A stretch of DNA of 64,000 nt, from positions 64,001-128,000 of the IMG/VR virus record IMGVR_UViG_3300032242_003148. The stretch is one strand, 5' to 3'. The stretch is from a virus. How positions within the stretch are numbered: the stretch's first letter is position 1; every line of letters begins with the position of its first letter. The notes under the pieces are model-generated. The model saw only the letters and a program-made list of their open reading frames with translations, did not search any database and was not told where the DNA came from. Below, one piece after another: positions 1 through 64,000 of the stretch. Position numbers and translations under genes: made by a program.

Positions 1-146
1 GAGTTCTTCTGACACACTGGATCAGCTCTAATGTGCTGCCAGCTTATCGCAATGGGATTTCTCGGATAAAATGTTGCTCCCCTCAGTCCATGGTATTGGA
101 CAAGAAGGGAGCGGGTTCGACATTCAAATTGGTGGAGGCGAGGGGA

Positions 147-799
147 CAGATAATTCAAGAATTTTCATCCTTGTCTGGACTATTCCTTTTTCTTGGAGTA
201 TGGTTGTGCTTTAACCGTGTTCAAGAAAAACCGCATTTATGAAATTGTCTATCCAATACACCGCTGGACTTATTGACGGAGAAGGAACCATTACTCTTAG
301 TTATGATAATAAAAAAGATAAATGGCGAGCTCCTATCGTCTCAGTCAGCAGCACTACCCTTGAAATACTTGATGCCCTTAAAGAATCCTACGGAGGATGT
401 ATTTGTAAGCATAAAGTATATAAGGATCACCATAAGCAGGCATATAGTTGGAGATGTCCAAGAGGTGGCGCAGTTAATCTTTGCGCCAGTCTTAAAGACG
501 TCTTACTTGTACCTGAAAAGGCTTATCGCGCAAAAATGATTTCAGATAAGTATCCTAAATGTACACCTAGAAACGGTAAATACACAAAAGAACTTTCTGA
601 AGCCAAATCTGAGTTTGAATATGATTTTTTCCATCCTAGTAAGCCATAGCACTTTCGTGATTTAGGCTCCTATGAGTCTCTAGCCAGCTTACTCCTTTCG
701 GATTCACCGGACGGTGTTAGCATCAGCATTACCTGGAAGCTTTCGCCGTTTGAGCGGTTTTTTCACTGGATAATTACTTATCCAGGCGACTCTTTATGA
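147..799 (-). mobile_element. Group I self-splicing intron (IA-like) in the tmRNA T-loop
   Basis: P1 CGAU|UC/GAGUCG with U.G at the 5' splice site; terminal G147; P2 hairpin 785-766 with GUAA loop; P3 as a 9-bp inverted repeat (762-754 / 234-226); R element CUAGAGACUCA (~683-673); S element AAGGAAUAGUCC (~188-177); P9 173-156 with GAAA loop. Confidence 0.92.
239..649 (+). CDS. Single-motif LAGLIDADG homing endonuclease, intron-encoded, antisense to the intron
   Basis: N-terminal YTAGLIDGEGTI motif, 136 aa, basic; lies entirely inside the intron. Confidence 0.9.
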   Translation: MKLSIQYTAGLIDGEGTITLSYDNKKDKWRAPIVSVSSTTLEILDALKESYGGCICKHKVYKDHHKQAYSWRCPRGGAVNLCASLKDVLLVPEKAYRAKMISDKYPKCTPRNGKYTKELSEAKSEFEYDFFHPSKP

Positions 800-1024
800 A
801 TCGAACCCCTGTCACTTACTCATTTCAATCAACCGTGTACATGCTTTTCACATTTAATATAAGAACCACAATAATGTGTAAAAGCGCAGTTCAGATTTCC
901 AACTTAACGCAATTGGTGCGTATGCGAGTTATACCCTCACAACATAATCGAGGTACCCTTTTGTAGTACTGGGCATCGGGCGTCCCTGTACCGTTATTGC
1001 TACTAGCGGCTCTTGCCGCTGCGG

Positions 1025-1120
1025 TTAGGCAGCGAGAAGCTCAGCGTCAGCATAGCCATACTTTGCAAGAATGGCATCTGCCTCGGCGAGGCTAGGAGCA
1101 AGCATCTCGTTAGAGTTTGC
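1025..1120 (-). other. tmRNA proteolysis-tag reading frame ANSNEMLAPSLAEADAILAKYGYADAELLAA
   Basis: Resume codon GCA preceded by an A-rich tract; C-terminal LAA and TAA stop, as in ssrA tags. Confidence 0.85.
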
Positions 1121-1239
1121 TTTTATTTTTGTTCTCAGATGATTAAGGAGGCCAACTGAGTTCCTCCGCATGTGGGTGTGATATCTATTTGTAAGCTCGA
1201 GTGCCTGTAACGCCCCCAAATTTTTATAAGTGTATTAAA

Positions 1240-2022
1240 TTATTTAAGCCTAGTAAAGCAAAAGCTGCCTTCTGGAAGTTCTGCTCCGTTAGCTCCTGGG
1301 CTATAATAAACGTGAGGTTTAGAGGGTATTAATACCTTACCAAACTTCTTGGCGATTAACACCACTGTTTCCATAATGCCCAGAGCATATGTATGTACCA
1401 GATTTGAGGTGTTGTTTTTGGTGTTCCGTAGCCACATCTTATCGTCATCAACATAGAGCTGATGTCTATAAGCGGATTTCTCCCCGATCTTTATTGTTTC
1501 CTCTCTGGTATATTTACATCCACGAGCAAGCATGAATGTAAAAATAATATTACCAAGAGGTTTTAACATTTCGGTATCACTCAATAGTTCTTCTATATAG
1601 CCTATAATGCCTCTATTAAATGTACCCATGAAGTCTCCGTAAATGATGTCAAAACCAGCATCTGTGGGATTAAACATCCTAGAGTTAAAATCTCTAACCA
1701 CCACTTCTTCCCATTTGTTGGGTAGTAGTTCTGTTTTTACGTTTTTACCATTAATCGTGGCAGCTACTTCTAGCGCTTTCTTATAAACTACAGGATTTGA
1801 CTCTGTGCCTAGAAAGTTAATCTTATTATTAGGGAAGTTCTGAATCAACTGGCTCTCCCACAGCCACTTCTCTGCAGGTAATGATAAAACATTAACTGGT
1901 TGATTTCTATACTCACGATATGTCATGAGCTTCTTGAGATCCCTATTGATATAAAGATCATTGTCTCTTTTTGCCTTACGGGCAGGTGAAGCCCAATCTA
2001 TTACTTCTACGTTTTTAGCCAT
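1240..2022 (-). CDS. Putative class I SAM-dependent methyltransferase-fold protein
   Basis: Rossmann-like succession VNVLSLPA / NFLGTESN (acidic end of strand 2) / FDIIYGDF / MLKPLGNIIFTF. Confidence 0.55.
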   Translation of the reverse strand: MAKNVEVIDWASPARKAKRDNDLYINRDLKKLMTYREYRNQPVNVLSLPAEKWLWESQLIQNFPNNKINFLGTESNPVVYKKALEVAATINGKNVKTELLPNKWEEVVVRDFNSRMFNPTDAGFDIIYGDFMGTFNRGIIGYIEELLSDTEMLKPLGNIIFTFMLARGCKYTREETIKIGEKSAYRHQLYVDDDKMWLRNTKNNTSNLVHTYALGIMETVVLIAKKFGKVLIPSKPHVYYSPGANGAELPEGSFCFTRLK

Positions 2023-2072
2023 GTTTGTTTTATGGTTATGGTTGGTGTTTTGGTTTAGGGGAGGGGACAGTT

Positions 2073-2790
2073 AAAAATAAGTTTGTGTGATCATCACCAC
2101 TTAGCAGATTAAATACCACCAGCGTGTGGTTAAAAATCAATCTACTAACCGTGTCGCCAGATCTCCTGGGCGCTCTACTCACAAGCTTATTTAAATTCGG
2201 GGCGCGTTCCTGCCAAGACTTCTGCAATTGTCATTAGCAAGGCGGGTGGTTTGTTCATTGTCTTTGCAGAGAACCTATGAGGTTGTCACCAAATATGGGG
2301 TTATACCATATTGACCTATTAGGAGCGTACTTAATTACGATACGTTCCATTTTTGCTGCGCCCAATCCCCCAGCTAGTTTAGCCGGGACGCTCTATGCCT
2401 AGTTGGCTATTTATACTCGCATAGACGAGTTTGAAACACACCCGTGTTGTACCATACACAATCCAAAGCACGCACTAATTGGCTATGTATCGTCGCAGGA
2501 TCTCCCTGCACCCTATTCGGGGAGTGCTTCAAAAATGAGGATCTGTACGCCCGTTTGCTATCTATCTCGGAGCAAGGCAGGGGTCTCGAGATCCCGCTTG
2601 CTTGTATAGACAATATCAACCGTGGACCTTTGGTTAATTAGCGGGCGTACAGATCTTCCCCCCAAAAAGCTAAATGTAACATGCTATCTTCTGTAAGGAA
2701 GATGCACGTTGTTGGGTGTGGGGTTTGTTAACCGATTGATTTACCGCTATACCCTAAATTAATAGAGCCCAGCAAATCGTGGTTACATTT
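2073..2790 (+). ncRNA. Candidate large structured non-coding element (multi-domain)
   Basis: No credible ORF; many nested inverted repeats, e.g. 2540-2553/2642-2655 (14 bp perfect), 2075-2087/2180-2192, 2672-2680/2782-2790. Internal wobbles are mostly G.U on the + strand. Confidence 0.55.
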
Positions 2791-2828
2791 TATTATACCG
2801 CAAAAAATGTGTGTTCTAAATGGGGGGG

Positions 2829-3116
2829 TTAGCACCCATTTAGAAGCTGATTAAGTCTCTTTATTTCTGCCTTGTCGGCTCTACGTATCTCAAACAAATC
2901 ATCAATACTTACGAATGTTCTATCATCATTCTTATTAACTTTCACAATCTTGGGATGGTTCTCTAGCACCTTAATCTTTTCATTAAGTTTCTCTAGTTCT
3001 GCCATTAATTCATTCCTGGTGACCGTTAGCTGTACTGCCATATTGGCGTGAACTTCTAAGTTGTTCTTAAGCTCTGTGTTTTCCCTGATCAACTTGTCTA
3101 CTATTTCGTGGCTCAT
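2829..3116 (-). CDS. Hypothetical coiled-coil protein (95 aa; start reassigned to ATG 3116)
   Basis: Heptad-like L/E/K pattern; the ATG at 3116 avoids overlap with 3139-3402. Confidence 0.6.
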   Translation of the reverse strand: MSHEIVDKLIRENTELKNNLEVHANMAVQLTVTRNELMAELEKLNEKIKVLENHPKIVKVNKNDDRTFVSIDDLFEIRRADKAEIKRLNQLLNGC

Positions 3117-3138
3117 GTATGTTTTGGGTTTGTGTGGT

Positions 3139-3402
3139 TTAGTTGTAGAAAGGGGTGTAGCCCGCTCTAGTGATTCCTTCATCGTGATTAATACTTCCTC
3201 CGTGTGTTCCTGGTAATTCCGCAAAATCGATAGGATTACCTCTCTCATCCGCTCCGAAAATTAACGTTTCCGGTTTATCAAAATCTGGTTTTGAGCAGGT
3301 GACAATTATATAGCTGTGCCCATCTAATGGATGGGAGAGACTGTATAGTCTGCTATCAGCTGCCCAGTCTTCTAACTTTTTTATATATTTGGCTATCTTC
3401 AT
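3139..3402 (-). CDS. Hypothetical protein
   Basis: 87-aa ATG-initiated ORF in operon orientation. Confidence 0.7.
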   Translation of the reverse strand: MKIAKYIKKLEDWAADSRLYSLSHPLDGHSYIIVTCSKPDFDKPETLIFGADERGNPIDFAELPGTHGGSINHDEGITRAGYTPFYN

Positions 3403-3405
3403 GGT

Positions 3406-3436
3406 TAAAAAATAGACAGCGATAACTTGCCGTCTA
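3406..3436 (-). terminator. Probable intrinsic terminator ending the structural gene run
   Basis: TAGACGGC-loop-GCTGTCTA followed by a T6 tract on the minus strand. Confidence 0.55.
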
Positions 3437-3503
3437 ATTAATTATACCAATCAGTTAAGCTATTTAAGCTGGGGGGTGTAAAACTATCTTAGCGAGATAG
3501 ATT

Positions 3504-4163
3504 CTAGCGGGATTTTGATGTTCCTATGGTATCTGCTCCTGGGGGCCATGATGGCTTTAAATCATTCCTGTGTAATTGATTTTCGCCAACGTCCGCGCTC
3601 TCTGCGTGAGGACTTGCTGAGCTATACTCTAAGTTGAAAATATAACTAGCAACAAAGATTGTTCTATCTTTTGGACCTTTACCAGAACCCACTGGTTCTT
3701 TTAAAACTATGTCTAGATAGTATGCACCAGCAAACATTCTGGAAGTGATATAGCTTGGAATCCATATCTCATACATACCTGTTTTTTTGCCTTTGTATAT
3801 ACCATTATCCATAATACCAGTCCAGGTTGTGTTAAGGGCGTGAGGATCGGACTTAACAACGGTAGTAATATGATACTTTTCATCATTCACGGGTTCTCCC
3901 TTATAGTAAAGCACAGCATCAAGAACTACGTCCTCTCCCTGAAAATAAGTTGATGGGTTTGGTACACCCTGCTCGTAGGGTATACCTGGGAAACCCATAA
4001 AACCAATAGGAGAAGTATATTCTCTAAGTGGTGAGTTCTTTCTGCCTCTTATTATGCTCTGTCTGGGCTCTACAGTACCATCAATAGATTCTAAAGGCAC
4101 AGGTATACTTGTACCATCTGCAGAATTTATATAGTATGCTGGATGCTGGTTTGGATTACTCAT
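3504..4163 (-). CDS. Hypothetical virion-associated beta-sandwich protein
   Basis: Beta-rich (YEIWIP..T....AGAYYLDIVL); last gene of the tail/baseplate block. Confidence 0.5.
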   Translation of the reverse strand: MSNPNQHPAYYINSADGTSIPVPLESIDGTVEPRQSIIRGRKNSPLREYTSPIGFMGFPGIPYEQGVPNPSTYFQGEDVVLDAVLYYKGEPVNDEKYHITTVVKSDPHALNTTWTGIMDNGIYKGKKTGMYEIWIPSYITSRMFAGAYYLDIVLKEPVGSGKGPKDRTIFVASYIFNLEYSSASPHAESADVGENQLHRNDLKPSWPPGADTIGTSKSR

Positions 4164-4184
4164 ATAATCGAGTATACCAGTAAA

Positions 4185-4502
4185 CTAGATGCAAATCATC
4201 TCTAATTTATTAGTAGCATTATTCCTCTTATAGTAGCATAGTTCATCCAGTAGGAGAGCATTCTTTATAGCTAAAAAATCAGAGTCATTGAGTGAATTTA
4301 ATGCACTTTCTAGAATTTGTTTATTAACATCTGGGGTTATAATATTTCTAGAGCAATTGCAGCTGTTCGTTGGGGTTGTGCTAAGCTCGTTTTCTTTTAA
4401 ACTCGCAAACCTAGGCATTTCTTGCAATGCAGGTGTGGTTTTTATAAGTGTTAATATCTGGTTTACGCTGGTAAACACCATTCTTCTTTTAGCTGTGGAC
4501 AT
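4185..4502 (-). CDS. Hypothetical protein (CxC motif)
   Basis: 105-aa ORF tightly packed in the operon. Confidence 0.7.
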   Translation of the reverse strand: MSTAKRRMVFTSVNQILTLIKTTPALQEMPRFASLKENELSTTPTNSCNCSRNIITPDVNKQILESALNSLNDSDFLAIKNALLLDELCYYKRNNATNKLEMICI

Positions 4503-4511
4503 ATATGTATT

Positions 4512-5669
4512 TTAGTTGTTTGTAGGTAATAGTTGTACAGGAGAGCATAAATCGGATTCCAGAAATGTCAACCCAACAAATATAGTATTGTTGTTTAAAC
4601 CTGCCTGTCGGTTTCCGGATATATCTGTGTAACTGCTCAGGGTGGGAGTTATATTTGTGTCTTGAATAGGCTGCTGCACAGAATTTCCGTCAAAAAGATA
4701 AATATTGCTGCCTGCTGTGAATTTAAAAACACCGTTTTCATCTGGTGGTATTCCATTAATATATGAAATAATATCACCACAGTCATGGTATGCATCAGGT
4801 AAAAATCTAGTTGTACAGTCCATCTGTAAACCTAACCGATAACCTGCAGTCATGTTTATTAAGTTATTATTAAAATTTATAGCGTAGTTATATCCAGGAG
4901 CAAATTCTATATCTCCTGTTATACCTATGCTTGTTGCTGACTGCAATGGAAGAGATGGAACCAATGTATCGGTGTTTTTAGATCTAATAGTTAATGGTGC
5001 TCCACTAGAATTAGCTGGCCACAATCCAGTAAAAGTCCATTGAGCTCCAGGTGAAGGGTTACCAGAGGCTCCTGTTATTCCAGCAACCAAACCTCCGTTA
5101 AAAACAATTTCATAATTTTTGGGATTAGCTTGTATTTGTGGTCCCCATGCGGGATTACCTAATCCAACACTCACTGTGTTTTGACCAACAGTGGCCTGTC
5201 CCTGAAAGTTCATTATGTTTTCTATTTTGAACCCTCCGCTAACATAATTAGGATTACTTGAGATACTAACAACCCCATTCCATGCTCCACCAAACTGATA
5301 AACAACCGCAGGCTCTACAGGAACAGCAACGTTAAAAACAGTATTTCTTGTTACCTTTTTTAAGTCCTCACCTAGAACCAATAAACTTCCTGCGGTGTTT
5401 CTTAAATAAAGTGGAAATTTTATAGCATCCACGCCAGAAACGCCGTGCTCTGCATAGTTATAGTCAAAAAAGTTATCAGTGAAAATGACAGTTATATCTG
5501 TGGAATTAACTACCAATGCTGTTAATTTAGCTGTATTTGGGTTTGTTGAAGTGTTGATATTCAAAGACAAGTCAAGTATAGCTCCATCCGGGATCTGTGA
5601 AACCGTCTTACCCTCAATTAGTGGGTAAGCTCTCAGTGCGTTTTCATTAAGCCATTCTAATACTTCCAT
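4512..5669 (-). CDS. Baseplate/tail-fibre paralog 5
   Basis: N-terminal LEWLNENALRAYPL family motif; C-terminal INGIPPDENG plus Cys. Confidence 0.65.
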   Translation of the reverse strand: MEVLEWLNENALRAYPLIEGKTVSQIPDGAILDLSLNINTSTNPNTAKLTALVVNSTDITVIFTDNFFDYNYAEHGVSGVDAIKFPLYLRNTAGSLLVLGEDLKKVTRNTVFNVAVPVEPAVVYQFGGAWNGVVSISSNPNYVSGGFKIENIMNFQGQATVGQNTVSVGLGNPAWGPQIQANPKNYEIVFNGGLVAGITGASGNPSPGAQWTFTGLWPANSSGAPLTIRSKNTDTLVPSLPLQSATSIGITGDIEFAPGYNYAINFNNNLINMTAGYRLGLQMDCTTRFLPDAYHDCGDIISYINGIPPDENGVFKFTAGSNIYLFDGNSVQQPIQDTNITPTLSSYTDISGNRQAGLNNNTIFVGLTFLESDLCSPVQLLPTNN

Positions 5670-5670
5670 A

Positions 5671-6441
5671 TTATGCAGATAATGTTGTTAGGGCTAGGCT
5701 GGATGTGTTGGCTGACGCCTGACCAACAACATATATTGAGAGATTCTGATTACTGATAGACTTAAACTTAACTATATCATTTCCACTTAATGTAATATTA
5801 TTGTTTAAAGGTTTAGTTAGGTTTATTTGTTTGAGTGGGTGTATTTTGCTATTTGTTGGCACAACGGCATTGGCAACAGCATTAAATGTAATAGATGCTG
5901 GCGAAGTAGAGGTGTTATAAAATATTGTATTTACACCGGCGGATGTCTGGTAAACTATACCACCTATTTCTGTGAAACTATCTGCTGTATCTTGGTTGGC
6001 TCCCAAAACGAGACTACCATAAGAATTATCCAATCGGTATACAGCGTCATTTAGAGGAATACTTCTAACTGTTGTTGGTATGAACGGGAGTGTTGTGTTT
6101 AACTGCTCTCCTACATAACTACCCCAAGCTGTGTTGGCTCCTTCGCCTATAGTTAAACATCCAAGATACCTATCTCTTCCTGAGTCATACATTCTTAAAT
6201 TTTTTATACCAGAATAAAAGTCAGTTTTTTGATATCTTGCGGTTACTTCACCATTATCAAACGATATTGTGAATTCCATATAATCTTCACCTACCAGTAA
6301 AGATGTAAACACAGGTATAAAATTATCAAATTGTATAAATGATGCATCAACCAACAGGTCGTTTATTTGAAATGGTGCAAAAAATGGATAATTAGTTAAT
6401 CCATTTTCATTTTGCCATCCTAATGTAGTATATTCAGCCAT
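5671..6441 (-). CDS. Baseplate/tail-fibre paralog 4
   Basis: N-terminal LGWQNENGLTNYPF family motif. Confidence 0.65.
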   Translation of the reverse strand: MAEYTTLGWQNENGLTNYPFFAPFQINDLLVDASFIQFDNFIPVFTSLLVGEDYMEFTISFDNGEVTARYQKTDFYSGIKNLRMYDSGRDRYLGCLTIGEGANTAWGSYVGEQLNTTLPFIPTTVRSIPLNDAVYRLDNSYGSLVLGANQDTADSFTEIGGIVYQTSAGVNTIFYNTSTSPASITFNAVANAVVPTNSKIHPLKQINLTKPLNNNITLSGNDIVKFKSISNQNLSIYVVGQASANTSSLALTTLSA

Positions 6442-6443
6442 GA

Positions 6444-7886
6444 TTATCTGTAGTAGAGATATGGTTGAAGGGTAGAAACTCCTCCAGATACACTATTAAA
6501 ATAAACCGAAAATGTGTCACCATCAACAATATTCATAGGTATGGCATAACCTAGACCGGGGTTACTGTGAGTTGGATAAATACTGTCATTCACGGTTCTT
6601 ACGGTGGTAGAGCTATTAGGTGGGATAACTATTCTCTGGAATCCCTCTACGTTGGATGTACTCGGTGCTCCTGATATAAGTTTCGTAGTGCGTAGTAGAG
6701 ATACAGTTAATGTGGCTGCTCCTGTGTTTACATATACTAATGATAATGAGTATTTTTGTTTTGCCGCAGCTGGGTTTATGGAGACCTTGCCTATTAACAC
6801 AGTTGAGTCCGCATTAGCAGTAATTGGACTTATAGGTGTTATGCTGCTATACGTAAAGAATTGAGGCCACCACATAAACTCTGGGTCTGTTACAGAATAT
6901 AAATTGCTGGCGTGATATGCTGATTTAGTATAATAGCTATCTAGTCCTGTTGCTGAGGGGTTGGATCCTGGGAGTGTTCCTCTTTTTATATATATAGGTG
7001 AAATAGGGGGAAGTACTGAATTTCTTGCATTACACAAAGTATTAAGGGTTATAGGGGCGCCGCTGGTAATTGAATTTGCGGTTACTGACAATCCACCTAA
7101 ATCAGTCAATTGGTTTGAATTATCTATATTTTGCTGACTCTGAAAAGATAACGGAGCGACCCCCACCATGAATAAATTACCCTGTAATGCAGGTAGATAA
7201 TTATAAGTATTATGAGAATCAACAGACGTAGGAGATTGATAAAACGGTATAGCTCCATCAATGTATCTAATAACTGGTGTAGGGCAATTATTGAACAGAG
7301 AGGACTTATCTCCTAAGCTCGTAACACTAGCAGAATCTATAACTCCAAAATCAATTTTTTTTGGTGAGTCTACTGGTCTAGATTTTATAATGTTAGACAA
7401 CACCCCAAAATTTACATTTCCTGTTAACCTGGCTCCCCTATAGTTAATACTGGTGACTCCAGGAGGGGTATAATAAAAAATAGTAGACTCCTCTAATTCC
7501 ATTGCGAAAGGTTCAAAAGTATAAACACCAGATAAGGCACTCATGGCCTCCACAGTACCTACAATTAAATTACCACTAGTGAATTTCATTGACTCTGTGA
7601 GTCTTAGTGATGTGAACTCTGAAGTTATGGTTCCATAAAATATACCGATAGTTTCAAAAAAAGAATTAGATAATTTAGCTGCTAAAGTTATTCTTATATC
7701 AGCACCATCCACATATATCTGCCTAATAAATATATTCTTTCTGTCTAAGGTTGTGGTTATGCTTGCACCTACCAATAATTCGTTACTCACTTTTCTTCCG
7801 TCTATAGCGGTGAGAGAAGATTCCGCTTTTAACGGATAACTTCTGAATTGATTCTTGTTTAAAAATTCTAATGAGCTTAAAGACAT
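6444..7886 (-). CDS. Baseplate/tail-fibre paralog 3
   Basis: N-terminal LEFLNKNQFRSYPL family motif. Confidence 0.65.
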   Translation of the reverse strand: MSLSSLEFLNKNQFRSYPLKAESSLTAIDGRKVSNELLVGASITTTLDRKNIFIRQIYVDGADIRITLAAKLSNSFFETIGIFYGTITSEFTSLRLTESMKFTSGNLIVGTVEAMSALSGVYTFEPFAMELEESTIFYYTPPGVTSINYRGARLTGNVNFGVLSNIIKSRPVDSPKKIDFGVIDSASVTSLGDKSSLFNNCPTPVIRYIDGAIPFYQSPTSVDSHNTYNYLPALQGNLFMVGVAPLSFQSQQNIDNSNQLTDLGGLSVTANSITSGAPITLNTLCNARNSVLPPISPIYIKRGTLPGSNPSATGLDSYYTKSAYHASNLYSVTDPEFMWWPQFFTYSSITPISPITANADSTVLIGKVSINPAAAKQKYSLSLVYVNTGAATLTVSLLRTTKLISGAPSTSNVEGFQRIVIPPNSSTTVRTVNDSIYPTHSNPGLGYAIPMNIVDGDTFSVYFNSVSGGVSTLQPYLYYR

Positions 7887-7900
7887 AGCTATACGTTAAT

Positions 7901-10900
7901 TTATACCTTCCTAACCTGTAATTGTACAGTCTTTGTTACCGTGGATGAGCTCCAACAAGGGTCTGAAATTGGGGTAAATGAAACAAGCAGTGGATAGCTT
8001 GCTATAGTTCCTACAGCCTGCCCTGTCATAGGGTATACTGTTCCTACTGCTGGGGAATATGTAAATTCCCCCTGTACCTCTGAGTTATTGTCTGTAGTTA
8101 GCACAGCTATTGCGTTTAATTGATCACCACTCAATGGGGTTGTGGAGGTTATCTGATCTGGGGTGGGCCACAATATTGTAACCGGACCAGCAGTTACATC
8201 GAATTGGCGATTCACAGTGGTTATTGCTATATTTGCATTGTCAGTAGGTGTAAAGGTTATTGAAATTGAAGAACTACCTGCGGCAAGTCTCGAGTTTGAA
8301 TATAATGAATATGAGAAAGTTCCAGGATACGGTGGAGTAGATCCCTCTGTAGCGGTTAATAATCCCGCGGATAGTGCAGTAGCGCCGCAATATATATTGG
8401 TTGGCGGAGTCCAATTTATTGTTGCTGCTGCTTTGGTTACATTTAATGCCACAGATAATATGGAATCTGCGTAGTCGGCATCAGTTGATGTGAATGTGGC
8501 GGTTAGTAAACTTATTCCTGCATTGAGTCTTGTGCCAGCTGCGGGAGAGTATGATATACTTCCTGCTGCCGGGGTTGTTTGTGTGGCGTTTAACTGAGTC
8601 GAACTGAGCAGGGTACCATAACTGATGCTTGCTGGAGTTGCCCAATTTAATATGGATGGTAATTTTGTTAAATCCAAAGTGATATTAAAATTCTGTGAAG
8701 TACCTGCAGGATTACTAGCAGTAATGGTGATTTGATATGATTGTCCTACATCACCATTAGATGGAGTGCCTATAATATTGCCATAGCAGTCTATGCTCAG
8801 GGATGATGGTAATCCCACAGCTACAAATGCCGTTGGATTATTATAAGTATTAAATTTAATTAATGGCTTGTCTGCTGTGTATGGTCCTGATGAAGTATAA
8901 ACAGATGGTTTGAACTTGTATGTGGTAGGCCCAGAGGTTACTGCAGTTATTGTGGTGGTAGCTTCAATAATCGATGGAACTCCTGTATAATTAATCGTAT
9001 ATTTGGTGTTTGATGACCCCCCAACATAGTTATCAGTAACAACTATATCATAATTTCCTGATCTATTTACATATGTTGGAGAACCATAAATGTTGCACGT
9101 GGCTGTCACATTTGCATTAAACGACACACCAACTGGAAGACTTCCAGAAGTTAAAGTGTAGGCCGTAGAAGAATCTTGACTGGTTATGGCCACACATACG
9201 TTACCTCCCTGTATAACAGGTATATTTTGAGTTGTGTCTTTTACTATGATTTGACAAGCAACTGTGGCCGAGGTTCTTGCATTATTTGCCGTGAGATTGA
9301 CATTATATGTACCTGACCCTATAGAAGCTACCGGACCACCAATCACAGCCCCGGTTGCGCTATCGATTGTTAATGGGGATGGTAAACCTGTAGCGGAGTA
9401 ACTTGTTGGAAATCCAGAGCACGTTAAAGAAAGCAATGGAGAATTATTTGTATATACTCTGTTTTGATAGTCCGGTGGATTGATAGTATAAATATTACTC
9501 GCGGTTGGTGAAGAGATGGTAACCTTGTCAGCACGATAGTCTATTAAAAAACTAAATGGTATAGATATACCGTTTTTGCGGGCATAAATAGTAATTGGAT
9601 ATTTGGCGCTTGTGTCTATTGTACTAGTTCCTGATATGTTGCAACCCGCTAAACTAGATGTATTAAAGGTTAATCCTTGCGGTAGGCTTCCTGAATATGT
9701 GTAACTGTCAGAAGCTCCGAGACCAGTTATCTTATAGCAGTAGTTTGAGTTATTATATACAACGTCAGATACCGGCGAAGCTGAAATATAAATAGTTATA
9801 ACTACATAAGATTTTGCTCCAGCTATGTTTTTCGCTGTGATGGTTGGATAGTAATATCCCTCAGCAACAGAAGTAGATCCTACTATTTGACCAGCGTTAT
9901 TAATGCTAAGTCCTGTGGGTAATCTGTCAGCCGTATAGCTTGTAGGAGAATTATCGGCCAGAACCTGTAACAGTGGTGCGAGTGTAGTATAGTTAGTTGT
10001 ACTATATGTGGGAGATACAATGTAGAATGTTTGCTGACTGACTGGATAAGTTATTTTAGGTGCTGGTATATAATTTATATTAAACTGGCGACTAGATATA
10101 ATTTTTCCTTTTGTTATTTTTAATACTATGTGATATGTAGCAGCGGTGGTTTGTGCTAGCAGACCTGATGGATAATATAAGTGGCAAGAGCTATTCACAC
10201 TAGAGTTTACATATAACCAAGAAGGCAGGGATTCTCCGTATACTGGCTCCACCGCGAATGAAACATTAGGTGTAGTTTTTAGCTCATTTAAATCCGCGAA
10301 CTGGTAACAAAAAGCTGTGCCCTCATAAGCATTTATAGTTTCAGGTGTGGAATTAAGTAAAATATTTAATGTTACTGTTGAGGAGTTGCCTGCCGAGTTG
10401 GTGGCGTATATGCTTACAGGATAGTTTCCTGCAGTGGTTGTGGTTATTTTACCAATAATATTTCCATAGTTATCTATTGATAGTCCTGCAGGTAGTCCTG
10501 TGGCCGAGAAAGACGTAGGCAAATTATCAGCAGCAACAACAAGGAGAGGATGGTTTGTTGTGAAGGTTGAAGATTGCCCGAAAGTATTATTAAAATCTGG
10601 GGGATATATGGTTAAGGTTGAGCCGTCTAATGGATATTTGATATTCGGGATAGATGAGTTTGGAATATCATATTGTATTTGCCTATACCCTCCGGATACT
10701 AAATCTTGTCTAACAATCACAGAAGTTACACCTGAAGTTAACTCATAGTTAGTTCCTGAAAAATTAGCTACAGCTCCATTGCTACTTAAGTTTAATTTAG
10801 GATCAAATATCAGCCAACCCGGTAAAACAGCATTTACCGACATAGATACAACGTCACTTCCTACTATAATAATATAATTAAATGGAACCCCATAAACAGC

Positions 10901-13594
10901 TGCTGGAGTTGTTATAGGATTTCCCTGTATTACTAATGCCACTGTTGATGTTAATGAACTTCCAGCTTCGTTGGTTGCCCCGAATGTTAAATTATATGTA
11001 GCAGGATAATTTGTGTTGCTAGGCATCTGTATTTTACCAACCAGCCCTGCGCCAGAAACAGACAGCCCTGGAGGTAGGCTAGGTGATCCAATAATAGAAT
11101 AACTCGTTGGAATGTTGGTTGCTATTATAGGGAGTAGTGGGGAGTATTTAGAAAATACTCTAGTCGTTAGGGTTTGTGGACCACCATCAGGTGGATATAT
11201 TGTAAAGGTTGAACCTGAAGGTGGGTAACTTATGACAGGGCGGGCAATATATTTTAATGCTAATGATATGGCTGATATTTGTGCGCCCCTTCCAGTGATT
11301 GTTATAAAGTATGTTCTGCTAGTAACCCCTGTTGGATTGCCTGAATAGAGTCTGGGGCTTGATTGGGTTGTGCTGACCGTTAACCATGAGGGTATGTCAC
11401 CCGACACTGTGTAGGATGTTGCTCCATCGATTGATATGGGGTAATTAAACTGTTTTCCTGCTGTTGCTGTTGCGGTGTCTGACCTGGATGAAGTGGCTAC
11501 GCATAATGCAGCCGTAAGTGTGCTTGAGGGGGCGGGAATTGTGGCTGCGGCTACTGCACCATTAAGATAATACGGTATAGTAACATTAGGTGTAGCTGAT
11601 GTATTTGTTACAACAAACGAAACTCCCCCACTGTTTAAATTACTAGAGCTAGGAGAACATGGTATGAAATATATAGATTCGTATATATTATAGTCTTGGC
11701 AAGCTATACTTCCACTTGTTGCTCCATAAGCTATTTCACCTTTACTGTTTTTTATTTTAACAGAGGAGTTAACCAACTGAGCCAAACCTGAAGATTCTGA
11801 AGCTACGCTATATGTGATAGGGGCAGCTGATGGATTATATATAATAATTACAGAAGTAACGAAAGTACCATAATTTCTAGAATCGTTGTATGCTTCTACC
11901 GTACCATAATTTAAGTCTATGTACGGTATGTTTTGTGTTGATACTTTTAAATTTTTAGTAATTATTGCAGAATTAAGCGCATTCTTAAACCCAAGATCCA
12001 TCACAGTAAAAGGATAATATACTGTGTTAGTATTTAATAAATTACATTGAGTGGTAAACTCGCTAGGGGTTTGTGTGGTGGGACCTATAAGAATTTGACT
12101 AGAGGTTAGTACTTGCTTTATTTGAAATGTATATGTTTTTGAGCCTTTTGTAATTTTTATATCTCTACCCTCATGAAAATACTTTTTAAATTCTCCCGTG
12201 CATGTCTGTGACTGGTTTCCTGTTGGTGTTGGGCACCATGAGTGCGCTGCAAAATAAGCGCTATTCACTATGTTGGACGAACTCTCTAATGAGAATGGTG
12301 ATCCAACTATATTACCTGAGCCATAGGCCTGGCTAGGATTGTTTACAATCTTATATAACTCAGCTGCACCGTCTGTAATTCTATTTAAATATGTTGCAAA
12401 CGCGCTTAAATTTTCAGGAGCACATTTAGCGCTACAGTTATTTTTAAATATAAGTCCATGACCGCCCGCGCTAGACGATATAGCATTAAACACTGTTTTT
12501 TTCTGCTTTATAGTAATAGGAAATCCTGTGGTTATGATTGGCCAGGCGCCAGTAATTATCCAGTCTGTTACTGAGCCTGACACGCGAGTGGCCCCTGTTA
12601 ATTTTTCAGCCACATAACCACCATTAAAAATAATACCGTAATACCCAGGGTTAGCGGCTATCGCGGGCCCTAGCGATGGGTCAGTTAATCTTACAGTTAT
12701 TGTGTTTGCCCGTACTAATCTTGGAGGATATGGAACAACATCGTGCTGAATTGTATAAGTTATCCCGTCATTTATCGGTGTAACAAATTTTGAATAATCT
12801 GAGGCAGTTTTTATGTGGTTGGGATCAGATGACAACCCAGTTATGTCTGTTAGTTGTGCTGCAGACAATAAACCAAGTGAGTAACAATCATCTGCATTTA
12901 AAAAAAGTGAACCAGCGTCATTAGGGCTAACTTCATTAACTGTGTATAGATCTTTTATATTGCCTGTGCTGCAGGGATCCCATAAGCCTGTACCGTTACC
13001 ACGTAGCACATCTAAATAAATTGTCTGGTTTGTTCCGCTGCTGAATTCATTGTTAGCTCCGTTGCTTATATAGGCAGTACTTCCAGAAAAATATGTATGA
13101 ACATTAGTTAGTGCCTGTCCAGAAATAGCCCCCTGGGGTGTATAGGCGTTAAATGTTAATGACTTTACAGCTCTTGGGTAATATTGAATTACAGAAGAAA
13201 CAAACTCGGTTTGATCTGCTGTGTAAGCGGTTGGGCTATAGTCGCCCACCAAAAAAGATATCCCAGGACCGAACACCAATTTAATACTCCATTTTAACGA
13301 TGAATAAGATATAAAACTTGTGGTCTGATTAAACAAATGACTTTCTGCTGCAGCAATAGGAAAAACAATATTTCCTATTATTCCTAAATTTACCTCAGAC
13401 AACTCTATAGAAATATTTATAGAGATTTTAGAAATTTTTGAGATATAAACCCTTTTTATATCATGCTCGTTTGTTATAAACAAAGCGTCAAGAAAAGCAT
13501 CATCAGGAATACTAAGACTAGAATTAACCGCCCTACTATCCTTGAAGGGGTAGCTAATTAAACTATTAGTGCTTAAATATTCTAGCGCAGGCAT
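7901..13594 (-). CDS. Giant tail fibre / receptor-binding protein (paralog 2) with putative-Ig (He_PIG-like) and MBG-like repeats
   Basis: N-terminal LEYLSTNSLISYPF; repeated PTS[YF]xAxGLPxGLSI..G.I.G units; three C-terminal W.TP..I..GT.LS..QLNA...G.F.YSP units. Confidence 0.8.
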   Translation of the reverse strand: MPALEYLSTNSLISYPFKDSRAVNSSLSIPDDAFLDALFITNEHDIKRVYISKISKISINISIELSEVNLGIIGNIVFPIAAAESHLFNQTTSFISYSSLKWSIKLVFGPGISFLVGDYSPTAYTADQTEFVSSVIQYYPRAVKSLTFNAYTPQGAISGQALTNVHTYFSGSTAYISNGANNEFSSGTNQTIYLDVLRGNGTGLWDPCSTGNIKDLYTVNEVSPNDAGSLFLNADDCYSLGLLSAAQLTDITGLSSDPNHIKTASDYSKFVTPINDGITYTIQHDVVPYPPRLVRANTITVRLTDPSLGPAIAANPGYYGIIFNGGYVAEKLTGATRVSGSVTDWIITGAWPIITTGFPITIKQKKTVFNAISSSAGGHGLIFKNNCSAKCAPENLSAFATYLNRITDGAAELYKIVNNPSQAYGSGNIVGSPFSLESSSNIVNSAYFAAHSWCPTPTGNQSQTCTGEFKKYFHEGRDIKITKGSKTYTFQIKQVLTSSQILIGPTTQTPSEFTTQCNLLNTNTVYYPFTVMDLGFKNALNSAIITKNLKVSTQNIPYIDLNYGTVEAYNDSRNYGTFVTSVIIIYNPSAAPITYSVASESSGLAQLVNSSVKIKNSKGEIAYGATSGSIACQDYNIYESIYFIPCSPSSSNLNSGGVSFVVTNTSATPNVTIPYYLNGAVAAATIPAPSSTLTAALCVATSSRSDTATATAGKQFNYPISIDGATSYTVSGDIPSWLTVSTTQSSPRLYSGNPTGVTSRTYFITITGRGAQISAISLALKYIARPVISYPPSGSTFTIYPPDGGPQTLTTRVFSKYSPLLPIIATNIPTSYSIIGSPSLPPGLSVSGAGLVGKIQMPSNTNYPATYNLTFGATNEAGSSLTSTVALVIQGNPITTPAAVYGVPFNYIIIVGSDVVSMSVNAVLPGWLIFDPKLNLSSNGAVANFSGTNYELTSGVTSVIVRQDLVSGGYRQIQYDIPNSSIPNIKYPLDGSTLTIYPPDFNNTFGQSSTFTTNHPLLVVAADNLPTSFSATGLPAGLSIDNYGNIIGKITTTTAGNYPVSIYATNSAGNSSTVTLNILLNSTPETINAYEGTAFCYQFADLNELKTTPNVSFAVEPVYGESLPSWLYVNSSVNSSCHLYYPSGLLAQTTAATYHIVLKITKGKIISSRQFNINYIPAPKITYPVSQQTFYIVSPTYSTTNYTTLAPLLQVLADNSPTSYTADRLPTGLSINNAGQIVGSTSVAEGYYYPTITAKNIAGAKSYVVITIYISASPVSDVVYNNSNYCYKITGLGASDSYTYSGSLPQGLTFNTSSLAGCNISGTSTIDTSAKYPITIYARKNGISIPFSFLIDYRADKVTISSPTASNIYTINPPDYQNRVYTNNSPLLSLTCSGFPTSYSATGLPSPLTIDSATGAVIGGPVASIGSGTYNVNLTANNARTSATVACQIIVKDTTQNIPVIQGGNVCVAITSQDSSTAYTLTSGSLPVGVSFNANVTATCNIYGSPTYVNRSGNYDIVVTDNYVGGSSNTKYTINYTGVPSIIEATTTITAVTSGPTTYKFKPSVYTSSGPYTADKPLIKFNTYNNPTAFVAVGLPSSLSIDCYGNIIGTPSNGDVGQSYQITITASNPAGTSQNFNITLDLTKLPSILNWATPASISYGTLLSSTQLNATQTTPAAGSISYSPAAGTRLNAGISLLTATFTSTDADYADSILSVALNVTKAAATINWTPPTNIYCGATALSAGLLTATEGSTPPYPGTFSYSLYSNSRLAAGSSSISITFTPTDNANIAITTVNRQFDVTAGPVTILWPTPDQITSTTPLSGDQLNAIAVLTTDNNSEVQGEFTYSPAVGTVYPMTGQAVGTIASYPLLVSFTPISDPCWSSSTVTKTVQLQVRKV

Positions 13595-13606
13595 ATACCG
13601 GTAATT

Positions 13607-14503
13607 TTAACTTCCACATGAGCAGCTAGAATTAACGGTTGTTAAGTAACTGACCAGCTGCCCATTCAATGTATTATAATAGTTCTTCAAATCAATGAAA
13701 CTATTTTCTAAGCTGGTTAATCTGGTGGTTAGCGTGGATAGATCTGTACATCCTGAACAAGGGGTACAACAAGAATCATTGAACTGTAGTGTATATGCGT
13801 TGCCGCTAGATATCTGCATACAATCCACACCTATTAATGTGAGATTTCCAGAAGCGGGATCTGGTGTAACACCATTTATTTTTTGTATACAATTTGTTTT
13901 AGTACAAATCTGATTTAATCCTAAGTTATCTCCAACATCCATAGCAACACTATTGTTTATTGCGTTATACGTGAATGTCATGTTGGTTCTGGCATTCATG
14001 GTTATGTCACCTGTGAATGTATCTGTGTTTCCATCAGCATCAATATATGTGATAGAATTTACTCCTAATAGTCCTGGTACTATGGTTCTTGTTTCTAGCT
14101 CTGTAGAGGTATTTAAAAATGTGAATTGTCCGGCAGGTTGGAGTTGGAGGGCATCTCCAGTGCCTATTGTTATTTTTCCTGTACTCCCAGCATAAGTACC
14201 AATAGGGGTTAAGTAATATGTATCGTTTAATTTGTGACTATTAAAATCCACAAAAAAACTTCCAACTATGGTGCCACTAGTATATTCCGCAATTTGTATA
14301 GTGCATGAAAATAAGTTATTAAAAAATGCAGATATATAAAATCTTGCTGCAGTATTTGTACTTGCAGATATAGATATATCCACAATAAGTGAATCAGGAA
14401 TTTGGAAAAGTCCATCAGTGCTCGTTACGCTGCTACCTTCTCTTATGGGGTATCTGCGTAATGAGTTTAGGTCAAGATAGTCTAATGAATCAATCCAGGG
14501 CAT
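13607..14503 (-). CDS. Baseplate/tail-fibre paralog 1 (Cys-rich, C-terminal coiled coil)
   Basis: LDYLDLNSLRRYPI; INGVTPD; CCTPCSGC followed by heptads. Confidence 0.65.
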   Translation of the reverse strand: MPWIDSLDYLDLNSLRRYPIREGSSVTSTDGLFQIPDSLIVDISISASTNTAARFYISAFFNNLFSCTIQIAEYTSGTIVGSFFVDFNSHKLNDTYYLTPIGTYAGSTGKITIGTGDALQLQPAGQFTFLNTSTELETRTIVPGLLGVNSITYIDADGNTDTFTGDITMNARTNMTFTYNAINNSVAMDVGDNLGLNQICTKTNCIQKINGVTPDPASGNLTLIGVDCMQISSGNAYTLQFNDSCCTPCSGCTDLSTLTTRLTSLENSFIDLKNYYNTLNGQLVSYLTTVNSSCSCGS

Positions 14504-14505
14504 CG

Positions 14506-16854
14506 TTAAGAGTTAGTTATTCCCCAGTAGATGCCTAAAATTCCAACATCCCCAGTATAGTCATTTGCGGAACCTGTTAGAGTTCTTGTGAGCTTGAAGT
14601 TTACAACGGTATCTTTTCCTATGTACTGTGACGGTATAGTAAGACCACCGGTAAGGTTTATCGGTGTATATGCCGTATATCCCCCGGTCGGCATGCTTAA
14701 TGTAACTCGAGATGATGAGAAAGATGTTAATCCAACAGTGTTATTTATACCTAGAGTGCTCGGGGAAGCTGAACCATTCTGTGCTGAGGTTGCACTATAC
14801 TCAAAAGTAATGGCTAAGTTTGTATTTGTGCTGTTAGCGTTATATGGGGTATTTCCAAATACTTGAAGTACCAAGTTTAATGGGGCGTTGTTAAAAGCAT
14901 CTTTTGTTAAAACTATTTTACCAATCAATCCGTATGGTACAGTTACTGGATTGTTATATGGGAACTTGATATAGGAATTTAAACCTCTGAATTCAAGTCT
15001 TGAGTTTACCGGCTCTATAGAGTCAACTAATCCATATGCTCCTCCGGAAAGATAAGAGACATTGTATGCTCCAGGGCTGCCTGATACTGGTGAAACATTT
15101 ATACCACCTGTGCCTACTAGCTTAGCAACAACAGGGGTTACTTTTTTTGTGAATTTTCCCTGTATATTGTCCCATGTTAGGTCTGCGATAGCGCTACCTG
15201 CAGTATATGTTGAATTAACCGACGAAGATACCGGTACGCTTGTTGCGTTATTGCTAATAGCTGCAGTACCAATAACTATTGGATTTGCTGTTGGGCCAAC
15301 AATAGAAACTTGCGTGGTTGATGTGATTGTAGCGGAAAAAACCGAATTCCAACTATTGTTAACATCGTAGAAGCCGGAAAGAGTAATAGAGGTACTGGAG
15401 TTTAAACCGTGCGGAGATGTAAAAGTTATCACGCTAGGAATACCTGCAGACCATGTGACTGAAGCTATCTCTGGAAGATCTGAATATCCTCTTTTTATAA
15501 ACTTAGGAGTAACGTTAACAAGTAAATCTCCTGTGGTAGAAGACTCTCCTGGCTTATTTTTTAACTGAAATGAAATAAAATTGCTGCTGTTGTTTGGTTG
15601 CGTTCCTGTGGGGGGATTGGCTGTTATATTGTATGGATCAACAGAACTAACTAATTGTGTGCGTAGAGCAGGATTAAACTTAGCAAAAGATATAAAAAGT
15701 CTAGGCCTGCGGAAATTACTTCCTTTATACGTTTCCCATGCTGTTGGGTCCCAAGTACCTCCAGGTGAAGCTGTGAGGATATCATCCGCCCATGGTTGTG
15801 TATTGGCTTGATTTGAGAACCACCAAATACCGTAATTATCTATAGAGAAAATTCCATCAGGGGAATTAACGTCGGCATAGCGTTGAACAATTCCATTTGC
15901 AAGAATCTGCACAAAGTTTGACGGTACAGGAGGCAGGTTTCCACCCAGTTCTATAGCTTCAGCAATTTCGTTACTGTTAAGTATTGTGGAGTCTGGTCCG
16001 CTTGTTAAATTACTTGGAATATAATAAAGAAACTTTGCTACCTGCCCACTCGGTGAAGTTGGTATTGTATAGCCTGGTAAATTAGCTGAGGTGGCAGCTA
16101 TCCATCCAAGCCTGTTAGGATTATTAGGTGATCCATTAGGTGTGGGTATACTCCATGTTGTACCATCATTACTTAATACAGGAGGATAAACAGGACGGTC
16201 TAATATATTATATCTATAGTTTATAAAAAATTGTGTGAATTCATCCACAGATGGTTGAAGAAAGAATTTAGTCGGTGATACTGCATATCCAACATAAACT
16301 GGTAGACCATCAGGATTTTGGGTGAGTTTACCTGGCATCTTTCTAGAAACATAGTATGGTCCAACATTAAATGTGGGCTTAATCCTATTTCCATATTGGT
16401 CTAAAGAATACTCTATCAACCCACTATATGGATCATCTATAGGTATAGAAAAATCGCACATACCCTGGATATAACAATCAGCAAGATTACCAGGATTAAT
16501 ATTTCTTATAATACCAAAAATATAGTTTGAGTTATTAGGCTGAAACATACTGTTGGTTGGGGATGTTGAAAACCCTGTGGATGCCCTGGATAAACCCGAT
16601 CCACCATTATCGTCACGATAATACACAACAGCGAGTTGTCCTGCTTGAATGGGGGATGAACCAGTTAGATCTGCTGGATGAATAGGTTGATTAAAACTCA
16701 TCAATGCAGACTTATTTTGAAGTGCGTCAAAGGCATCATATAGATGCTGTTCTCTTTGAATAAGCTGCTCTAACGGAACATTAACAACAGACTGAGATAC
16801 CTCTTGTCCGTCTTGAATTAATTTTACTGTGGGTACCCAGGGAGTTATTGGCAT
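14506..16854 (-). CDS. Baseplate/tail-fibre attachment protein
   Basis: N-terminal IQDGQEVS..VVNVPLEQL..R.Q.L resembles tail-fibre attachment ends; position after the wedge genes. Confidence 0.55.
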   Translation of the reverse strand: MPITPWVPTVKLIQDGQEVSQSVVNVPLEQLIQREQHLYDAFDALQNKSALMSFNQPIHPADLTGSSPIQAGQLAVVYYRDDNGGSGLSRASTGFSTSPTNSMFQPNNSNYIFGIIRNINPGNLADCYIQGMCDFSIPIDDPYSGLIEYSLDQYGNRIKPTFNVGPYYVSRKMPGKLTQNPDGLPVYVGYAVSPTKFFLQPSVDEFTQFFINYRYNILDRPVYPPVLSNDGTTWSIPTPNGSPNNPNRLGWIAATSANLPGYTIPTSPSGQVAKFLYYIPSNLTSGPDSTILNSNEIAEAIELGGNLPPVPSNFVQILANGIVQRYADVNSPDGIFSIDNYGIWWFSNQANTQPWADDILTASPGGTWDPTAWETYKGSNFRRPRLFISFAKFNPALRTQLVSSVDPYNITANPPTGTQPNNSSNFISFQLKNKPGESSTTGDLLVNVTPKFIKRGYSDLPEIASVTWSAGIPSVITFTSPHGLNSSTSITLSGFYDVNNSWNSVFSATITSTTQVSIVGPTANPIVIGTAAISNNATSVPVSSSVNSTYTAGSAIADLTWDNIQGKFTKKVTPVVAKLVGTGGINVSPVSGSPGAYNVSYLSGGAYGLVDSIEPVNSRLEFRGLNSYIKFPYNNPVTVPYGLIGKIVLTKDAFNNAPLNLVLQVFGNTPYNANSTNTNLAITFEYSATSAQNGSASPSTLGINNTVGLTSFSSSRVTLSMPTGGYTAYTPINLTGGLTIPSQYIGKDTVVNFKLTRTLTGSANDYTGDVGILGIYWGITNS

Positions 16855-16861
16855 AGCTGTT

Positions 16862-17425
16862 TTAATTTACGAGGAATTTAATTCCCCAAGTAACCGTAAA
16901 ATTAAAGGTGGCGTCATAATTAACTTTGTTAAATGACGTTCTAGAGAAGACTATATCAGTAGCTATATTTGTAGGATTAGGGGCACTCACCAGAGCTACC
17001 TCATAAATATTGCTAGACCCACCTAAAAATTGTGCTCCAGTGATAGCTGTGGAGGATGTTATCATGGTGCTAAATAGAACAGTATTATTCTTGTAGTTAG
17101 TGTCTGAAAGATACGTTGGGGCAAATGTTAACGGCTCCCTCAAATAACCAAATGGTGATGTAAAATTTGCAAATGGTTGAGAATAAGCAACATCTATAGT
17201 CGGTGGAGTGAACGAAGTGCTGTTGTTATATCCTATATACATACCCCAGATACCCGCGTTGGGAACGCCTGCCAAGGCATTAGCCATCACTGTGGCTCCA
17301 CCATATAACACAAGATTAGGCTGATCTACCACTAATTCAGATTCTCCCGTGACTGGACAGGACTTCCAAATCTTTACAAAGCCAGATATTGACTTGTTTA
17401 AATTATTTTTTTCTAGGGATCCCAT
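16862..17425 (-). CDS. Baseplate/tail structural protein
   Basis: NLVLYGGA..MA..LAG ... EVAL ... FSR..F......F.FTVTW.I.F pattern typical of myophage baseplate-associated proteins. Confidence 0.6.
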   Translation of the reverse strand: MGSLEKNNLNKSISGFVKIWKSCPVTGESELVVDQPNLVLYGGATVMANALAGVPNAGIWGMYIGYNNSTSFTPPTIDVAYSQPFANFTSPFGYLREPLTFAPTYLSDTNYKNNTVLFSTMITSSTAITGAQFLGGSSNIYEVALVSAPNPTNIATDIVFSRTSFNKVNYDATFNFTVTWGIKFLVN

Positions 17426-17447
17426 ATTTTCTTATTATACTTTAAGG

Positions 17448-20012
17448 CTATGAAAAGTCTATCAATAACACAGTAGGAACTGTGGCATTTGTTGGAGGCG
17501 GATTAGTGGCAGGAATACTTGTAAAAACTTTACCATCAAATGCCCTAGGAATACCAGCAGTTCTTTGGGTATTTGTTAGTGTAAACTGATCTAAGCTACT
17601 CGCCGAATGTAGCGGGATAGCTACCTTGGCTGGTCTTGGGTAACTACTAGACAACGTCGTGGCGTTATTAACAGAGGATTGTATTAAATGATTGCCTCCC
17701 GAAACACCAGAAACATAGGGAGCAGAATCAATATATGTAGAAGAACCTGCCGGCTCATCTAGTTCCCACCATGAAACAAGGTTTAATCCTAACCCAGATC
17801 CTAATGTCGGCGGCAGTGTAAGCCCTACTCCACTGTTATATAGTGCAGTAATTTGCCCGGTTGTAAGTAAAGTATTCCAATAACCTATTGAAGATATTGC
17901 TCCTTGAAAAAATTGTGCCGCGCCATTACATGCCCCAGCTATTGTAATTCTATTATTTCCGCCGCTACGAGAATTAACTTTAGATGTACCTACGGCAGTG
18001 CTCTGGTAGACTGTTCCGTTATCAACAGATATATAAGCCTTTTGAGTTGATGAATTAAACGCCGCCGTAAAAAAATGCCATGTGTTTAGCTGTACAGTTG
18101 AATTGGGTGTCTCCGCTGCCACATATCCAGATGCTCCGTTCAACAAAGGGTCAATCCCATCCATGTAAATGTCAAATCTAAGTTTACCATTGGGCCAGAG
18201 TCTAATCATATATGTATCCCATACAGGACCACCAATAATTGAATGAATAAAACTACTTGAGTTTTCGGTGGCTCTAAACCAACCTGTAAATGTAAAACTC
18301 CCACTGGGGCTGAGTAAGCTGTTAATAGGGCAATATAAATTTTGGCCTGTGCCATCTTCTCCCCTAAAACTTGCACCATTTATAGAAGATATGGTGCTCG
18401 TGCTGGGTGTTTTACTTAGTGAAAAAAGCCTGCTCTTATAGTCCTTGTAATAGTTAGAATCTCCGACCCCGGTTGTGGGTCTGGTTCCGTCTGAATTGGA
18501 TCCATCAACACTGAGAGAAACTCCAGGAAGAGCTGGGATAGTATACCCTGAATTCATCTTACCATAAACATCAGCAGACAAATTTAAATTTACATATAAC
18601 ACCGTGTATACGTGAGAAGGTAAGTATTTTTGTAATAGTGGATAATAGCTAAAAAATGTAGAAACATCCTCAGGGCTATAAAAGTTAAACTTAAGCAACA
18701 CGGTATTATTTTTAATAAAGTTATTAAATATAAAGTCGGCAGGCACAATAACGGCAGTGTTCCCTGGGTTTTTTAAACCTAGCGCCTTTTTATTAGCATT
18801 TATATTTTCTGAGCGGTTAATAAAATTGTTAAACTCAGCGACATCTCCAGCTTCGCCCAACACAGGAAAATTTATTCTTCCATTAGCGTCTAGTGTTGCA
18901 AGACTAGTAGAAGTAGAGAAGAATAACTGGTGTCTATAATTTCCTAAAAATATATGAGAAGATAAGCCTACCTGAGGAGTGTTTAATATACTATTCCACC
19001 ATCCTGGTTTTACTAATGTATCGTAGTATTGAACAACATCAACAAGTATGTCACCGGCGTGAACAACCTTACCTATTTTGGCTCCCGCTATTAAATTTTG
19101 GTTATTTTTAAATCTATAAACTTCCTTATCAGTAATAACGTATTTATAGATATTGTCAGAATAAATATCCTGTATTGTCTCAGTTATATTAACCACAGGA
19201 GTAACTCCACTAAACGCGGCCATAATTGATTTAATAGCATTAACTGTGGGGCCTGATACAAATAAATTAAATATACCCTCTAGCATAGCTTTATAAGCGG
19301 CTGAAGATGGTAGTTCAAAATCAAACAAAACACCGAAGTTATCATACAGATAATTTTGGTCGTTCTCTGCGTTATAGCACCAAAGAATAATTAATTCATC
19401 ATTATGCTTAACGCCATTACTATCTACAAACGTGGCTGGTGCTCCTTTTTCGGTTATTATTGTAGCCTTAGGGATATTTGAGTTTTGAAACAAATCTGAG
19501 TTAAAATAAAGCACATTAGAAGAGTCGATCACGACATCCACACCGTTTATATACACTGACTGAGGTCCGAGTACCCTATCAGCTATCACAGAAAATTTTC
19601 TTAGCGGTATATTAGGGGATAGGCTATAAACACCAGCAGACGCGCTTTTAGATTTACCGAATAAAAATGTTTGTCCCGCATAATAAGCATCACTTGCTGG
19701 CTGAGATCCAAAAACCGTAGATTTAGGTGCAAACTGTGATGGAACATAATTAAATTCTGATCTCTTTATTATTAGTGGCTGCCATTTTGTTCTAGATAAT
19801 ACAGGTGTATCTTTAATAGAATATGAGTTTAATACATCTATTAAATTGTAATAGCTCTGGATCAGCTCCTCTGCCATACCAAGAGTATATCCTCTAATCG
19901 TTCCTTGTTCCTGGAACACTTGAGTCCAAAACGACCCAAGAGACATAAACAAATTATTTCTATTTGTATAGTCTCCTGAGGGATATATAGAAGATAAAAA
20001 ACCTAAATCCAT
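17448..20012 (-). CDS. Baseplate wedge protein (P2 gpI/T4 gp7-like position) with an inserted LamG-like domain
   Basis: Follows the baseplate-J-like gene; L..NFG.L....YK..L..I..L...GPT...I motif; FTFTGWF...WHFFTA...FQGAISSIGYWN..LT..QI..LYN. Confidence 0.7.
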   Translation of the reverse strand: MDLGFLSSIYPSGDYTNRNNLFMSLGSFWTQVFQEQGTIRGYTLGMAEELIQSYYNLIDVLNSYSIKDTPVLSRTKWQPLIIKRSEFNYVPSQFAPKSTVFGSQPASDAYYAGQTFLFGKSKSASAGVYSLSPNIPLRKFSVIADRVLGPQSVYINGVDVVIDSSNVLYFNSDLFQNSNIPKATIITEKGAPATFVDSNGVKHNDELIILWCYNAENDQNYLYDNFGVLFDFELPSSAAYKAMLEGIFNLFVSGPTVNAIKSIMAAFSGVTPVVNITETIQDIYSDNIYKYVITDKEVYRFKNNQNLIAGAKIGKVVHAGDILVDVVQYYDTLVKPGWWNSILNTPQVGLSSHIFLGNYRHQLFFSTSTSLATLDANGRINFPVLGEAGDVAEFNNFINRSENINANKKALGLKNPGNTAVIVPADFIFNNFIKNNTVLLKFNFYSPEDVSTFFSYYPLLQKYLPSHVYTVLYVNLNLSADVYGKMNSGYTIPALPGVSLSVDGSNSDGTRPTTGVGDSNYYKDYKSRLFSLSKTPSTSTISSINGASFRGEDGTGQNLYCPINSLLSPSGSFTFTGWFRATENSSSFIHSIIGGPVWDTYMIRLWPNGKLRFDIYMDGIDPLLNGASGYVAAETPNSTVQLNTWHFFTAAFNSSTQKAYISVDNGTVYQSTAVGTSKVNSRSGGNNRITIAGACNGAAQFFQGAISSIGYWNTLLTTGQITALYNSGVGLTLPPTLGSGLGLNLVSWWELDEPAGSSTYIDSAPYVSGVSGGNHLIQSSVNNATTLSSSYPRPAKVAIPLHSASSLDQFTLTNTQRTAGIPRAFDGKVFTSIPATNPPPTNATVPTVLLIDFS

Positions 20013-21628
20013 TAGATTAATGTGATACCTATATTATCAATCACGTTTGTGCCACCAACTGATGTGTCATAATAGTTTATAAAAAACTGTGTGGTTTTAG
20101 GAGAAACACCAAGAGAGATATTTGTCGGAATCTTAAGATAATCTCCTCCCTCGACTTTTAGTGAAGATCCATCATTACACAAGATATTTCCTGTCATACT
20201 AATAGGTAATTCTACTCTTGATATATTATAGTTGTGGCAAATTGTTACTATTTTAGAGGCATGCACTGTTTCTCCAAATGGTATTGTGTTTATATATGTG
20301 AATAAGTCCTGTTTGAGTTGATTTATATTGAGAGAAGTATATGTGTCGTTAGAATTAGCCTTTGCTAAGGTTAAGTCTAGCTCAACAAAACAAGGAAGGG
20401 CGGCTTTTATAAGATAATCCGCACAAGCTAGTCTTTCAGAGCTAGAGGTTACTAAATCTTGTATTTCCCCTATATTAGGCTGGTAATATGCCGAGACTAT
20501 AAAATTTAAATTACTTCCTACAGCTAATCCTGGGCTCTCATCATATGTAAATGTTACTTCAGCGGTTTGATACTTCGTAAATCGGGCATCTCTATAACTG
20601 TTAATCGCGTTGTTTATACCTGACTCAAATGATCTATAGCCATATGTGACATTTGTAATAGGAAAAGTACCTCCTGTGAGCTGTGGGGTATCTGGGATTA
20701 TAGAGAACACCCTGTAGAAACCTGCGCAGTAACTACTATCTAGTTTTAAAACCCAAGTTTTATCTCCTGTTTTTTTTCCTACAATTGAAGCACTATAAGT
20801 CTCTGCACCTACACAATTTCTGATATACACGTCAGCCATACCAAAGGTTGAAATACCCATAGCATTATTCTTAGACCTCACCATCTCTATATCATTAGCT
20901 CCACAAACAGATAATGTTTGAAATGTTGGATATAGATTAGAAAGTCTATTTTGAATACCTGCAGGAGACTCAAACCGTGTGCTGCCTAATGTGTTTTTAA
21001 AACTAGCTATCAACTGCTTATCTGTTTGCTCTGGTAGGGCTGACGTAAAATTACCGTAAGCTTGAGCAGAAACAAAATTAGTTATTGTGGCCCCTTTAGG
21101 AGATAATGAGAAAGTGGTGCCAGAAGATACCTGTGAGTTATAACCTACTTGTGTCGCGATCACAGGTAAAATAAAATAGTATTTTTCTCCCTCTGTGTAT
21201 AGTTGTAATTCACCTAAAGCGGTATTGGGGGTGGGAGATATTCTGAGTAGTCCAGTAACATTATATGTAAGCCCTAATGTGGGTTGAACAAACTGCAGGC
21301 CTGTCGGTACTGCATAATTACCAAAATAAGACACATATACCTGTATGTTTCCAGTAGAGTATGTTCCTTTATTGCGGGATGTATTATAGTTGGATGCAAT
21401 TAAGTCCACAACTGGACTATAAGTATCATTAGTACTGGACAGTGCCTGACTAATCGCAGCACCTTGCGAAAGGGTTGTAATTTTGTTGTATTGCTCGTTT
21501 TGGACTGAGGCTGCCAACTTTATAACTAATTCACTAATAACAGAACCTGGTGCGGTATCTGCGCTACTATAGTTTTCAGATATGAATTTGGTAATTCTGC
21601 TGGCTGTATCTTGTATTAATTCACTCAT
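20012..21628 (-). CDS. Baseplate J / gp6-like wedge protein
   Basis: DTAPGSVISELVI, VIATQVG..SQV, EQTDKQLI motifs; follows the gp25-like gene. Confidence 0.8.
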   Translation of the reverse strand: MSELIQDTASRITKFISENYSSADTAPGSVISELVIKLAASVQNEQYNKITTLSQGAAISQALSSTNDTYSPVVDLIASNYNTSRNKGTYSTGNIQVYVSYFGNYAVPTGLQFVQPTLGLTYNVTGLLRISPTPNTALGELQLYTEGEKYYFILPVIATQVGYNSQVSSGTTFSLSPKGATITNFVSAQAYGNFTSALPEQTDKQLIASFKNTLGSTRFESPAGIQNRLSNLYPTFQTLSVCGANDIEMVRSKNNAMGISTFGMADVYIRNCVGAETYSASIVGKKTGDKTWVLKLDSSYCAGFYRVFSIIPDTPQLTGGTFPITNVTYGYRSFESGINNAINSYRDARFTKYQTAEVTFTYDESPGLAVGSNLNFIVSAYYQPNIGEIQDLVTSSSERLACADYLIKAALPCFVELDLTLAKANSNDTYTSLNINQLKQDLFTYINTIPFGETVHASKIVTICHNYNISRVELPISMTGNILCNDGSSLKVEGGDYLKIPTNISLGVSPKTTQFFINYYDTSVGGTNVIDNIGITLI

Positions 21629-21630
21629 AA

Positions 21631-22110
21631 TTATATAGGTAAGGGTAACAGAAAGTTAGCAATATCTCCAGCCAATGTTGTTAACTGTACAGAAAAACTA
21701 ATAGACCCTGAATATAACGTGAGGTCCAATAATTGGGTGCCAGAAAGTTGCTCATCTGCAGGAATATCGGGATTTGTTATTTGATACCCTTTTATAACAT
21801 TAACTGTATTATAGTCGGCCAAAGAAAATATTTGTCGAGCTCTGATGGCGTCCACGGGAGATAGGCCCTGCTGTAAAGTTTTTAAAAAGTCTGTACCGAA
21901 GGTTGGGTATCCTGACTGAGAGCCTGAATTACTAAGCAATATTATAGCATATCTTTGTACTAGTTTTTGAACACCGGAGCAAAGCTGAGAGGGGTTACCA
22001 AAAGCTGGTGTCACAGTTACAGGGTCAATAGCCTGCGCGTTAGGTGTTCGCAAAATGCTAACATCTACTGTTCTACCTGAATAATTTGTTGAAATTCCAG
22101 AAATAGGCAT
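21631..22110 (-). CDS. gp25/GpW-like baseplate wedge (sheath initiator)
   Basis: SGVQKLVQR..IILLS..GS...PTFGT motif, 159 aa. Confidence 0.75.
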   Translation of the reverse strand: MPISGISTNYSGRTVDVSILRTPNAQAIDPVTVTPAFGNPSQLCSGVQKLVQRYAIILLSNSGSQSGYPTFGTDFLKTLQQGLSPVDAIRARQIFSLADYNTVNVIKGYQITNPDIPADEQLSGTQLLDLTLYSGSISFSVQLTTLAGDIANFLLPLPI

Positions 22111-22111
22111 A

Positions 22112-22525
22112 TTATAAATCTAATTTCTGTTTAAATTTTAGGAATATTGCGGTAGATTGCCAAGCGTTATATATATTTCTTGCACCTTTTTGAGATAAAT
22201 CTGCGCGGTAATACTGTAACCTGGGTTGATATCTCTGAATAAAACATCTATTAAACGAGTATAACTGGCTTATCTCTAGCTTTATCGCAGATATGCCTTT
22301 TCTGGATTTGGGGTCGGTTTCTTCGAATCTATCTTTATAGTCACTGTTGAGTTTTTCTCTGTCGGTAACTTTTCGCATATCTTCCATCTTCAGCGTATCA
22401 GTATATTCAACAGAAGATAAAAACCACTTTCTGGGCTTTCCTTGTTCTACCATTGATTTAGGAGTATCCACAGCTACCCAAGTTTTTATCTTTTTAACTA
22501 AATCTTCTAATGTATTGGCTATCAT
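22112..22525 (-). CDS. Hypothetical protein
   Basis: 137-aa ORF abutting both neighbours. Confidence 0.7.
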   Translation of the reverse strand: MIANTLEDLVKKIKTWVAVDTPKSMVEQGKPRKWFLSSVEYTDTLKMEDMRKVTDREKLNSDYKDRFEETDPKSRKGISAIKLEISQLYSFNRCFIQRYQPRLQYYRADLSQKGARNIYNAWQSTAIFLKFKQKLDL

Positions 22526-22526
22526 A

Positions 22527-23162
22527 TTATTTCCATCCCTTGTTGAGCATATCGCTTATTATTTTTATGCGTTGATTTACTTGAGGTTCTGAAATTTTTA
22601 GCTTTTTAGATATTCCGTGAGTGTCCAGTACTGGTTTACCTCCAAAACCGGTCATATGCTCGAATATTAATTTATCTTTGGGTACAAGATCATGGTATAC
22701 GAATGTCGCCCATTCGTCATTCGAGCTATCCATTATTGTGGGGGTATTGAGCATGTTTGTAAAAGAAATTATAGATTTTCTATTTTTAAGTAAGCTATTA
22801 ACCGTTTTTATGCCCATACCTGAGTTGTCGGCGAGTTCTTCTGCTGTGGGCGGTCTTCCAAATTCACTCTCTAATTGTTTTTCCAAATTATTTAATTTAT
22901 TTATTCCAAATTGGGTATTTTCAGGAAGTCTAACAGAACTGCCGTATTGTGTGGATAATCTAGATAACTTCTTAAGTTTATTTACTAGGTGTGTACTAAA
23001 TTTTCCTGCGGCAGGAGAATATGTCTCGGCGGCCTGTCTCGCCAATTTATGCGCCTCTATTTGCACAGTAATAAATGGAATATTTGTAGAATACTTTTTA
23101 GCCTCCGAGTCTATCAACTTTCTGTGCTCTGATAATAATTTATTTATGTCTGTGTTATTCAT
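22527..23162 (-). CDS. Sigma-70-family RNA polymerase sigma factor
   Basis: Region 2 (AAETYSPAAGKFSTHL), VRLP, region 3 (LESEFGRPPTAEELADNSG), region 4 HTH (ISKKLKISEPQVNQR). Confidence 0.85.
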   Translation of the reverse strand: MNNTDINKLLSEHRKLIDSEAKKYSTNIPFITVQIEAHKLARQAAETYSPAAGKFSTHLVNKLKKLSRLSTQYGSSVRLPENTQFGINKLNNLEKQLESEFGRPPTAEELADNSGMGIKTVNSLLKNRKSIISFTNMLNTPTIMDSSNDEWATFVYHDLVPKDKLIFEHMTGFGGKPVLDTHGISKKLKISEPQVNQRIKIISDMLNKGWK

Positions 23163-23165
23163 ATG

Positions 23166-24848
23166 TTAACTAGCTCCTATGTCTGAAATAAAAGAACTTT
23201 TAAATGAGGTTTCCTTGCCCTGATTGAACCCCGTGAATGCGTCTTCGCTAATACCCACAGGAGTTGAACCCATCCTACCACAACAAAAATTAACAATAGT
23301 CATGGCTGAGCCTCCTGCTGGCGGCGCCATATCTACTCTGTGCGTAACACTCTCTACCCAGAAGTCTAAATTAAAATTTGTTTCTCTTACAAACAATGTT
23401 CCACTAGCCCCTGGAACCCAATTAGGATTAAACGATAGTGTTATGCTGCCTTTTCTATCTCCATATCTAGCCTGATAAAATTTAATCTGGGCGTAATTTT
23501 TAAGCGTAGGGGACAGTGTTTCTTGGTATTTTGTTTGTTTTTCTTCTGCCCTCTGCTGTTGATTTTCTTTAATTTCGTTACCTCCATATTCATGAGGTTT
23601 ATCGTAATAAGAAGTATCTTTTCCCTGATCTGCCTTTTGCTTTAATTCATTGGCGTCTCTGCCGTTATTTTCATTTGTAGAATAAAAAAGTGAAAATGGA
23701 TGCTGCTCAACAATCAAAATACCTGAAGCTTGCGTTAATTCATGCTCGTCTTTATAGTAACCTACTGTACCTGGGTCATAAGCTACGTTAGCGAGGTTTT
23801 GTCCTCCCACAGGTAACTTGTTAGAAAGTATTACTGCGTAGATATCCCTATATCCATTATCACTGTATGAATAACCATTATAATCAGCTGGATAGGCTGT
23901 ATTAGGTCTACTAGATTGTGATTTTACACCAGGAGAAGAATGTTCTTGTAGAATAAATGATCTTTCTGGAACTACGAATATTTTATTACTACCAAAAACC
24001 AAAGTACATCCCATGAAACTTAAAAAATTCATTAAATTTTCCAGTATCACATTAGACCCCTTGAAAAAGTAATCTTTCATCTTTGCTGAAGCATTAGGAT
24101 AACAGGTAGTCATAGAGGATAAAGTACCTCCATCCACGGCAGAAGCGTCTAATTGAGATATTAAGTCTAGTCCCTTTTGTATAGCTTGTGTGTATTTTGG
24201 CGCATTATACACTTCCGACATTACTTGCTCTGAATATATGTCCTGCTCACTTCCCATATAGTTGTCAAACCCCCCCTGCTGTAATGTTAGAAGGTGCTTA
24301 ATCAACGATATATAAAACTTTATAGGACTAAGATTGAAGTCTAGCCCTTCGCTAAAATCAAAACTGCTCCAGGCTTTCTCTACATTATCGTCTTGGCTAT
24401 CAGATGAAACTATAAGAGAGTAATAAGGATTTTTATAGATATCCACAGAATTTGGTGTTAACCCCGGGGTCATGGTTGTTAGCTCTAATAGGGTCTGTGC
24501 TTTACCTTTAAGCACAGCCTGGTAAGTATTACTACCCACATTATTGCTTAGACTTACTCCATCTAATAGTCCCTCCCAATTTAATCTATGGGTTGTGGTT
24601 TGCCCTGGACCAGTGGTACTTTTAACACTGATTGACACATGTATAGGAGTTTTACGTTTAAACTGGTCAGGACTGGTTAATATCCCTGACGCGCCTCCAC
24701 TGATTTTCACAGGAGGGCCTGGAGATGCCGGAGCGAAATCTACAGAACAAACGGGAATAGCCCCAACACTAAAATTAAGGCTAACTCCTACAGGTGTTAC
24801 CCCCGGTAGTGGGGATACCGACAATGTTACGTCTGATGTCTTTGGCAT
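23166..24848 (-). CDS. Baseplate hub (gp27/GpD-like)
   Basis: C-terminal LSFNPNWVPG...FWVESVTHRV pattern; located downstream of the tape measure gene. Confidence 0.65.
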   Translation of the reverse strand: MPKTSDVTLSVSPLPGVTPVGVSLNFSVGAIPVCSVDFAPASPGPPVKISGGASGILTSPDQFKRKTPIHVSISVKSTTGPGQTTTHRLNWEGLLDGVSLSNNVGSNTYQAVLKGKAQTLLELTTMTPGLTPNSVDIYKNPYYSLIVSSDSQDDNVEKAWSSFDFSEGLDFNLSPIKFYISLIKHLLTLQQGGFDNYMGSEQDIYSEQVMSEVYNAPKYTQAIQKGLDLISQLDASAVDGGTLSSMTTCYPNASAKMKDYFFKGSNVILENLMNFLSFMGCTLVFGSNKIFVVPERSFILQEHSSPGVKSQSSRPNTAYPADYNGYSYSDNGYRDIYAVILSNKLPVGGQNLANVAYDPGTVGYYKDEHELTQASGILIVEQHPFSLFYSTNENNGRDANELKQKADQGKDTSYYDKPHEYGGNEIKENQQQRAEEKQTKYQETLSPTLKNYAQIKFYQARYGDRKGSITLSFNPNWVPGASGTLFVRETNFNLDFWVESVTHRVDMAPPAGGSAMTIVNFCCGRMGSTPVGISEDAFTGFNQGKETSFKSSFISDIGAS

Positions 24849-24854
24849 AAACTA

Positions 24855-25691
24855 TTAGAGTAATCCGTTTACTCTCTCCACATAACAATTGAGTAATCCA
24901 GCAAACCTATAAATATCGTTAAAATGAGTAGCCCAAATATTTTCATTTGTTTTTGTATCATCAGGGTAGCTGTAAGAAAGCATACTATCAACTATGTTAT
25001 TCTGTGAAACTAAAGAATTAAACAAATCGTTAAAATTAAAAGATAGCGGGGACTCCGCGATAAAACTCCAGGCCTTGTTTGAAGATTGATTGAATATATT
25101 TATAGGCCCGTTAATACTAAAAGAAAGTCCTGTATCGCCAACAGGGATTATTGTAGAGCTTGTGGAGGAGCCGGCAGATTGTATTACATCTATAACAAGC
25201 TCAGGATTCAACTTATTTCCTTTATTCCCACCTTTTAGGTATGCGTGGTCTATGTCAGAAAAAACCGAAATAGTGTTAGTGGACCCAAGCTGGGTGACTG
25301 AAAATGAATTATAATAATAATTATTTTTACCTGTTGTGATATATTTCCCAAAAACAAGAATAGAATAGCTGGAGTTATTAGTAGTGGGCTGAGATATTCT
25401 ATACGTCCTGAAATACTCTGTTAAACTATCTAGGTCGTATGTCACCCTGGGATCATGCTTGGTCACAGAGGAAATCAATCTGGTTGCATTTAAAATGCGT
25501 AGGTAGTTATAACATAAAAACTGTTTTTGATATCCTGAGGTATTTGGAGGAAATAATATATCGTAAAAAGATTTTAACTTAACAGGTAGGTTTAACTTAG
25601 AATACCCTCTGTTTACGAAATAAGAACTTATCCCACCAGGAGTATTTTCTCCTGATAGATTGAGCAATAAGGTAGCATAATGGTTAACCAT
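24855..25691 (-). CDS. Hypothetical baseplate-region protein
   Basis: 278-aa ORF between the tube-like gene and the hub gene. Confidence 0.6.
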   Translation of the reverse strand: MVNHYATLLLNLSGENTPGGISSYFVNRGYSKLNLPVKLKSFYDILFPPNTSGYQKQFLCYNYLRILNATRLISSVTKHDPRVTYDLDSLTEYFRTYRISQPTTNNSSYSILVFGKYITTGKNNYYYNSFSVTQLGSTNTISVFSDIDHAYLKGGNKGNKLNPELVIDVIQSAGSSTSSTIIPVGDTGLSFSINGPINIFNQSSNKAWSFIAESPLSFNFNDLFNSLVSQNNIVDSMLSYSYPDDTKTNENIWATHFNDIYRFAGLLNCYVERVNGLL

Positions 25692-25696
25692 ATTAA

Positions 25697-26143
25697 TTAT
25701 AGTTGGTGGTCTACCACAGAAAACACCATTTGAAAGTTTGCCATAAAATCAGGCTCTGCCACCAGGGTCAAATTACAGTTAGTCACAACAACTGTAAATG
25801 TTTGTCCTCCTAATGTAATCTGCTGACTCTTTCCTCTTAAAGATGAAAAAGCCTGTAAAAATCTACTCGCGCCAGGCATAGACCCTGAACAGTCAGAGAA
25901 CAGTATGCCGTTTACTGTTATATTACCCACACCCTTTCCGAAATGTACATATTTAATAACATCATCAAAAGTTAAAAAATACTGAATAGTTTCGCCTAAT
26001 TGCAGTGTTACATCAGAGTAAATTGCAAGTCCACTAGAACCTACGATTCCATCTAACGTAGGTATAGTTAAAACCGAAGAGGCTCCTCCAGTTTGTCTTT
26101 TAAATAGGTCATTACCACCTGCTGAATAGAATGTTGCGGCCAT
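25697..26143 (-). CDS. Tail-tube-fold baseplate protein (tube initiator-like)
   Basis: 148 aa, beta-rich, similar in size and pattern to the tube gene; directly after the tape measure gene. Confidence 0.5.
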   Translation of the reverse strand: MAATFYSAGGNDLFKRQTGGASSVLTIPTLDGIVGSSGLAIYSDVTLQLGETIQYFLTFDDVIKYVHFGKGVGNITVNGILFSDCSGSMPGASRFLQAFSSLRGKSQQITLGGQTFTVVVTNCNLTLVAEPDFMANFQMVFSVVDHQL

Positions 26144-26154
26144 AATGTTTAATA

Positions 26155-29100
26155 TTATACTTTAGTAGCCAAGAGTTCAACCGCTTTTGCTAGTGTGCCG
26201 CCCTGCAATTCCGCCGTTAAAGCAGATAAGCTTTTATTCATATCTGCGGTAGTATCAGCTGCGCTAGCTCCATTACCGGTATCTCCAGTTATTTTTTTCT
26301 TTTCCTCGTCATACTTGTCCCCTGTCTCCGAAATATCTTTTCTAACCTGGTCAAATTTCTCGCTAGAGAGGTCTACGCCATATTTCTTCGCAGCATCACC
26401 TTTTGCATCGAATATTCCTGTGCCTTCTTTAGCATCTTTTATCATTTTCTCTGTGTCTCCCTTATAGTAGTCTTGGATTGCGTTTATTCCCTTACCTACC
26501 GCGGAATCTTTCGTGTCTTTTGCTACTCCAGCTAAAAGTTTATCCAGTCCTCCTAGAAGCTCTTTACCCTCTCCTTTATTGAATTCTTCTAGTGTTATTT
26601 TATCTTTCTGCCCCTCTATTGCAGCTGCGGTTATTGCGGCCGCATCATGCCCTTGCCCTATGGCGTCTTTGCCTGTTTTAAAAGCTTTATCACTACTTAA
26701 AATACCTAGTCTTTTTTCATCCTGTAAGGCCTTTAATTGCTTTTTTTCTGTATCTGTTATGGTTCCTTTTTTCTCCTTATCCGTGAGTGTATCTAGTCGT
26801 TTTAAAGCGTCTGCCGCAGTTTTATCTTTTGTTGAGAAACCGGCAACAGCCATATTTTTAAGATCTTCGGCTGTTACATTTTCTCCTGTGGCTGCAGCTA
26901 ATCCTGCGGCAGTGCCCTTATAATCCTCTGTACCTGCGGACGTTATTGCCTGCTGAAATCCTCCCTTGAGCTTTTCAGCCCCTGCGCCCTCTCCAAACAC
27001 TCCCAGCAATTTCGAGGCCTGGGCATCACTAAAGCTATCGCCGCTAGCTAGTGTTGACATCAATTGTGTTATTGCTGGGGCGTATCTAGCTCCGTATTTT
27101 TTATCGAGCTTTGCGTCTATCTTTGCCTCATCTGCTCTCTTCTTATCTAATTTTTTAAAATACTCTGGATTTAATTGTCTAGCAATTCCCTCGTTGATTG
27201 TGGTGGAATACTGCCCGTATAAATTAGCGGAGTAACCGTCCTTATTCATAAAGGTACCCACATAATCCTTCATTGTTAAATCAGGATCTTTTTTAACCGC
27301 CTCTTTGTAGCCATCGGCAATTTGCTTCTGAACGTATTGAGCCTTGAAGTCTTCTTTGTTTAATTCTGGGTGTTCTTGCTTTGCTTTTTGGTAGGCCGCA
27401 TCAAACCCGGCACGATCTAATTTAACTTTCGTGGAATTAAATATGTGAGAATATAATGAACTCTGTACCCCTTTTTCCATCATGCTTGTGGCGGTACCTG
27501 TGAAGTTTTTATTTTTTTGACCCTCTTCCTTGAAGAAAGTGTTGTTCATCCCGATCATTAATTCGGCCCTACTCATGCCCTCCATACCCGGCTGCTTCAT
27601 TACGGCATCCAATAATTGTGGCATTTGGTTTGGTTTTACACCCTGGGGAAATTGTTTTAATGCTTCCTGTACAGCTGCGGATTTCTTGGCGTCTCCTGCA
27701 AACATCTGTTGTAGAGCTACAAGATTTTGCCCCATATCAGAGCTAAGTAATTTTTGTTGTTCTGATATTTTAGAGGCAACCATGCCCTGAGTGTCTCCTG
27801 CTCTTCTCATGTCTCCGGCACTCATAACTCCAGACATGGCTGATACTGTCTGGAACGCCTTTATACTCATATCAGCAACTGCGCCTGAATTTAAGTTCTG
27901 TAATCTTGGGTTATTTTTAGCCAGGTCCTTGGCAGCATCTATGGTAGCCAACATCGCATTCATGCTAACTCCCGCAACACGAGCAGTAGCCTTCATATCT
28001 CTTAAATACTTTTCAACCTCTGCTGATCCTTTTTTAGAGGACATATCTACCGCAGAGGTTCCCAATAGATCACTTATTTTTCCAACAAGCTCACCGGCTG
28101 ATTTATTACCAAATACAGATCTTGCGGCGCTAAGTGCGCCACCTGAGTTCTGCATAAATTCATCAAATTTTTTACCGACTCCTCCTTTAGTACCAAGCAT
28201 ACCTAACTCCGCAGAAGATTTGAAAGCGGATGTAAAATCCTCTACATTAAATCCTCTGGTGTTAGCAAAATTAATTCCACTATATCTTCCGCCAGCTGCT
28301 TTGTATTGTTGATATTGTGAAGCCTGATATTCTGCATAATTAGAAGCTTTGAGCTTAGCCTCTTGTTCATTTAGAAATTTTGTATCTATCTTTTTGGACG
28401 CCCCGAAACCTAAAATACCTTCGGGGACTTTTACCCCAGAGGCAGCAAGCTGTTCTTTTATTTTTTTATTAGCTGCCGCTCTCTCATCATCTGTGGTGGC
28501 CTTATCATACTCTTGTCTAGCTTGACTGATTATATTTAATCTTACATCTTTAGCTTCACGTCCCTCGCTAATTTTATCAGCTATATCACTTAACTTTGTA
28601 TTTTTAATAGCATTATAGTCTAACCCGGCCTCCTCAATTCCAGCCCTTTGAAGCTCTGTTCTTGTAAGATTACGAATAACCTCAGGCTTAACAACTCCGT
28701 TAGAATCTCTCGCGTTTTTTAACTCTTCTGCTGTGAGATTATTTGCTTTTGTTAGTACCTGCTCAATATGGTCATTAAGCTCCTTAGAGAGTTTTTTATT
28801 AAAATCTTTTGTGCCTCTTCTGGCCTCGTTATCAAGAAGACTAGTTGCATCTTTAGCTAGTCCCTCCATTCTTATTCTACGGTCACGCCCTGTACTTTTT
28901 GCGTCATTAGCGGCATCTTCTGATAAAGCTCCAATACCCGACTGTGTGGCTAGTGCTGGATCACTGAGAAGTCTATTAGTAAACGCACTGTCCATTTTAT
29001 TTGCCACACTACCCATCCCCTCTTTTTGATAAAAACTTTTTTCCAGGGTGCGCATCATTTGAGAGGTTTCATTAGAGTTGACTCCCTCGGGTCTGCCAAA

Positions 29101-29502
29101 GGCACCCATTATATTAGCCCCCTGCAGGCCTGCGTATAGCCCTTGAGCCGCAGCCATAGGATTACCACCAATCATAGGAGATAACAGTCTTGCCACTCCA
29201 CTGTCAGGGGATGCGAAATTTCTACCGAACATTTGCATCGCTGGATTATCTGGATTAAGACCTGCAGCTTTAAACGCCATATTACCAGCAAATTCAGACC
29301 CTTGAAGCCCCATGAACTGTCGGGTTCTAGTTCGCTCTATAGAGGCATCATAGTAGCTCTGTCCCTCTCCTGGGCGAGGTGCATAGTTAAGCCCAAAAGC
29401 CCCAAAAGCTAAGCTATTAATGATAGGATTATCGTAGTTATTACCGTATGGACGATATTGACTATATGTTTCGTATCCTGGAAATGCTGATGGATCTGGC
29501 AT
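26155..29502 (-). CDS. Tape measure protein
   Basis: 1115 aa, helical, A/K/G/M-rich; immediately downstream of the frameshifted chaperone pair. Confidence 0.8.
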   Translation of the reverse strand: MPDPSAFPGYETYSQYRPYGNNYDNPIINSLAFGAFGLNYAPRPGEGQSYYDASIERTRTRQFMGLQGSEFAGNMAFKAAGLNPDNPAMQMFGRNFASPDSGVARLLSPMIGGNPMAAAQGLYAGLQGANIMGAFGRPEGVNSNETSQMMRTLEKSFYQKEGMGSVANKMDSAFTNRLLSDPALATQSGIGALSEDAANDAKSTGRDRRIRMEGLAKDATSLLDNEARRGTKDFNKKLSKELNDHIEQVLTKANNLTAEELKNARDSNGVVKPEVIRNLTRTELQRAGIEEAGLDYNAIKNTKLSDIADKISEGREAKDVRLNIISQARQEYDKATTDDERAAANKKIKEQLAASGVKVPEGILGFGASKKIDTKFLNEQEAKLKASNYAEYQASQYQQYKAAGGRYSGINFANTRGFNVEDFTSAFKSSAELGMLGTKGGVGKKFDEFMQNSGGALSAARSVFGNKSAGELVGKISDLLGTSAVDMSSKKGSAEVEKYLRDMKATARVAGVSMNAMLATIDAAKDLAKNNPRLQNLNSGAVADMSIKAFQTVSAMSGVMSAGDMRRAGDTQGMVASKISEQQKLLSSDMGQNLVALQQMFAGDAKKSAAVQEALKQFPQGVKPNQMPQLLDAVMKQPGMEGMSRAELMIGMNNTFFKEEGQKNKNFTGTATSMMEKGVQSSLYSHIFNSTKVKLDRAGFDAAYQKAKQEHPELNKEDFKAQYVQKQIADGYKEAVKKDPDLTMKDYVGTFMNKDGYSANLYGQYSTTINEGIARQLNPEYFKKLDKKRADEAKIDAKLDKKYGARYAPAITQLMSTLASGDSFSDAQASKLLGVFGEGAGAEKLKGGFQQAITSAGTEDYKGTAAGLAAATGENVTAEDLKNMAVAGFSTKDKTAADALKRLDTLTDKEKKGTITDTEKKQLKALQDEKRLGILSSDKAFKTGKDAIGQGHDAAAITAAAIEGQKDKITLEEFNKGEGKELLGGLDKLLAGVAKDTKDSAVGKGINAIQDYYKGDTEKMIKDAKEGTGIFDAKGDAAKKYGVDLSSEKFDQVRKDISETGDKYDEEKKKITGDTGNGASAADTTADMNKSLSALTAELQGGTLAKAVELLATKV

Positions 29503-29504
29503 GA

Positions 29505-29873
29505 TTATTTAGTTGAAGCAGCCTTTTTTTTGGCTTCTTCTAGAAGTTTGCGCATGTCTGAGAGTGATTGTGACGACAGTTCATGTTTAACCCCTATTTT
29601 AAGCTCCTTGGCGAGTTCTGGCAATTTCAATCCAAGGTATAATTGATAGGTGTCCTCTATCATTTTTAAGAGCTTATCGGTCTTGTTAGATAGCCCTGCA
29701 ACCAGCACAGTATCTTTACGTAGTCTCTCCTTAAGGAGGTTCTCGTATTCTTCTCCTTCTAGCCTATATAATATTATTTCTTCTCTTACAGCAGAAGTTC
29801 TCTGTTTATATTCAAAATTCAGCCAGCCACGAAGGTAACCTCTAGTTAACAACCTTACGCGCTGGCTGTCCAA
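29505..29873 (-). CDS. Tail assembly chaperone, gpT-like part (reached by -1 frameshift)
   Basis: Its nominal TTG start coincides with the slippery heptamer A AAT TTT of the upstream ORF. Confidence 0.75.
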   Translation of the reverse strand: MDSQRVRLLTRGYLRGWLNFEYKQRTSAVREEIILYRLEGEEYENLLKERLRKDTVLVAGLSNKTDKLLKMIEDTYQLYLGLKLPELAKELKIGVKHELSSQSLSDMRKLLEEAKKKAASTK

Positions 29874-30394
29874 AAATTTGTGGTTCTGACCTCGCTTGTT
29901 AGTTTAACCACCTTTGCCTCAAAGTCATTAAATGCAGATAAGAAAGCGGATAGCTTAAATGTTGGCCAATTTAACATGGCCTTGGCTCTTGCCCTAACAT
30001 AAGTTACACCGTCATCTGTAGGCTTGAAGGAGCTCTTGTCTATAGCCTGATATACTTGTCCATCTATCTCCATAAGACATAGAGCAAGTCTGTATGTCGA
30101 AATAGTGATAAAGTATGCATCATTATTTTCAGCGATATCTTTATTTTTATCGTTTTCTATTTGCGCGACCACATCATTATTTTCGGACACGCTCATAGTT
30201 CTGAGTAAAATACTCATTTTTCCTCCGAATAAATCAATCTTTTCAGAATACGGCTGGTCTGAAAGAACGGATTTAAAAAACTTTTCTTTTTCATCTTCCG
30301 TAACTGCAGGACCATTATCTACAGGAGACGAATTTGTGAATCCAGATTCTTCTACGTTTTGAATTTCTTCGTTTGTTTGTTCTTGCTCTTCCAT
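29855..30394 (-). CDS. Tail assembly chaperone, gpG-like
   Basis: Acidic 179-aa protein two genes before the tape measure gene, ending at a slippery site. Confidence 0.75.
   Translation of the reverse strand: MEEQEQTNEEIQNVEESGFTNSSPVDNGPAVTEDEKEKFFKSVLSDQPYSEKIDLFGGKMSILLRTMSVSENNDVVAQIENDKNKDIAENNDAYFITISTYRLALCLMEIDGQVYQAIDKSSFKPTDDGVTYVRARAKAMLNWPTFKLSAFLSAFNDFEAKVVKLTSEVRTTNFWTASA
29873..29879 (-). promoter_or_regulatory. Programmed -1 ribosomal frameshift heptamer AAAUUUU
   Basis: X XXY YYZ in the correct phase (A AAT TTT, codons N173-F174); the -1 frame stays open for 122 codons. Confidence 0.8.
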
Positions 30395-30399
30395 ATGTT

Positions 30400-32799
30400 T
30401 TATTTTTGTATTTTGTATTCGTTTAATGACTTTAGTGTAATTTTACCTGGCTTATTTTCTGATTTAGCTTTGCTTGATGATCCTTTGCCTGAAGGATCGA
30501 CCTGTAGATTTTTAGGAGCTTCCGAAGCCAGATAAAAAGCATCGAACTTATCTTTGCCTGGATATGGAAAACTACTATTAATTTCTTTTTCTTCCCAGGC
30601 ACTCAAACTATATAGTCCTGTAACCTGATCCTCTTGTTGTGCCATCGTGGATGGAATTGCATCTGTTTGTGGATCTATGCTGCCGTAATCCGAAGATGAT
30701 AAAAACTTAAAGTCTAGTTTTTGAAATTTCTCTTCACTCTGGAATACTGTGTTTTGTATTGGGTTGTCTAAATCAGGATAAATTTTTGTGACCTGGTCAA
30801 TGATTTCACTCATTGGTACAATCCCCTTAAGAATATCAATAAAGAAGCTTTTTTTGTCGTACATTACTCCAAGATTTGTATCTTTTTTACCAAACACACT
30901 TCCATTATTACCTGCGTATACTCCGGAACCTCCTGTGGAAATAAATAATGCAGACCCTTCCCCGTCAGCTATCAGATTCTTGCCGTGGGCAATTAATGTA
31001 CCTTTTGAGCTTAAACCTAATAGTTGATTTGCCTCCACAAAAACATTCTGCAGGGATTGGAGTGTTAGGTTTTGCTTTGCGTAATACAAGATCTCTGTTT
31101 CTGCGTAATTATATATACCCACCTTGGATTTGAGTACAATCCCCCCAATATCTGATATGGCATTATCTGCTGGGTCTGGTGAACCTGTGCTGGGTGTCTG
31201 AGAGTTTGACTGCAGTACTATACCTGATTCATCGCTATAAAAATATTGAGATTTTTGTGTTTTTAATCTGAACCCTTTTTCACTAGATGATAAGTCTATG
31301 TCCTCTTTTGATGCAATGCTCGTCCAACCTCCAACTTTAGCAATAAAGTTACGCAGTGGCTGAACTATAAGGTCTTTTGCTGGTTGGATATATATATTTC
31401 CACCCTCCATCACTATCGCGCTATTCCAAGCGTCTCTAATAGTTATCCCGCCATTTGGCATTAAATAAAACCCAGCCGATCTTAGCTTGTACTGCTCTTG
31501 GCCCAACGGAGTATGCTCATCTACGTTTTGAATATCACTTAGCTTTTTTTCTTTATCTAGCTCATCATTAACATAGAAATCTTTTTCATGGGTTTTAAAA
31601 TTTTGGTATGCAGAGACTTCATTGACGTAAGCAACATAATCTCTGATTTGTAAAAAATAATTATAAGGATTACTTTTATATTGATAGTCGTCCGTCCATT
31701 CAAATGCTTCTTTTTTATCGTAAGTTATTTCGGTTGCATCATCTCCTTTTGGATCTTCTGGTGCGCTATATCTGGTCGGTACACGAATCCAGCTAGTTTT
31801 TTCAAGGAATATTTCTTTAACACTTCTAATATGTACCCCTCCGTCTGTGCCTAGATGGAAGTCGAATAAGCCGGTGTCTGGCTTTGTGGGTTTATTCTCT
31901 GGGTTTAAAGTACGAACTTCTTTGTCGTCCGGCTTAACCAAAAAAACATGAAGAAAATCTCCAAGGCGACCAAGAAAAACTTTAAAGCGCTCTATTGCTA
32001 CAATTCTCTCATCTTCGTTTATTTTATAAAAATCTTTAGAGTCATCTGGCAGATTTGTGGCTTCACGTTCGAATACTGGTGCACCATCATCTGTGTTTAC
32101 AGATGGTCGCCCAAGAGCCTCATTAGGTAAATGTGTAGCTCCAAACTCAGCCATTAAAGATTTACCGTCGTGCCAAATATTATATTCTCCTAACGCTGTG
32201 TAGTGCTGAAAATTATGACTTATAACCCGCACCAAATCATCTAATAAATGGCACTGTACTTGAGATAGTTCAGACCCTTTGAGCATTGCAAGCTCCTGAA
32301 ATAATCCTAATAATACACCAAATTCGTTACTAACTACATATTCTCCATCCACAACGTCTGTTGGACGACGGTTTGTTGGCATAACTGGATGCTTGTCCTT
32401 ATGCCCCATTCTCTGTGCATCGTCACCACCAGCACACACAGCCCCTGCCGTAACTCTTCCAGGTAAGAGGTCTGAGCTTAAGTTATTTTGGGGGATGATG
32501 CCTATGATATAACATGTATTTGCGCTACTTGATACACACAGCACACGACTTCCTGGTTGTGGGATTGACACTTCTTTAAACCCAAAAAACGAGGCAAGAT
32601 GTGAAGAGATAACTATACCTTGTAATGTGTTTCCTCCGTCTGGGTTGTTTGTAACATAGCTTTCTCTTACTACTGAAACGGTGTATGTAGCGGCAGTAGA
32701 CGTAATCACCACTGCCGTAAATAACGACATCTCCGAATTAGTGTTGATGATTGCTGCTAGATCTCTCTTAGCCTCTGAAAATAATCCCTTAATGTCCAT
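30400..32799 (-). CDS. Central spike / gp5-VgrG-like protein
   Basis: N-terminal OB-like region (PQPGSRVLCV) and later beta-helix-like short repeats. Confidence 0.65.
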   Translation of the reverse strand: MDIKGLFSEAKRDLAAIINTNSEMSLFTAVVITSTAATYTVSVVRESYVTNNPDGGNTLQGIVISSHLASFFGFKEVSIPQPGSRVLCVSSSANTCYIIGIIPQNNLSSDLLPGRVTAGAVCAGGDDAQRMGHKDKHPVMPTNRRPTDVVDGEYVVSNEFGVLLGLFQELAMLKGSELSQVQCHLLDDLVRVISHNFQHYTALGEYNIWHDGKSLMAEFGATHLPNEALGRPSVNTDDGAPVFEREATNLPDDSKDFYKINEDERIVAIERFKVFLGRLGDFLHVFLVKPDDKEVRTLNPENKPTKPDTGLFDFHLGTDGGVHIRSVKEIFLEKTSWIRVPTRYSAPEDPKGDDATEITYDKKEAFEWTDDYQYKSNPYNYFLQIRDYVAYVNEVSAYQNFKTHEKDFYVNDELDKEKKLSDIQNVDEHTPLGQEQYKLRSAGFYLMPNGGITIRDAWNSAIVMEGGNIYIQPAKDLIVQPLRNFIAKVGGWTSIASKEDIDLSSSEKGFRLKTQKSQYFYSDESGIVLQSNSQTPSTGSPDPADNAISDIGGIVLKSKVGIYNYAETEILYYAKQNLTLQSLQNVFVEANQLLGLSSKGTLIAHGKNLIADGEGSALFISTGGSGVYAGNNGSVFGKKDTNLGVMYDKKSFFIDILKGIVPMSEIIDQVTKIYPDLDNPIQNTVFQSEEKFQKLDFKFLSSSDYGSIDPQTDAIPSTMAQQEDQVTGLYSLSAWEEKEINSSFPYPGKDKFDAFYLASEAPKNLQVDPSGKGSSSKAKSENKPGKITLKSLNEYKIQK

Positions 32800-32812
32800 A
32801 TGCTGTGTATTG

Positions 32813-32840
32813 AATATAGTTGCATGGTACTATATTGCAA
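32813..32840 (-). promoter_or_regulatory. Sigma70-like promoter TTGCAA-N16-TATATT
   Basis: Lies just after the terminator and 13 nt before ATG 32799. Confidence 0.5.
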
Positions 32841-32841
32841 G

Positions 32842-32879
32842 AAATAAAAAGGCCTCATCAGCGATTAACTGATGAGGCC
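32842..32879 (-). terminator. Intrinsic terminator after the tail tube gene
   Basis: 11-bp stem GGCCTCATCAG/CTGATGAGGCC followed by TTTTTATTT on the minus strand. Confidence 0.85.
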
Positions 32880-32901
32880 CTATTACCTTATCTACCTTAT
32901 A

Positions 32902-33342
32902 TTAACCGCGAACTAACTCTAAGAACTCGATCGTGATATTATCCACAACCGTTAAACCCTCTGCTTCTGCGGAGAGACTATATTGACTTACTACACAACC
33001 CTTTGCGGTGAGTGTATAGCCGTTGGCTGGGCAATTGCTTCCCTTTCCTCCTGTCATTGCGAACGAAATTTGTCCTGGAGTACAGGCGGACCAACCAGTT
33101 GCACTAAAGATATCGGATCCACCGTCTGCGATAAGCCTTGCAATTGTTACTTGCCCCACTGGATAAGTAGCGTAAATGATTGCATTCTGGTTACCAATTG
33201 TTCTGCGACGTTGAACCTGTTGCTGATAAGAAATTTGAACCTGCATAGCTGCTGCGATAGCGCCACCCCAGGTAATAAGACAATTATCCGCCGTTACGGG
33301 AGTCTTAATTGTTGTGTCTTGACGGTTGAATAGATCGGCCAT
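32902..33342 (-). CDS. Tail tube protein
   Basis: 146 aa downstream of the sheath gene; AGGAG RBS; own terminator; L..KGC.V..YS.S..A....V...I.I.F pattern. Confidence 0.75.
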   Translation of the reverse strand: MADLFNRQDTTIKTPVTADNCLITWGGAIAAAMQVQISYQQQVQRRRTIGNQNAIIYATYPVGQVTIARLIADGGSDIFSATGWSACTPGQISFAMTGGKGSNCPANGYTLTAKGCVVSQYSLSAEAEGLTVVDNITIEFLELVRG

Positions 33343-33370
33343 AGTAGTTTATCTCCTGTTATTGTTTATA

Positions 33371-33580
33371 TTAGTTTAAATTAATTAGTCCCAATTGTCT
33401 AGCTACATCGTTAAAATTGTTGTCTTCTCCCTTTGTGTATCTGACCCAGGCTTTCCCGTTTCCTATCATTCTATAGATCACATTTGGTGATCCGTCGTCT
33501 GAGTAGATTAGTAGTCCTGTGGCTTTGTCGGTATCTAATAATATTGGTTCTCTAAAGTCTCCTGTTACTACAACTTTCAT
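33371..33580 (-). CDS. Hypothetical protein
   Basis: 69 aa, TAATG-coupled to the upstream gene. Confidence 0.65.
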   Translation of the reverse strand: MKVVVTGDFREPILLDTDKATGLLIYSDDGSPNVIYRMIGNGKAWVRYTKGEDNNFNDVARQLGLINLN

Positions 33581-33831
33581 TAAATTCCTAGGTTTTGTTT
33601 GATTGATTGTAGTTCTTGTTGAATTTTTTCTTGCTCCATCAGCTTGGATAAACTGGATAATTCTTCATTACCTAAATTATCTTGGGCTGTGGGTGCCGGG
33701 ATATCTAATTTCTTGAATACCTCGGCAGAGCCTGGGTATTCGTTGGCTCTTTTCCAGAGTTGGCTTGCCTCTTTTTGAGACAAACCAAACTCTGTTGCAA
33801 AGCTTAGAAATCCTGTTTCAAATGTATCCAT
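33580..33831 (-). CDS. Small leader-family protein
   Basis: MDTFETGFLSFATEFGLS...WKRA. Confidence 0.7.
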   Translation of the reverse strand: MDTFETGFLSFATEFGLSQKEASQLWKRANEYPGSAEVFKKLDIPAPTAQDNLGNEELSSLSKLMEQEKIQQELQSIKQNLGI

Positions 33832-36800
33832 TATACCACCAGTAGCAGATTGATGTAGTTCAGTGGGTACGGGACGTGTAACTGAAGGCTTACGTCAATC
33901 CGATCTTTGTAGTTAGGATTTTGTTGAATCTGAAGGATATCTGTGGCAGGAGTGAAGCTTACCAACTGATTACCTGCACGCACCGTATATGTCTGCGTGG
34001 CGTAGAAGTTCATCTGATTGATGATAGCGTCTCTGATTACTTGGATATTCGCAGGGTTGATATTATAAGTACCAATATACGGAGCAAGAATTCTCTTTAA
34101 TCCATAACTCATATTATCGACGTTTGTGGTGATAGAGTCTTCAGAGGTATTGAGGCTTGTTGCATCAGATGTCAGCTGGTGGCGTACATAAGGAGTTGCA
34201 CCTACAATGTTCTGAGTTACTAACCACACACCCTGTGAGGCCATTACGTTCAGTTGATCCTGATTGAATACATTAACAACCTTGTTCAGATTATCAGCAC
34301 CAAGTACAACTGTATTTGTTAATCCCTGGTGAGGAACAACACCCGCACGTAATCCAGCAAGGGCTGCTGCCATGAAGTATCCGGCGTATGTTACATTATT
34401 ATATTTATAAGAATCAGGGAATACCACACGCACACGACGGTTTCTATAGCTACCGGCGATTGCGGCAATATTGTTTGCACGCTCGTCGAGAGTATAGTTG
34501 CGAACAATCTGAGCTAATACAGGGGAAACAATCGGTGCGGAAAGCCCAGAAGTGATTGTGAATGAAGTCTGACTTCTGACTTGGCTCACAGTGTACTGTG
34601 AATAAGTCTGATTTCCGTTGGCGTCCGCGCTAAAGTTAATTCTGAGGGAATCGCCAGCGCGAACCCCATTAGTTATCAACGTAGCTCCAGGAATGGTGAC
34701 TAATGTATATTGTGTTCCAGCGTTAATTGGATCATCAGCAACTGTGGCAACCCAAGGGGTTGGGGTTGAACCTGTGGTATTGTTTACCTGACCCAGGGTT
34801 GAGCCTGTTCCATAGAGTACTGCTGTTGTTAAGTCCTGCTGGGACAACCAAGCAACACGCCAGAGACCTACGCCGGGTGTGCTGTAAGCATTAACGTGGG
34901 CAACCACAGCCTGCTGAATGGTGCGATCGAATGTAAGAGGAACAAAGCCATAAACTGCATCATTCTTTTGTGCGATAGCAATTGCTGCGTTGTAACCCGC
35001 CAGGTCGTCAGATCCCACACCAATGAAGTAAACCGTGGTATCATTTGAGTTTAAAACTGCGTTATAAACACCCTGGGCCAATGGATTATCAGGATGGATG
35101 GTGCCTAATTTAGTAGTAACATCGTCCTCGTTGTCAACAGAGCTAATTGAGGCGGCGTTGTCTGTCAGCAGATCTCTGTGCTCAATATATACCTTAGCAG
35201 AAGTTACTGTAAGAGGTAGCGGCGCTCCCCCAAACACTATATTTGCGTCGGTTGTAGTTACTCCGCTGTTAAGCTGAAGTTGATTAATTGCTACAGACTG
35301 CCAATTATAAGTGCCTGTAGTGAGATTCTGAATTGTTGGGACCTGAATAGATGCCTGATTAAGTGACAGCGTTACATACATAGTATTGCTGTTATTAATT
35401 GTGGCGCTAGGTAAGTTATCCGATAACTGAATAACGTTAACAGCTCCGAGAGATGCGGACTTTGCGTTAATGTAATAGCTATCTCCCTGAATTAATCCTG
35501 CGCTGGAGCTCGTTGTTCCTGCTGTGAATGTTGCGGTCACTCCATAATTACCGATGGTTATTGCGGAGTTGAGAGGAACGAGTACAGCTGCGGATGAATC
35601 TCCATTTGACGCTGTTATAGCAACTTGCGCACAAGTAGAAGCATTACCCGCACCGCTGTTGAGAGTGCTATCATAGAATGCACCTCCACGAACAACTGTG
35701 AGCTTGTATACTGCATCAGATGCACCCGAATAGGTTCCTGCAGCTGTATACGTTGCATTGGTTGTTAAAGCTGTAACTCCTAATGTCCAGCTCATGCCCA
35801 CCGTAAGTGAGTTTGCTGAAGCTGCGGCATTGGGTAGAGTTAATGTGATAGTATTGCCGGCGTCATCTGTATCCAAAACAAACGACCAGGTTTGTGATCC
35901 ACCTGAGCCTGAGGTTGTTATAGTTGCTGCTGTTGTTGCAAAAGCACCATTCTTGGAACTGATTGAAAACGTTGCATTAGATGCATTAGTTCCACCAGTG
36001 ACAGTGGCGGTGAGGGTATCACTCATGATACGAAGCGCCTTGTGCCCACTCCAGTTACCGGAATAAGCTGCAGCTACTGAGAATGAAGGAGCTGACGGGG
36101 CAGTTGTTGCTCCGGCCCAAACATATGTACCTGCGATAGGCTGTACCTTGGTGTAGATACCTACGTTGGAGGGATCTTCATACAGACCACCAACACGATA
36201 AGTTATGCCTGTTTCTGCGATACCAATAGAAGGTTCTGTGATAACGCGGTCGAGAACAACTGAGGTTGTGCTCTGAATACCTGTGATTAAGTAAGATGCT
36301 TGCGCAATTGCAGTTGTCTCGTTAGCTGTGTAAGTGATAGTAACTCCACTGGCGATTGAGGCTGTTGTGGCTGCGCTTAAGTTAACAGTGTACGGGCTGG
36401 ATGAGCCTGATGTGCTTACCACTGTTGTTCCTGAGGCGATACCCGAACCTGAGATAGGTGTACCAGCAACTAACCCTGTGATTGAGGATGTTGTGATTGC
36501 TGTTGCTCCTGAAGCCACAGTTGTGCCTGTGGTTGTGACTGTGCCTGTTGTACCCTGAGTACCTGAAACAAGGGTTAAGAACTGTCCGACATGAGCTGAA
36601 GTGAATGTCACGGAGGTGTCCGTGAAAATATTTGTCTGGGGATAAGCTACTGAACCAGTTGTGCTGGTGAAGGAGGCCGTACCTACAGAAGCGGCTAGAT
36701 TGCTGTTTTCAGCATATGTATCACGAATAAGTGCTGAGATTGTTGATGTTACTGAATTTCCTGCGCTATCTGTGACGTTAATTATGTCTCCAACCTGAAC

Positions 36801-37277
36801 ATCGCGGTTCGAGAGATATGTCGAACGTGAATAACCATACTGCGTTTGAAGCGCAGAAGTTGAATAATTCGTATTATTAGGATTCCACTTAACGCGGTTA
36901 GGATATTTATTACCATTAGCTGCGGTAACAAGACCAACCTGCGTTGCGGAGGATTGTGCTGCCACGTTGAAAGAAGCAAGCGGGAAGTATGTTGCAACAA
37001 CGTTCTCAAAGAAAACCTTGGTGTAGCTTGTATCAACCAGAGCACCGGCTGAAACGCTAGGAATGGCGTAAAGAACCGTTGATGCTGCTTGGTAGTTATT
37101 AACCTTAGAGGAATCGGTGGGGTGTACTGGAGTAACCTCGTCGCGCTCTGAAGCTACTGAGTATCTAGCTAAATCATACTGGGGACCGATGATAAAAGCT
37201 GCGAGGGGGTTTGTACGGTAAACAGGAATTTGTGTGAACTCCTGCTGAATTAATACTTTTGGTACGATGTATGCCAT
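33831..37277 (-). CDS. Contractile tail sheath protein with large insertions
   Basis: N-terminal PKVLIQQEF; C-terminal PHQGLTN...QLNVMASQGVWLV...VRHQLTS...YIGTYNI...VPYPLNYI. Confidence 0.9.
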   Translation of the reverse strand: MAYIVPKVLIQQEFTQIPVYRTNPLAAFIIGPQYDLARYSVASERDEVTPVHPTDSSKVNNYQAASTVLYAIPSVSAGALVDTSYTKVFFENVVATYFPLASFNVAAQSSATQVGLVTAANGNKYPNRVKWNPNNTNYSTSALQTQYGYSRSTYLSNRDVQVGDIINVTDSAGNSVTSTISALIRDTYAENSNLAASVGTASFTSTTGSVAYPQTNIFTDTSVTFTSAHVGQFLTLVSGTQGTTGTVTTTGTTVASGATAITTSSITGLVAGTPISGSGIASGTTVVSTSGSSSPYTVNLSAATTASIASGVTITYTANETTAIAQASYLITGIQSTTSVVLDRVITEPSIGIAETGITYRVGGLYEDPSNVGIYTKVQPIAGTYVWAGATTAPSAPSFSVAAAYSGNWSGHKALRIMSDTLTATVTGGTNASNATFSISSKNGAFATTAATITTSGSGGSQTWSFVLDTDDAGNTITLTLPNAAASANSLTVGMSWTLGVTALTTNATYTAAGTYSGASDAVYKLTVVRGGAFYDSTLNSGAGNASTCAQVAITASNGDSSAAVLVPLNSAITIGNYGVTATFTAGTTSSSAGLIQGDSYYINAKSASLGAVNVIQLSDNLPSATINNSNTMYVTLSLNQASIQVPTIQNLTTGTYNWQSVAINQLQLNSGVTTTDANIVFGGAPLPLTVTSAKVYIEHRDLLTDNAASISSVDNEDDVTTKLGTIHPDNPLAQGVYNAVLNSNDTTVYFIGVGSDDLAGYNAAIAIAQKNDAVYGFVPLTFDRTIQQAVVAHVNAYSTPGVGLWRVAWLSQQDLTTAVLYGTGSTLGQVNNTTGSTPTPWVATVADDPINAGTQYTLVTIPGATLITNGVRAGDSLRINFSADANGNQTYSQYTVSQVRSQTSFTITSGLSAPIVSPVLAQIVRNYTLDERANNIAAIAGSYRNRRVRVVFPDSYKYNNVTYAGYFMAAALAGLRAGVVPHQGLTNTVVLGADNLNKVVNVFNQDQLNVMASQGVWLVTQNIVGATPYVRHQLTSDATSLNTSEDSITTNVDNMSYGLKRILAPYIGTYNINPANIQVIRDAIINQMNFYATQTYTVRAGNQLVSFTPATDILQIQQNPNYKDRIDVSLQLHVPYPLNYINLLLVV

Positions 37278-37305
37278 ATTTTTTTCTCCTAGATTGTTGT
37301 TTATT

Positions 37306-37334
37306 ATTTTAAATCAGTATTCTCTTGGTTGCAA
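37306..37334 (-). promoter_or_regulatory. Promoter TTGCAA-N17-TAAAAT
   Basis: Intergenic, upstream of the sheath gene and its AGGAG RBS; same hexamers and spacing at 62866-62894. Confidence 0.7.
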
Positions 37335-37348
37335 GATTATTTCTCCGC

Positions 37349-38056
37349 TCACTGATTTAGGAGCGGAGATTCTGCACAGCTAGTAAAAACGGTAAAACTC
37401 ACTGTTTTTAATTTTAGATGATCTCCTGTAATTGTAAAGCCCATATCAAACGCAGTATACAAATTTAATGACACTGCATAGTGTTCTTTGGACTCTAAAT
37501 ATAGCGTAGGAGTGGTCATAGACTCAAGTCGGAATTTACGTAAAAAGAAATCTCTTCTGATCTCTTCTGCATGGTCTAGGTATACTCTTGATAAATACTG
37601 AGCAAATTGCTCAGCAAATCCTACGTTTGTACCCACCACAGTAACAACAATTGGCATCTCTAATATACTAAGTTTCGCCTTTTCGGAATTTCTAGAATCC
37701 CCACCTATCTGCTGATTAAACGTAGGATAATTATATTTAGCCTCGCCTCTGCTAACAAACACTGCAGGTCTTTTTTGTACAACGTCGTCTTTATAGTTAT
37801 ATGCTAGATCCAAAAATACTTCAGACTTTTTAGGGTCTCTATGGTATCTTTGAGAAAATACAAATCCTTGAGCCCTTGGATCGTTGGCAAGCATGTAGTT
37901 AGCTGCCATCTCATAACAAATGTTCTGAACTGTCCATGGGGTTAATACCAGGTTCTTACTGCTGGTTTCTTCTGGGGTAGGGGTATCCCTTGTAAACGGC
38001 GATACATAACCAACTAGGGGAGGACATGATAAATCTTCGTTACTCATATAAATCAA
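37349..38056 (-). CDS. Neck / tail terminator-like protein
   Basis: Directly upstream of the sheath gene; KRPAVFVSRG motif. Confidence 0.55.
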   Translation of the reverse strand: MIYMSNEDLSCPPLVGYVSPFTRDTPTPEETSSKNLVLTPWTVQNICYEMAANYMLANDPRAQGFVFSQRYHRDPKKSEVFLDLAYNYKDDVVQKRPAVFVSRGEAKYNYPTFNQQIGGDSRNSEKAKLSILEMPIVVTVVGTNVGFAEQFAQYLSRVYLDHAEEIRRDFFLRKFRLESMTTPTLYLESKEHYAVSLNLYTAFDMGFTITGDHLKLKTVSFTVFTSCAESPLLNQ

Positions 38057-38849
38057 CAGGCACTTGAATTTGATATATGGTATCAGTGGGCGGGATCAAG
38101 CGCAATGTTACTTTCTGGCTTACTGGAATGCCTGTGCCTGGAAAATAAGTTATACCCTTAGCTAGCACATCATATCTAAATCCATCTATATTCGTGCATA
38201 TTACATCTCGTACATCTAATGATGGATAGCCTGGAAATCTTGCTATTGTGTCTGCAGTTTCTTTTACACCTAACCCTTGAGGGTCCATCTGTTTATCAAG
38301 CTGTGCAGTATCTATTACATAGCTACATGGCACAGGAGAAAAGTATCCACCCTCTATACCAATACCAAAATCCGCTGTTCTTTCATCAGCGATAGATACC
38401 CCTGATACAGGGTCTACTGTGGGTGTCGCCACAGCGCCATATGATTTTTTCTTTAATAACCAGGCTTCATGACCTGCGAATCTAGATAATAAAAATTCTT
38501 TTCTTAGTATCTCACTAGCCATTGCATATCTGCGTTGCTCTGTGGTGGTATGCCCAAAAATAATAGAGTTAGAATAATATGTCTGTTTGTCTCCTGTGGT
38601 TAATACAATCCTATAATTATAATTCAAACTCCAAGATTGCTTTTGATTAGAATTATCAATTGCAAAAAAATTATCTCCCACTTCAACCTCGTAGCTTATC
38701 TCGCTAAAGTCAAGAGTCTGACTTACCTGCAGTTTAAAATTATAAGGTAGTGGTGCATTGAAAAATGGATCTAATTCCCACTGAACAAAATGCCCCCTGA
38801 CAAAATCAGGGATCATAAACAGCTTGGAAAATACTTCTGCGACGTACAT
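38040..38849 (-). CDS. Neck / head-closure-like protein
   Basis: Position between adaptor and terminator genes; FGIGIEGGYFSP motif. Confidence 0.55.
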   Translation of the reverse strand: MYVAEVFSKLFMIPDFVRGHFVQWELDPFFNAPLPYNFKLQVSQTLDFSEISYEVEVGDNFFAIDNSNQKQSWSLNYNYRIVLTTGDKQTYYSNSIIFGHTTTEQRRYAMASEILRKEFLLSRFAGHEAWLLKKKSYGAVATPTVDPVSGVSIADERTADFGIGIEGGYFSPVPCSYVIDTAQLDKQMDPQGLGVKETADTIARFPGYPSLDVRDVICTNIDGFRYDVLAKGITYFPGTGIPVSQKVTLRLIPPTDTIYQIQVPVDLYE

Positions 38850-38850
38850 A

Positions 38851-39072
38851 TTATTTTCTTATTTGCAGCACCATACTCATTATTTCCTTAGCCATCAAAC
38901 CTACTGGAGATGTATTATTAGATACCGTTGACGCCCCTATTAATATTTTGTTAACGGGGTTTTTTTTAACTTGAGCGGCCAAGATAGCCCTGGTTAACGG
39001 GCCATATTTATCTGAGCTTTGCTCTATCGCCGAACCTAACTTATTTAATGAAGCTATAAATTGATTATCCAT
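38851..39072 (-). CDS. Hypothetical protein
   Basis: 73-aa coupled ORF. Confidence 0.6.
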   Translation of the reverse strand: MDNQFIASLNKLGSAIEQSSDKYGPLTRAILAAQVKKNPVNKILIGASTVSNNTSPVGLMAKEIMSMVLQIRK

Positions 39073-39073
39073 A

Positions 39074-39520
39074 TTAGCCTATATTGCGGAAAAGATATTC
39101 GGAGTGCTTTGTTCCGTAGACCTGTGCAATATTATGGCTAATTCTGATGTTCTTTGCTAATTCTTTAAATTCATTCCAAAGCTCACCTCCGAGTTGGCCA
39201 AATATCTGTGCCTTATCCTTATCATTAATTTGAACACCGTCTGCAGCGTAGCTAAATTGATTACCTGCCTCATTAATAGATGCTGAGCGAAGTAGATAGC
39301 CTGCGGTACCCAACATTAATAGAGCCCTGAATGGAAAATTCTCTATGGTGTAGAACGTACCTATTGGTGGAGGCATTAAATTATAATAGTCCACAGTATT
39401 AATCATTGCCTGATTAATCATCTCTGGAGTCCAACGAATACCTAAGATGAGCGGGTTTAATTCCGCCCTGTCCATCATGAACAGTCTTATTTCCTCGGGA
39501 GTAATAATAGAAGTAGCCAT
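39074..39520 (-). CDS. Head-tail adaptor-like protein
   Basis: Helical 148 aa (IRLFMMD...YYN..PP...FSY..DGVQI.D) downstream of the capsid gene. Confidence 0.6.
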   Translation of the reverse strand: MATSIITPEEIRLFMMDRAELNPLILGIRWTPEMINQAMINTVDYYNLMPPPIGTFYTIENFPFRALLMLGTAGYLLRSASINEAGNQFSYAADGVQINDKDKAQIFGQLGGELWNEFKELAKNIRISHNIAQVYGTKHSEYLFRNIG

Positions 39521-39521
39521 A

Positions 39522-39752
39522 TTATTTTATTTTAGGATTCTTTAAATCAGTTAATGGCTTAGGTGCAGCTCCAGATGTTGTGGTATTTCCTCCAGGACTT
39601 ACCGGAGAAGAAGAAATAGGCATTCTTTTAAGAGGCTGAGCATTGTGTATCTGGGGAGAAATTAAATTATTCTCAGGTGCGGTCTCTTGTGAGCTTCCTG
39701 TAGCCAATTCTGCGTGCTTTAAAAAACTATCAAGTACATCTATGGAATTCAT
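39522..39752 (-). CDS. Small disordered protein (FLKHA leader-like start)
   Basis: 76 aa, Pro/Ser-rich; preceded by a consensus promoter. Confidence 0.6.
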   Translation of the reverse strand: MNSIDVLDSFLKHAELATGSSQETAPENNLISPQIHNAQPLKRMPISSSPVSPGGNTTTSGAAPKPLTDLKNPKIK

Positions 39753-39758
39753 AATTAC

Positions 39759-39787
39759 ATTATAGCTTTACGCACATTAGTTGTGAA
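39759..39787 (-). promoter_or_regulatory. Promoter TTCACA-N17-TATAAT (probably leaderless transcript)
   Basis: The -10 element ends 6 nt before ATG 39752. Confidence 0.6.
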
Positions 39788-39801
39788 TACAAATAACCTA
39801 T

Positions 39802-39834
39802 AAAAAGATTAGGGGGAGCCGAAGCTCCCCCTAA
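39802..39834 (-). terminator. Intrinsic terminator after the major capsid gene
   Basis: 11-bp stem TTAGGGGGAGC/GCTCCCCCTAA, TTCG loop, TCTTTTT tail. Confidence 0.9.
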
Positions 39835-39860
39835 GACTTTATTTAACTCTGTAGTTAAGC

Positions 39861-40817
39861 TTACTTGAAGGTAACCTTTACTGCGCCCTTCACGTTACCG
39901 ATTGCGAGGGAGATGTTCAGGTACTGGAAGTACTCAAGGAAGTATGCTTCGTTCTTCATGAACACTGTGAGCGGCTGGAGCCTGTAGTACTTACCTAAGA
40001 ACTCCTCAGAAGAGAAGAGATAGATAACACCATCAGGAACGAGATCACGCTTGATTGTGTAGATGGGCTTCACACCAAGAAGAGTCTTGGAGGGGAGACC
40101 ATTAACAAACATATCCTGGGCGAGATCACCACCAACTTCCGAGCGACCCATTTTCACGAAGTCGTCAGCAGTTACTGTGTTCATCAGCATAACACCCTTG
40201 CTCTCACCGCCATCTGGCTGTGAAGGACCAAAGGGAACCTGGAGGCGCTTGATAACCTTGAAGGCTTCTGCAACAGTCTCACGTGTGATACCACCGGAGA
40301 TGCTAACGTTCTGAGGAAGGCTCAGGCCGTTTGCGCTGTTAGCTGTATCGGGTGAACCGATATTGCTGTTAATAGTGTTGATGAAGCTGGTGTCGATCTG
40401 AGTAGCGATGTCCTTGGTGCTGAGTTCGAGCATGATTGCACGAATATCATAGTCATAGGTACGAAGCTTATCGATGTCCTTGTTATACTTAGGTGACACG
40501 ATGCGGCTGAAGTACGAAGGATAACGTGTACCCTTGAACTGGAAGGCATCAGGAACAACACCGAGGGGGACTGTCACAGCGGGGGCTGTATCAGGCTCAC
40601 GGTCGTTCCACTTAACAAGGAGCTCAGGATCCTGGGCCTTGTCGAGCTCATCATTGCTGAGATCAATAGGGGTGAGGATCTTTTCTGCGAAGCTTTCTTC
40701 ACGGAGTTTGTTGCGGGTGAACTGCTGGGCGGAAACAGCTGCCTGCTTCTCTTGTCCAGCCTTTACCATCTCAACGAATGTGTCGTTGAACACTTTTTGG
40801 TCGGCGATTTTTTCCAT
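39861..40817 (-). CDS. Major capsid protein (HK97-fold)
   Basis: 318 aa; follows protease/scaffold/decoration genes; strongly biased codons; strong terminator; KLREESFAEKIL...YDIR...KDIA.QID..F pattern. Confidence 0.8.
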   Translation of the reverse strand: MEKIADQKVFNDTFVEMVKAGQEKQAAVSAQQFTRNKLREESFAEKILTPIDLSNDELDKAQDPELLVKWNDREPDTAPAVTVPLGVVPDAFQFKGTRYPSYFSRIVSPKYNKDIDKLRTYDYDIRAIMLELSTKDIATQIDTSFINTINSNIGSPDTANSANGLSLPQNVSISGGITRETVAEAFKVIKRLQVPFGPSQPDGGESKGVMLMNTVTADDFVKMGRSEVGGDLAQDMFVNGLPSKTLLGVKPIYTIKRDLVPDGVIYLFSSEEFLGKYYRLQPLTVFMKNEAYFLEYFQYLNISLAIGNVKGAVKVTFK

Positions 40818-40838
40818 ATTATTATATATCCTTGTTAA

Positions 40839-41327
40839 TTAGGCTGCGAGTAATTTGACACCGAGGAAAGCCTTAACAGCTCCTACAGTTGCACCTGTGC
40901 TAGTGTCAGGAAGGGTACGAATACCTTCAACCGTACCAATTAACTTGGCATTGGTGGATGTTGTGGACAACACACCAGCTGTGGTTGCGTAGAGACGCGT
41001 ACCGATAGGATAGTTTGTTGCATTGACTGCAGAATCTGTTGCGCTGCTGTCTACCTCGAGAACTGTGTCTCCGGAGACCAGATAGATACCAATGGATCCT
41101 GTTGCGACTGCATCACCGTCACCGAGGCCGGTGGAAGTGCTGTAGGTATTTAATGAAAAGCCAACTAGGTCGTCTGCAGGGGAACCGGAAACACCTAAGG
41201 CGGCGGTACCATCTGTCTTGACGCGGACTACTTGGCCTGCGATTACTGACTGACTAGCGGCGAGCGTGGCAACCTTATCGGCTTGGCCTAAGCTCAGGGC
41301 TGGTCCTTTTTTGAAGTTAATAGCCAT
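40839..41327 (-). CDS. Capsid decoration/cement protein (start reassigned to ATG 41327)
   Basis: 162 aa, G/A/T-rich beta protein (AGQVV...GTRLYATTAG.L.......IG.V) directly before the capsid gene. Confidence 0.7.
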   Translation of the reverse strand: MAINFKKGPALSLGQADKVATLAASQSVIAGQVVRVKTDGTAALGVSGSPADDLVGFSLNTYSTSTGLGDGDAVATGSIGIYLVSGDTVLEVDSSATDSAVNATNYPIGTRLYATTAGVLSTTSTNAKLIGTVEGIRTLPDTSTGATVGAVKAFLGVKLLAA

Positions 41328-41436
41328 ATTTTTGTTTTTTGTTTGTTGTTGTTTGATTTTGGTTTTCGCTTCTGCGCCCTCATACCGGTACCGATCAAGG
41401 TAACACAAGTCGCATTGCCGAAGTTTTGTATATTTA

Positions 41437-41465
41437 ATTATTACAAAATTGTTTTATAGAGTCAA
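41437..41465 (-). promoter_or_regulatory. Promoter TTGACT-N16-TAATAAT for decoration/capsid genes
   Basis: Intergenic and AT-rich. Confidence 0.5.
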
Positions 41466-41476
41466 ATAAATAAAAT

Positions 41477-41869
41477 TTATTCGTCTAGAAGATTGTAGTT
41501 AGCATCATAGCCAAATGCCTTACGCATTACAGGATCTGAGTTATCTCCAGCGGTTTTAACAGAGGCTACTTCGCCAAATGTTGAAACGTCTGAAGCTTCG
41601 CAAACCTTTTGAATGATTGTGGCGAGATACTTATGATCTTCTTTTGCTTTCTTGATGAATCTGCGCTTGTCATATTCATCGTTGATAAAATCGGAGTCAT
41701 AAAGAGCGTTAGCAGCTAACTTGAGTGCGTGATTAAATTCTTCGTCGCGCTCTTCGAGTTCTGCGGCTCTTTTTTCATGAACGCTAGAAAGCTCAGCCTT
41801 GAGACTTTGGATCTCTGATTGAGCTTGCTTTACAAACTCCTCAATTTTGCTGAGCATTTCTTTGTCCAT
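41477..41869 (-). CDS. Coiled-coil head assembly protein
   Basis: 130 aa, acidic, several K-x-A sites; within the head module. Confidence 0.6.
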   Translation of the reverse strand: MDKEMLSKIEEFVKQAQSEIQSLKAELSSVHEKRAAELEERDEEFNHALKLAANALYDSDFINDEYDKRRFIKKAKEDHKYLATIIQKVCEASDVSTFGEVASVKTAGDNSDPVMRKAFGYDANYNLLDE

Positions 41870-42008
41870 TTTCGTTACTGGTTCCCTCTAAGAGGATTAA
41901 ACTTTCTATATATTCTAAAACTTTTCTCTTGTCCGCGTCTGTTAGTTGAGTAAGAGCCTTCAGGGATTCTAGTTCTAAAGAGGATTGGACTCCTGTAGAA
42001 CTATCCAT
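41841..42008 (-). CDS. Small hypothetical protein (55 aa), absent from the ORF track
   Basis: ATG 42008 to TGA 41841, MDSSTGVQSSLELESLKALTQLTDADKRKVLEYIESLILLEG...; fills the gap exactly. Confidence 0.55.
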   Translation of the reverse strand: MDSSTGVQSSLELESLKALTQLTDADKRKVLEYIESLILLEGTSNENGQRNAQQN

Positions 42009-42020
42009 AAAGGCTTTTAA

Positions 42021-42926
42021 TTACTTAGCAGCTTCGGTCTTGAGGCGCTCGAGAACAATGTTAGCTACTGACTCAGCCAGCTTTGTTTGAAACTCAACTG
42101 ACTCAGCGGCCTGCTTCTCTTGAGCTTCCTTGCTGAGAACAGACTCAGCAAACTGAGAAAGTTCTGCAACCTTTGCCTTTAGTGCTTCGTTCTCCTGGGC
42201 GGCTTCTTCAAAAGCGGCCTGCTTAACAATCTCCTCGAAATAAGCTGCACCTGCGGCCTCTGCCTGCTTTTCTGTATCTGCAACCTTTTCTGTTTCTAAT
42301 TCTTGCGCGGCTTGAGCGATGAGCATGTCAAGATCACGGCGACCAGCTTCCTTCATAAGAGTAGCTTCGTCAGCAACTGTCTCAGACGCAGTCTTTAAAA
42401 GGGCTGCGCAGAATTGGCGACCAAGTTCATAGGAAGCAACCTTGCTGGCGAGTTCAGAAACTTCATCAGAGGCTTTCTTTGCTTCAGCGGCAGGCTCTGC
42501 ACTATCTGAGCTAGGCTTTTGATCACCTGTGGTCTGGGGGGTATTCTTATCAGCACCAACTTCGTTCTTGTTAGTGGTCTCGTGTTCATCCTTAACTGAC
42601 TCAGGCTTGTCTGTGGCTGGTTCGCCAGTAACTGCGTCTTGAGCGTCAGCATGCTTGCGGATGATGTCTAAAATTTCGTTACCAAGAGTTTCTGCTGTTT
42701 TAGCTGCAGGCTCTGCGGAATCCTTGGAGGGGGCTTGATGATAGCTCTGAGCGAGGTTATCAGCACCAACGTTGTTCTTATTGGTGGTCTCGTGCTCTTC
42801 TTTAACAGCTTCAGGCTTCTGGGAAGCGGGTTCACCAGTGACTGACTTCTGTGCCTCTTCGGCTTGCTTCTTAACCAGCGAGTGAAGCTGATTTAATACT
42901 TCGGCGTGTTTTGTTAATTTGCCCAT
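42021..42926 (-). CDS. Scaffolding / prohead core protein
   Basis: Acidic E/A/K-rich, 15 K-x-A tripeptides, AGGAG RBS, internal duplication. Confidence 0.7.
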   Translation of the reverse strand: MGKLTKHAEVLNQLHSLVKKQAEEAQKSVTGEPASQKPEAVKEEHETTNKNNVGADNLAQSYHQAPSKDSAEPAAKTAETLGNEILDIIRKHADAQDAVTGEPATDKPESVKDEHETTNKNEVGADKNTPQTTGDQKPSSDSAEPAAEAKKASDEVSELASKVASYELGRQFCAALLKTASETVADEATLMKEAGRRDLDMLIAQAAQELETEKVADTEKQAEAAGAAYFEEIVKQAAFEEAAQENEALKAKVAELSQFAESVLSKEAQEKQAAESVEFQTKLAESVANIVLERLKTEAAK

Positions 42927-42988
42927 AATGTTATGTTCTCCTATTTTTTTATTTTAGTTTAGTTTTAGTTTTTTGTAAATAGCTAATA

Positions 42989-43957
42989 TTAATCTTTACT
43001 TGCTCTGCCTGCTGCGATTCCTGTTCCACCAACGGCTGCGGCACCTAGACCTAGCGAGATTCCTTTGTGCTTACTAGCGAGTTCTTTTGCATCATCTTTG
43101 AACCCCTTTAGCGCAGTCTTACCTCTGGTGAGTACGTTTGTTACAGCTTCACCTGCAGCATTAGCGAGTCCTGCTTCTTTAACAATAGCAAGAGTCTGAG
43201 CATCAGAGAGACCGTATTCACGTGCGCGCTCTACAATACCTTCGTAGTATGCTGCGGTCTTTTCTTCTTTTTCAGCCTTGGCTTTACAAGCCGCGCAGGT
43301 TCCACCACAGTCGCAAGCTTTTTCTTCCTTTTCAGCCTTTTTCTCTTCAGCTACGGGAGCCTTGTTCTCACGGATCTTCTTTAAATCGTCAGCATCAATT
43401 TTACCATTGTGATTAACATCTAACTTTTTCTGTCCACCAATTAATTCACTCTGCTTGAGCTGATTGAATGTTGTGGTAAAAGCTGTGTCATAAAGTTCAA
43501 CAGCCTGCTTGAGACCTAAACCACGACCCAGAGCCTGCTCTAAGAATCCCTCAACATAGTTAGCGGATTTAATAAAATTAATTGCGCTCTGTTTGGCTAA
43601 AGCGGCCTCATCAGCTCCTGGCTGAGGGGCTAATTGCTCTGCCACATCAGGGTGCTGTGAAAGCTGCTGCTCAATCCCGGCGGCAACCCCAGGAATCTGC
43701 TCAGCTTCTTCACCATGTTCTGCCCCGCCACCATGACCATGAGTAACTTCAGCAATAAGCTGTTCTAGCTCCTCAGGAGAAAGTTGTGAAAGAAGCTTTT
43801 CAATTTCTTCTTCATGCGGAGTTTCAGAAGCTTCATGTTCAGGTGTGCCCTCTGGGGCTCCACCGCCATGCTGAGGAAGAAGTGCTTCAATTTGCTCTTC
43901 GTTCATTCCGGCTTCATTCGCGGCTTTGATAAAGCCAGTTAAAAAATGTTTATTCAT
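42989..43957 (-). CDS. Prohead core / internal head protein with three leader-type motifs
   Basis: FLTGFIKAANEAGM, YVEGFLEQALGRGL, YYEGIVERAREYGLS; DVNHNGKIDADD; CDCGGTCAAC. Confidence 0.65.
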   Translation of the reverse strand: MNKHFLTGFIKAANEAGMNEEQIEALLPQHGGGAPEGTPEHEASETPHEEEIEKLLSQLSPEELEQLIAEVTHGHGGGAEHGEEAEQIPGVAAGIEQQLSQHPDVAEQLAPQPGADEAALAKQSAINFIKSANYVEGFLEQALGRGLGLKQAVELYDTAFTTTFNQLKQSELIGGQKKLDVNHNGKIDADDLKKIRENKAPVAEEKKAEKEEKACDCGGTCAACKAKAEKEEKTAAYYEGIVERAREYGLSDAQTLAIVKEAGLANAAGEAVTNVLTRGKTALKGFKDDAKELASKHKGISLGLGAAAVGGTGIAAGRASKD

Positions 43958-43983
43958 ATGTTTTTCTCCAAGGATTGTTTTAT

Positions 43984-44012
43984 ATACTAGCTTATATTTA
44001 TTTATGTTCCAA
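43984..44012 (-). promoter_or_regulatory. Promoter TTGGAA-N17-TAGTAT
   Basis: Intergenic, upstream of a GGAG RBS and ATG 43957. Confidence 0.5.
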
Positions 44013-44019
44013 GTTTTTT

Positions 44020-45450
44020 TTAACGATTCTGGATCAGAGCGTTTAAAATAGTTTGATCGTCTAATTTACCGCTCTCATCCATATATCTCAGAGCCGCTAA
44101 TTTATAGCTCAAATATTGTTGAGCTAATTCATCTGCAGCTGCATCTTTTTCGATCTCTTTCTTGTTAGGGGAAGCTTTTAAATCGCCAGGAATTCTCTTG
44201 ATGATTGTAATGCGCATAACCCTACCATGAGCAGGCTGATCAAATAAAGAATGCCCTTCAAACAGACGACTGACAAGTCCTTTTATTTCCTTGGGAATTA
44301 TTCCTAAGTCTGAAGGATCAAATTTTTCATTGTTAACAGCTCCCGCCTCTGAGTCTTCGTCCTCTTCCATATGAGAGAATCCAGAAGGTAAACGCTTCTT
44401 CATCTTATCAATAATCTTTTCATCTTTTAATTTATCTCCGAAAAGATATTTAACAAAGTCTGCTGGAGAAAAAACAATACCATGATCAGCTAGGGCCTTT
44501 AATAGCTTGCTAGGATCTTGTTTGCGGAGCTCATCAATTGTTTCATCTGAAATACCATCAGCATGGTTAATCTTTGATGCTTCATGAGCAACATATTTCT
44601 CAGTAGAATCTTTGGGTCCCTTTGTTGCTATTCCCTCAAGATGCTTCTCCATTTCAGCTAACTTACCAACAAGTGCACGCTTATCGCTCGCCTTTTTAGA
44701 AATAAGAAAGTCGTTAGCCTCTGAAGGAGCTCTAAAGTCAGAATAAATTTGAAGATAGTCTGATGTAAGTTTAGGTGCGTATTCAGAAGCTAACTTAAGA
44801 GACATTCCGATTCTATCAGCAGGACGCCCAACAATAGATAACTCAAACCAATGAGGGTCTACGTTATCCATGCCACACATTTCTCCACGCTTGTTTAATT
44901 CACCTATCTGGCTAGGAACGTGTTCACAACGTCCACGATCATCTTTGGCTTCGTGTCCGCACCATGTACAAACATCGCTAGCAACCTTTGCGGCCATAGA
45001 AACGTTGATCTGCTTGCCTTCTGCTAACTTTTGAATTTCTTCTGCACACTTATCATTATCTAAACCAACGATAAGCTCTATTCTCTTCATCTCAGGATTG
45101 TACGCCGCGGCTTTGATATTTCCGTACTTAGGATCATGTGGTTTGTTCTTGTGGTGACGGTTTAATGCCCTGCCATCATACTTACCATCTTTACCCTTAG
45201 AACCTGACTTAACGAATGTCTTATAGTGCTCTAAACATTCAGCTTCTTTAAAAAGATCACCATTGCGGTTCTGGCCAATACCCTCATAAGCGCCAAGAGC
45301 AATAACATGCACGTCTGTTTGATTTGCTGTTTTTTCAACACGCAGCTCATCCTGCACAGCGGCTAACTTCTTCAAGTCAGCTGGTTCATTAACTATGTTT
45401 ACAGGAGGAACATCGTAGTTCCAATCTGAGGTAGAATTAAATTTAATCAT
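44020..45450 (-). CDS. Prohead (maturation) protease
   Basis: NRNGDLF, HH.N, VSM (catalytic Ser candidate), CxxC..C.H insert, FELSIVGRPAD: HK97/herpes-type prohead protease pattern. Confidence 0.8.
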   Translation of the reverse strand: MIKFNSTSDWNYDVPPVNIVNEPADLKKLAAVQDELRVEKTANQTDVHVIALGAYEGIGQNRNGDLFKEAECLEHYKTFVKSGSKGKDGKYDGRALNRHHKNKPHDPKYGNIKAAAYNPEMKRIELIVGLDNDKCAEEIQKLAEGKQINVSMAAKVASDVCTWCGHEAKDDRGRCEHVPSQIGELNKRGEMCGMDNVDPHWFELSIVGRPADRIGMSLKLASEYAPKLTSDYLQIYSDFRAPSEANDFLISKKASDKRALVGKLAEMEKHLEGIATKGPKDSTEKYVAHEASKINHADGISDETIDELRKQDPSKLLKALADHGIVFSPADFVKYLFGDKLKDEKIIDKMKKRLPSGFSHMEEDEDSEAGAVNNEKFDPSDLGIIPKEIKGLVSRLFEGHSLFDQPAHGRVMRITIIKRIPGDLKASPNKKEIEKDAAADELAQQYLSYKLAALRYMDESGKLDDQTILNALIQNR

Positions 45451-46736
45451 TATTTAATGCGGTTAGCTTCTTCGAATTCACCACGAGAACGCAACATATT
45501 GCGCTTCCATTCGTTAATCTGTTCCTTGCCATAAACTTGATTTTGTAGCGCTTTTAACGCGGCATGGAGACCTAATCCTCCGGCAGCAATACCTCCACCA
45601 ATCACGCCCGCGGGTCCCAAACGACGAAGCGTTTTACCTGCAGTTGTTCTAGCAAAGCTATTTCTAGCTATATCGTTAGCTAACATACTGCGATCACCGC
45701 CAACAGCGTTCTCAAGAACCTGTTTGATCATTTCGTGGCTCATATTCTCAGGATGCTGCTTACCTATTGTGGCGTTGATCCAATCACGCAATGGCTGGTC
45801 TTTATCCGGCAAGATCTGCCCTAAAATATTATGAAGTTTGGGGTGTTTCTCTAATAAGTCCCCAGTCAATACCTTCTCACGTAATTTTTCACCTAATCCA
45901 GCAAAAACGGGGGACTTTAAATTTTTACCAGCGTCTCTTAGTCCTTTATGCGCTTCAGCGTATTCACCAAGCGCTAAATGTTCAGGAGTGCTATAGAGGC
46001 CATCTAAATATTGTCTAATTTTGGCAGACCTTAATTTGACCTCTTCTTCTGTTGCGGCTGTAGAATTAAGCAGCGATGCATATTCGTTTAAATACTTGTC
46101 TTTATCCCCTCCCAAAAGACCCATTTGCCTGAGGCGCTTAAGCATAGGAGTTTTTTCTATCTGCTGCTGTGCATCTGTGCGCAATTTAGGGTCTGCAGAC
46201 TTTAAATTTTCAATAATCTTGGCGTGTTCAGACATATCTGGAGTTGCCGACAGGGACCCAAACATGTTCAATACATGAGGATCTGTAACTGGAAGGCGCT
46301 TTCCCTCTTTGCCTACTGGAGCTAATTTTTCAAGCATGCTCTGCGCAGGATCACCTTTTCTGGTGTTGTATGCCGGCATCATCTTTTTGAGATTACCGCC
46401 CTGACGAACTGCGTTTACTAGAGGTACACCAGCAGCAACACCTGCGCCGATTGTTCCTGAATTAGCAAGAATATCTGAGGTTAATGCTTGTACGGGGTGT
46501 TTATCATAGAAGGTCTCTGCCTTGTTATTCTTAAGTCCTGTTAGATATTCCAGCCCCACGGTACCTTTTCTAAAATCATCCTTAAGCTTATTAAGTCTTT
46601 CTTGGTCGAATTTATTTTTTGCCTCAGGAAGATTATGTAAATCAAGTAGTGGCGCAAGAGCTCTATAAAGCTCAGATTGCGTTCCAGCTTCGGGTGTATC
46701 TAATTCTCTTTGAAATGACGTAAGATCCTCTGGCAT
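45450..46736 (-). CDS. Putative internal virion protein with Gly-rich hydrophobic segments
   Basis: GTIGAGVAAGVPLV and GPAGVIGGGIAAGGLGL segments. Confidence 0.55.
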   Translation of the reverse strand: MPEDLTSFQRELDTPEAGTQSELYRALAPLLDLHNLPEAKNKFDQERLNKLKDDFRKGTVGLEYLTGLKNNKAETFYDKHPVQALTSDILANSGTIGAGVAAGVPLVNAVRQGGNLKKMMPAYNTRKGDPAQSMLEKLAPVGKEGKRLPVTDPHVLNMFGSLSATPDMSEHAKIIENLKSADPKLRTDAQQQIEKTPMLKRLRQMGLLGGDKDKYLNEYASLLNSTAATEEEVKLRSAKIRQYLDGLYSTPEHLALGEYAEAHKGLRDAGKNLKSPVFAGLGEKLREKVLTGDLLEKHPKLHNILGQILPDKDQPLRDWINATIGKQHPENMSHEMIKQVLENAVGGDRSMLANDIARNSFARTTAGKTLRRLGPAGVIGGGIAAGGLGLHAALKALQNQVYGKEQINEWKRNMLRSRGEFEEANRIK

Positions 46737-46740
46737 AATT

Positions 46741-47301
46741 TTAGCTGTTTAAAAGATATTTATCTGCTTGTAGGGCACTACTAAGTCTCTCCACATTTCT
46801 GGGATCATTTAATTTTTGAAAGTTGGTTACAGTTTTTTGCTTGGCCTCATAGGCGGGAACTCCTGCAAGCAATCCTCCTCCTATAGCTCCGGCTAAACCT
46901 AAGCCTTTTGGAAGTCTAGAACGAAGGGCATTTAAAATAGCTGATCTACCTGGTCCCTTTAATGCAGAACCTGCTAGATGCCCCGCAGCCCCGCCCACAA
47001 AAGCCCCGCCAACAGCCTTGCCTAACCCAGCGCTAATTCCTTGCTGTTGTGGATTTTCTCCTAAGGTGGAATTGCGGGTGTTTAAAATAGCTTGATTGTA
47101 CTGTGCTGATGTTTGTCCTGTTGGGTCGTTGTAGCCCGGAGGAACGCCAGCTTCGCGTAGAGCTATGCGGATTCTAGCGATATCCTCGTCACTTAAATCG
47201 TCTGTATATGCTTTTTTAATTAGCCCAAGTATCTCGTCTTCTGGTAAGCCTGAAATATTTGCGGCCTTTATAAAGCCAGTCATGAAGTTATTAGTATTCA
47301 T
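46741..47301 (-). CDS. Leader-family protein with glycine-zipper cargo (start reassigned to ATG 47301)
   Basis: MNTNNFMTGFIKAANISGL...IKKA followed by GxxxG arrays. Confidence 0.7.
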   Translation of the reverse strand: MNTNNFMTGFIKAANISGLPEDEILGLIKKAYTDDLSDEDIARIRIALREAGVPPGYNDPTGQTSAQYNQAILNTRNSTLGENPQQQGISAGLGKAVGGAFVGGAAGHLAGSALKGPGRSAILNALRSRLPKGLGLAGAIGGGLLAGVPAYEAKQKTVTNFQKLNDPRNVERLSSALQADKYLLNS

Positions 47302-47707
47302 TATATTGTTGTACTTGTTGCTGAGGTTGGGGGTTCTCACCACCGGCTAGTGCTGACCCAGCGGCGCCACCTAATCCAAAGCCTAGTGTTGAGCCTATTG
47401 CCTGCCCTGTTCTCATACCTGTTCCTGGGATGGGGGCTCTAAAAAATTTTAATAACTTAGTAGATAAACCTGCAGGTTCGGGGTGACCAGCTGCAAGAGC
47501 TGCGGCTCTACGAGTCTGTAATGTTTTACCAGCCATACGCAAAAGTGGACCTGTGGCTAATCGACTCAGTAATAAATCGCCACCTAGACCACCAATTATC
47601 GGAGCGAGTAGATTCAACCAGGCAGTTTTATCTAATCCGTGCTCAGCACACTTGTTCATATAGCCGCGAATAAATGCAGCCTTGATCTTAGGGTCTTCTA
47701 AGTTCAT
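47291..47707 (-). CDS. Leader-family protein with glycine-zipper cargo
   Basis: AFIRGYMNKCAEHGLDKTA|WLNLLAPIIGGLGG... Confidence 0.7.
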   Translation of the reverse strand: MNLEDPKIKAAFIRGYMNKCAEHGLDKTAWLNLLAPIIGGLGGDLLLSRLATGPLLRMAGKTLQTRRAAALAAGHPEPAGLSTKLLKFFRAPIPGTGMRTGQAIGSTLGFGLGGAAGSALAGGENPQPQQQVQQYNEY

Positions 47708-48075
47708 AAGTTAAATAAATATTCCCCAGTAAATGTATCAGCCTGAGCTCTTAACGTACCCAAAGCAGAAGTATAGCTAGCAACAATCGCGTCTTGATAT
47801 GCTTGAGCCTTTAACTGAGTATTTACATTAAATGGAGCAGAGTTAGAATCAAAAGTCCGGGTATATGGTAGCTCAGAAACAATTCCAATATATTGAGCAG
47901 GAAGAGTAAATTGATTAGGGGTAGATCCAAAAGTTCCACCGACATTAATAGTAGGTTCACCGAACTTAGAAATAAGTTGGGTATCTGTTTGTGAAATTTT
48001 ATCTCTATCCACGGAGAAGGTCATGCTCCATATATCGTTTTCAATAGACCTTGTGACTTGTAATAATAAGCTCAT
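47704..48075 (-). CDS. Hypothetical (probable structural) protein
   Basis: 123-aa coupled ORF. Confidence 0.65.
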   Translation of the reverse strand: MSLLLQVTRSIENDIWSMTFSVDRDKISQTDTQLISKFGEPTINVGGTFGSTPNQFTLPAQYIGIVSELPYTRTFDSNSAPFNVNTQLKAQAYQDAIVASYTSALGTLRAQADTFTGEYLFNL

Positions 48076-48088
48076 TTTAATTTATAAT

Positions 48089-49504
48089 TTAAAACTTTAT
48101 ACCTTCTAGGTTACCACGTAAATAGCTATCAGACACGATTTTTCTTTTCATCATGTCCATATCTAGTTTGGTGAGTTGATCTGCGTCGTGAGGTGCAATG
48201 GCCTGAGAAGCTACCGCTTGGCGAAGCATAGCACGAAGAACTTCTTTCTCTTTAGATACTTGCGGAGAAAGTCTAAGAATCTGCTCATAAGCTTTTACAA
48301 CCTTTTGTGGATTAGCCCTTGAAAGAATAGGATCTGTGAGCATTAACTCTTGAAGGATTAGTTGCCTCTCCATGTTTTCCATGGTCATATTATGGGCATG
48401 GCTAGATCCTCCTGGCTTTTTGCCTCCTCTGCTGGATAACTCCTCATAGAGTCTATGCTCACCCATAGCCTTGCCGGCACCGACTAAATTAGCTAAAGAA
48501 AACAAGCTAAGTGGACTAGCCTCTTTCTTTAGGGCTGCCTTTTTTTCTATCCTCTCTAAAATAGGATCTCTGCTCTCAGCTGTTTTCGTCGGTTTATTTT
48601 TTTTTTTAGCTACCACAATAGGGGCCTCTTCGGCTTGCTTGGATAGTGTTCCATTACCGGCAACCAGCTTTCCGATTTCAGAATAATACTCTTTTTCAAA
48701 AGTATAGTCAGCTTCGGCAGTTTTTAAGTTACCCTCAGCCTCACCTAATGCTGCTGCGGCTTTCATAAAATCATCATACATACCTAGTTCTGCAACTGGG
48801 GAGAACATATTGTATTTGCTGTCGTGCACTCCACGCTCTTCTTCTATACCTGCAGTCTTATAGATTAGGTCTAGATAAGGAACTGACGCTTCGCCATGCT
48901 TGCTGAACACTTGAGATTCAAACTCCTCAAAAGATGTTCTATATCCTTCGTCACGGCGGAAATGAGCCGCCAGCTTTGAGAACTTTTTATTCAGATCTAA
49001 CTCTGCACCAACCTTTTCTGTTTTGCAGTTATCGAGATTCTGTTCTAAATCTCTTAAAAGCTTTGCGGCCTTGTCGAAAGCGCCTTTCATGGTTAAACCA
49101 TAAGAATCCTCTGTTGCGGTTGCTCCTGTGATTTCGAGATAAGCCTGCTTATATTTAGGGTTATTAAGGGCACGGTTAAAATTAAATACTTCATCATTTG
49201 ATTCAGAAGTAGGAAAGTGCTCAGAAATATACTCGCTGGCTGTTTTTTCTGTTTTGTCGAAAATGCTGGAAATTGTTCCAGGGATATCAGCAATCGCAAA
49301 CCCAGCAGAACGGTCTGACGCAGTTTTGAAGTGATTATAGTGGAGAGCAACATTCAGGGCCTCGCCAACACGATGGATATAATTAGGATTAAGATCCAGA
49401 TCAGAGGCCACTTTCTTAAGGGCATCAGTAGGATTTGTTCCACTGTTAACTTTCTGCACTACCTCGGCTAATGCAATTTTTACGAGAGAATTCGGTTGTT
49501 CCAT
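48089..49504 (-). CDS. Putative internal head/core protein
   Basis: 471 aa, helical, about 15 K-x-A sites. Confidence 0.55.
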   Translation of the reverse strand: MEQPNSLVKIALAEVVQKVNSGTNPTDALKKVASDLDLNPNYIHRVGEALNVALHYNHFKTASDRSAGFAIADIPGTISSIFDKTEKTASEYISEHFPTSESNDEVFNFNRALNNPKYKQAYLEITGATATEDSYGLTMKGAFDKAAKLLRDLEQNLDNCKTEKVGAELDLNKKFSKLAAHFRRDEGYRTSFEEFESQVFSKHGEASVPYLDLIYKTAGIEEERGVHDSKYNMFSPVAELGMYDDFMKAAAALGEAEGNLKTAEADYTFEKEYYSEIGKLVAGNGTLSKQAEEAPIVVAKKKNKPTKTAESRDPILERIEKKAALKKEASPLSLFSLANLVGAGKAMGEHRLYEELSSRGGKKPGGSSHAHNMTMENMERQLILQELMLTDPILSRANPQKVVKAYEQILRLSPQVSKEKEVLRAMLRQAVASQAIAPHDADQLTKLDMDMMKRKIVSDSYLRGNLEGIKF

Positions 49505-49532
49505 AGCTTTATCCTTAATTTATACCAGGTTT

Positions 49533-50618
49533 TTAAAAAGAGTTCAATTCCGTAATTGATTTATATTCAGGAAGGGAATTTTCTTTTAGTGCGAGCGTTC
49601 CTATCAATTTTAACGCTTCTTGGTCATCCGAGTCAATAGTTCCTGACTCCTGGCTGTTATCATTCACTATTCTTACAGTGCTGGCGTCAAGATTTCTAAC
49701 CTTTGCCCTGTAGTAATTAACCTCTTCTTTCTTGATATAGAAAGAGGCTAAGTTATTAATTACTCCATTAAAATTAATTGCATCTTTCATATCTGTTACA
49801 GCAAAATTTAGGCTTAGTACGTTCTCTAGCATAGAATCCCCTAGATAATCTTCAACCTTTAATTTTTGTTCTAGGCTCAAGGTATGATAATTAGCGTGGG
49901 CCCTTAAACCTACCTCTCCTAACTCTGAAATTAATTTATAGTATCTCTTGTCTAGGTCAGTAATAATATCATTATCTACTAGTTGAGTCAGGTAGGCAGC
50001 TTGTGCTGTAATATCTTTTGGTACAGCAGAAAAATCAAAAAATAGGTTTCTAATAGCCTCTATCTGCCTAGTATACATTTTAAATCTCTTAGCTATCTCG
50101 GCATCAGTAACTCCTGCAAATATATGATAACCAATGGCTTTAAAGATATGCTCGTGGTCTGTGCTCATCTTAAGACCCACAGCAAACTGGATATACTGGT
50201 CATAGTGCATGTTAGAAACATGGTACAATAATTTCTTTAAAAATGCGTCTGAGATGCCATCCACATGCTTGATATTCCAAACAGGGTTTTTACCATCATA
50301 AGACTTACAAAAAATCTTTTTATCTCCTGAGATTTTTAGCTTTTTATCAAACAGCTTATAAAACGTTTCCCTGTTTTTCCAGCTCAACCTATCAACTACC
50401 TTTTGAAAGTTATCAGGAAATGAATAATTTGTTTCTGTATTCTCCTTAACCCCTGGATAATTAATATACCTTCTCAACGCACTAGAACCATCCGCAGGTT
50501 TACGACAACACCAAATAAGATTAGCTTTGGCGGGATTGAGATATATCTGATACCTCCAATTAGGAAAGTTATAAAAAGAGCCTACCCTATTGAGGGGTAT
50601 TATTGCCTTACGCTTCAT
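49533..50618 (-). CDS. Hypothetical protein with possible HTH
   Basis: GVTDAEIAKRFKMYTRQIEAI resembles a helix-turn-helix. Confidence 0.5.
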   Translation of the reverse strand: MKRKAIIPLNRVGSFYNFPNWRYQIYLNPAKANLIWCCRKPADGSSALRRYINYPGVKENTETNYSFPDNFQKVVDRLSWKNRETFYKLFDKKLKISGDKKIFCKSYDGKNPVWNIKHVDGISDAFLKKLLYHVSNMHYDQYIQFAVGLKMSTDHEHIFKAIGYHIFAGVTDAEIAKRFKMYTRQIEAIRNLFFDFSAVPKDITAQAAYLTQLVDNDIITDLDKRYYKLISELGEVGLRAHANYHTLSLEQKLKVEDYLGDSMLENVLSLNFAVTDMKDAINFNGVINNLASFYIKKEEVNYYRAKVRNLDASTVRIVNDNSQESGTIDSDDQEALKLIGTLALKENSLPEYKSITELNSF

Positions 50619-51547
50619 ACATTATCATTATGCTGACTTGTTGCATATCCTGCAAGGCCTCCTAGTCCACCTAAAAGTAAAGCATTTCTACCCATAGACT
50701 TTCTTGCGGCTCTAGCATACCAATCCATTAAATTAATAGGTTTTGGGATTTCTTTAACGGGGTTAAATACCGCCCTTTGTGCGGCTTCGATTGTGGGGGG
50801 TATAAATGTACCAGCTGCTCCTACACCTGCGCCCACACCTGCACCTACCCCTGTGCTTAACGCTGGGTTATCTTGCTGCTCATATGAGTTTAAAACAGAC
50901 GCTAACTCGCCTCCTGGTAATCCAGAAGCATATGGATGTTCTTGTAAAATTTTAGCTGCGGCCTGAAGATCAGCTTCGCTTGGTTTGGATGTACCTGCGT
51001 TTAAACCACCTGCGGCGCCTCCCGCTGCCCCTAAAATAGTGGAACCTACTGCACCTTGTGTGGCTCTATTTAAAACAAGGTTTTTAAATTGTCCTGCCCT
51101 GTTTAACCTACCGGATGGTAATGTTTCTGTTGGAGTTCTTAGTAAGTTTATGCTATTTCGCAGTCCTTTACCTTTACCAAACATAGATAAAATTCCCCCC
51201 GCGGCAAATCCCACAGGAGCAGCAATAGCCCCTAATCTCAATGCATTAGATAATGCCTGATTTTTCATTTCATCTGAAGAACCGGCGGCCCCTCTAGCCT
51301 TTTCTAAAGCTGCTGCAATTTGTGCCCTGCGCTTAGCGGGGTTGTTAGATATAATTGCGCGACTGGTTAATGCCTCTGCTAATGGTCCGCTTAAGGATCT
51401 AGCTTCTCCAGGGATATCTTCAATTGCACCAATTGCAGAATCAGTAACCGGCTTGGTATAGAAGATATTATCCCTGAGAGCCTTCAGGGCTAAATACCTT
51501 TTAAGCAGGCTATCGTCGCCTTGGGACTGATCAGAGTTCGAGGGCAT
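50615..51547 (-). CDS. Glycine-zipper (membrane-active-like) protein
   Basis: Four Gly/Ala hydrophobic segments, e.g. GVGAGVGAGVGAAG. Confidence 0.6.
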   Translation of the reverse strand: MPSNSDQSQGDDSLLKRYLALKALRDNIFYTKPVTDSAIGAIEDIPGEARSLSGPLAEALTSRAIISNNPAKRRAQIAAALEKARGAAGSSDEMKNQALSNALRLGAIAAPVGFAAGGILSMFGKGKGLRNSINLLRTPTETLPSGRLNRAGQFKNLVLNRATQGAVGSTILGAAGGAAGGLNAGTSKPSEADLQAAAKILQEHPYASGLPGGELASVLNSYEQQDNPALSTGVGAGVGAGVGAAGTFIPPTIEAAQRAVFNPVKEIPKPINLMDWYARAARKSMGRNALLLGGLGGLAGYATSQHNDNV

Positions 51548-53822
51548 CTTCCTTACCCATGTTAATGGTGAGCTCAGGAGATTTGCGCTTGAGGAAGATA
51601 ACCAGATCGCCGAGATTTTTGAACACGTTGCTAACCAGCTCTACAAGTTCCGGCAGATCGTTTCTTCCATACATCTCCACGAATTTGTCGGTATCCCAGT
51701 TAAGAAGAAATAAGATTCTACCTAAGCGGTCCATACCTTCGATTAGTGATGGTACGTATTCAGTAATCTTATCAGATACTCCAACATACTTGGCTAGGGT
51801 TGCCATGGTCTGCACGTCGAAAATCTCTTTCTGCCCGCTCTGGGCCATTTGAGTGGCTTGATTTACATACCTAGGATCAATTTCTTTTTTAGATGTGGAT
51901 GGATCAATTCCCTCTACTTCTGGCATAACAGTTAAACCTAATGCTGTTGGATCTCCTGTATAACGAATATCTGCTGGGAGACGGCTCTCTTGACCAACAC
52001 CCACATATGTAGGCTGCCCTACTTGATTTGTATATGGAGCCTCCTCATAAGGAATAGGATAGTAATCTCCTGTATAGGCGAGCTTTACATGCCCAGAAAG
52101 ATTCTTCGCTGGAGTAAGATTATCAATAATTTCGCAAGCTTGTTTGAAATCAAGACCCACCTCTGTGACCATTGCAATCTTGGCCTTCATAGGATTGTCA
52201 TATTTCTTTTTAGCTCCTGCGATATCACTGAAGTACTCGCTGCCGTTTGTTCTAACGGTCATTGGGAAAATATTGTTTTTACTCAGGAATGAGTTTAATG
52301 CCCATGAACCGCCTGGGCGATTCTCTAAATATCTTTCATGGGCTGAGGCTTTGTCGGATTGCTCCTTATCCGCTTCACTCTTGACTTTATCTGAGGCATC
52401 AAGAGGAATATATTGATTAGGTACTCCGCAATAACCATGTTCATTAAGAGGGTGAAACTTAACCTCTAAAAGCTTATAGCCTGATGGAACATAGAGTGTA
52501 TGCCCATGATAGTCTAAACTATCTCCAGGCTTCTTAGTCATTACCAGAAGAATTTCTTTAGCTTTTCTAGGGTGGCGATAGTAATTTCCACGAGTGAGAT
52601 CATGCACACTACCTGGACGATCCTTAGGCCCGCGGTTGTGATCCTGATACTCATAGTCGGTTTTAGCTTCTTGATGTAATGAGAAGGGCTCTACGCTGAT
52701 TCTTCTGATACCCTGAGCATCCTTGAAATTGGCGTTAATGCGGAAGGGCTGGGTAGCCTTCATATGTTCATTAAGAAGCACATATACAGAAGTATAGCTA
52801 GGCTTTGCTTCTGCGGGATCCACCATCATTTTATGAACTAATGAGTAGTCGTCAACCTTGAGTTGATCTTTTGTATAAACCATCTTGGTATCTACAATAT
52901 AAGCTGATCCTTTATCTTCTGAATCAAGATTAATAACGATTGCGTCATCTGTAGCAAAATCTTGTTGTAGTTGTTTAGGGCGAACCAAGATAAGACCATA
53001 ATTAATTGTTCCTGTGGAGGTAACATAGGGGTAAAACCCAGATTCTGTAGGATTCTGGAACTTTTTAACATAATCCACCACACCAAACTTTGATTTCTTG
53101 TCTACTGGTCTCTTATCAACTACAACAAATCCTTGTGTCATTACATCCTTGCGCTGTTTCTCATCTAGCTTGAGAACTTCAGGCTTTTGGTCCTTCATTA
53201 CAACTTTGACATCATTTTCTTTGCGATATGAGTCGCCGTCCTCTGTTTCTACAACAGCCTCGGCCACCTTCTCAATGGAGTAAAAGCGTAGAACAGCCTC
53301 ACAAAACTCAGCGTCCTTCTCTAACAGTTCTGTGAAAGCTTTCTTGGTCTTGTTGTCAGAGTCCTTAACATAATCTATGCAAGATGCAATTGTGTACTTT
53401 CCTGTGCGGGGAGGAATAGTCATCTGACGATAGTCTCCCTGAGTCATGTCCTGTAGAACCTTCTGGCGGGGCTCTTTTGCTACACCACCAAGTGAGGTGG
53501 TTTCATCTTTAAGGAACATCTCAGCAAAATCCTCATTCAGGGGATAGAACTGCTCGTTATTCTTAGAATATAGGAGATCAAGATTCTTAACTTTACCATC
53601 AATAAAGAAAGCTGGTACATAAAGAATCTGACCAGAGTGAGAACGAAAACCAAAAACACCCAGGGCCTTTGTGTTATCCTCGTTCTTCTTAACAATCTCA
53701 AATCCAATCAAGAAAGGGAGGAGATTCTTTAAGCTGTCCTGTAATTTATTATATGCTAGCTGGAAAAAGGACTGTTCTAATGAATCGTCGCCTGCCAGCT
53801 TTGTTTTAGAAAAATTTGCCAT
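51531..53822 (-). CDS. Large hypothetical head-associated protein
   Basis: 763 aa, own promoter, N-terminal KLA; lies between the RNAP and head genes. Confidence 0.55.
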   Translation of the reverse strand: MANFSKTKLAGDDSLEQSFFQLAYNKLQDSLKNLLPFLIGFEIVKKNEDNTKALGVFGFRSHSGQILYVPAFFIDGKVKNLDLLYSKNNEQFYPLNEDFAEMFLKDETTSLGGVAKEPRQKVLQDMTQGDYRQMTIPPRTGKYTIASCIDYVKDSDNKTKKAFTELLEKDAEFCEAVLRFYSIEKVAEAVVETEDGDSYRKENDVKVVMKDQKPEVLKLDEKQRKDVMTQGFVVVDKRPVDKKSKFGVVDYVKKFQNPTESGFYPYVTSTGTINYGLILVRPKQLQQDFATDDAIVINLDSEDKGSAYIVDTKMVYTKDQLKVDDYSLVHKMMVDPAEAKPSYTSVYVLLNEHMKATQPFRINANFKDAQGIRRISVEPFSLHQEAKTDYEYQDHNRGPKDRPGSVHDLTRGNYYRHPRKAKEILLVMTKKPGDSLDYHGHTLYVPSGYKLLEVKFHPLNEHGYCGVPNQYIPLDASDKVKSEADKEQSDKASAHERYLENRPGGSWALNSFLSKNNIFPMTVRTNGSEYFSDIAGAKKKYDNPMKAKIAMVTEVGLDFKQACEIIDNLTPAKNLSGHVKLAYTGDYYPIPYEEAPYTNQVGQPTYVGVGQESRLPADIRYTGDPTALGLTVMPEVEGIDPSTSKKEIDPRYVNQATQMAQSGQKEIFDVQTMATLAKYVGVSDKITEYVPSLIEGMDRLGRILFLLNWDTDKFVEMYGRNDLPELVELVSNVFKNLGDLVIFLKRKSPELTINMGKEDALEL

Positions 53823-53850
53823 AATTAGAGAGTGCCGGAATTTATAAACA

Positions 53851-53879
53851 ATATTACGTATTTTTTAATGTACATGCAA
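53851..53879 (-). promoter_or_regulatory. Promoter TTGCAT-N17-TAATAT
   Basis: Intergenic, canonical spacing. Confidence 0.55.
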
Positions 53880-53896
53880 GCTTCTAAATAGGTCAA

Positions 53897-55759
53897 CTAT
53901 TCTTTGAAGTTACTATGCTCACCAAAACCAACGCCGTGAGCAAGCCCGGGAATAGGGCTTGGTCCCCTGATATCAGAAGTAGCGCCAGCGTTAACAGCAT
54001 TGCTAAATCTCTTTGCCAGGTTTGTGCTATACAATACATGCATAAAGTCATCTGCGTGCTCTGGTACGTCTAATAATCTTACCATATGGGGTTCAAAATG
54101 TGGAGGGTCGTCATGCACAACCACAGATTCTATACCATGCTCTGCCAAGTCTTGCATAACTGAAGATGTTACTCTAGTACCTATGGTATAATGTAACTCT
54201 GGTTTTTCCAAATACTTACCATAAGCTAAGTCTGATCTAACTGTTTTGCTACTTGCCCTGGGTACGTAATTTTTCTCTAGAGCTGAGTAAGAAACAATCT
54301 GGTCTGGTAGAAAATCGCCTAGTCCTTCGTTATCTGTTATCTTTACATGATCAATGGCAGATCTAGCAATAAGTTCAAAATTTCTTCTGTTAACCCCTAG
54401 GTTACCCTCATCAAAAGCCCGCTTCATAGCCTGCGCATAATAATTTCGACCCTCTCCAATTCCCTTGTATCTAACAACTTCACTAGGATCAATTAGCCCA
54501 GAGCTAAGCACATCTCCCTGCTCTACTTTATCACCAACCTTAACTTTAGGTTCTTGTCCGACACCTATATAGTATTCTGTATCTCCTATCTTTATAAAAT
54601 ATCCACCAGCTGCGGCGTGTTGAACGCTAGACACAACCCCATCTTCTTGAGCTAGTGGTGCTTTGTTTAAAAAAGTTTTTGGGATGTTAGCTAGTTGGTT
54701 AATCATTTTAAACCCTGACACGCCACCTAGAGAAGTAGCAGCTCCGCCGCCATGACGAAGTTTCATAGCATACTCTGTGAGGGGTTCACTAACTGCTGTA
54801 CCAGCAACCAGTCCAATATAACTATCAGGAGCGGCTAAACCTTTTTCTCTTCTCCCCACACACAGCTGACAAACTGCACCGAAGTGACTATTATTGCTGG
54901 CTCTGCACGTCATGGGGGAACGGATTAAAATTTTGTTAATATTTTGTTCCTTTAAGTCATTCAACATTTTTGCGGTGATCTCATTATTCCTTTTATACCC
55001 GCCAACAGGAGCAGCTAGAAAGGCCCCAACAGAATCTTTGTCTGTGGTGGGTACTGTAATCCCATTAGTAGTGCCGCAATCATGTTCTGTGATTTGTAAA
55101 TTCATCAAGGCTCTAGAAAACTGTTTGGAAGAATATCCTCCCTGAGCCACACCAACCTTTTTAACAACTTCACCAGAACGAGTACCAAAAGATGTCACAA
55201 GATACTCAGGAAGAGAAAGTCCTTCAGCAAAAGAGCTTTTAACAGGAATATCCATTTTAGGATTTCCTTCTGCATCCACAACAATCCCCTGTGTTGCTAT
55301 GGTAGAGCGATATTGTGCTGGTGATCCTCTAGAACCCGCCAAAATAATTTTAGCTAGTGACTTATTATTCTTAAGCCCCTCATCAAGAATGGTCTTGTTG
55401 GTCTCCTCCATCAAGGAGTTATATTTATCAAAAATTCTTTGATTTTTAACGCTTTCAGAATCTTTGGTTTTATGTACTTTCTCCTGAAACTCTTCGAATT
55501 TGTCGTAAAGCTCTTTTGTATTAATAGGAGAAACCAAATCTTTTAATGTAATAGATGTTCCTTGTCTAGTGGCAATCTCAAAACCTAAACGGGTAAGATC
55601 AGAGGCGATCTTGCTATAATTTTCTGGCTCTTGTTCTACTAGCTTACTAAACAGATTATTGATTCCTTTTTTATCAAGAACCTGACCATCTATCATGTGA
55701 TGTAAGTGTTTAGGAGTATACTCTTTCAGAAGTATACGTCCTACAGTAGTAACGGACAT
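53897..55759 (-). CDS. Phage RNA polymerase subunit, beta' C-terminal half
   Basis: GSRGS..Q, SFAEGLSLPEY, EHDCGT, IRSPMTC, VCQLC.G, IG..AG..VSEPLT, R.FELI.R motifs of RpoC. Confidence 0.92.
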   Translation of the reverse strand: MSVTTVGRILLKEYTPKHLHHMIDGQVLDKKGINNLFSKLVEQEPENYSKIASDLTRLGFEIATRQGTSITLKDLVSPINTKELYDKFEEFQEKVHKTKDSESVKNQRIFDKYNSLMEETNKTILDEGLKNNKSLAKIILAGSRGSPAQYRSTIATQGIVVDAEGNPKMDIPVKSSFAEGLSLPEYLVTSFGTRSGEVVKKVGVAQGGYSSKQFSRALMNLQITEHDCGTTNGITVPTTDKDSVGAFLAAPVGGYKRNNEITAKMLNDLKEQNINKILIRSPMTCRASNNSHFGAVCQLCVGRREKGLAAPDSYIGLVAGTAVSEPLTEYAMKLRHGGGAATSLGGVSGFKMINQLANIPKTFLNKAPLAQEDGVVSSVQHAAAGGYFIKIGDTEYYIGVGQEPKVKVGDKVEQGDVLSSGLIDPSEVVRYKGIGEGRNYYAQAMKRAFDEGNLGVNRRNFELIARSAIDHVKITDNEGLGDFLPDQIVSYSALEKNYVPRASSKTVRSDLAYGKYLEKPELHYTIGTRVTSSVMQDLAEHGIESVVVHDDPPHFEPHMVRLLDVPEHADDFMHVLYSTNLAKRFSNAVNAGATSDIRGPSPIPGLAHGVGFGEHSNFKE

Positions 55760-55760
55760 A

Positions 55761-56093
55761 TTATTCCCTGCGAGTTAACTTATCCAGAAGATCTTTAACT
55801 GGAGAAGATGCTTTTTTTGTATTTGGATTATCTAATTCATTCAACACATCCAAATCTTTAAATGCACCGGCCATTAAAGATCCCTCTAAATTTTGATGAG
55901 CTTTGTCCTGTTCTGCTGTTTCTAATTTAGAGGCCTCGTCCACAGATTCATCTGGATCATCATTAATCACACCAGCTGTTTGTGCGGCTTGGATATCTGC
56001 AAGCTTTTCACGAATATAACAAACATAGTCATAGTTAGGATCCTGGGGACCAAAACTGTCTAAATAGTTAGCGACTTTTTCTAATGATTCCAT
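55761..56093 (-). CDS. Acidic hypothetical protein (start reassigned to ATG 56093)
   Basis: MESLEKVA..., 110 aa; lies between the RNAP genes. Confidence 0.6.
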   Translation of the reverse strand: MESLEKVANYLDSFGPQDPNYDYVCYIREKLADIQAAQTAGVINDDPDESVDEASKLETAEQDKAHQNLEGSLMAGAFKDLDVLNELDNPNTKKASSPVKDLLDKLTRRE

Positions 56094-56097
56094 TTTA

Positions 56098-56697
56098 TTA
56101 TTGCCCCGGAGCTGCGCCCATAGGGGCAGAATAAATTCCACCCTGCCCCATTGCGCTCTGTTGGGCTTGCTCTTGTTGGGCTTGACTCTGTTCTTGCTCT
56201 TGTTGCTTTTGCAGGGCTTCCATTTTCTTATTGTGGGTATCTGCTAACTGCTTAACCTTTAACAAGCTATGCGTTGCTTTGCCTCCGCTAGAGAGATCTA
56301 GGAGTTCACGAACAGAGAGAGTTACTTTTGTATTATCCAAGCTATTTTCTGCATTAACATTCCCCTCTGCTGGAGCTGGCTGGGCTTGCTGCTGCTCTTG
56401 AGCTTGTGGCTGCTGTGCTCCTGCTTGAGGTGCCGCGCCCCCTTGCTGTCCAACTTGTTGAATTTGCTGCGCCAATTGTTGCATGGCCTGCATCTGTTGG
56501 TCTGGTGGTAGCTGCTGTAGCTGTTGAAGCGCAGGTGCAATTTGTTGCTGGGCATCTTGAGGGAGCTGTTGAATCATTCCCATTAGCTGCTGTTGAGCCT
56601 GTTGGAGCTGCGCCTGTTCTTGCTGGGGCTGAGGATTAGGGATAAAAGCCTGTTTTACAAGGCTATCATATGATTGGATAAGTTCGGCGATATTCAT
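56098..56697 (-). CDS. Glutamine-rich low-complexity protein
   Basis: LVKQA followed by Q/P/A tracts. Confidence 0.7.
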   Translation of the reverse strand: MNIAELIQSYDSLVKQAFIPNPQPQQEQAQLQQAQQQLMGMIQQLPQDAQQQIAPALQQLQQLPPDQQMQAMQQLAQQIQQVGQQGGAAPQAGAQQPQAQEQQQAQPAPAEGNVNAENSLDNTKVTLSVRELLDLSSGGKATHSLLKVKQLADTHNKKMEALQKQQEQEQSQAQQEQAQQSAMGQGGIYSAPMGAAPGQ

Positions 56698-56894
56698 TTT
56701 ATGTACTCCAGGTCTATTATTTGGTTTATAGTTTTTTTAAGCTCTGTTTTTAAAGTCTTTATTTTGCCCTCTTCATGAGTGCCCCTAAGCTCATGCTCAC
56801 CAGAGTCAAGCCTTCTGAACTCGTTTAAATATTTTTCGAGTTCTGCCAGCTTTTCTTCATCGGTTAGCTTGAACCAGATTTCTTCATCTATCAT
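56694..56894 (-). CDS. Hypothetical protein
   Basis: 66 aa, ATGA-coupled to the next gene. Confidence 0.6.
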   Translation of the reverse strand: MIDEEIWFKLTDEEKLAELEKYLNEFRRLDSGEHELRGTHEEGKIKTLKTELKKTINQIIDLEYIK

Positions 56895-56924
56895 TGTATG
56901 TGATACTTAAAGTTTAATAAAGCT

Positions 56925-59912
56925 TTAAGATATGTCAACATTATCTCCTATGTCCAGCTTTCCTGCCATAAAATCAGCAACTACTTGAGAGTCACTAGAG
57001 TAATGTATTGGTTTGTTGTGTTTATCCTCATAGCTAGCGGCAAACAATCCTACAGCTGCTTCGTTTGAAGGTGTATAGATAGGGCTGAACGTTCTGTGAT
57101 AAATAAGGTTTTTCTCCGGGAATAGCTTTTCTTTGACTTCCTCTTTAGCTGCATCACCGGCAGGTACTTGAACATTGAGCTGGTCTCCGTCGGAGTCTGC
57201 ACCATATCCTTTGAATACCAATGGGTTTAATTTAATAGAGAAGTCTTTGGGGTCAGGATTAGCCCTTAAGTAAAACCCTTGGAAGTTATATTTAGACAAC
57301 TGGGGATCACGAGTAACAATACCAGGACGATCTTTTAGCTCCTCTTGCAGGGCTAATGACGCTAGTGGGTGTTTGCTCTTAACATAGTCTCTGGCTTTGG
57401 TGGCGGGTACCCCTTGTCTCACTAGTCTGCGAATAATAAACGGAGTATAGATATTCCATAGAATAGTCTGAGGAATAGCTGCCTCATTCAACTGCAGATT
57501 TCCATCTGGTACAAGTACACCTCTTCCTACAAGATCAATTGGCTTGTTAACTACTTTGGCCTGGAACATAGAGCTCTTTGCGCTACCCCCTTGTGTGCCT
57601 AGCGTTGTGGCGAGCAGACCTTTGAAATGCTTTTCTTTGCTTCTTGTGCTGATTGGTTCGCCTAACCCATAGATGGCTCTAACTCCCTCGTATAACTTTT
57701 TACGAGCTTCACCTTTTAGCTCTTCAGGAGTGTGTTCGTCTATGCCTTTGAACGACCTGTTCACCAACATGAGATCTTTATATAATTCATTAACATCCGC
57801 GCTCATGATCTGATTACCCTGTGCGGTAATTGGTCGGTATTGCGCAGGTATAACAGGAACTTTAGATAGCAATAAATCTTTGGGGTGAAGATTCTCCCTC
57901 TTTAGCATTGTTAGGAAAGCTAATACTTTAACTGCAGAGTCTCTATCTGTTTTTCTGTTAGATTTAATATACCCTTTTAGCTCTGCTATCTTGTCATCTA
58001 ACTTAATACCTTTGAGTGCTTTTTCTAATTCGCCGTTAGATAACATTTCCTCAAACTTAGCTTTTGTTGTGCCTAATAGTTTACGCAACGGCTCTTCACT
58101 AATAGGATTAGGTACTTTCATTGCTAGCTCTATGTGATTGTAGTTATCTCCGTAAATACCTACATTAACAGGGTCAAAAAGCCCGCTATTCTCTGCAACT
58201 AATTCTCCGTTCTTAAGCTTGTATGTGAGCGGTTCATGAATTTCGCCGTGACTAAGCATCTCTATATCTTTGTCTGTTTGAGGAAGAATATTAAACTTTG
58301 TGCCCTCTTGATTAACATGCACACCAGATCCCTCTAGGTGAGAAATAAACTTATTAAATATAAACGGAACTTTCGGAGGTGGCGGAGTATAACCTAGCTT
58401 GATTGCGTTCCAGAATTCATCGTTCTTTGTGCTTCTAACCACAGCCACATCTTTTAAAACTTCCTTGGCGTCATTAGACAGAGCTACCGTGGTTGCAAGG
58501 TTTCCTAAGCGCTTGCTCTTTTCAACAGTGCCGGCCTTAGAGGGCTGCATGTTAATATCGTATGTAGTACCTGCGGATCTAGATGATATTTTGTCTTCTG
58601 CAATGTGATGTAATCTTGTGTAATATGACGGACCTGTGAAAACTTCTATGTGCTTGCCAGAGATAGGATCATAGAGTTTTTCGGTATCTTTGATCCCGTG
58701 TTTTTCTAATTCTTTGATTGTGTTCTCTACAACACTACCATTTGCAAAAGGAGTAGTTTTAATGTTGTGACCTAACTTCTGAGCAACTTTGCCCATAGCC
58801 ATTGTGGTGATAAGTCCAGGAGCAACGCGGCTAGTAACACTCATAGAGTTGAGCAGCACATCAATAGGTTTACCATCTTCTCCTTGAGGCATCTCGCTAT
58901 TGCTAACAATTCTAACCACACCTTTTGCGCCGAAAGGGTTAGAGAGTTTATCTCCCTGGGCCATTGTTCTTCTTGTCTTAATTGTAACAGTAATAAGTTT
59001 ACTAGTATGACTAACATCCACTACTTCACCATCATGCTCGTATTCCCAAGTATGTGTGATATCTGAGTAAGCATTTTTAAGTGCTCTAGAAAGTTTACCC
59101 AGTTGAATTTCTAATGACTTTAGCGTTTTAGGTTGATACGCAAGAATCAACGGATCTCCATGGCTAACAATGCTGCCTCTTTTAATTGTTCCAGAACTAT
59201 CTAACTTACTAAGCTGGTCGTTGAAATATTTGTTTGGGAACAATGAAACATATTTGTCTTTGTCTGTTTCTATTCCTCTAGCAATTTCTAATCTAACAGG
59301 CACAAGTTGCTCTGCTTCTAATTTTTGAGCGGCTGCTTCGCTAATAACAAGAGCATCTTCGAAATTATAAGAGCGATATGGCATCACGGCGGTTTTAAGA
59401 TTCATACCTAGTGCCATATTGCCATGAGCGTCAGAATAATTAGATGTGGCTAATAATCCCTCTTTTTTAACAGTGTCTCCTACTTTAACTGTAGGAATAT
59501 GATGCATATAACTTTCACGTCCCACCAGATAATGTTGATATAGTGGGTGCTCGTGGTCTTTACCAGAACTATCCTTAACCACAATCTTGTCAGGATCTAC
59601 CTTGGTTACTTTTCCATCTGAAAAACTGTGAAGGCTAACTAGTTTATGTCCGAACTCCTCTATAAAGCTCTTGTGATCCTGGCTCTCGCTAGACTGAACT
59701 AATGGAGCTTCTCTGTTAACCAGAGTCATAGCCTGAAGTGAGCTCTTATCACCGATTAATACACGGGCACCTGATACACTACTCAGGCTGGGAATAAGAT
59801 TAGTAACAGGGGAGAAGAAATCCGTGGTGCTCGGAATCTTATAATCTACTTTGGTTGACTTAGGGACTTTTTTGAGTTTTCCGTGGTCCAACACGAATTT
59901 GTACTCTTTCAT
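56925..59912 (-). CDS. Phage RNA polymerase subunit: beta C-terminal half fused to beta' N-terminal (catalytic) half
   Basis: RpoB motifs (QAM.L...EAPLV, YNFEDA.VISE, GDKL...GAKGVV, MP...DG.PID..LN, LHH..EDKI.SRS), then RpoC motifs (GLFDP, HIELA, VPVIP..YRP, K.ID..GRGV.VPD, RDPQL, GADSDGDQ). Confidence 0.93.
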   Translation of the reverse strand: MKEYKFVLDHGKLKKVPKSTKVDYKIPSTTDFFSPVTNLIPSLSSVSGARVLIGDKSSLQAMTLVNREAPLVQSSESQDHKSFIEEFGHKLVSLHSFSDGKVTKVDPDKIVVKDSSGKDHEHPLYQHYLVGRESYMHHIPTVKVGDTVKKEGLLATSNYSDAHGNMALGMNLKTAVMPYRSYNFEDALVISEAAAQKLEAEQLVPVRLEIARGIETDKDKYVSLFPNKYFNDQLSKLDSSGTIKRGSIVSHGDPLILAYQPKTLKSLEIQLGKLSRALKNAYSDITHTWEYEHDGEVVDVSHTSKLITVTIKTRRTMAQGDKLSNPFGAKGVVRIVSNSEMPQGEDGKPIDVLLNSMSVTSRVAPGLITTMAMGKVAQKLGHNIKTTPFANGSVVENTIKELEKHGIKDTEKLYDPISGKHIEVFTGPSYYTRLHHIAEDKISSRSAGTTYDINMQPSKAGTVEKSKRLGNLATTVALSNDAKEVLKDVAVVRSTKNDEFWNAIKLGYTPPPPKVPFIFNKFISHLEGSGVHVNQEGTKFNILPQTDKDIEMLSHGEIHEPLTYKLKNGELVAENSGLFDPVNVGIYGDNYNHIELAMKVPNPISEEPLRKLLGTTKAKFEEMLSNGELEKALKGIKLDDKIAELKGYIKSNRKTDRDSAVKVLAFLTMLKRENLHPKDLLLSKVPVIPAQYRPITAQGNQIMSADVNELYKDLMLVNRSFKGIDEHTPEELKGEARKKLYEGVRAIYGLGEPISTRSKEKHFKGLLATTLGTQGGSAKSSMFQAKVVNKPIDLVGRGVLVPDGNLQLNEAAIPQTILWNIYTPFIIRRLVRQGVPATKARDYVKSKHPLASLALQEELKDRPGIVTRDPQLSKYNFQGFYLRANPDPKDFSIKLNPLVFKGYGADSDGDQLNVQVPAGDAAKEEVKEKLFPEKNLIYHRTFSPIYTPSNEAAVGLFAASYEDKHNKPIHYSSDSQVVADFMAGKLDIGDNVDIS

Positions 59913-59965
59913 CCAAACATTCTAGCACAGCCCTATTAAAAGGCTACTGATTTGTTATTACTTGT

Positions 59966-60397
59966 TTAATAGCTTATCTTGCCGCCCTTGAAATTAGGGT
60001 CTGGAACATAAGTATTATTAAGGTGCTGATTGTTTTGATGTCTGCTTTCAGCCAGGGAAGGACCACTAAAGAGATCAAGGCCTGTATTATGGGCGGCGCT
60101 ATTTAACATACCACCAACGTTAGTCTTAAAGTTTTGAAAACCAGTTCCGATAGCGTTACCAATATTATGTGCTGTGTTACCGAGTGCGTGACCCGCAGCC
60201 CCAATACCATTACCCACAGATTGCAGGCCTTTAGTTATGGTGTCGTCTTCACCTAAGGGCAAGTGGTTGTACTTGGATGCTGATATTTCTGAATTTAAGG
60301 GAATTGTGGCCTGCTTTAAAATCTCGATAGCTTCATTCTTGCTAACTCCATAGTCAGCTGCTCTTTTTAGGAATCCATTAATAAATGCTTCGTTCAT
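59966..60397 (-). CDS. Leader-family protein
   Basis: MNEAFINGFLKRAADYGVS...ILKQA followed by Gly/Asn-rich cargo. Confidence 0.8.
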   Translation of the reverse strand: MNEAFINGFLKRAADYGVSKNEAIEILKQATIPLNSEISASKYNHLPLGEDDTITKGLQSVGNGIGAAGHALGNTAHNIGNAIGTGFQNFKTNVGGMLNSAAHNTGLDLFSGPSLAESRHQNNQHLNNTYVPDPNFKGGKISY

Positions 60398-60756
60398 AAG
60401 TTTTTCTTTTTTTCTTCTTCTGTTTTTCGTTTCTGCTTTCTTTTTTCTCCAAGGTTTTCTCTAAGCACGTGATCAGCTTTATACTTACGACCAATGTGAT
60501 AACCGGTATATCCGGGAATAAGGAGCCCCTTACCAAGTCCATAAGGTGTGCGGTGTACTTCTTCAGCCTCATCTTCATCCATGTCATTATATCTACCAAT
60601 AAGTGCACCTATAGCAGAAGGAACTCCAAGATTACCAATATCATACATAGGTCCAATGATGGCCTGCTTCTCTAAAATCTCGATAGCTTCAGCTTCGCTA
60701 ACTCCATAGTCAGCTGCTCTTTTTACAAATCCATTAATAAATGCTTGTTCGCTCAT
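60394..60756 (-). CDS. Leader-family protein
   Basis: MSEQAFINGFVKRAADYGVS...LEKQA followed by hydrophobic cargo. Confidence 0.8.
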   Translation of the reverse strand: MSEQAFINGFVKRAADYGVSEAEAIEILEKQAIIGPMYDIGNLGVPSAIGALIGRYNDMDEDEAEEVHRTPYGLGKGLLIPGYTGYHIGRKYKADHVLRENLGEKRKQKRKTEEEKKKNL

Positions 60757-60830
60757 ATAGTTATTTGTTATTTCTGCTTTAGTACGTCTTCGTTCATATA
60801 GTTATTTCTATACCCTGCTCAGTGCTTTAT

Positions 60831-61304
60831 CTAGGGAGTGATATCTGTATTATGGGCGGCACTATTTAAAGCACCGCCGACATTATCGTTACGCTTTTGA
60901 AAATAATCTCCAACAGTGTTACCAATATTACGTGCTTTGTCAGCAACAAAGTTATTAATTTCACGCCCTACGGCTGGTATGGCGTGTGATGTGCCAGCTA
61001 AAGTGGCGCCTGCGCCCCACAGGGCTGGAATACCGGTGTTGCGGATTGATTGACCGACCGACGGTGGCGTCAATCCGCTAGTTAAAGGGCTAGCAACTCC
61101 ACGTTCAGCACCTAGACCAGCACGAAGGCTAGCGCCAAGGCCAGGGAATGCTTTGTTTGCTATGTTACCCACTCTACCTAAACCGCCTAATATAGGACCG
61201 ATGGGGGCTGCGGACTTTTCATTCAAAATACTAATTGCTTCATTCTCACTAACTCCATAGTCCGCTGCTCTTTTTAAGAATCCGTTTATAAAGGCTTCGT
61301 TCAT
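60831..61304 (-). CDS. Leader-family protein
   Basis: MNEAFINGFLKRAADYGVS...NEKSA followed by Gly/Ala-rich cargo. Confidence 0.8.
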   Translation of the reverse strand: MNEAFINGFLKRAADYGVSENEAISILNEKSAAPIGPILGGLGRVGNIANKAFPGLGASLRAGLGAERGVASPLTSGLTPPSVGQSIRNTGIPALWGAGATLAGTSHAIPAVGREINNFVADKARNIGNTVGDYFQKRNDNVGGALNSAAHNTDITP

Positions 61305-61335
61305 AAGTTTTAAGTTTTAAGTTTTTCTGATTTTA

Positions 61336-61662
61336 TTAACTTTCCCCCTCTTCGTCAAGATTTTCTGGATTATCAACAAATCTCAAACCACATCTCCAGA
61401 GCACATGGGCAAGGTCATCGCTAATCTCGTCCACCACATCATTGTCCAACTCCCAAATAGCGCAATGTATTAGTTCATCTAATAGGGTAGCCAACATCTC
61501 CTTTGGTGTTTGGTTAGGGTCAACAACTACACTCTTACCCTTTGTTGCAGGGTTGTCTGTTCTGCCCCTATTCTGAGTTTCAGTTATCAGATTAGGGGTT
61601 AATGAAAATTTATACCTCCTACCTCTCACGGTAATAGAGTGAATGTTCTCTAGCTGCTTCAT
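61336..61662 (-). CDS. Zincin-like (ImmA/IrrE-type) small metallopeptidase homolog with DExxH
   Basis: G.TD...K..VVDP.....EMLATLLDELIHC...(E)..VD.I pattern. Confidence 0.55.
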   Translation of the reverse strand: MKQLENIHSITVRGRRYKFSLTPNLITETQNRGRTDNPATKGKSVVVDPNQTPKEMLATLLDELIHCAIWELDNDVVDEISDDLAHVLWRCGLRFVDNPENLDEEGES

Positions 61663-61773
61663 AATGTATTCTCAGCCTAGAATACTAAAATCAAAGGTGG
61701 AAAGGAAGCGGGATTTGTATGGGGCTGCCTATATCATTAGATATAACGTCATTCATCACCAGATATTACCCCA

Positions 61774-63207
61774 TTGACATACACAAATCCCACAGCTAGA
61801 TTCCCATTCATGATTCTCTTACCCGAACACCCATTAAGAAGAGCTAACACCCAATACAAGCCTCCTGTTCCATCCATAGAACTAATAGAGCATTGGCTAG
61901 AGAACGAATGGAACCAGATAATGGATAGGCCGGTAGCTAACCGTGTTGTGAGGGACAAACTAGACATAGACATCACAAGCATATGGGATATCAGAGCCCA
62001 TTGGGGAGTTCTCACTGCAGAAGAAGCCATTAAGATTACTAGGGTACTAGAGAAAGAAACCTCTGGTGTGGGTGCGTCAGGTAACGAGGGATTCATTTAT
62101 TATCCAGGCTGGGGTATGAAGCGTAAACATGAATTCTCTCGATGGTGCTCTATTACTGCACTACTAGGTGAGAATTGGGACTCTCGTGGTTGCCTACTAA
62201 ACAGCATGCTCTCATACACCAAAGGAGTTAGTGGCTTGAACATTAAAAACAGAATTTTAAACCCATATACTACTCGTGTGGAAACTAAAAATTGGTTAAC
62301 CGCCAGAGAGAAGAGCATAAACAAGTTATTCAAGAGAGGCCTAGTTGCTCGTACATTTGTTATTCATGAGAATGATTGCTTTGTGCCATCCTTTGGGGAA
62401 GATTGGGTAGACGTTGTGAGGGACGGCTTCAAGCTAACCAGAAAAAGACTAATGGCTCTAAAGAGATCTGGTGTGATAGAGGACTACATGTACAGCCATG
62501 AATCTAGCTGCACCTCTATAGAATCCAGACTTATACATCCACATACCCACGTTATCTTCTGGGCAGGCAAGAACTGGAGTGAGTCTGCTATGAGAATTGC
62601 TCTAAAGCTAAACAAAGAACTCACCATGGGCTATCATGATGACGAGAGGACTCTTATCTCCTGGAGGTCTCAAAGCGAGGACTTTAAGAACTACGTGGGC
62701 TATATCAATGGTGTGTATGACTTCGGAAATAGGCTCTCTAAGGAATGGACAAAAGAGAAGAGTCGTGAGTTGAACATAGCTACTCGTGAGCTGGCTAGTG
62801 GTGTGAACTACTTATTCTTGAAAATACACAAAACCGGCTGTGGTGGTCTAAAGAAGAATACCGGCTTGCAAAAGAGCAAAGGAGAGTTTAAAATCGATCA
62901 AACTAAATCTTGCGAAGAAGAAATAATTTATGAACAAACAAGCACTCTCAGAGGGAATAATGTGGGAATTGGGCAGGAACAACATATCCAAGGAAGCCTC
63001 TCTAGGAATACTAGATACACTGATGTCAACGGAGAGCGTGGTTTTATCTCTAGAGAAGAAAGCTCAACTAATACGCAGAGTAGAGGAGGAGAGCCTAGAG
63101 TTCAGAAGGGGACTAAAAGAGGCCATGCTAGAGAGGGGAGTGGACGAGGATGTAGTAGACGGCTTTCTAAAGCAGGGAGAGGTAGAGTTCGAGAACATCA
63201 TGAATAG
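61774..63207 (+). CDS. HUH-endonuclease (rolling-circle Rep-like) protein; start uncertain (TTG 61774 or ATG 61810)
   Basis: YMYSHE...IHPHTHVIFW (motif II context) and downstream YVGY tyrosines. Confidence 0.55.
   Translation: MTYTNPTARFPFMILLPEHPLRRANTQYKPPVPSIELIEHWLENEWNQIMDRPVANRVVRDKLDIDITSIWDIRAHWGVLTAEEAIKITRVLEKETSGVGASGNEGFIYYPGWGMKRKHEFSRWCSITALLGENWDSRGCLLNSMLSYTKGVSGLNIKNRILNPYTTRVETKNWLTAREKSINKLFKRGLVARTFVIHENDCFVPSFGEDWVDVVRDGFKLTRKRLMALKRSGVIEDYMYSHESSCTSIESRLIHPHTHVIFWAGKNWSESAMRIALKLNKELTMGYHDDERTLISWRSQSEDFKNYVGYINGVYDFGNRLSKEWTKEKSRELNIATRELASGVNYLFLKIHKTGCGGLKKNTGLQKSKGEFKIDQTKSCEEEIIYEQTSTLRGNNVGIGQEQHIQGSLSRNTRYTDVNGERGFISREESSTNTQSRGGEPRVQKGTKRGHAREGSGRGCSRRLSKAGRGRVREHHE
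62866..62894 (+). promoter_or_regulatory. Promoter TTGCAA-N17-TAAAAT
   Basis: 35 nt before ATG 62930; same hexamers as the sheath promoter. Confidence 0.65.
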
Positions 63208-63964
63208 CCTGCTAGAGAAGAACGCAGGGGGATTTGGCAGCATTCTTGAGGGTGGAGCAAACCTATTCAAAGGGATAAAAAATTTAGGTGGTGAAGTAGG
63301 AAATACCTGGAGAGAGGCAGGAGATGGTGGCGGAATGTGGCAGGGCATTAAAAATATATTTCATGGTAGAGAGGGCAGTGGACCAGGTTCTTCTGGGGCT
63401 AGAATTACTCCTGAGCCAGGAGCAGCATCCAGCGTAGCTGGCAGCTCAGCAAAAACTCAAGCAGGGGTTACAAATCCCGGATTTATGGGTCCTGGTTTCT
63501 GGGGGCGTAGGTTCGGTAAAGGGGGTAAAGGAGCTCTCTATGGTGGAGCAATAGGAAGTTTTGTTCCTGGCGTGGGCACAATAGGCGGAGCAGCCCTAGG
63601 AGGAGCAGCGGGATTATTAGGCAGGGCAGGACTAGCAGGTGTAGGAGCAACGACCTTAGGTGGTGGAGCACTATTAGGGCATAGCATGCTTGGTGGGGAT
63701 AGCGACAAATATGGTTTAGAGCCATGGAAGCAAAATAATCTTATTCCCGGAATATCCAATAATATGCTAGGCACAGGGGCTGGAGCAATAGGTGCACTTA
63801 TGTTGAGCAAAGAATTAGGTCTACCTCTGGGCAACGCTATACCTCTTCTGCTGGGTGGATATCTTGGGCACAAATATCTTCCAGGTATTATGGGAGGCAA
63901 CAATCCACTTTCCCAGTATGGTTATGGCTGGAGCAGGGATGCAGCGCCTTCTCAACTCCAATAA
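62930..63964 (+). CDS. Leader-type protein with long glycine-zipper cargo
   Basis: Acidic N-terminal third ending LLEKNA, then GALYGGAIGS.VPGVGT.GGAALGGAAG arrays. Confidence 0.75.
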   Translation: MNKQALSEGIMWELGRNNISKEASLGILDTLMSTESVVLSLEKKAQLIRRVEEESLEFRRGLKEAMLERGVDEDVVDGFLKQGEVEFENIMNSLLEKNAGGFGSILEGGANLFKGIKNLGGEVGNTWREAGDGGGMWQGIKNIFHGREGSGPGSSGARITPEPGAASSVAGSSAKTQAGVTNPGFMGPGFWGRRFGKGGKGALYGGAIGSFVPGVGTIGGAALGGAAGLLGRAGLAGVGATTLGGGALLGHSMLGGDSDKYGLEPWKQNNLIPGISNNMLGTGAGAIGALMLSKELGLPLGNAIPLLLGGYLGHKYLPGIMGGNNPLSQYGYGWSRDAAPSQLQ

Positions 63965-63965
63965 A

Positions 63966-64000
63966 ATGAATTTAGACTTGGCTGCTTTTAGCTTAGGGTT
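63966..64000 (+). CDS. Partial ORF, probably another leader-family protein
   Basis: MNLDLAAFSLG... begins 1 nt after the previous stop; truncated by the window edge. Confidence 0.45.
   Translation, partial: MNLDLAAFSLG

Follow-up and report, generated by a model that had tools for sequence, protein, structure and literature searches.

In this DNA of a lake phage, the largest ORF-free gap is a row of separate folded RNAs on the minus strand, made up of a known self-cleaving ribozyme of the pistol class and conserved modules that are not catalogued. The window, by which we mean the whole 64,000-nucleotide stretch that was analysed, carries this gap at 2023-2828 (806 nt when ORFs of at least 80 aa are counted), and its rank as the largest had been correctly stated by the sequence-only reading from which this work started. 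The structures are real, and they are neither one giant RNA nor a plus-strand RNA. We consider it likely, with a probability of roughly 0.7, that the gap represents the promoter-proximal part of the minus-strand ncRNA precursor of a tmRNA/tRNA island, and that the ribozyme cuts this precursor into two blocks. The features are as follows.

2802..2846, minus strand: terminator-like hairpin (2846-2814) and U-run (2808-2802), read from the sequence; weak stem matches in Rfam
2792..2820, minus strand: promoter-like site, TTTAGA (2820-2815), 17-nt spacer and TATAAT (2797-2792), score 10/12
2729..2785, minus strand: M1, a long hairpin at the predicted 5' end of the transcript, from its fold (z -3.5 on minus versus -1.3 on plus)
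2678..2710, minus strand: M2, a simple hairpin followed by the conserved ACAUUUAG (z -6.3)
2540..2655, minus strand: M3, a three-way junction with a 14-bp closing helix, from covariation
2432..2532, minus strand: M4, a three-way junction with a GAGAU-capped P2 hairpin, from its match to the M7 model
2430-2362, minus strand: pistol self-cleaving ribozyme, RF02679 (60.5 bits against a gathering score of 34.5; model positions 1-68 of 68)
2200..2363, minus strand: M6, a multi-hairpin RNA of about 165 nt closed by GGGCGC/GCGCCC, from covariation
2072..2189, minus strand: M7, a three-way junction, from covariation
2023..2071, minus strand: U-run and, up to the ATG at 2022, a CA-rich leader, read from the sequence
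1240..2022, minus strand: 260-aa ORF with a class I SAM-methyltransferase-like fold, from a structure model

Folding of the 806 nt was compared with that of dinucleotide shuffles on both strands, yielding z-scores of -4.75 for the minus strand and -4.44 for the plus strand, with none of 20 shuffles folding as well. The long closing helices proposed beforehand were found in place: 2075-2087/2180-2192 closes M7, 2200-2206/2357-2363 closes M6, and the perfect 14-bp helix 2540-2553/2642-2655 closes M3. The helix 2672-2680/2782-2790 is seen in the window's own clade only. U-rich linkers join the modules. Small ORFs within the gap (70 aa or less) were considered as genes and rejected; they are broken by a deletion of M3 and by indels of 1-3 nt in close relatives, and the substitutions track the helices. 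A comparison with Rfam divided the stretch: 2430-2362 belongs to a known family, which removes the novelty claimed for that segment, and nothing in Rfam or among the GenBank phage records matched the -10 box, M1, M2, M3, M4, M6 or M7.

By its sequence, the segment at 2430-2362 is a canonical pistol ribozyme. P1 is formed by 2430-2415, and CUAUGC (2424-2419) can pair at every position with GCAUAG (2398-2393), the consensus ugg/cca having become uau/aua with both sides changed; we take these to be the pseudoknot positions of the class. Four sequences from three lineages have the same core bases; the methyltransferase-like protein encoded next to them shares only 33% identity when the window is compared with L010. 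P3 covaries, with CCCGGCU/AGCUGGG in the window, CCUGGGC/GUCCGGG in L010, and CCUGGAC/GUCCGGG in L012. The ribozyme also abuts M6 directly in L010, L012, and L026/28/29, and the first two G residues of M6 are common to the 3' strand of pistol P2 and to the M6 closing helix. A hairpin previously drawn at 2370-2377/2399-2406 competes with the pistol fold, and in L010 its two segments are not complementary. From the consensus junction (PMC4604425), the RNA of the window is predicted to cleave between G2367 and A2366. The P3-P2 junction has the expected 2 nt, reading GA where the consensus has GU; the length of this scissile junction is strictly conserved in the class, while its identity (GU, modestly conserved) varies (Harris 2015, PMC4604425).

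The modules were compared across four lineages, further relatives being reached through loci of the 56%-identical protein P0002; locus L017, an unclear match, was left out of the comparison. Compensatory changes, the check for which had been suggested with the original claim, back M3, M6, and M7. They occur in 12 of 39 pairs of M3 (94.8% of cells paired), 7 of 38 pairs of M6 (93.2% of cells paired), and 15 of 34 pairs of M7, and for each module 0 of 500 shuffles reached the observed value, a test that rests on four lineages and 4-6 sequences and is inflated by common ancestry. Slid controls scored far lower than the true alignment for all three modules, at 1-8 pairs in the case of M7. Nucleotide identity was 61-85% for the modules versus 53-65% for the neighbouring genes, so that the modules are equally or more conserved. 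M3, M6, and M7 with M4 are four uncatalogued RNA families with covariation support. Scanning viral contigs, metagenome contigs, and prokaryote genomes for patterns of M7, M6, and M3 brought up no lineage beyond these four. GC-rich matches in L011, L013, L014, L018, L022-L025, and L040 do not show the folds of the modules and appear to be due to chance.

M6 was found in all four lineages, each time directly 3' of a ribozyme. Its invariant loops CUGCAA and UUGCAG are mutually complementary, and the resulting 6-bp loop-loop pairing is constant across the lineages. No site complementary to the invariant loops was found in the phage genome besides the antisense of the loops themselves. M3 carries one hairpin with an invariant 10-nt loop, AAAGGUCCAC, and one that is long and variable. 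It is present in L003, L008, and L012, absent in L010, and deleted in the closest relative, L002/L028, where its 3' strand is left. The M3 covariance model (R2) detected no other copy in the genome of the window or in the L008, L010, L012, and L002 records.

M7 was likewise found in all four lineages. Its junction strands GUGAGUAGAG and GGUGAUGAUCACAC are invariant, P2 is capped by GAGAU, UGCUGG is conserved in the P3 loop, and a U-run follows the closing helix in every lineage. The ATCTC loop noticed earlier in two hairpins (2157-2169 and 2495-2509) is real, corresponding on the minus strand to the GAGAU of the P2 hairpins of M7 and M4. A covariance model built from M7 only (R1) matches 2424-2537 on the minus strand with 29.6 bits (E 8.3e-5) and the M4 copy of L002 with 39.2 bits (E 9e-8). 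Judged from these matches, M4 is a paralogue of M7 confined to the window's clade. When close relatives are compared, compensatory changes are seen in the closing helix of M4; M4 has not retained the 3' junction strand of M7. A search with R1 found no further M7-type copies in the genome of the window, G001/L008, G003/L010, G004/L012, G005/L002, or G002/L009, the last being identical to L008 over the compared stretch. Two other assignments, M4 as a relic of a twister ribozyme and the UAGAGCG of M7 as a pistol fragment, were ruled out on alignment. The hammerhead ribozyme is characterized by a three-way junction, CUGANGA, GAAA, and a 15.1-16.1 A-U pair ahead of the cut site. M7 matched no hammerhead model up to E 10, and on the hammerhead core it reads GUGAUGA (C3 replaced), GUAGAG for GAAA, and C-G at 15.1-16.1, with A13 failing as well.

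The position ahead of M6-M7 is occupied by a pistol ribozyme in three lineages and by a different RNA in the fourth. Members of the L008 clade have, between M3 and M6, a twister-P1-like RNA (RF03160, model positions 1-68) scoring 29.6 bits with an E-value of 3.2e-4 in a 751-nt search, short of the RF03160 gathering score of 67.2 bits. This RNA has the U-A-A cut site, P1, P2, and P4, as well as the optional P3 and P5. Its L4 reads UCUCAAGU for the consensus CCCAAGC and its L1 GAGAG (GCAGAGRG in the subtype) for GAGGG, changes that may keep the T1 and T2 contacts. The subtype recurs in at least 6 other IMG/VR contigs, where P1 and P3 covary, with P1 variants such as UUUG/CAAA, CUUUA/UAAAG, and GAGU/ACUC. 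When these other twister-bearing loci were scanned for M3, M6, and M7, none was found. The Rfam cut-off thus lies far above this recurrent natural subtype of twister-like RNA, and phage ribozyme censuses would undercount it. Since an unrelated ribozyme of twister type fills the same slot in a sister lineage, the cut itself would appear to be the selected feature. The twister cuts at its 5' end and the pistol near its 3' end, so what the two have in common is the separation of the blocks and not a precise RNA end.

At the upstream edge, the terminator-like hairpin overlaps the stop codon of the upstream ORF and closes the upstream gene. The minus-strand TATAAT at 2797-2792 is present as reported and is kept in all four lineages, as is the whole conserved core of the site, GGTATAATA; in L008, L010, and L012, a C-run hairpin and T-run likewise lie ahead of the -10 box. 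The site is predicted to act as a promoter. A search for RNA sequencing runs that contain 1900-2900 gave none. Behind the -10 box, L008, L010, and L012 each have a hairpin analogous to M1 whose stem differs in sequence. The M2 position holds a hairpin with a different stem sequence in L010 and L012.

At the downstream edge, the CA-rich leader at 2023..2071 has no Shine-Dalgarno box and is conserved with L008. The 260-aa ORF it enters sits between M7 and the tmRNA in the window and in L008; in L010 it is found downstream of the tmRNA, about 0.9 kb away. Sequence-level searches of Pfam, PHROGs, NCBIfam, and PDB with this protein gave no match. Its structure model (pLDDT 67, pTM 0.71) matched many SAM methyltransferases in Foldseek with E-values of about 1e-7, the tRNA methyltransferase Trm1 among them. 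The neighbouring tmRNA that had been reported is not called by ARAGORN, but there is a sub-threshold Rfam match at 797-1200 on the minus strand (35.1 bits, E 1e-11), which stays below threshold because an intron splits the tmRNA. Six of the seven tRNAs called by ARAGORN are on the minus strand, like the tmRNA, and lie within 10 kb downstream of the gap.

These features can be accommodated in a single scheme. Transcription would start from the conserved -10 box, with M1 as the 5'-terminal hairpin of the transcript, which would then bear the independently folding, stem-closed M2, M3, M4, M6, and M7. The pistol ribozyme between M4 and M6, of a class whose self-cleavage is Mg2+-dependent, would cut at G2367|A2366. 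The upstream block, consisting of M1-M4 and the ribozyme, would end in a 2',3'-cyclic phosphate. The downstream block would begin with a 5'-OH five bases before M6 and comprise M6-M7, then the co-transcribed methyltransferase-like mRNA and probably the tmRNA. Selection would keep the cut just upstream of M6-M7, which are present in all four lineages and always 3' of a self-cleaving ribozyme. As to what M6-M7 might do, our guess is a stable small RNA that acts in trans, or else a structure that caps and protects the 5' end of the RNA downstream.

One possibility, which we favor clearly less, is that the whole stretch serves as a cis-acting leader. Following removal of the triphosphate-bearing 5' part, M6-M7 would stay attached as a structured, 5'-OH-capped element that stabilizes or regulates the RNA downstream. 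In L010 and L012 that RNA is the precursor of the tmRNA, and in the window and in L008 it is the methyltransferase-like mRNA. Consistent with such a role, the segment from M7 to the ATG at 2022 holds neither a terminator hairpin nor a promoter-like site. The next gene always follows M7 within about 50 nt, being the ORF for the window and L008 and the tmRNA for L010 and L012, and RNA cut by a ribozyme is left with a 5'-OH (PMC8782182). However, the downstream gene differs by lineage, so the element is no regulator of one particular gene. The invariance of loops and junction strands in M6 and M7 goes beyond the needs of a stabilizing stem-loop, and the U-run that comes after the M7 closing helix in every lineage could be where the RNA is ended or processed.

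We regard as rather doubtful a more far-reaching proposal, that M6-M7 is a new functional RNA unit, kept in every lineage and always released by a self-cleaving ribozyme of one class or another, acting as a new catalytic RNA or as a trans-acting binder of a host factor. If this were true, the exchange of pistol and twister would mark ribozyme-made RNA ends as a selected feature. Under the same proposal, M7 was duplicated once as M4 and, if the unit is catalytic, would be an undescribed ribozyme that cleaves itself or has a processing role, by which the excision of M6 is completed. A related and unlikely alternative is that one or more of the orphan modules, M7/M4 foremost, is an undescribed self-cleaving ribozyme that together with the pistol excises M6 with a 5'-OH and a 2',3'-cyclic phosphate. 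The three-way junction of M7 has invariant bases in its junction strands and its duplicate M4 adjoins the pistol, but M4, M6, and M7 match no ribozyme family at E-values up to 10, threading of M7 onto the hammerhead failed at C3, A13, and the 15.1-16.1 pair, M4 is without the 3' junction strand of M7, and in no lineage does a known ribozyme take the place of M7.

The sequence-only reading had left the choice between one large novel ncRNA, of the kind represented by GOLLD and ROOL, and an array of small RNAs. The relatives support the array. L002/L028 lack M3, L008 lacks M2 and M4, L010 lacks M3 and M4, and an additional hairpin separates M6 from M7 in L010 and L012; modules are gained and lost independently of one another. 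Contiguous structured domains over about 720 nt beside tRNA and tmRNA genes, with an overall z of about -4.7, would suit a single multi-domain RNA, but close relatives lose or gain domains singly with the rest intact, and no conserved long-range helix linking the modules was found. Because the modules vary independently, a self-cleaving ribozyme divides the stretch at its middle, and the GOLLD and ROOL models are unmatched up to E 10, we consider a single large RNA very improbable.

The earlier assignment to the plus strand was wrong. It is the minus strand that carries the pistol, the flanking genes, the tmRNA and tRNAs, and the -10 box after its terminator hairpin. The wobble pairs said to favor the plus strand come to 7 G.U versus 7 A.C on helices predicted for both strands. 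For M3, M6, and M7, z-scores and wobble counts fail to separate the strands, and consensus-fold energies are mixed. The covarying helices of M3 hold invariant minus-strand G.U pairs that are A.C mismatches on the plus strand, and M1 and M4 (z -3.7 on minus versus -2.0 on plus) fold clearly better on the minus strand. Functional plus-strand RNAs antisense to the operon are hardly credible: that strand also folds better than shuffles and gives the M6 consensus a lower energy, but the plus strand of M6 is G/U-rich and gains its extra pairs mainly through G.U (31 cells), the pistol is strand-specific, and no conserved plus-strand promoter was found.

The minus-strand precursor that we favor can be compared with several known systems. 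Species 1 and 2 of phage T4 (rnaC/rnaD) are small stable RNAs of unknown function encoded in the phage tRNA gene cluster. Like these, the modules of the window are structured non-tRNA RNAs that cluster with phage tRNA and tmRNA genes on the same strand and are presumably co-transcribed and processed. Unlike them, they lie upstream of a tmRNA, include three-way junctions of 100-165 nt, belong to a precursor with its own ribozyme, and are without similarity to any of 50,697 GenBank phage records in a blastn search with 1900-2950. GOLLD and ROOL resemble the stretch in being phage-borne, ORF-free, highly structured, and close to tRNA genes, but the stretch is modular and divisible, and neither model matched it at the gathering score or at E 10 or below. 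Theta ribozymes, which are minimal HDV-like ribozymes, adjoin phage tRNA genes and have been read as a means of RNA maturation without a protein nuclease (Kienbeck 2024, PMC10879173). The likeness lies in a small self-cleaver within a phage RNA cluster whose cut site is beside another structured RNA; here, however, the ribozyme is of the pistol or twister class with no HDV-family match, and the cut adjoins the orphan M6 and not a tRNA.

The ribozyme of the window shares with the pistol class (RF02679; Weinberg 2015; Harris 2015, PMC4604425) P1, the pseudoknot, P2, P3, and the 2-nt cleavage junction, and its phage association is typical. It departs from the class in having GA in place of GU as the cut dinucleotide, one extra base after the AUAAAUA linker, a location in an ncRNA operon beside a tmRNA, and a P2 that overlaps the closing helix of the next RNA by two bases. 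The type-P1 twister (RF03160; PMC5408937) is absent from the window; the RNA resembling it is that of the sister lineage L008. Little has been established about what pistol and twister ribozymes do biologically, and two unrelated classes here share one slot in homologous phage RNA operons. This exchange argues that selection keeps the cut and makes M6-M7 beside the tmRNA a concrete substrate for tests, while M3, M6, and M7/M4 could enter RNA databases and be screened for catalysis and binding.

No ORF-free gap of the window is longer than 2023-2828 when ORFs of at least 80 aa are counted. The ORFs on either side (1240-2022 and 2829-3119/3248) are both encoded on the minus strand; the window represents bases 64001-128000 of a 165.6-kb IMG/VR record with an estimated completeness of 85%. 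The 806 nt of the gap fold with z-scores of -4.75 (minus) and -4.44 (plus), equalled by 0 of 20 shuffles. Both the long helices that close the domains and the pair of hairpins capped by ATCTC lie where the sequence-only reading placed them. These data confirm that the structured gap is real; the interpretation put forward with it was partly supported.

The sole Rfam match above cut-off in the whole window is a full-model match to the pistol self-cleaving ribozyme (RF02679) at 2430-2362 (-), with 60.5 bits against a threshold of 34.5. By alignment, P1 is 2430-2415, the pseudoknot loop CUAUGC (2424-2419) is complementary to GCAUAG (2398-2393), and the P3/P2 junction consists of 2 nt, G2367-A2366. 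Because pistol cleavage falls within the P3-P2 junction, where GU is only modestly conserved and the length strictly kept (Harris et al., PMC4604425), the cut is predicted at G2367/A2366, 5 bases ahead of the M6 closing helix. The hairpin drawn previously at 2370-2377/2399-2406 amounts to no more than an alternative pairing for the pistol region, and in L010, a locus of another lineage, its partner segment lacks complementarity. With the E limit relaxed to 10, the rest of 2000-2860 still matched none of 4227 Rfam families; at that sensitivity the GOLLD, ROOL, hammerhead, hatchet, twister-sister and HDV-like families are ruled out. The expected novelty holds for the remaining modules and fails for one member, the known ribozyme.

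Features of the gap
2846-2814, U-run 2808-2802, minus strand: terminator-like hairpin that closes the upstream gene
2820-2815 (TTTAGA), 17-nt spacer, 2797-2792 (TATAAT), minus strand: promoter-like site
2785-2729, minus strand: M1, long hairpin at the predicted 5' terminus
2710-2678, minus strand: M2, simple hairpin
2655-2540, minus strand: M3, three-way junction closed by a 14-bp helix
2532-2432, minus strand: M4, three-way junction
2430-2362, minus strand: pistol self-cleaving ribozyme
2363-2200, minus strand: M6, multi-hairpin RNA of about 165 nt
2189-2072, minus strand: M7, three-way junction
2071-2023, minus strand: leader, a U-run and then a CA-rich stretch up to the ATG at 2022

The linkers between modules are U-rich (AUUUAGCUUUUU, CAUUUUU, AAUUUAAAU, UUAUUUUU). 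At 2023-2071 and 3120-3150 (-), CA-rich leaders (e.g. AAACCAAAACACCAACCATAACCATAAAACAAAC) without a Shine-Dalgarno box precede start codons, a possible sign of a host group that makes little use of Shine-Dalgarno sites.

Searches guided by proteins and by sequence patterns recovered just three additional lineages. L002, L003, L026, L028 and L029 are close relatives of the window (92-95% identical); L008, L009 and L027 are identical to one another, with a neighbouring protein 58% identical to that of the window; L010 (33% for that protein) and L012 represent the others. GenBank phages gave no match to the stretch, and prokaryote genomes gave a single GC-rich match that looks like chance. The core GGTATAATA, preceded by a C-run hairpin and a T-run, is present in all four lineages.

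Order of elements (ORF, 260-aa methyltransferase-like reading frame)
Window and L003: promoter-like site, M1, M2, M3, M4, pistol, M6, M7, ORF, tmRNA
L002 and L028: as the window, with M3 deleted and its 3' strand left behind
L008: promoter-like site, M1, M3, twister-like RNA, M6, M7, ORF, tmRNA
L012: promoter-like site, M1, M2, M3, pistol, M6, hairpin, M7, tmRNA
L010: promoter-like site, M1, M2, pistol, M6, hairpin, M7, tmRNA, with the ORF 0.9 kb further on

Modules are gained and lost singly among lineages, supporting the suggestion of an array of small RNAs. M3 is dispensable, since a deletion of about 106 nt (L002:3465-3480, the same in L028) has removed it from the closest relative, with the 3' half of its 14-bp closing helix, GGGTGCACAGATCC, left in place. 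The extra long hairpin between M6 and M7 (L010:3378-3450 and L012:2362-2432; none in the window) has stems wholly different in sequence, GGAGGTACCGAGA/TCTCGAGTACCTCC against GAGATGCCGAAAG/CTTTCGAGCATCTC.

The homologs proposed as a check supplied compensatory changes supporting M7 (15 of 34 pairs; 87% of cells paired; 1-8 pairs in slid controls), M3 (12 of 39; 95%; 0-4) and M6 (7 of 38; 93%; 1-4). For each, 0 of 500 shuffles were as good, a figure drawn from four lineages and inflated by their relatedness. Nucleotide identity between lineages is 61-85% for modules and 53-65% for adjacent genes, the modules being equal or higher. Invariant single-stranded blocks in M3 (loop AAAGGUCCAC), M7 (GUGAGUAGAG, GGUGAUGAUCACAC and a UGCUGG loop) and M6 (UGACAA, GUGAACAAA, AGGAACGCGCC) suggest either specific partners or a specific tertiary structure. 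The invariant M6 hairpin loops CUGCAA and UUGCAG could form 6 bp; they never vary and so are neutral on a contact. M1 and M2 retain hairpins whose stem sequences are for the most part different. A search model made only from M7 picked up M4 at 29.6 bits (E 8e-5) and its L002 copy at 39 bits, with nothing else in the six related records, and M4 is therefore taken as a paralogue of M7 confined to this clade; no paralogue turned up with the M3 model. Within the variable M3 hairpin lies the palindrome GGGATCTCGAGACCCC (2575-2600, -); its GAUCUC might base-pair with the GAGAUC loops in M4 and M7, but this pairing is not conserved, since the L003 sequence differs there.

In L008 the ribozyme slot holds a different RNA. 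Its 103-nt M3-M6 interval (4557-4659) matches type-P1 twister (RF03160) at 29.6 bits (E 3.2e-4, 751-nt search), below the Rfam cut-off of 67.2 bits, and it was not among the results when L008 and L009 were searched at the gathering threshold. It has the U-A-A cut site together with P1, P2 and P4, and extra sequence inserted at the optional P3 and P5; L008:4549-4659 is the same DNA as L016:9623-9733 (-). The variant pattern UAAUGCUAC ... GUCUCAAGUC found nine new loci and two records of the L008 clade. Six of the nine were aligned (L048, L049, L050, L052, L053, L054), leaving out L051, which repeats L048, and L047 and L055, which are mutually identical and lack the 3' motif. Because UAAUGCUAC, GUCUCAAGUC and GCAGAGRG are invariant in all six while P1 (UUUG/CAAA, CUUUA/UAAAG, GAGU/ACUC), P3 and P5 vary, we accept the L008-type RNA, on sequence grounds, as a recurrent natural, putative twister-P1 subtype. 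Several copies sit inside phage tRNA arrays; M3, M6 and M7 are found in none of the other twister-variant loci. The predicted cuts lie 5 nt before M6 (pistol) and 11 nt after M3 (twister), and the predicted outcome common to both is that the upstream block is detached from M6-M7.

Downstream lies an intron-split tmRNA on the minus strand, missed by ARAGORN in the window and matched by Rfam at 797-1200 (35 bits, E 1e-11; gathering 47 bits). By our own reading its ends are near 1221 and 136, and the gene (136-1221, -) is interrupted in the T-loop by about 650 nt carrying an opposite-strand LAGLIDADG-type ORF (239-649, +; PF00961, E 5e-4, below cut-off). In the close relatives L026, L028 and L029 the tmRNA is uninterrupted (76.7-76.8 bits). 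The minus strand carries six of the seven tRNA genes called by ARAGORN, 3-10 kb further downstream, and the plus strand carries the seventh, tRNA-Thr (genome 139097-139171). A match to the abiF RNA motif (RF03085) that only just reaches the gathering score (37.3 against 37 bits) lies a few kb past the tRNA array in L029, a close relative (8559-8594, +). No sequence match to the 260-aa ORF at 1240-2022 (-) was found in Pfam, PHROG, NCBIfam or PDB; its structure model (pLDDT 67) shows a Rossmann fold resembling that of class I SAM methyltransferases, and we take its FDIIYGDFMG motif to resemble the D-x-D-P-F-G of Trm1-type RNA methyltransferases. It is linked to the tmRNA/RNA operon in every lineage where found, making an RNA substrate plausible.

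The sequence comparisons establish what the ribozyme is, how the modules fold and are conserved, their modularity and the swap; for transcription, cleavage, processing and function we infer the following. A precursor would start at the conserved promoter, with M1 folding as its 5'-terminal hairpin, and the ribozyme would fold and cleave co-transcriptionally. This would yield an upstream block of about 420 nt, M1 to M4 plus ribozyme, with a cyclic phosphate end, and a downstream block opening with 5'-OH-AUUGG. Pistol P2 and the M6 closing helix overlap by two bases in the alignment; the first two G residues of M6 would leave P2, completing the GGGCGC/GCGCCC helix. Single modules may be released by host nucleases at the U-rich linkers.

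A cis-acting leader, in which M6-M7 stabilise whatever RNA follows, fits in part: no terminator precedes the ORF, but the invariant loops are left unaccounted for. A new ribozyme within M7/M4 or M6 is a low-probability reading, and no model or motif supports it. Threading of M7 on a hammerhead core failed. One giant RNA of the GOLLD/ROOL kind, raised in the sequence-only reading, is unlikely given the lack of a family match and the single gains and losses of modules. A plus-strand RNA is likewise unlikely, and the strand inferred in that reading was wrong. The wobble argument for it does not hold, with 7 G.U and 7 A.C counted on helices shared by the two strands, and fold statistics for M3, M6 and M7 are undecided between strands, but pistol, the conserved -10 box behind the terminator, and tmRNA and tRNA orientation all point to minus, as do the better minus z-scores of M1/M4 and invariant G.U pairs in covarying M3 helices.

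The modular minus-strand array contributes four uncatalogued RNA families and a ribozyme-interchangeable slot in a phage tmRNA operon. As to how it works, one of the two closest parallels is presumably with the stable, unexplained RNAs that occur in tRNA clusters of phages. The other is with theta ribozymes that neighbour phage tRNAs (PMC10879173).

Follow-up and report, generated by a model that had tools for sequence, protein, structure and literature searches.

What does the common start of several otherwise dissimilar small genes do in a large phage? The question arises at positions 59966-61304 of the window that we analyzed, a stretch of 64,000 nucleotides (positions 64,001 to 128,000 of IMG/VR record IMGVR_UViG_3300032242_003148), where the leader DNA of three neighboring genes is ~85-90% identical over ~85 nt and divergent beyond. 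A first-pass annotation had read this leader, together with similar segments elsewhere in the window, as a portable propeptide that targets a variable set of peptides to the phage head. We therefore ask how real the shared module is, where it occurs and which reading of it fits the genes around it.

Profile searches found nine copies of one module of 26-30 residues across seven ORFs (59966, 60394, 60831, 46741, 47291, 33580 and, three times, 42989), with the consensus [YF]-I-x-G-F-V-K-R-A-x-E-Y-G-L-S-x-x-E-A-x-x-L-L-K-x-A; these counts are lower bounds because the genome contig is incomplete. A six-frame translation of the 165.6 kb genome contains five instances of the strict nine-residue core, [FY]xxG[FYI]xKxA, against a mean of 0.6 and a maximum of 3 in residue shuffles, and the copies are far above chance expectation. 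When each group of copies was searched with a profile built from the remaining ones, the trio 59966/60394/60831 was recovered at E values of 3e-8 to 3e-6, the first 42989 copy at 1e-3 and the 46741 copy at 3e-3; the 33580 copy ranked top but with an E value of 0.9, and the 47291 copy was missed. An external profile of 285 module copies, the majority from other metagenomic proteins, picked up nine of nine window copies, with E values of 1e-13 to 2e-15 for the trio, 7e-8, 8e-8 and 2e-13 for 42989, 3e-6 for 33580, 8e-5 for 46741 and 0.013 for 47291, the weakest of the nine. The profile search proposed in the first-pass annotation recovered the window copies and found further ones in relatives. 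That annotation's estimate of at least eight carriers came down to seven ORFs: 62930 and 63966 gave no match with either profile and were dropped, the former being a 344-aa Gly-rich protein (62930..63964, plus strand) with six K-x-A tripeptides where 1.4 are expected.

The seven carriers are all encoded on the minus strand, as are the head genes considered below. In the trio, the 143-aa ORF at 59966..60397 has the module at residues 1-30 (60308-60397; profile E values 2e-15 and 1.8e-17), followed by a Gly/Asn-rich cargo whose C-terminal part resembles 60831 (BLASTP, E = 5e-21). The 120-aa ORF at 60394..60756 carries it at residues 1-32 (60661-60756), as judged by profile matches and AlphaFold, ahead of a cargo with a 'PGYTGY' motif and a basic tail that aligns to L040:10001-10573 and L042:10328-10744 in two relatives. 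Profile matches also place the module at residues 1-32 (61209-61304) of the 157-aa ORF at 60831..61304, whose cargo is Gly/Ala/Pro-rich. Two further ORFs carry one copy each. One, of 186 aa (46741..47301, taken from the ATG at 47301 and not the GTG at 47343), has the module at residues 1-31 (47209-47301) and Gly/Ala-zipper segments at its C-terminus; its orthologues in L002, L003 and L004 retain the module. The other, of 138 aa (47291..47707), has a shortened module at about residues 8-29 (47621-47686) directly followed by a Gly-rich hydrophobic segment, and its orthologues in L002 and L004 retain the module as well. The 83-aa ORF at 33580..33831 has its copy at residues 1-29 (33745-33831), immediately downstream of a 1148-aa ORF (33831-37277), and a copy of this type is kept at the same site in five relatives (L004, L005, L040, L042 and L043). 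We read the 1148-aa ORF as sheath-like from its position and its homology to a virion protein of phage Arash, without a family match, and take the small ORF on the other side of 33580 to be tube-like, which places this copy in the tail module. The seventh carrier, which we call the hub, is a 322-aa protein (42989..43957) with three modules (43877-43957, 43478-43573 and 43169-43264), a repeat structure supported by profile matches and an alignment of 37 homologues; it also has an EF-hand-like loop, and its sequence finishes in a Gly/Ala segment at the C-terminus. Its gene lies between those of the maturation protease and the scaffold, a position that is the same in relatives G006-G009.

AlphaFold predicts the module as a confident helix-turn-helix. 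In the 60394 model the helices span residues 3-16 and 21-33 (pLDDT 92-98), and the pLDDT stays at 92-98 over residues 1-30 and then falls to ~55-65. The 42989 model contains three such units, and a Foldseek search of it against BFVD returned nothing at E ≤ 0.001. Among N-terminal copies, K7 is conserved in 97%, R8 in 74% and K24 in 76%, and the acidic second helix, in which residues 18 and 21 are E or Q, terminates in L-L-K-x-A. Column conservation over the 285 copies drops sharply past the alanine of this closing K-x-A, and the downstream sequence is Pro/Gly/Ala-rich, so that the abrupt switch in composition claimed for this point is borne out by conservation and model confidence alike.

The cargos share no common family, and most are short, low-complexity and without recognizable domain. 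The module is also fused to a DUF6321 domain, which occurs untagged as well, and to an ATP-grasp enzyme; with partners as unrelated as these and the Gly-rich tails, its description as a distinct, portable unit holds. The suggestion that the cargos are membrane-active applies to a subset: Gly/Ala-zipper patterns were found in 34 of 92, and a classic transmembrane segment in just two.

Searches of the seven module proteins against Pfam, PHROGs and NCBIfam returned sub-threshold noise only, and the module is uncatalogued in these three collections; a literature search with its motif strings yielded nothing relevant. Among 1.84 billion metagenomic representatives, by contrast, 531 protein clusters match it at E ≤ 1e-3, of which 51 also pass E ≤ 1e-10. 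Three hits of the representative search (P0011, P0050 and P0075) were discarded as repeat-driven false positives, namely T2SSK repeats, insect-allergen repeats and fn3 domains. A search of the ESM Atlas produced a single cluster, at 0.77, which was uninformative. Across 185,579 prokaryote genomes the sole match was a 2.5 kb MAG contig, and tblastn of 60394 against 50,697 isolate-phage records gave no match at E ≤ 1. The module belongs to a large clade of uncultivated phages of 165-290 kb. Among phage isolates, the capsid protein matches only that of Arash and those of three Vibrio phages; the relatives that can be cultivated are Arash and, from Vibrio, D69, D148 and D181.

The clade puts the module to two uses. 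A conserved protein, whose gene separates those of the prohead protease and the scaffold, is built on it as a repeat unit; and small Gly/Ala/Pro-rich proteins, highly variable otherwise, bear it as a tag at the N-terminus, their genes being either part of the head module or grouped in arrays of four to eight. In single-copy proteins it is N-terminal in 92 of 116, and in most of the others a methionine directly precedes it. Over the whole set, however, 155 of the 285 copies are internal or C-terminal, as repeats of the protease-adjacent protein, and because this is more than half, a simple cleavable leader, as originally envisaged, covers only part of the family.

In all genomes examined the module is limited to late or virion gene regions. 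The complete relatives G006-G008 have 8-12 copies, all in the head module, in the gene after the 1148-aa protein or in one array, and the replication and nucleotide-metabolism regions of these three genomes contain none. Every genome checked shows the hub in synteny with the protease and scaffold. The part of the head module that runs from the portal-side genes to the capsid gene contains it and most of the conserved single copies; the counterparts of 60394, cargo included, are found between scaffold-region genes and the capsid gene (L040, L042 and L043). The arrays adjoin tail-fibre genes and also genes for large proteins with KTSC, MazG, DUF6321 and DUF5661 domains (polyvalent-protein genes), and they end at tail-fibre genes and at a gene homologous to the N-terminal portion of 26155-29502, an ORF of 1115 aa. 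The window trio adjoins RNA polymerase genes instead. Array size varies from 0 to 8 among relatives, and in the close relative G002 the slot of the trio holds an unrelated 263-aa ORF. A promoter and terminator scan around the trio stayed at chance level.

The tripeptide that closes the module recurs in the head-core proteins. The prohead maturation protease (44020..45450; phrog_18299 at 2.9e-8, its only family match, with nothing found by phmmer among PDB sequences) is a homologue of Arash gp222 and has a long C-terminal extension rich in K-x-A (13 observed, 4.8 expected). An acidic, Ala/Glu/Lys-rich scaffold-like protein (42021..42926) has 15 against 5.5 expected (p < 0.002), and its homologues retain 12-13 of these sites; the core protein at 48089..49504, a homologue of Arash gp220 (phmmer, 1.3e-5), has 16 against 4.7, a number found likewise in L042 and L043. 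In the major capsid protein (39861..40817; tblastn to that of Arash, 2e-25), K-x-A-[A/S] stands at residues 24-27 (K-x-A at 40740-40748), and this N-terminal site is kept in 120 of 120 clade homologues as well as in Arash and D69. Overall, the head-core proteins contain 56 K-x-A against 21.5 expected in the window, 32 against 11 in Arash and 35 against 11 in D69, a specific enrichment in three distant phages (z of 7-12) that is especially marked for K-x-A-[S/A] (z of 9-12).

Thirteen control motifs, T4 and phiKZ site types included, were at expectation, among them A-x-K, K-x-x-A, K-A, R-x-A and E-x-A, which rules out that the excess is a by-product of Lys/Ala-rich helices. Cleavage motifs of the T4 ([LI]-x-E, z of -0.9), phiKZ ([ASG]-x-E, 47 observed against 46.8 expected) and herpesvirus ([VLI]-x-A) types show no enrichment as a local code. 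These patterns make K-x-A a good candidate for the prohead protease site, and the statistics of K-x-A-[S/A] point to a specificity unlike the Glu-directed one of T4 or phiKZ. Such tripeptides both flank and fall within the module, and the one that ends it behaves like a head-maturation code, although the residue that follows it is S or A in a minority only, unlike at the core-protein sites.

We propose with a probability of about 0.5 that the module is a prohead-core docking tag, a functional counterpart of the T4 capsid-targeting sequence, for a changing set of small proteins. The hub (here 42989), with two or three module copies encoded between the maturation protease and the scaffold, may be the receptor, while each of the small, fast-changing proteins (the trio, 46741, 47291 and 33580) would present one copy at its extreme N-terminus. 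The tag would bind a common partner in the assembling head (candidates are the module copies of the hub, the scaffold and the interior of the capsid), and tagged proteins would thereby be co-assembled into the prohead. The maturation protease would then cut core proteins at Phi-x-K-x-A before S, A or E; two candidate sites fall within the tag, one in helix 1 (V-K-R-A) and one at its end (L-K-x-A). The cargo, once released by these cuts, would be retained in the head or ejected with the DNA. More tentatively, with the balance tilting somewhat against it, all of this may form a complete capsid-loading system in which the tag is an address label, the tandem-copy hub its receptor in the prohead core, a protease of K-x-A-[S/A] specificity the releasing factor and hundreds of unrelated tagged proteins virion-delivered effectors.

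Arash offers a partial view of such proteins in a virion. Its divergent analogues gp221, gp223 and gp224 were detected in virion preparations (PMC10585845), which is weak evidence because the preparation held 116 proteins, ribonucleotide reductases and primase among them (PMC10585845). The listing of gp221 and gp223 at 100% coverage (PMC10585845) does not suggest loss of their N-terminal parts, a point against our reading. Arash and D69 have only divergent half-modules, with E values of 0.002-0.03 against a handful of proteins.

The same observations can be read without any delivery. The module might be purely an assembly repeat, an oligomerization unit of scaffold-like core proteins that are later degraded and expelled, in which case the small tagged proteins would be accessory scaffold, with no cargo and no injection. 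Its repetition in the conserved neighbor of protease and scaffold fits this, as do K-x-A sites that flank or split it, as in proteins meant for destruction, and cargos that are mostly short and without known domain; we nevertheless consider it rather unlikely, since arrays of hypervariable genes far from the head module, fusions to DUF6321 or an ATP-grasp enzyme and wholesale replacement between close relatives are not expected of an accessory scaffold. A nucleic-acid-binding role for the helix-turn-helix is very improbable: Ala 5, Gly 9, the hydrophobic residue at 10 and Ser 11 do resemble the classic signature in the logo, but the would-be recognition helix is acidic and ends in L-L-K-x-A, the predicted model lacks the third helix and is incomplete as a domain, and no such family matched in Pfam or NCBIfam.

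Location bears on two other explanations. Were the tag to bind a host or phage factor inside the cell, such as RNA polymerase, the membrane or a defence protein, its carriers would serve host takeover or anti-defence and their place among late genes would be incidental. The RNA polymerase genes beside the window trio and the hypervariable small-gene arrays, typical of counter-defence loci, would both suit this explanation; it is distinctly unlikely given that the arrays of relatives adjoin tail fibres, that 60394 has counterparts within the head module, that the hub keeps its synteny and that the replication and nucleotide-metabolism regions of three complete genomes are free of copies. We see a slimmer chance that the tag sends its proteins to the tail lumen or the baseplate complex and not to the head, as might be supposed from the 33580-type gene between the putative sheath-like and tube-like genes and from the tail-fibre genes and 26155-29502 homologue at which the arrays end; against this, the head module is where the hub and most of the conserved single copies lie, and the K-x-A code links the module to substrates of the prohead protease.

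If the module is instead the loading signal that we favor, a single short profile would suffice to recognize what the virions of a whole uncultivated clade deliver, a set of at least 531 protein clusters of which nearly all lack a known function. Sequence by itself makes it very difficult to spot effectors of the first minute of infection, anti-restriction and host-takeover proteins for example.

Among known systems, the T4 capsid-targeting sequence, already named as the analogy in the first-pass annotation, is in our judgment the right comparison: it directs proteins into the scaffolding core (PMC3012670), and the T4 leader can carry foreign proteins (Mullaney and Black 1996, as cited in PMC10052503). 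As in T-even internal-protein loci, a short N-terminal leader is the sole conserved part of unrelated small proteins, encoded in hyperplastic, fast-changing loci (here the replaced slot in G002 and the varying arrays) and set in a head-core context with maturation protease and scaffold. The T4 leader, however, has ~10 residues, whereas the window module has 26-30, a predicted helix-turn-helix and no sequence likeness to it; the T4 site is absent from the module end, where K-x-A is the candidate. The module also forms internal repeats of a conserved hub, and packaging, known in T4, is proposed here. We know of no T4 arrangement in which the leader unit is repeated inside a conserved hub.

Phages of the phiKZ type package a multisubunit RNA polymerase, and in both groups, large phages with many head proteins, multisubunit RNA polymerase genes adjoin head genes. 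To our knowledge, no single portable conserved module has been reported for the propeptides of phiKZ/SPN3US-type phages. These propeptides, of 20-254 residues, are removed from N-termini by the prohead protease at a short motif (PMC10052503), [A/S/G]-x-E, which is at expectation here, and the window capsid protein and protease are related to those of Arash and not detectably to those of phiKZ.

Polyvalent proteins and MuF-linked toxins resemble the tagged proteins in bringing variable effector domains among late genes, and are predicted to be packaged and injected (PMC5512222 for polyvalent proteins). The polyvalent domains DUF6321, KTSC, MazG and DUF5661 stand beside or fused to tagged genes, DUF6321 being the fusion partner. 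Polyvalent proteins are long and multidomain, whereas tagged cargos are mostly small, single-domain or disordered and led by a dedicated tag, and a Pfam search of 147 module proteins turned up neither MuF nor portal domains.

The remaining parallels are with head assembly itself. Herpesvirus assemblin, whose fold phage prohead proteases share, cuts at [V/L/I]-x-A before S; the candidate site resembles this in its P1 Ala, P1' Ser/Ala and upstream hydrophobic residue, but here Lys at P3 defines it and the herpesvirus motif itself is not enriched. In the P22 scaffolding protein, a C-terminal helix-turn-helix holds the protein in the procapsid, and fusion to it loads foreign cargo. The module is likewise a small, in our case predicted, helix-turn-helix with conserved basic residues (K7, R8 and K24), to which we found no sequence relation; P22 has one such domain, at the C-terminus of the scaffold itself, whereas the window unit recurs within a separate hub protein and stands at the N-terminus of many cargos. 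If our reading is right, the module would join the T4 leader and the P22 scaffold domain as a second, structurally different tag with which chosen proteins could be loaded into phage capsids.

The shared module, a two-helix element of 26-30 residues ending in K-x-A, is real. A profile built from eight copies found no further copy in the genome. When each group was left out and searched with a profile of the remaining copies, the trio 59966, 60394 and 60831 (ORFs are named by start coordinate) was recovered at E 3e-8 to 3e-6, 46741 at 3e-3 and the first copy of 42989 at 1e-3; 33580 ranked top but at E 0.9, and 47291 was missed. A second profile of 285 copies, mostly from other metagenomic proteins, matches all nine window copies (the trio down to 2e-15, 47291 weakest at 0.013), and a strict 9-residue core occurs five times against 0.6 expected from shuffles. 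The first-pass annotation counted at least eight ORFs; since 62930 and 63966 match no profile, the correct count is seven ORFs with nine copies. The trio leaders are ~85-90% identical in DNA over ~85 nt and diverge abruptly thereafter, and 59966 and 60831 have a C-terminal segment of their cargo, the sequence after the tag, in common. A sigma-70-like site just upstream of the 60831 start (61330-61358, - strand; TTGACG, 17 nt, TAAAAT) carries no weight, because the regional number of such sites is at chance level.

The 285 copies, from 191 proteins, yield the logo [YF]-I-x-G-F-[VIL]-K-R-A-x-E-Y-G-[LFV]-S-x-x-[EQ]-A-x-x-L-L-K-x-A, with conservation collapsing straight after the last Ala. An AlphaFold model of 60394 (input, a 52-sequence alignment) has helices at residues 3-16 and 21-33 joined by a four-residue turn, with pLDDT of 92-98 across both helices and low beyond; that of 42989 has three such helix-turn-helix units. 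Pfam, PHROGs and NCBIfam contain no family that matches the module. Among 1.84 billion representative proteins, the profile matched 531 clusters at E<=1e-3, of which 51 pass E<=1e-10; three of the hits listed were rejected as repeat artefacts. A 2.5 kb MAG contig is the sole match in prokaryotes (one genome per species, 185,579 species) and isolate phages give none; the module appears to belong to free, uncultivated phages.

The head module of the window lies on the - strand, is syntenic with Arash gp218-gp226 and comprises 51531, the K-x-A-rich core protein 48089, 47704, 47291, 46741, 45450, the prohead protease 44020 (phrog_18299), 42989, the scaffold-like 42021, 41477, 40839 and the major capsid protein 39861. 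The closest isolates, Salmonella phage Arash and Vibrio phages D69, D181 and D148, have capsid proteins 27-30% identical to that of the window and RNA polymerases ~30% identical. The clade is large in metagenomes, where 261 clusters are homologous to the capsid protein at E<=1e-10 and the contigs carrying them are as long as 293 kb. Split RNA polymerase genes, which the trio adjoins, lie upstream of the head module. These multisubunit genes (53897-59912) are contiguous with it and include a beta-C/beta'-N fusion. In Arash virion preparations the RNA polymerase subunits (gp206 and gp216 are homologues) have the highest spectral counts (PMC10585845), which by analogy hints at a virion-packaged polymerase.

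The 42989-type proteins, which we call hubs, have 200-470 residues and two or three module copies, contrary to the earlier proposal of an N-terminal-only leader. Their alignment (A4) shows a conserved order of elements: an optional first copy, an acidic stretch, the motif L-S-P-E-E-L-E-Q-L, a variant copy, an EF-hand-like loop (D-x-D/N-x-D/N-G-K-I-D), a third copy of the form E-K-T-A-A-Y-Y-E-G-V-L-E-R-A-R-E-Y-G and a C-terminal Gly/Ala-rich segment. The gene order protease, hub, scaffold is found in the window and at the relatives' loci L040, L042 (genome G007) and L043 (genome G008), with no exception among these. In the window hub (42989-43957), the putative calcium-binding loop is D-V-N-H-N-G-K-I-D-A-D-D-L, at residues ~172-190, and is kept in most homologues; a Cys-rich insert, C-D-C-G-G-T-C-A-A-C, occurs otherwise only in the closest relative.

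Single-copy small proteins carry the module at the extreme N-terminus in 92 of 116 cases, typically as M-N-T-Q-Q-A-Y-I-N-G-F. Most of the remainder have a Met directly ahead of the module, which suggests that these exceptions are over-extended gene calls. The cargos have a median length of 111 residues, a composition of 9.8% Gly, 11.3% Ala and 8.1% Pro, and almost no Pfam domains. Gly/Ala-zipper patterns occur in 34 of 92 and a classic hydrophobic span in two of 92, so the description of the cargo as membrane-active needs correction. The idea of a portable tag holds: it sits on unrelated cargos, including DUF6321 at four loci (L034, L036 and L039 by Pfam; L038 by homology to the DUF6321-bearing ORF of its own genome) and, at L037, an ATP-grasp protein with the module at its C-terminus.

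Three relatives that are complete or nearly so (G006-G008, 190-204 kb; the capsid proteins of G007 and G008 match that of the window at E 1e-182 or better) have 8-12 module copies each, confined to the head module, the position of 33580 (a gene of 80 residues directly behind the counterpart of the 1148-aa protein 33831-37277) and a single array in which 4-8 tagged genes stand in a row. Next after the arrays comes a short protein homologous to the first 200 residues of the 1115-aa protein 26155-29502, and beyond it lie collagen-like tail-fibre genes. Large proteins flank the arrays and have KTSC, MazG, DUF6321 and DUF5661 domains, which typify polyvalent proteins, for which Iyer and colleagues predicted packaging and injection (PMC5512222). 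These short proteins closing the arrays (L033:11404-12123, L037:11843-13378, L038:13739-14368, L032:12229-12870) end in a DUF5661-type segment with an H-E-x-x-H motif, possibly a small metallopeptidase. An unexpected passenger, a full-length DUF1501 protein (L032:8152-9507, E 2e-131), lies within an array on a 57 kb viral contig.

At L040 and L042, a gene between the 41477 and 40839 homologues matches 60394 in tag and cargo (P-G-Y-T-G-Y motif); thus one trio member has head-module counterparts in relatives. The tagged genes are accessory and mobile and the hub is constant: in G002, a close relative whose protease is ~88% identical and whose record is 93% complete, a single unrelated ORF of 263 aa (L044:5338-6126) fills the trio slot from the RNA polymerase gene to the 61336 homologue, between conserved flanks, and this record contains no array of tagged genes. 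Our own 165.6 kb contig, of which the window is bases 64001-128000, cuts ORFs at both ends, a DUF6321-type ORF (genome 165310-165606, - strand) at one and an 870-aa repeat protein at the other, and is therefore incomplete; an array could sit in the missing part. A Gly-rich block without the module (62930, 63966, 64721, 65137 and 66591, + strand) runs from 62930-64000 on to genome 131136 (window-equivalent 67136) and is conserved in G002. In several of its proteins a short N-terminal helical segment closes with K-x-A (e.g., L-E-K-S-A, A-K-E-A), and Gly-rich sequence comes next.

With shuffles of each protein's residues as the baseline, K-x-A is enriched in 48089 (16 observed, 4.7 expected), protease 44020 (13, 4.8), scaffold 42021 (15, 5.5), 41477 (5, 1.5) and 62930 (6, 1.4), and is not enriched in the RNA polymerase, the window's tail-region proteins or the capsid protein as a whole. 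Pooled head-core proteins have 56 against 21.5 expected in the window (z 8), 32 against 11.1 in Arash (z 6.8) and 35 against 11.3 in D69 (z 8); for K-x-A-[S/A] the z values are 9-12. Control motifs (A-x-K, K-x-x-A, K-A, R-x-A, E-x-A, K-x-S, K-x-G, K-x-L, K-x-E and Q-x-A) occur about as often as expected, as do T4-type [LI]-x-E, phiKZ-type [ASG]-x-E and [VLI]-x-A. Of 123 sites, 67% have a hydrophobic P5; Ser occupies P1' in 30%, Ala in 21% and Glu in 16%. Capsid residues 24-27 are K-x-A-[A/S], a motif that 120/120 homologues from the clade keep, with variation at the middle and flanking positions, and the K-x-A aligned with it reads V-K-E-A-G in Arash and T-K-E-A-G in D69. This is the pattern expected of a maturation-protease site, making K-x-A a candidate site. 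Both tag triplets, F-V-K-R-A in helix 1 and L-L-K-x-A at the end, fit the P5-hydrophobic context, and the favoured P1' Ala/Ser is commoner at the helix 1 site. A 350-aa ORF outside the window (genome 56950-57998, - strand) has five K-x-A-[S/A] sites, a density that no other protein beyond the head module reaches and because of which it may be a further substrate.

Mass spectrometry of Arash virions detected positional counterparts of the window's head proteins (PMC10585845): gp223, the hub counterpart, with three divergent half-modules (G-[VI]-x-F-x-E-A-V-E-L-V-K-E-A); gp221, with a helical N-terminus, M-E-K-S-A and a Gly-rich segment; and the Gly-rich gp224 and gp213. This evidence is weak, because 116 proteins were present in the preparation, ribonucleotide reductases and a primase among them (PMC10585845), the coverage values give no indication of lost N-termini and homology to the module is marginal. 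The most economical reading, to which we give roughly even odds (about 0.5), is a prohead-core docking tag that would recruit accessory proteins into the assembling head, where a protease of K-x-A specificity would then process the core; we infer packaging, cleavage and injection. The module could instead be a scaffold repeat serving assembly only, a tentative alternative that we rank next, or the tagged proteins could act inside the cell and outside the virion, which seems doubtful. We consider it improbable that the tag directs proteins to the tail, and very improbable that its two helices form a DNA-binding helix-turn-helix.

Leader-directed loading of head proteins is already known as a kind of system. 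Pfam, PHROGs, NCBIfam and the literature searched did not contain the module, its hub architecture or the statistics for K-x-A-[S/A]. The T4 analogy drawn by the first-pass annotation holds up at the level of function, in that the T4 capsid-targeting sequence and its hypervariable internal-protein loci (PMC3012670) are a proposed functional analogue of the docking tag. The tag departs from the T4 system in its sequence and size, in its fold and in its candidate cleavage motif, and is accompanied here by a hub with tandem copies of the module.
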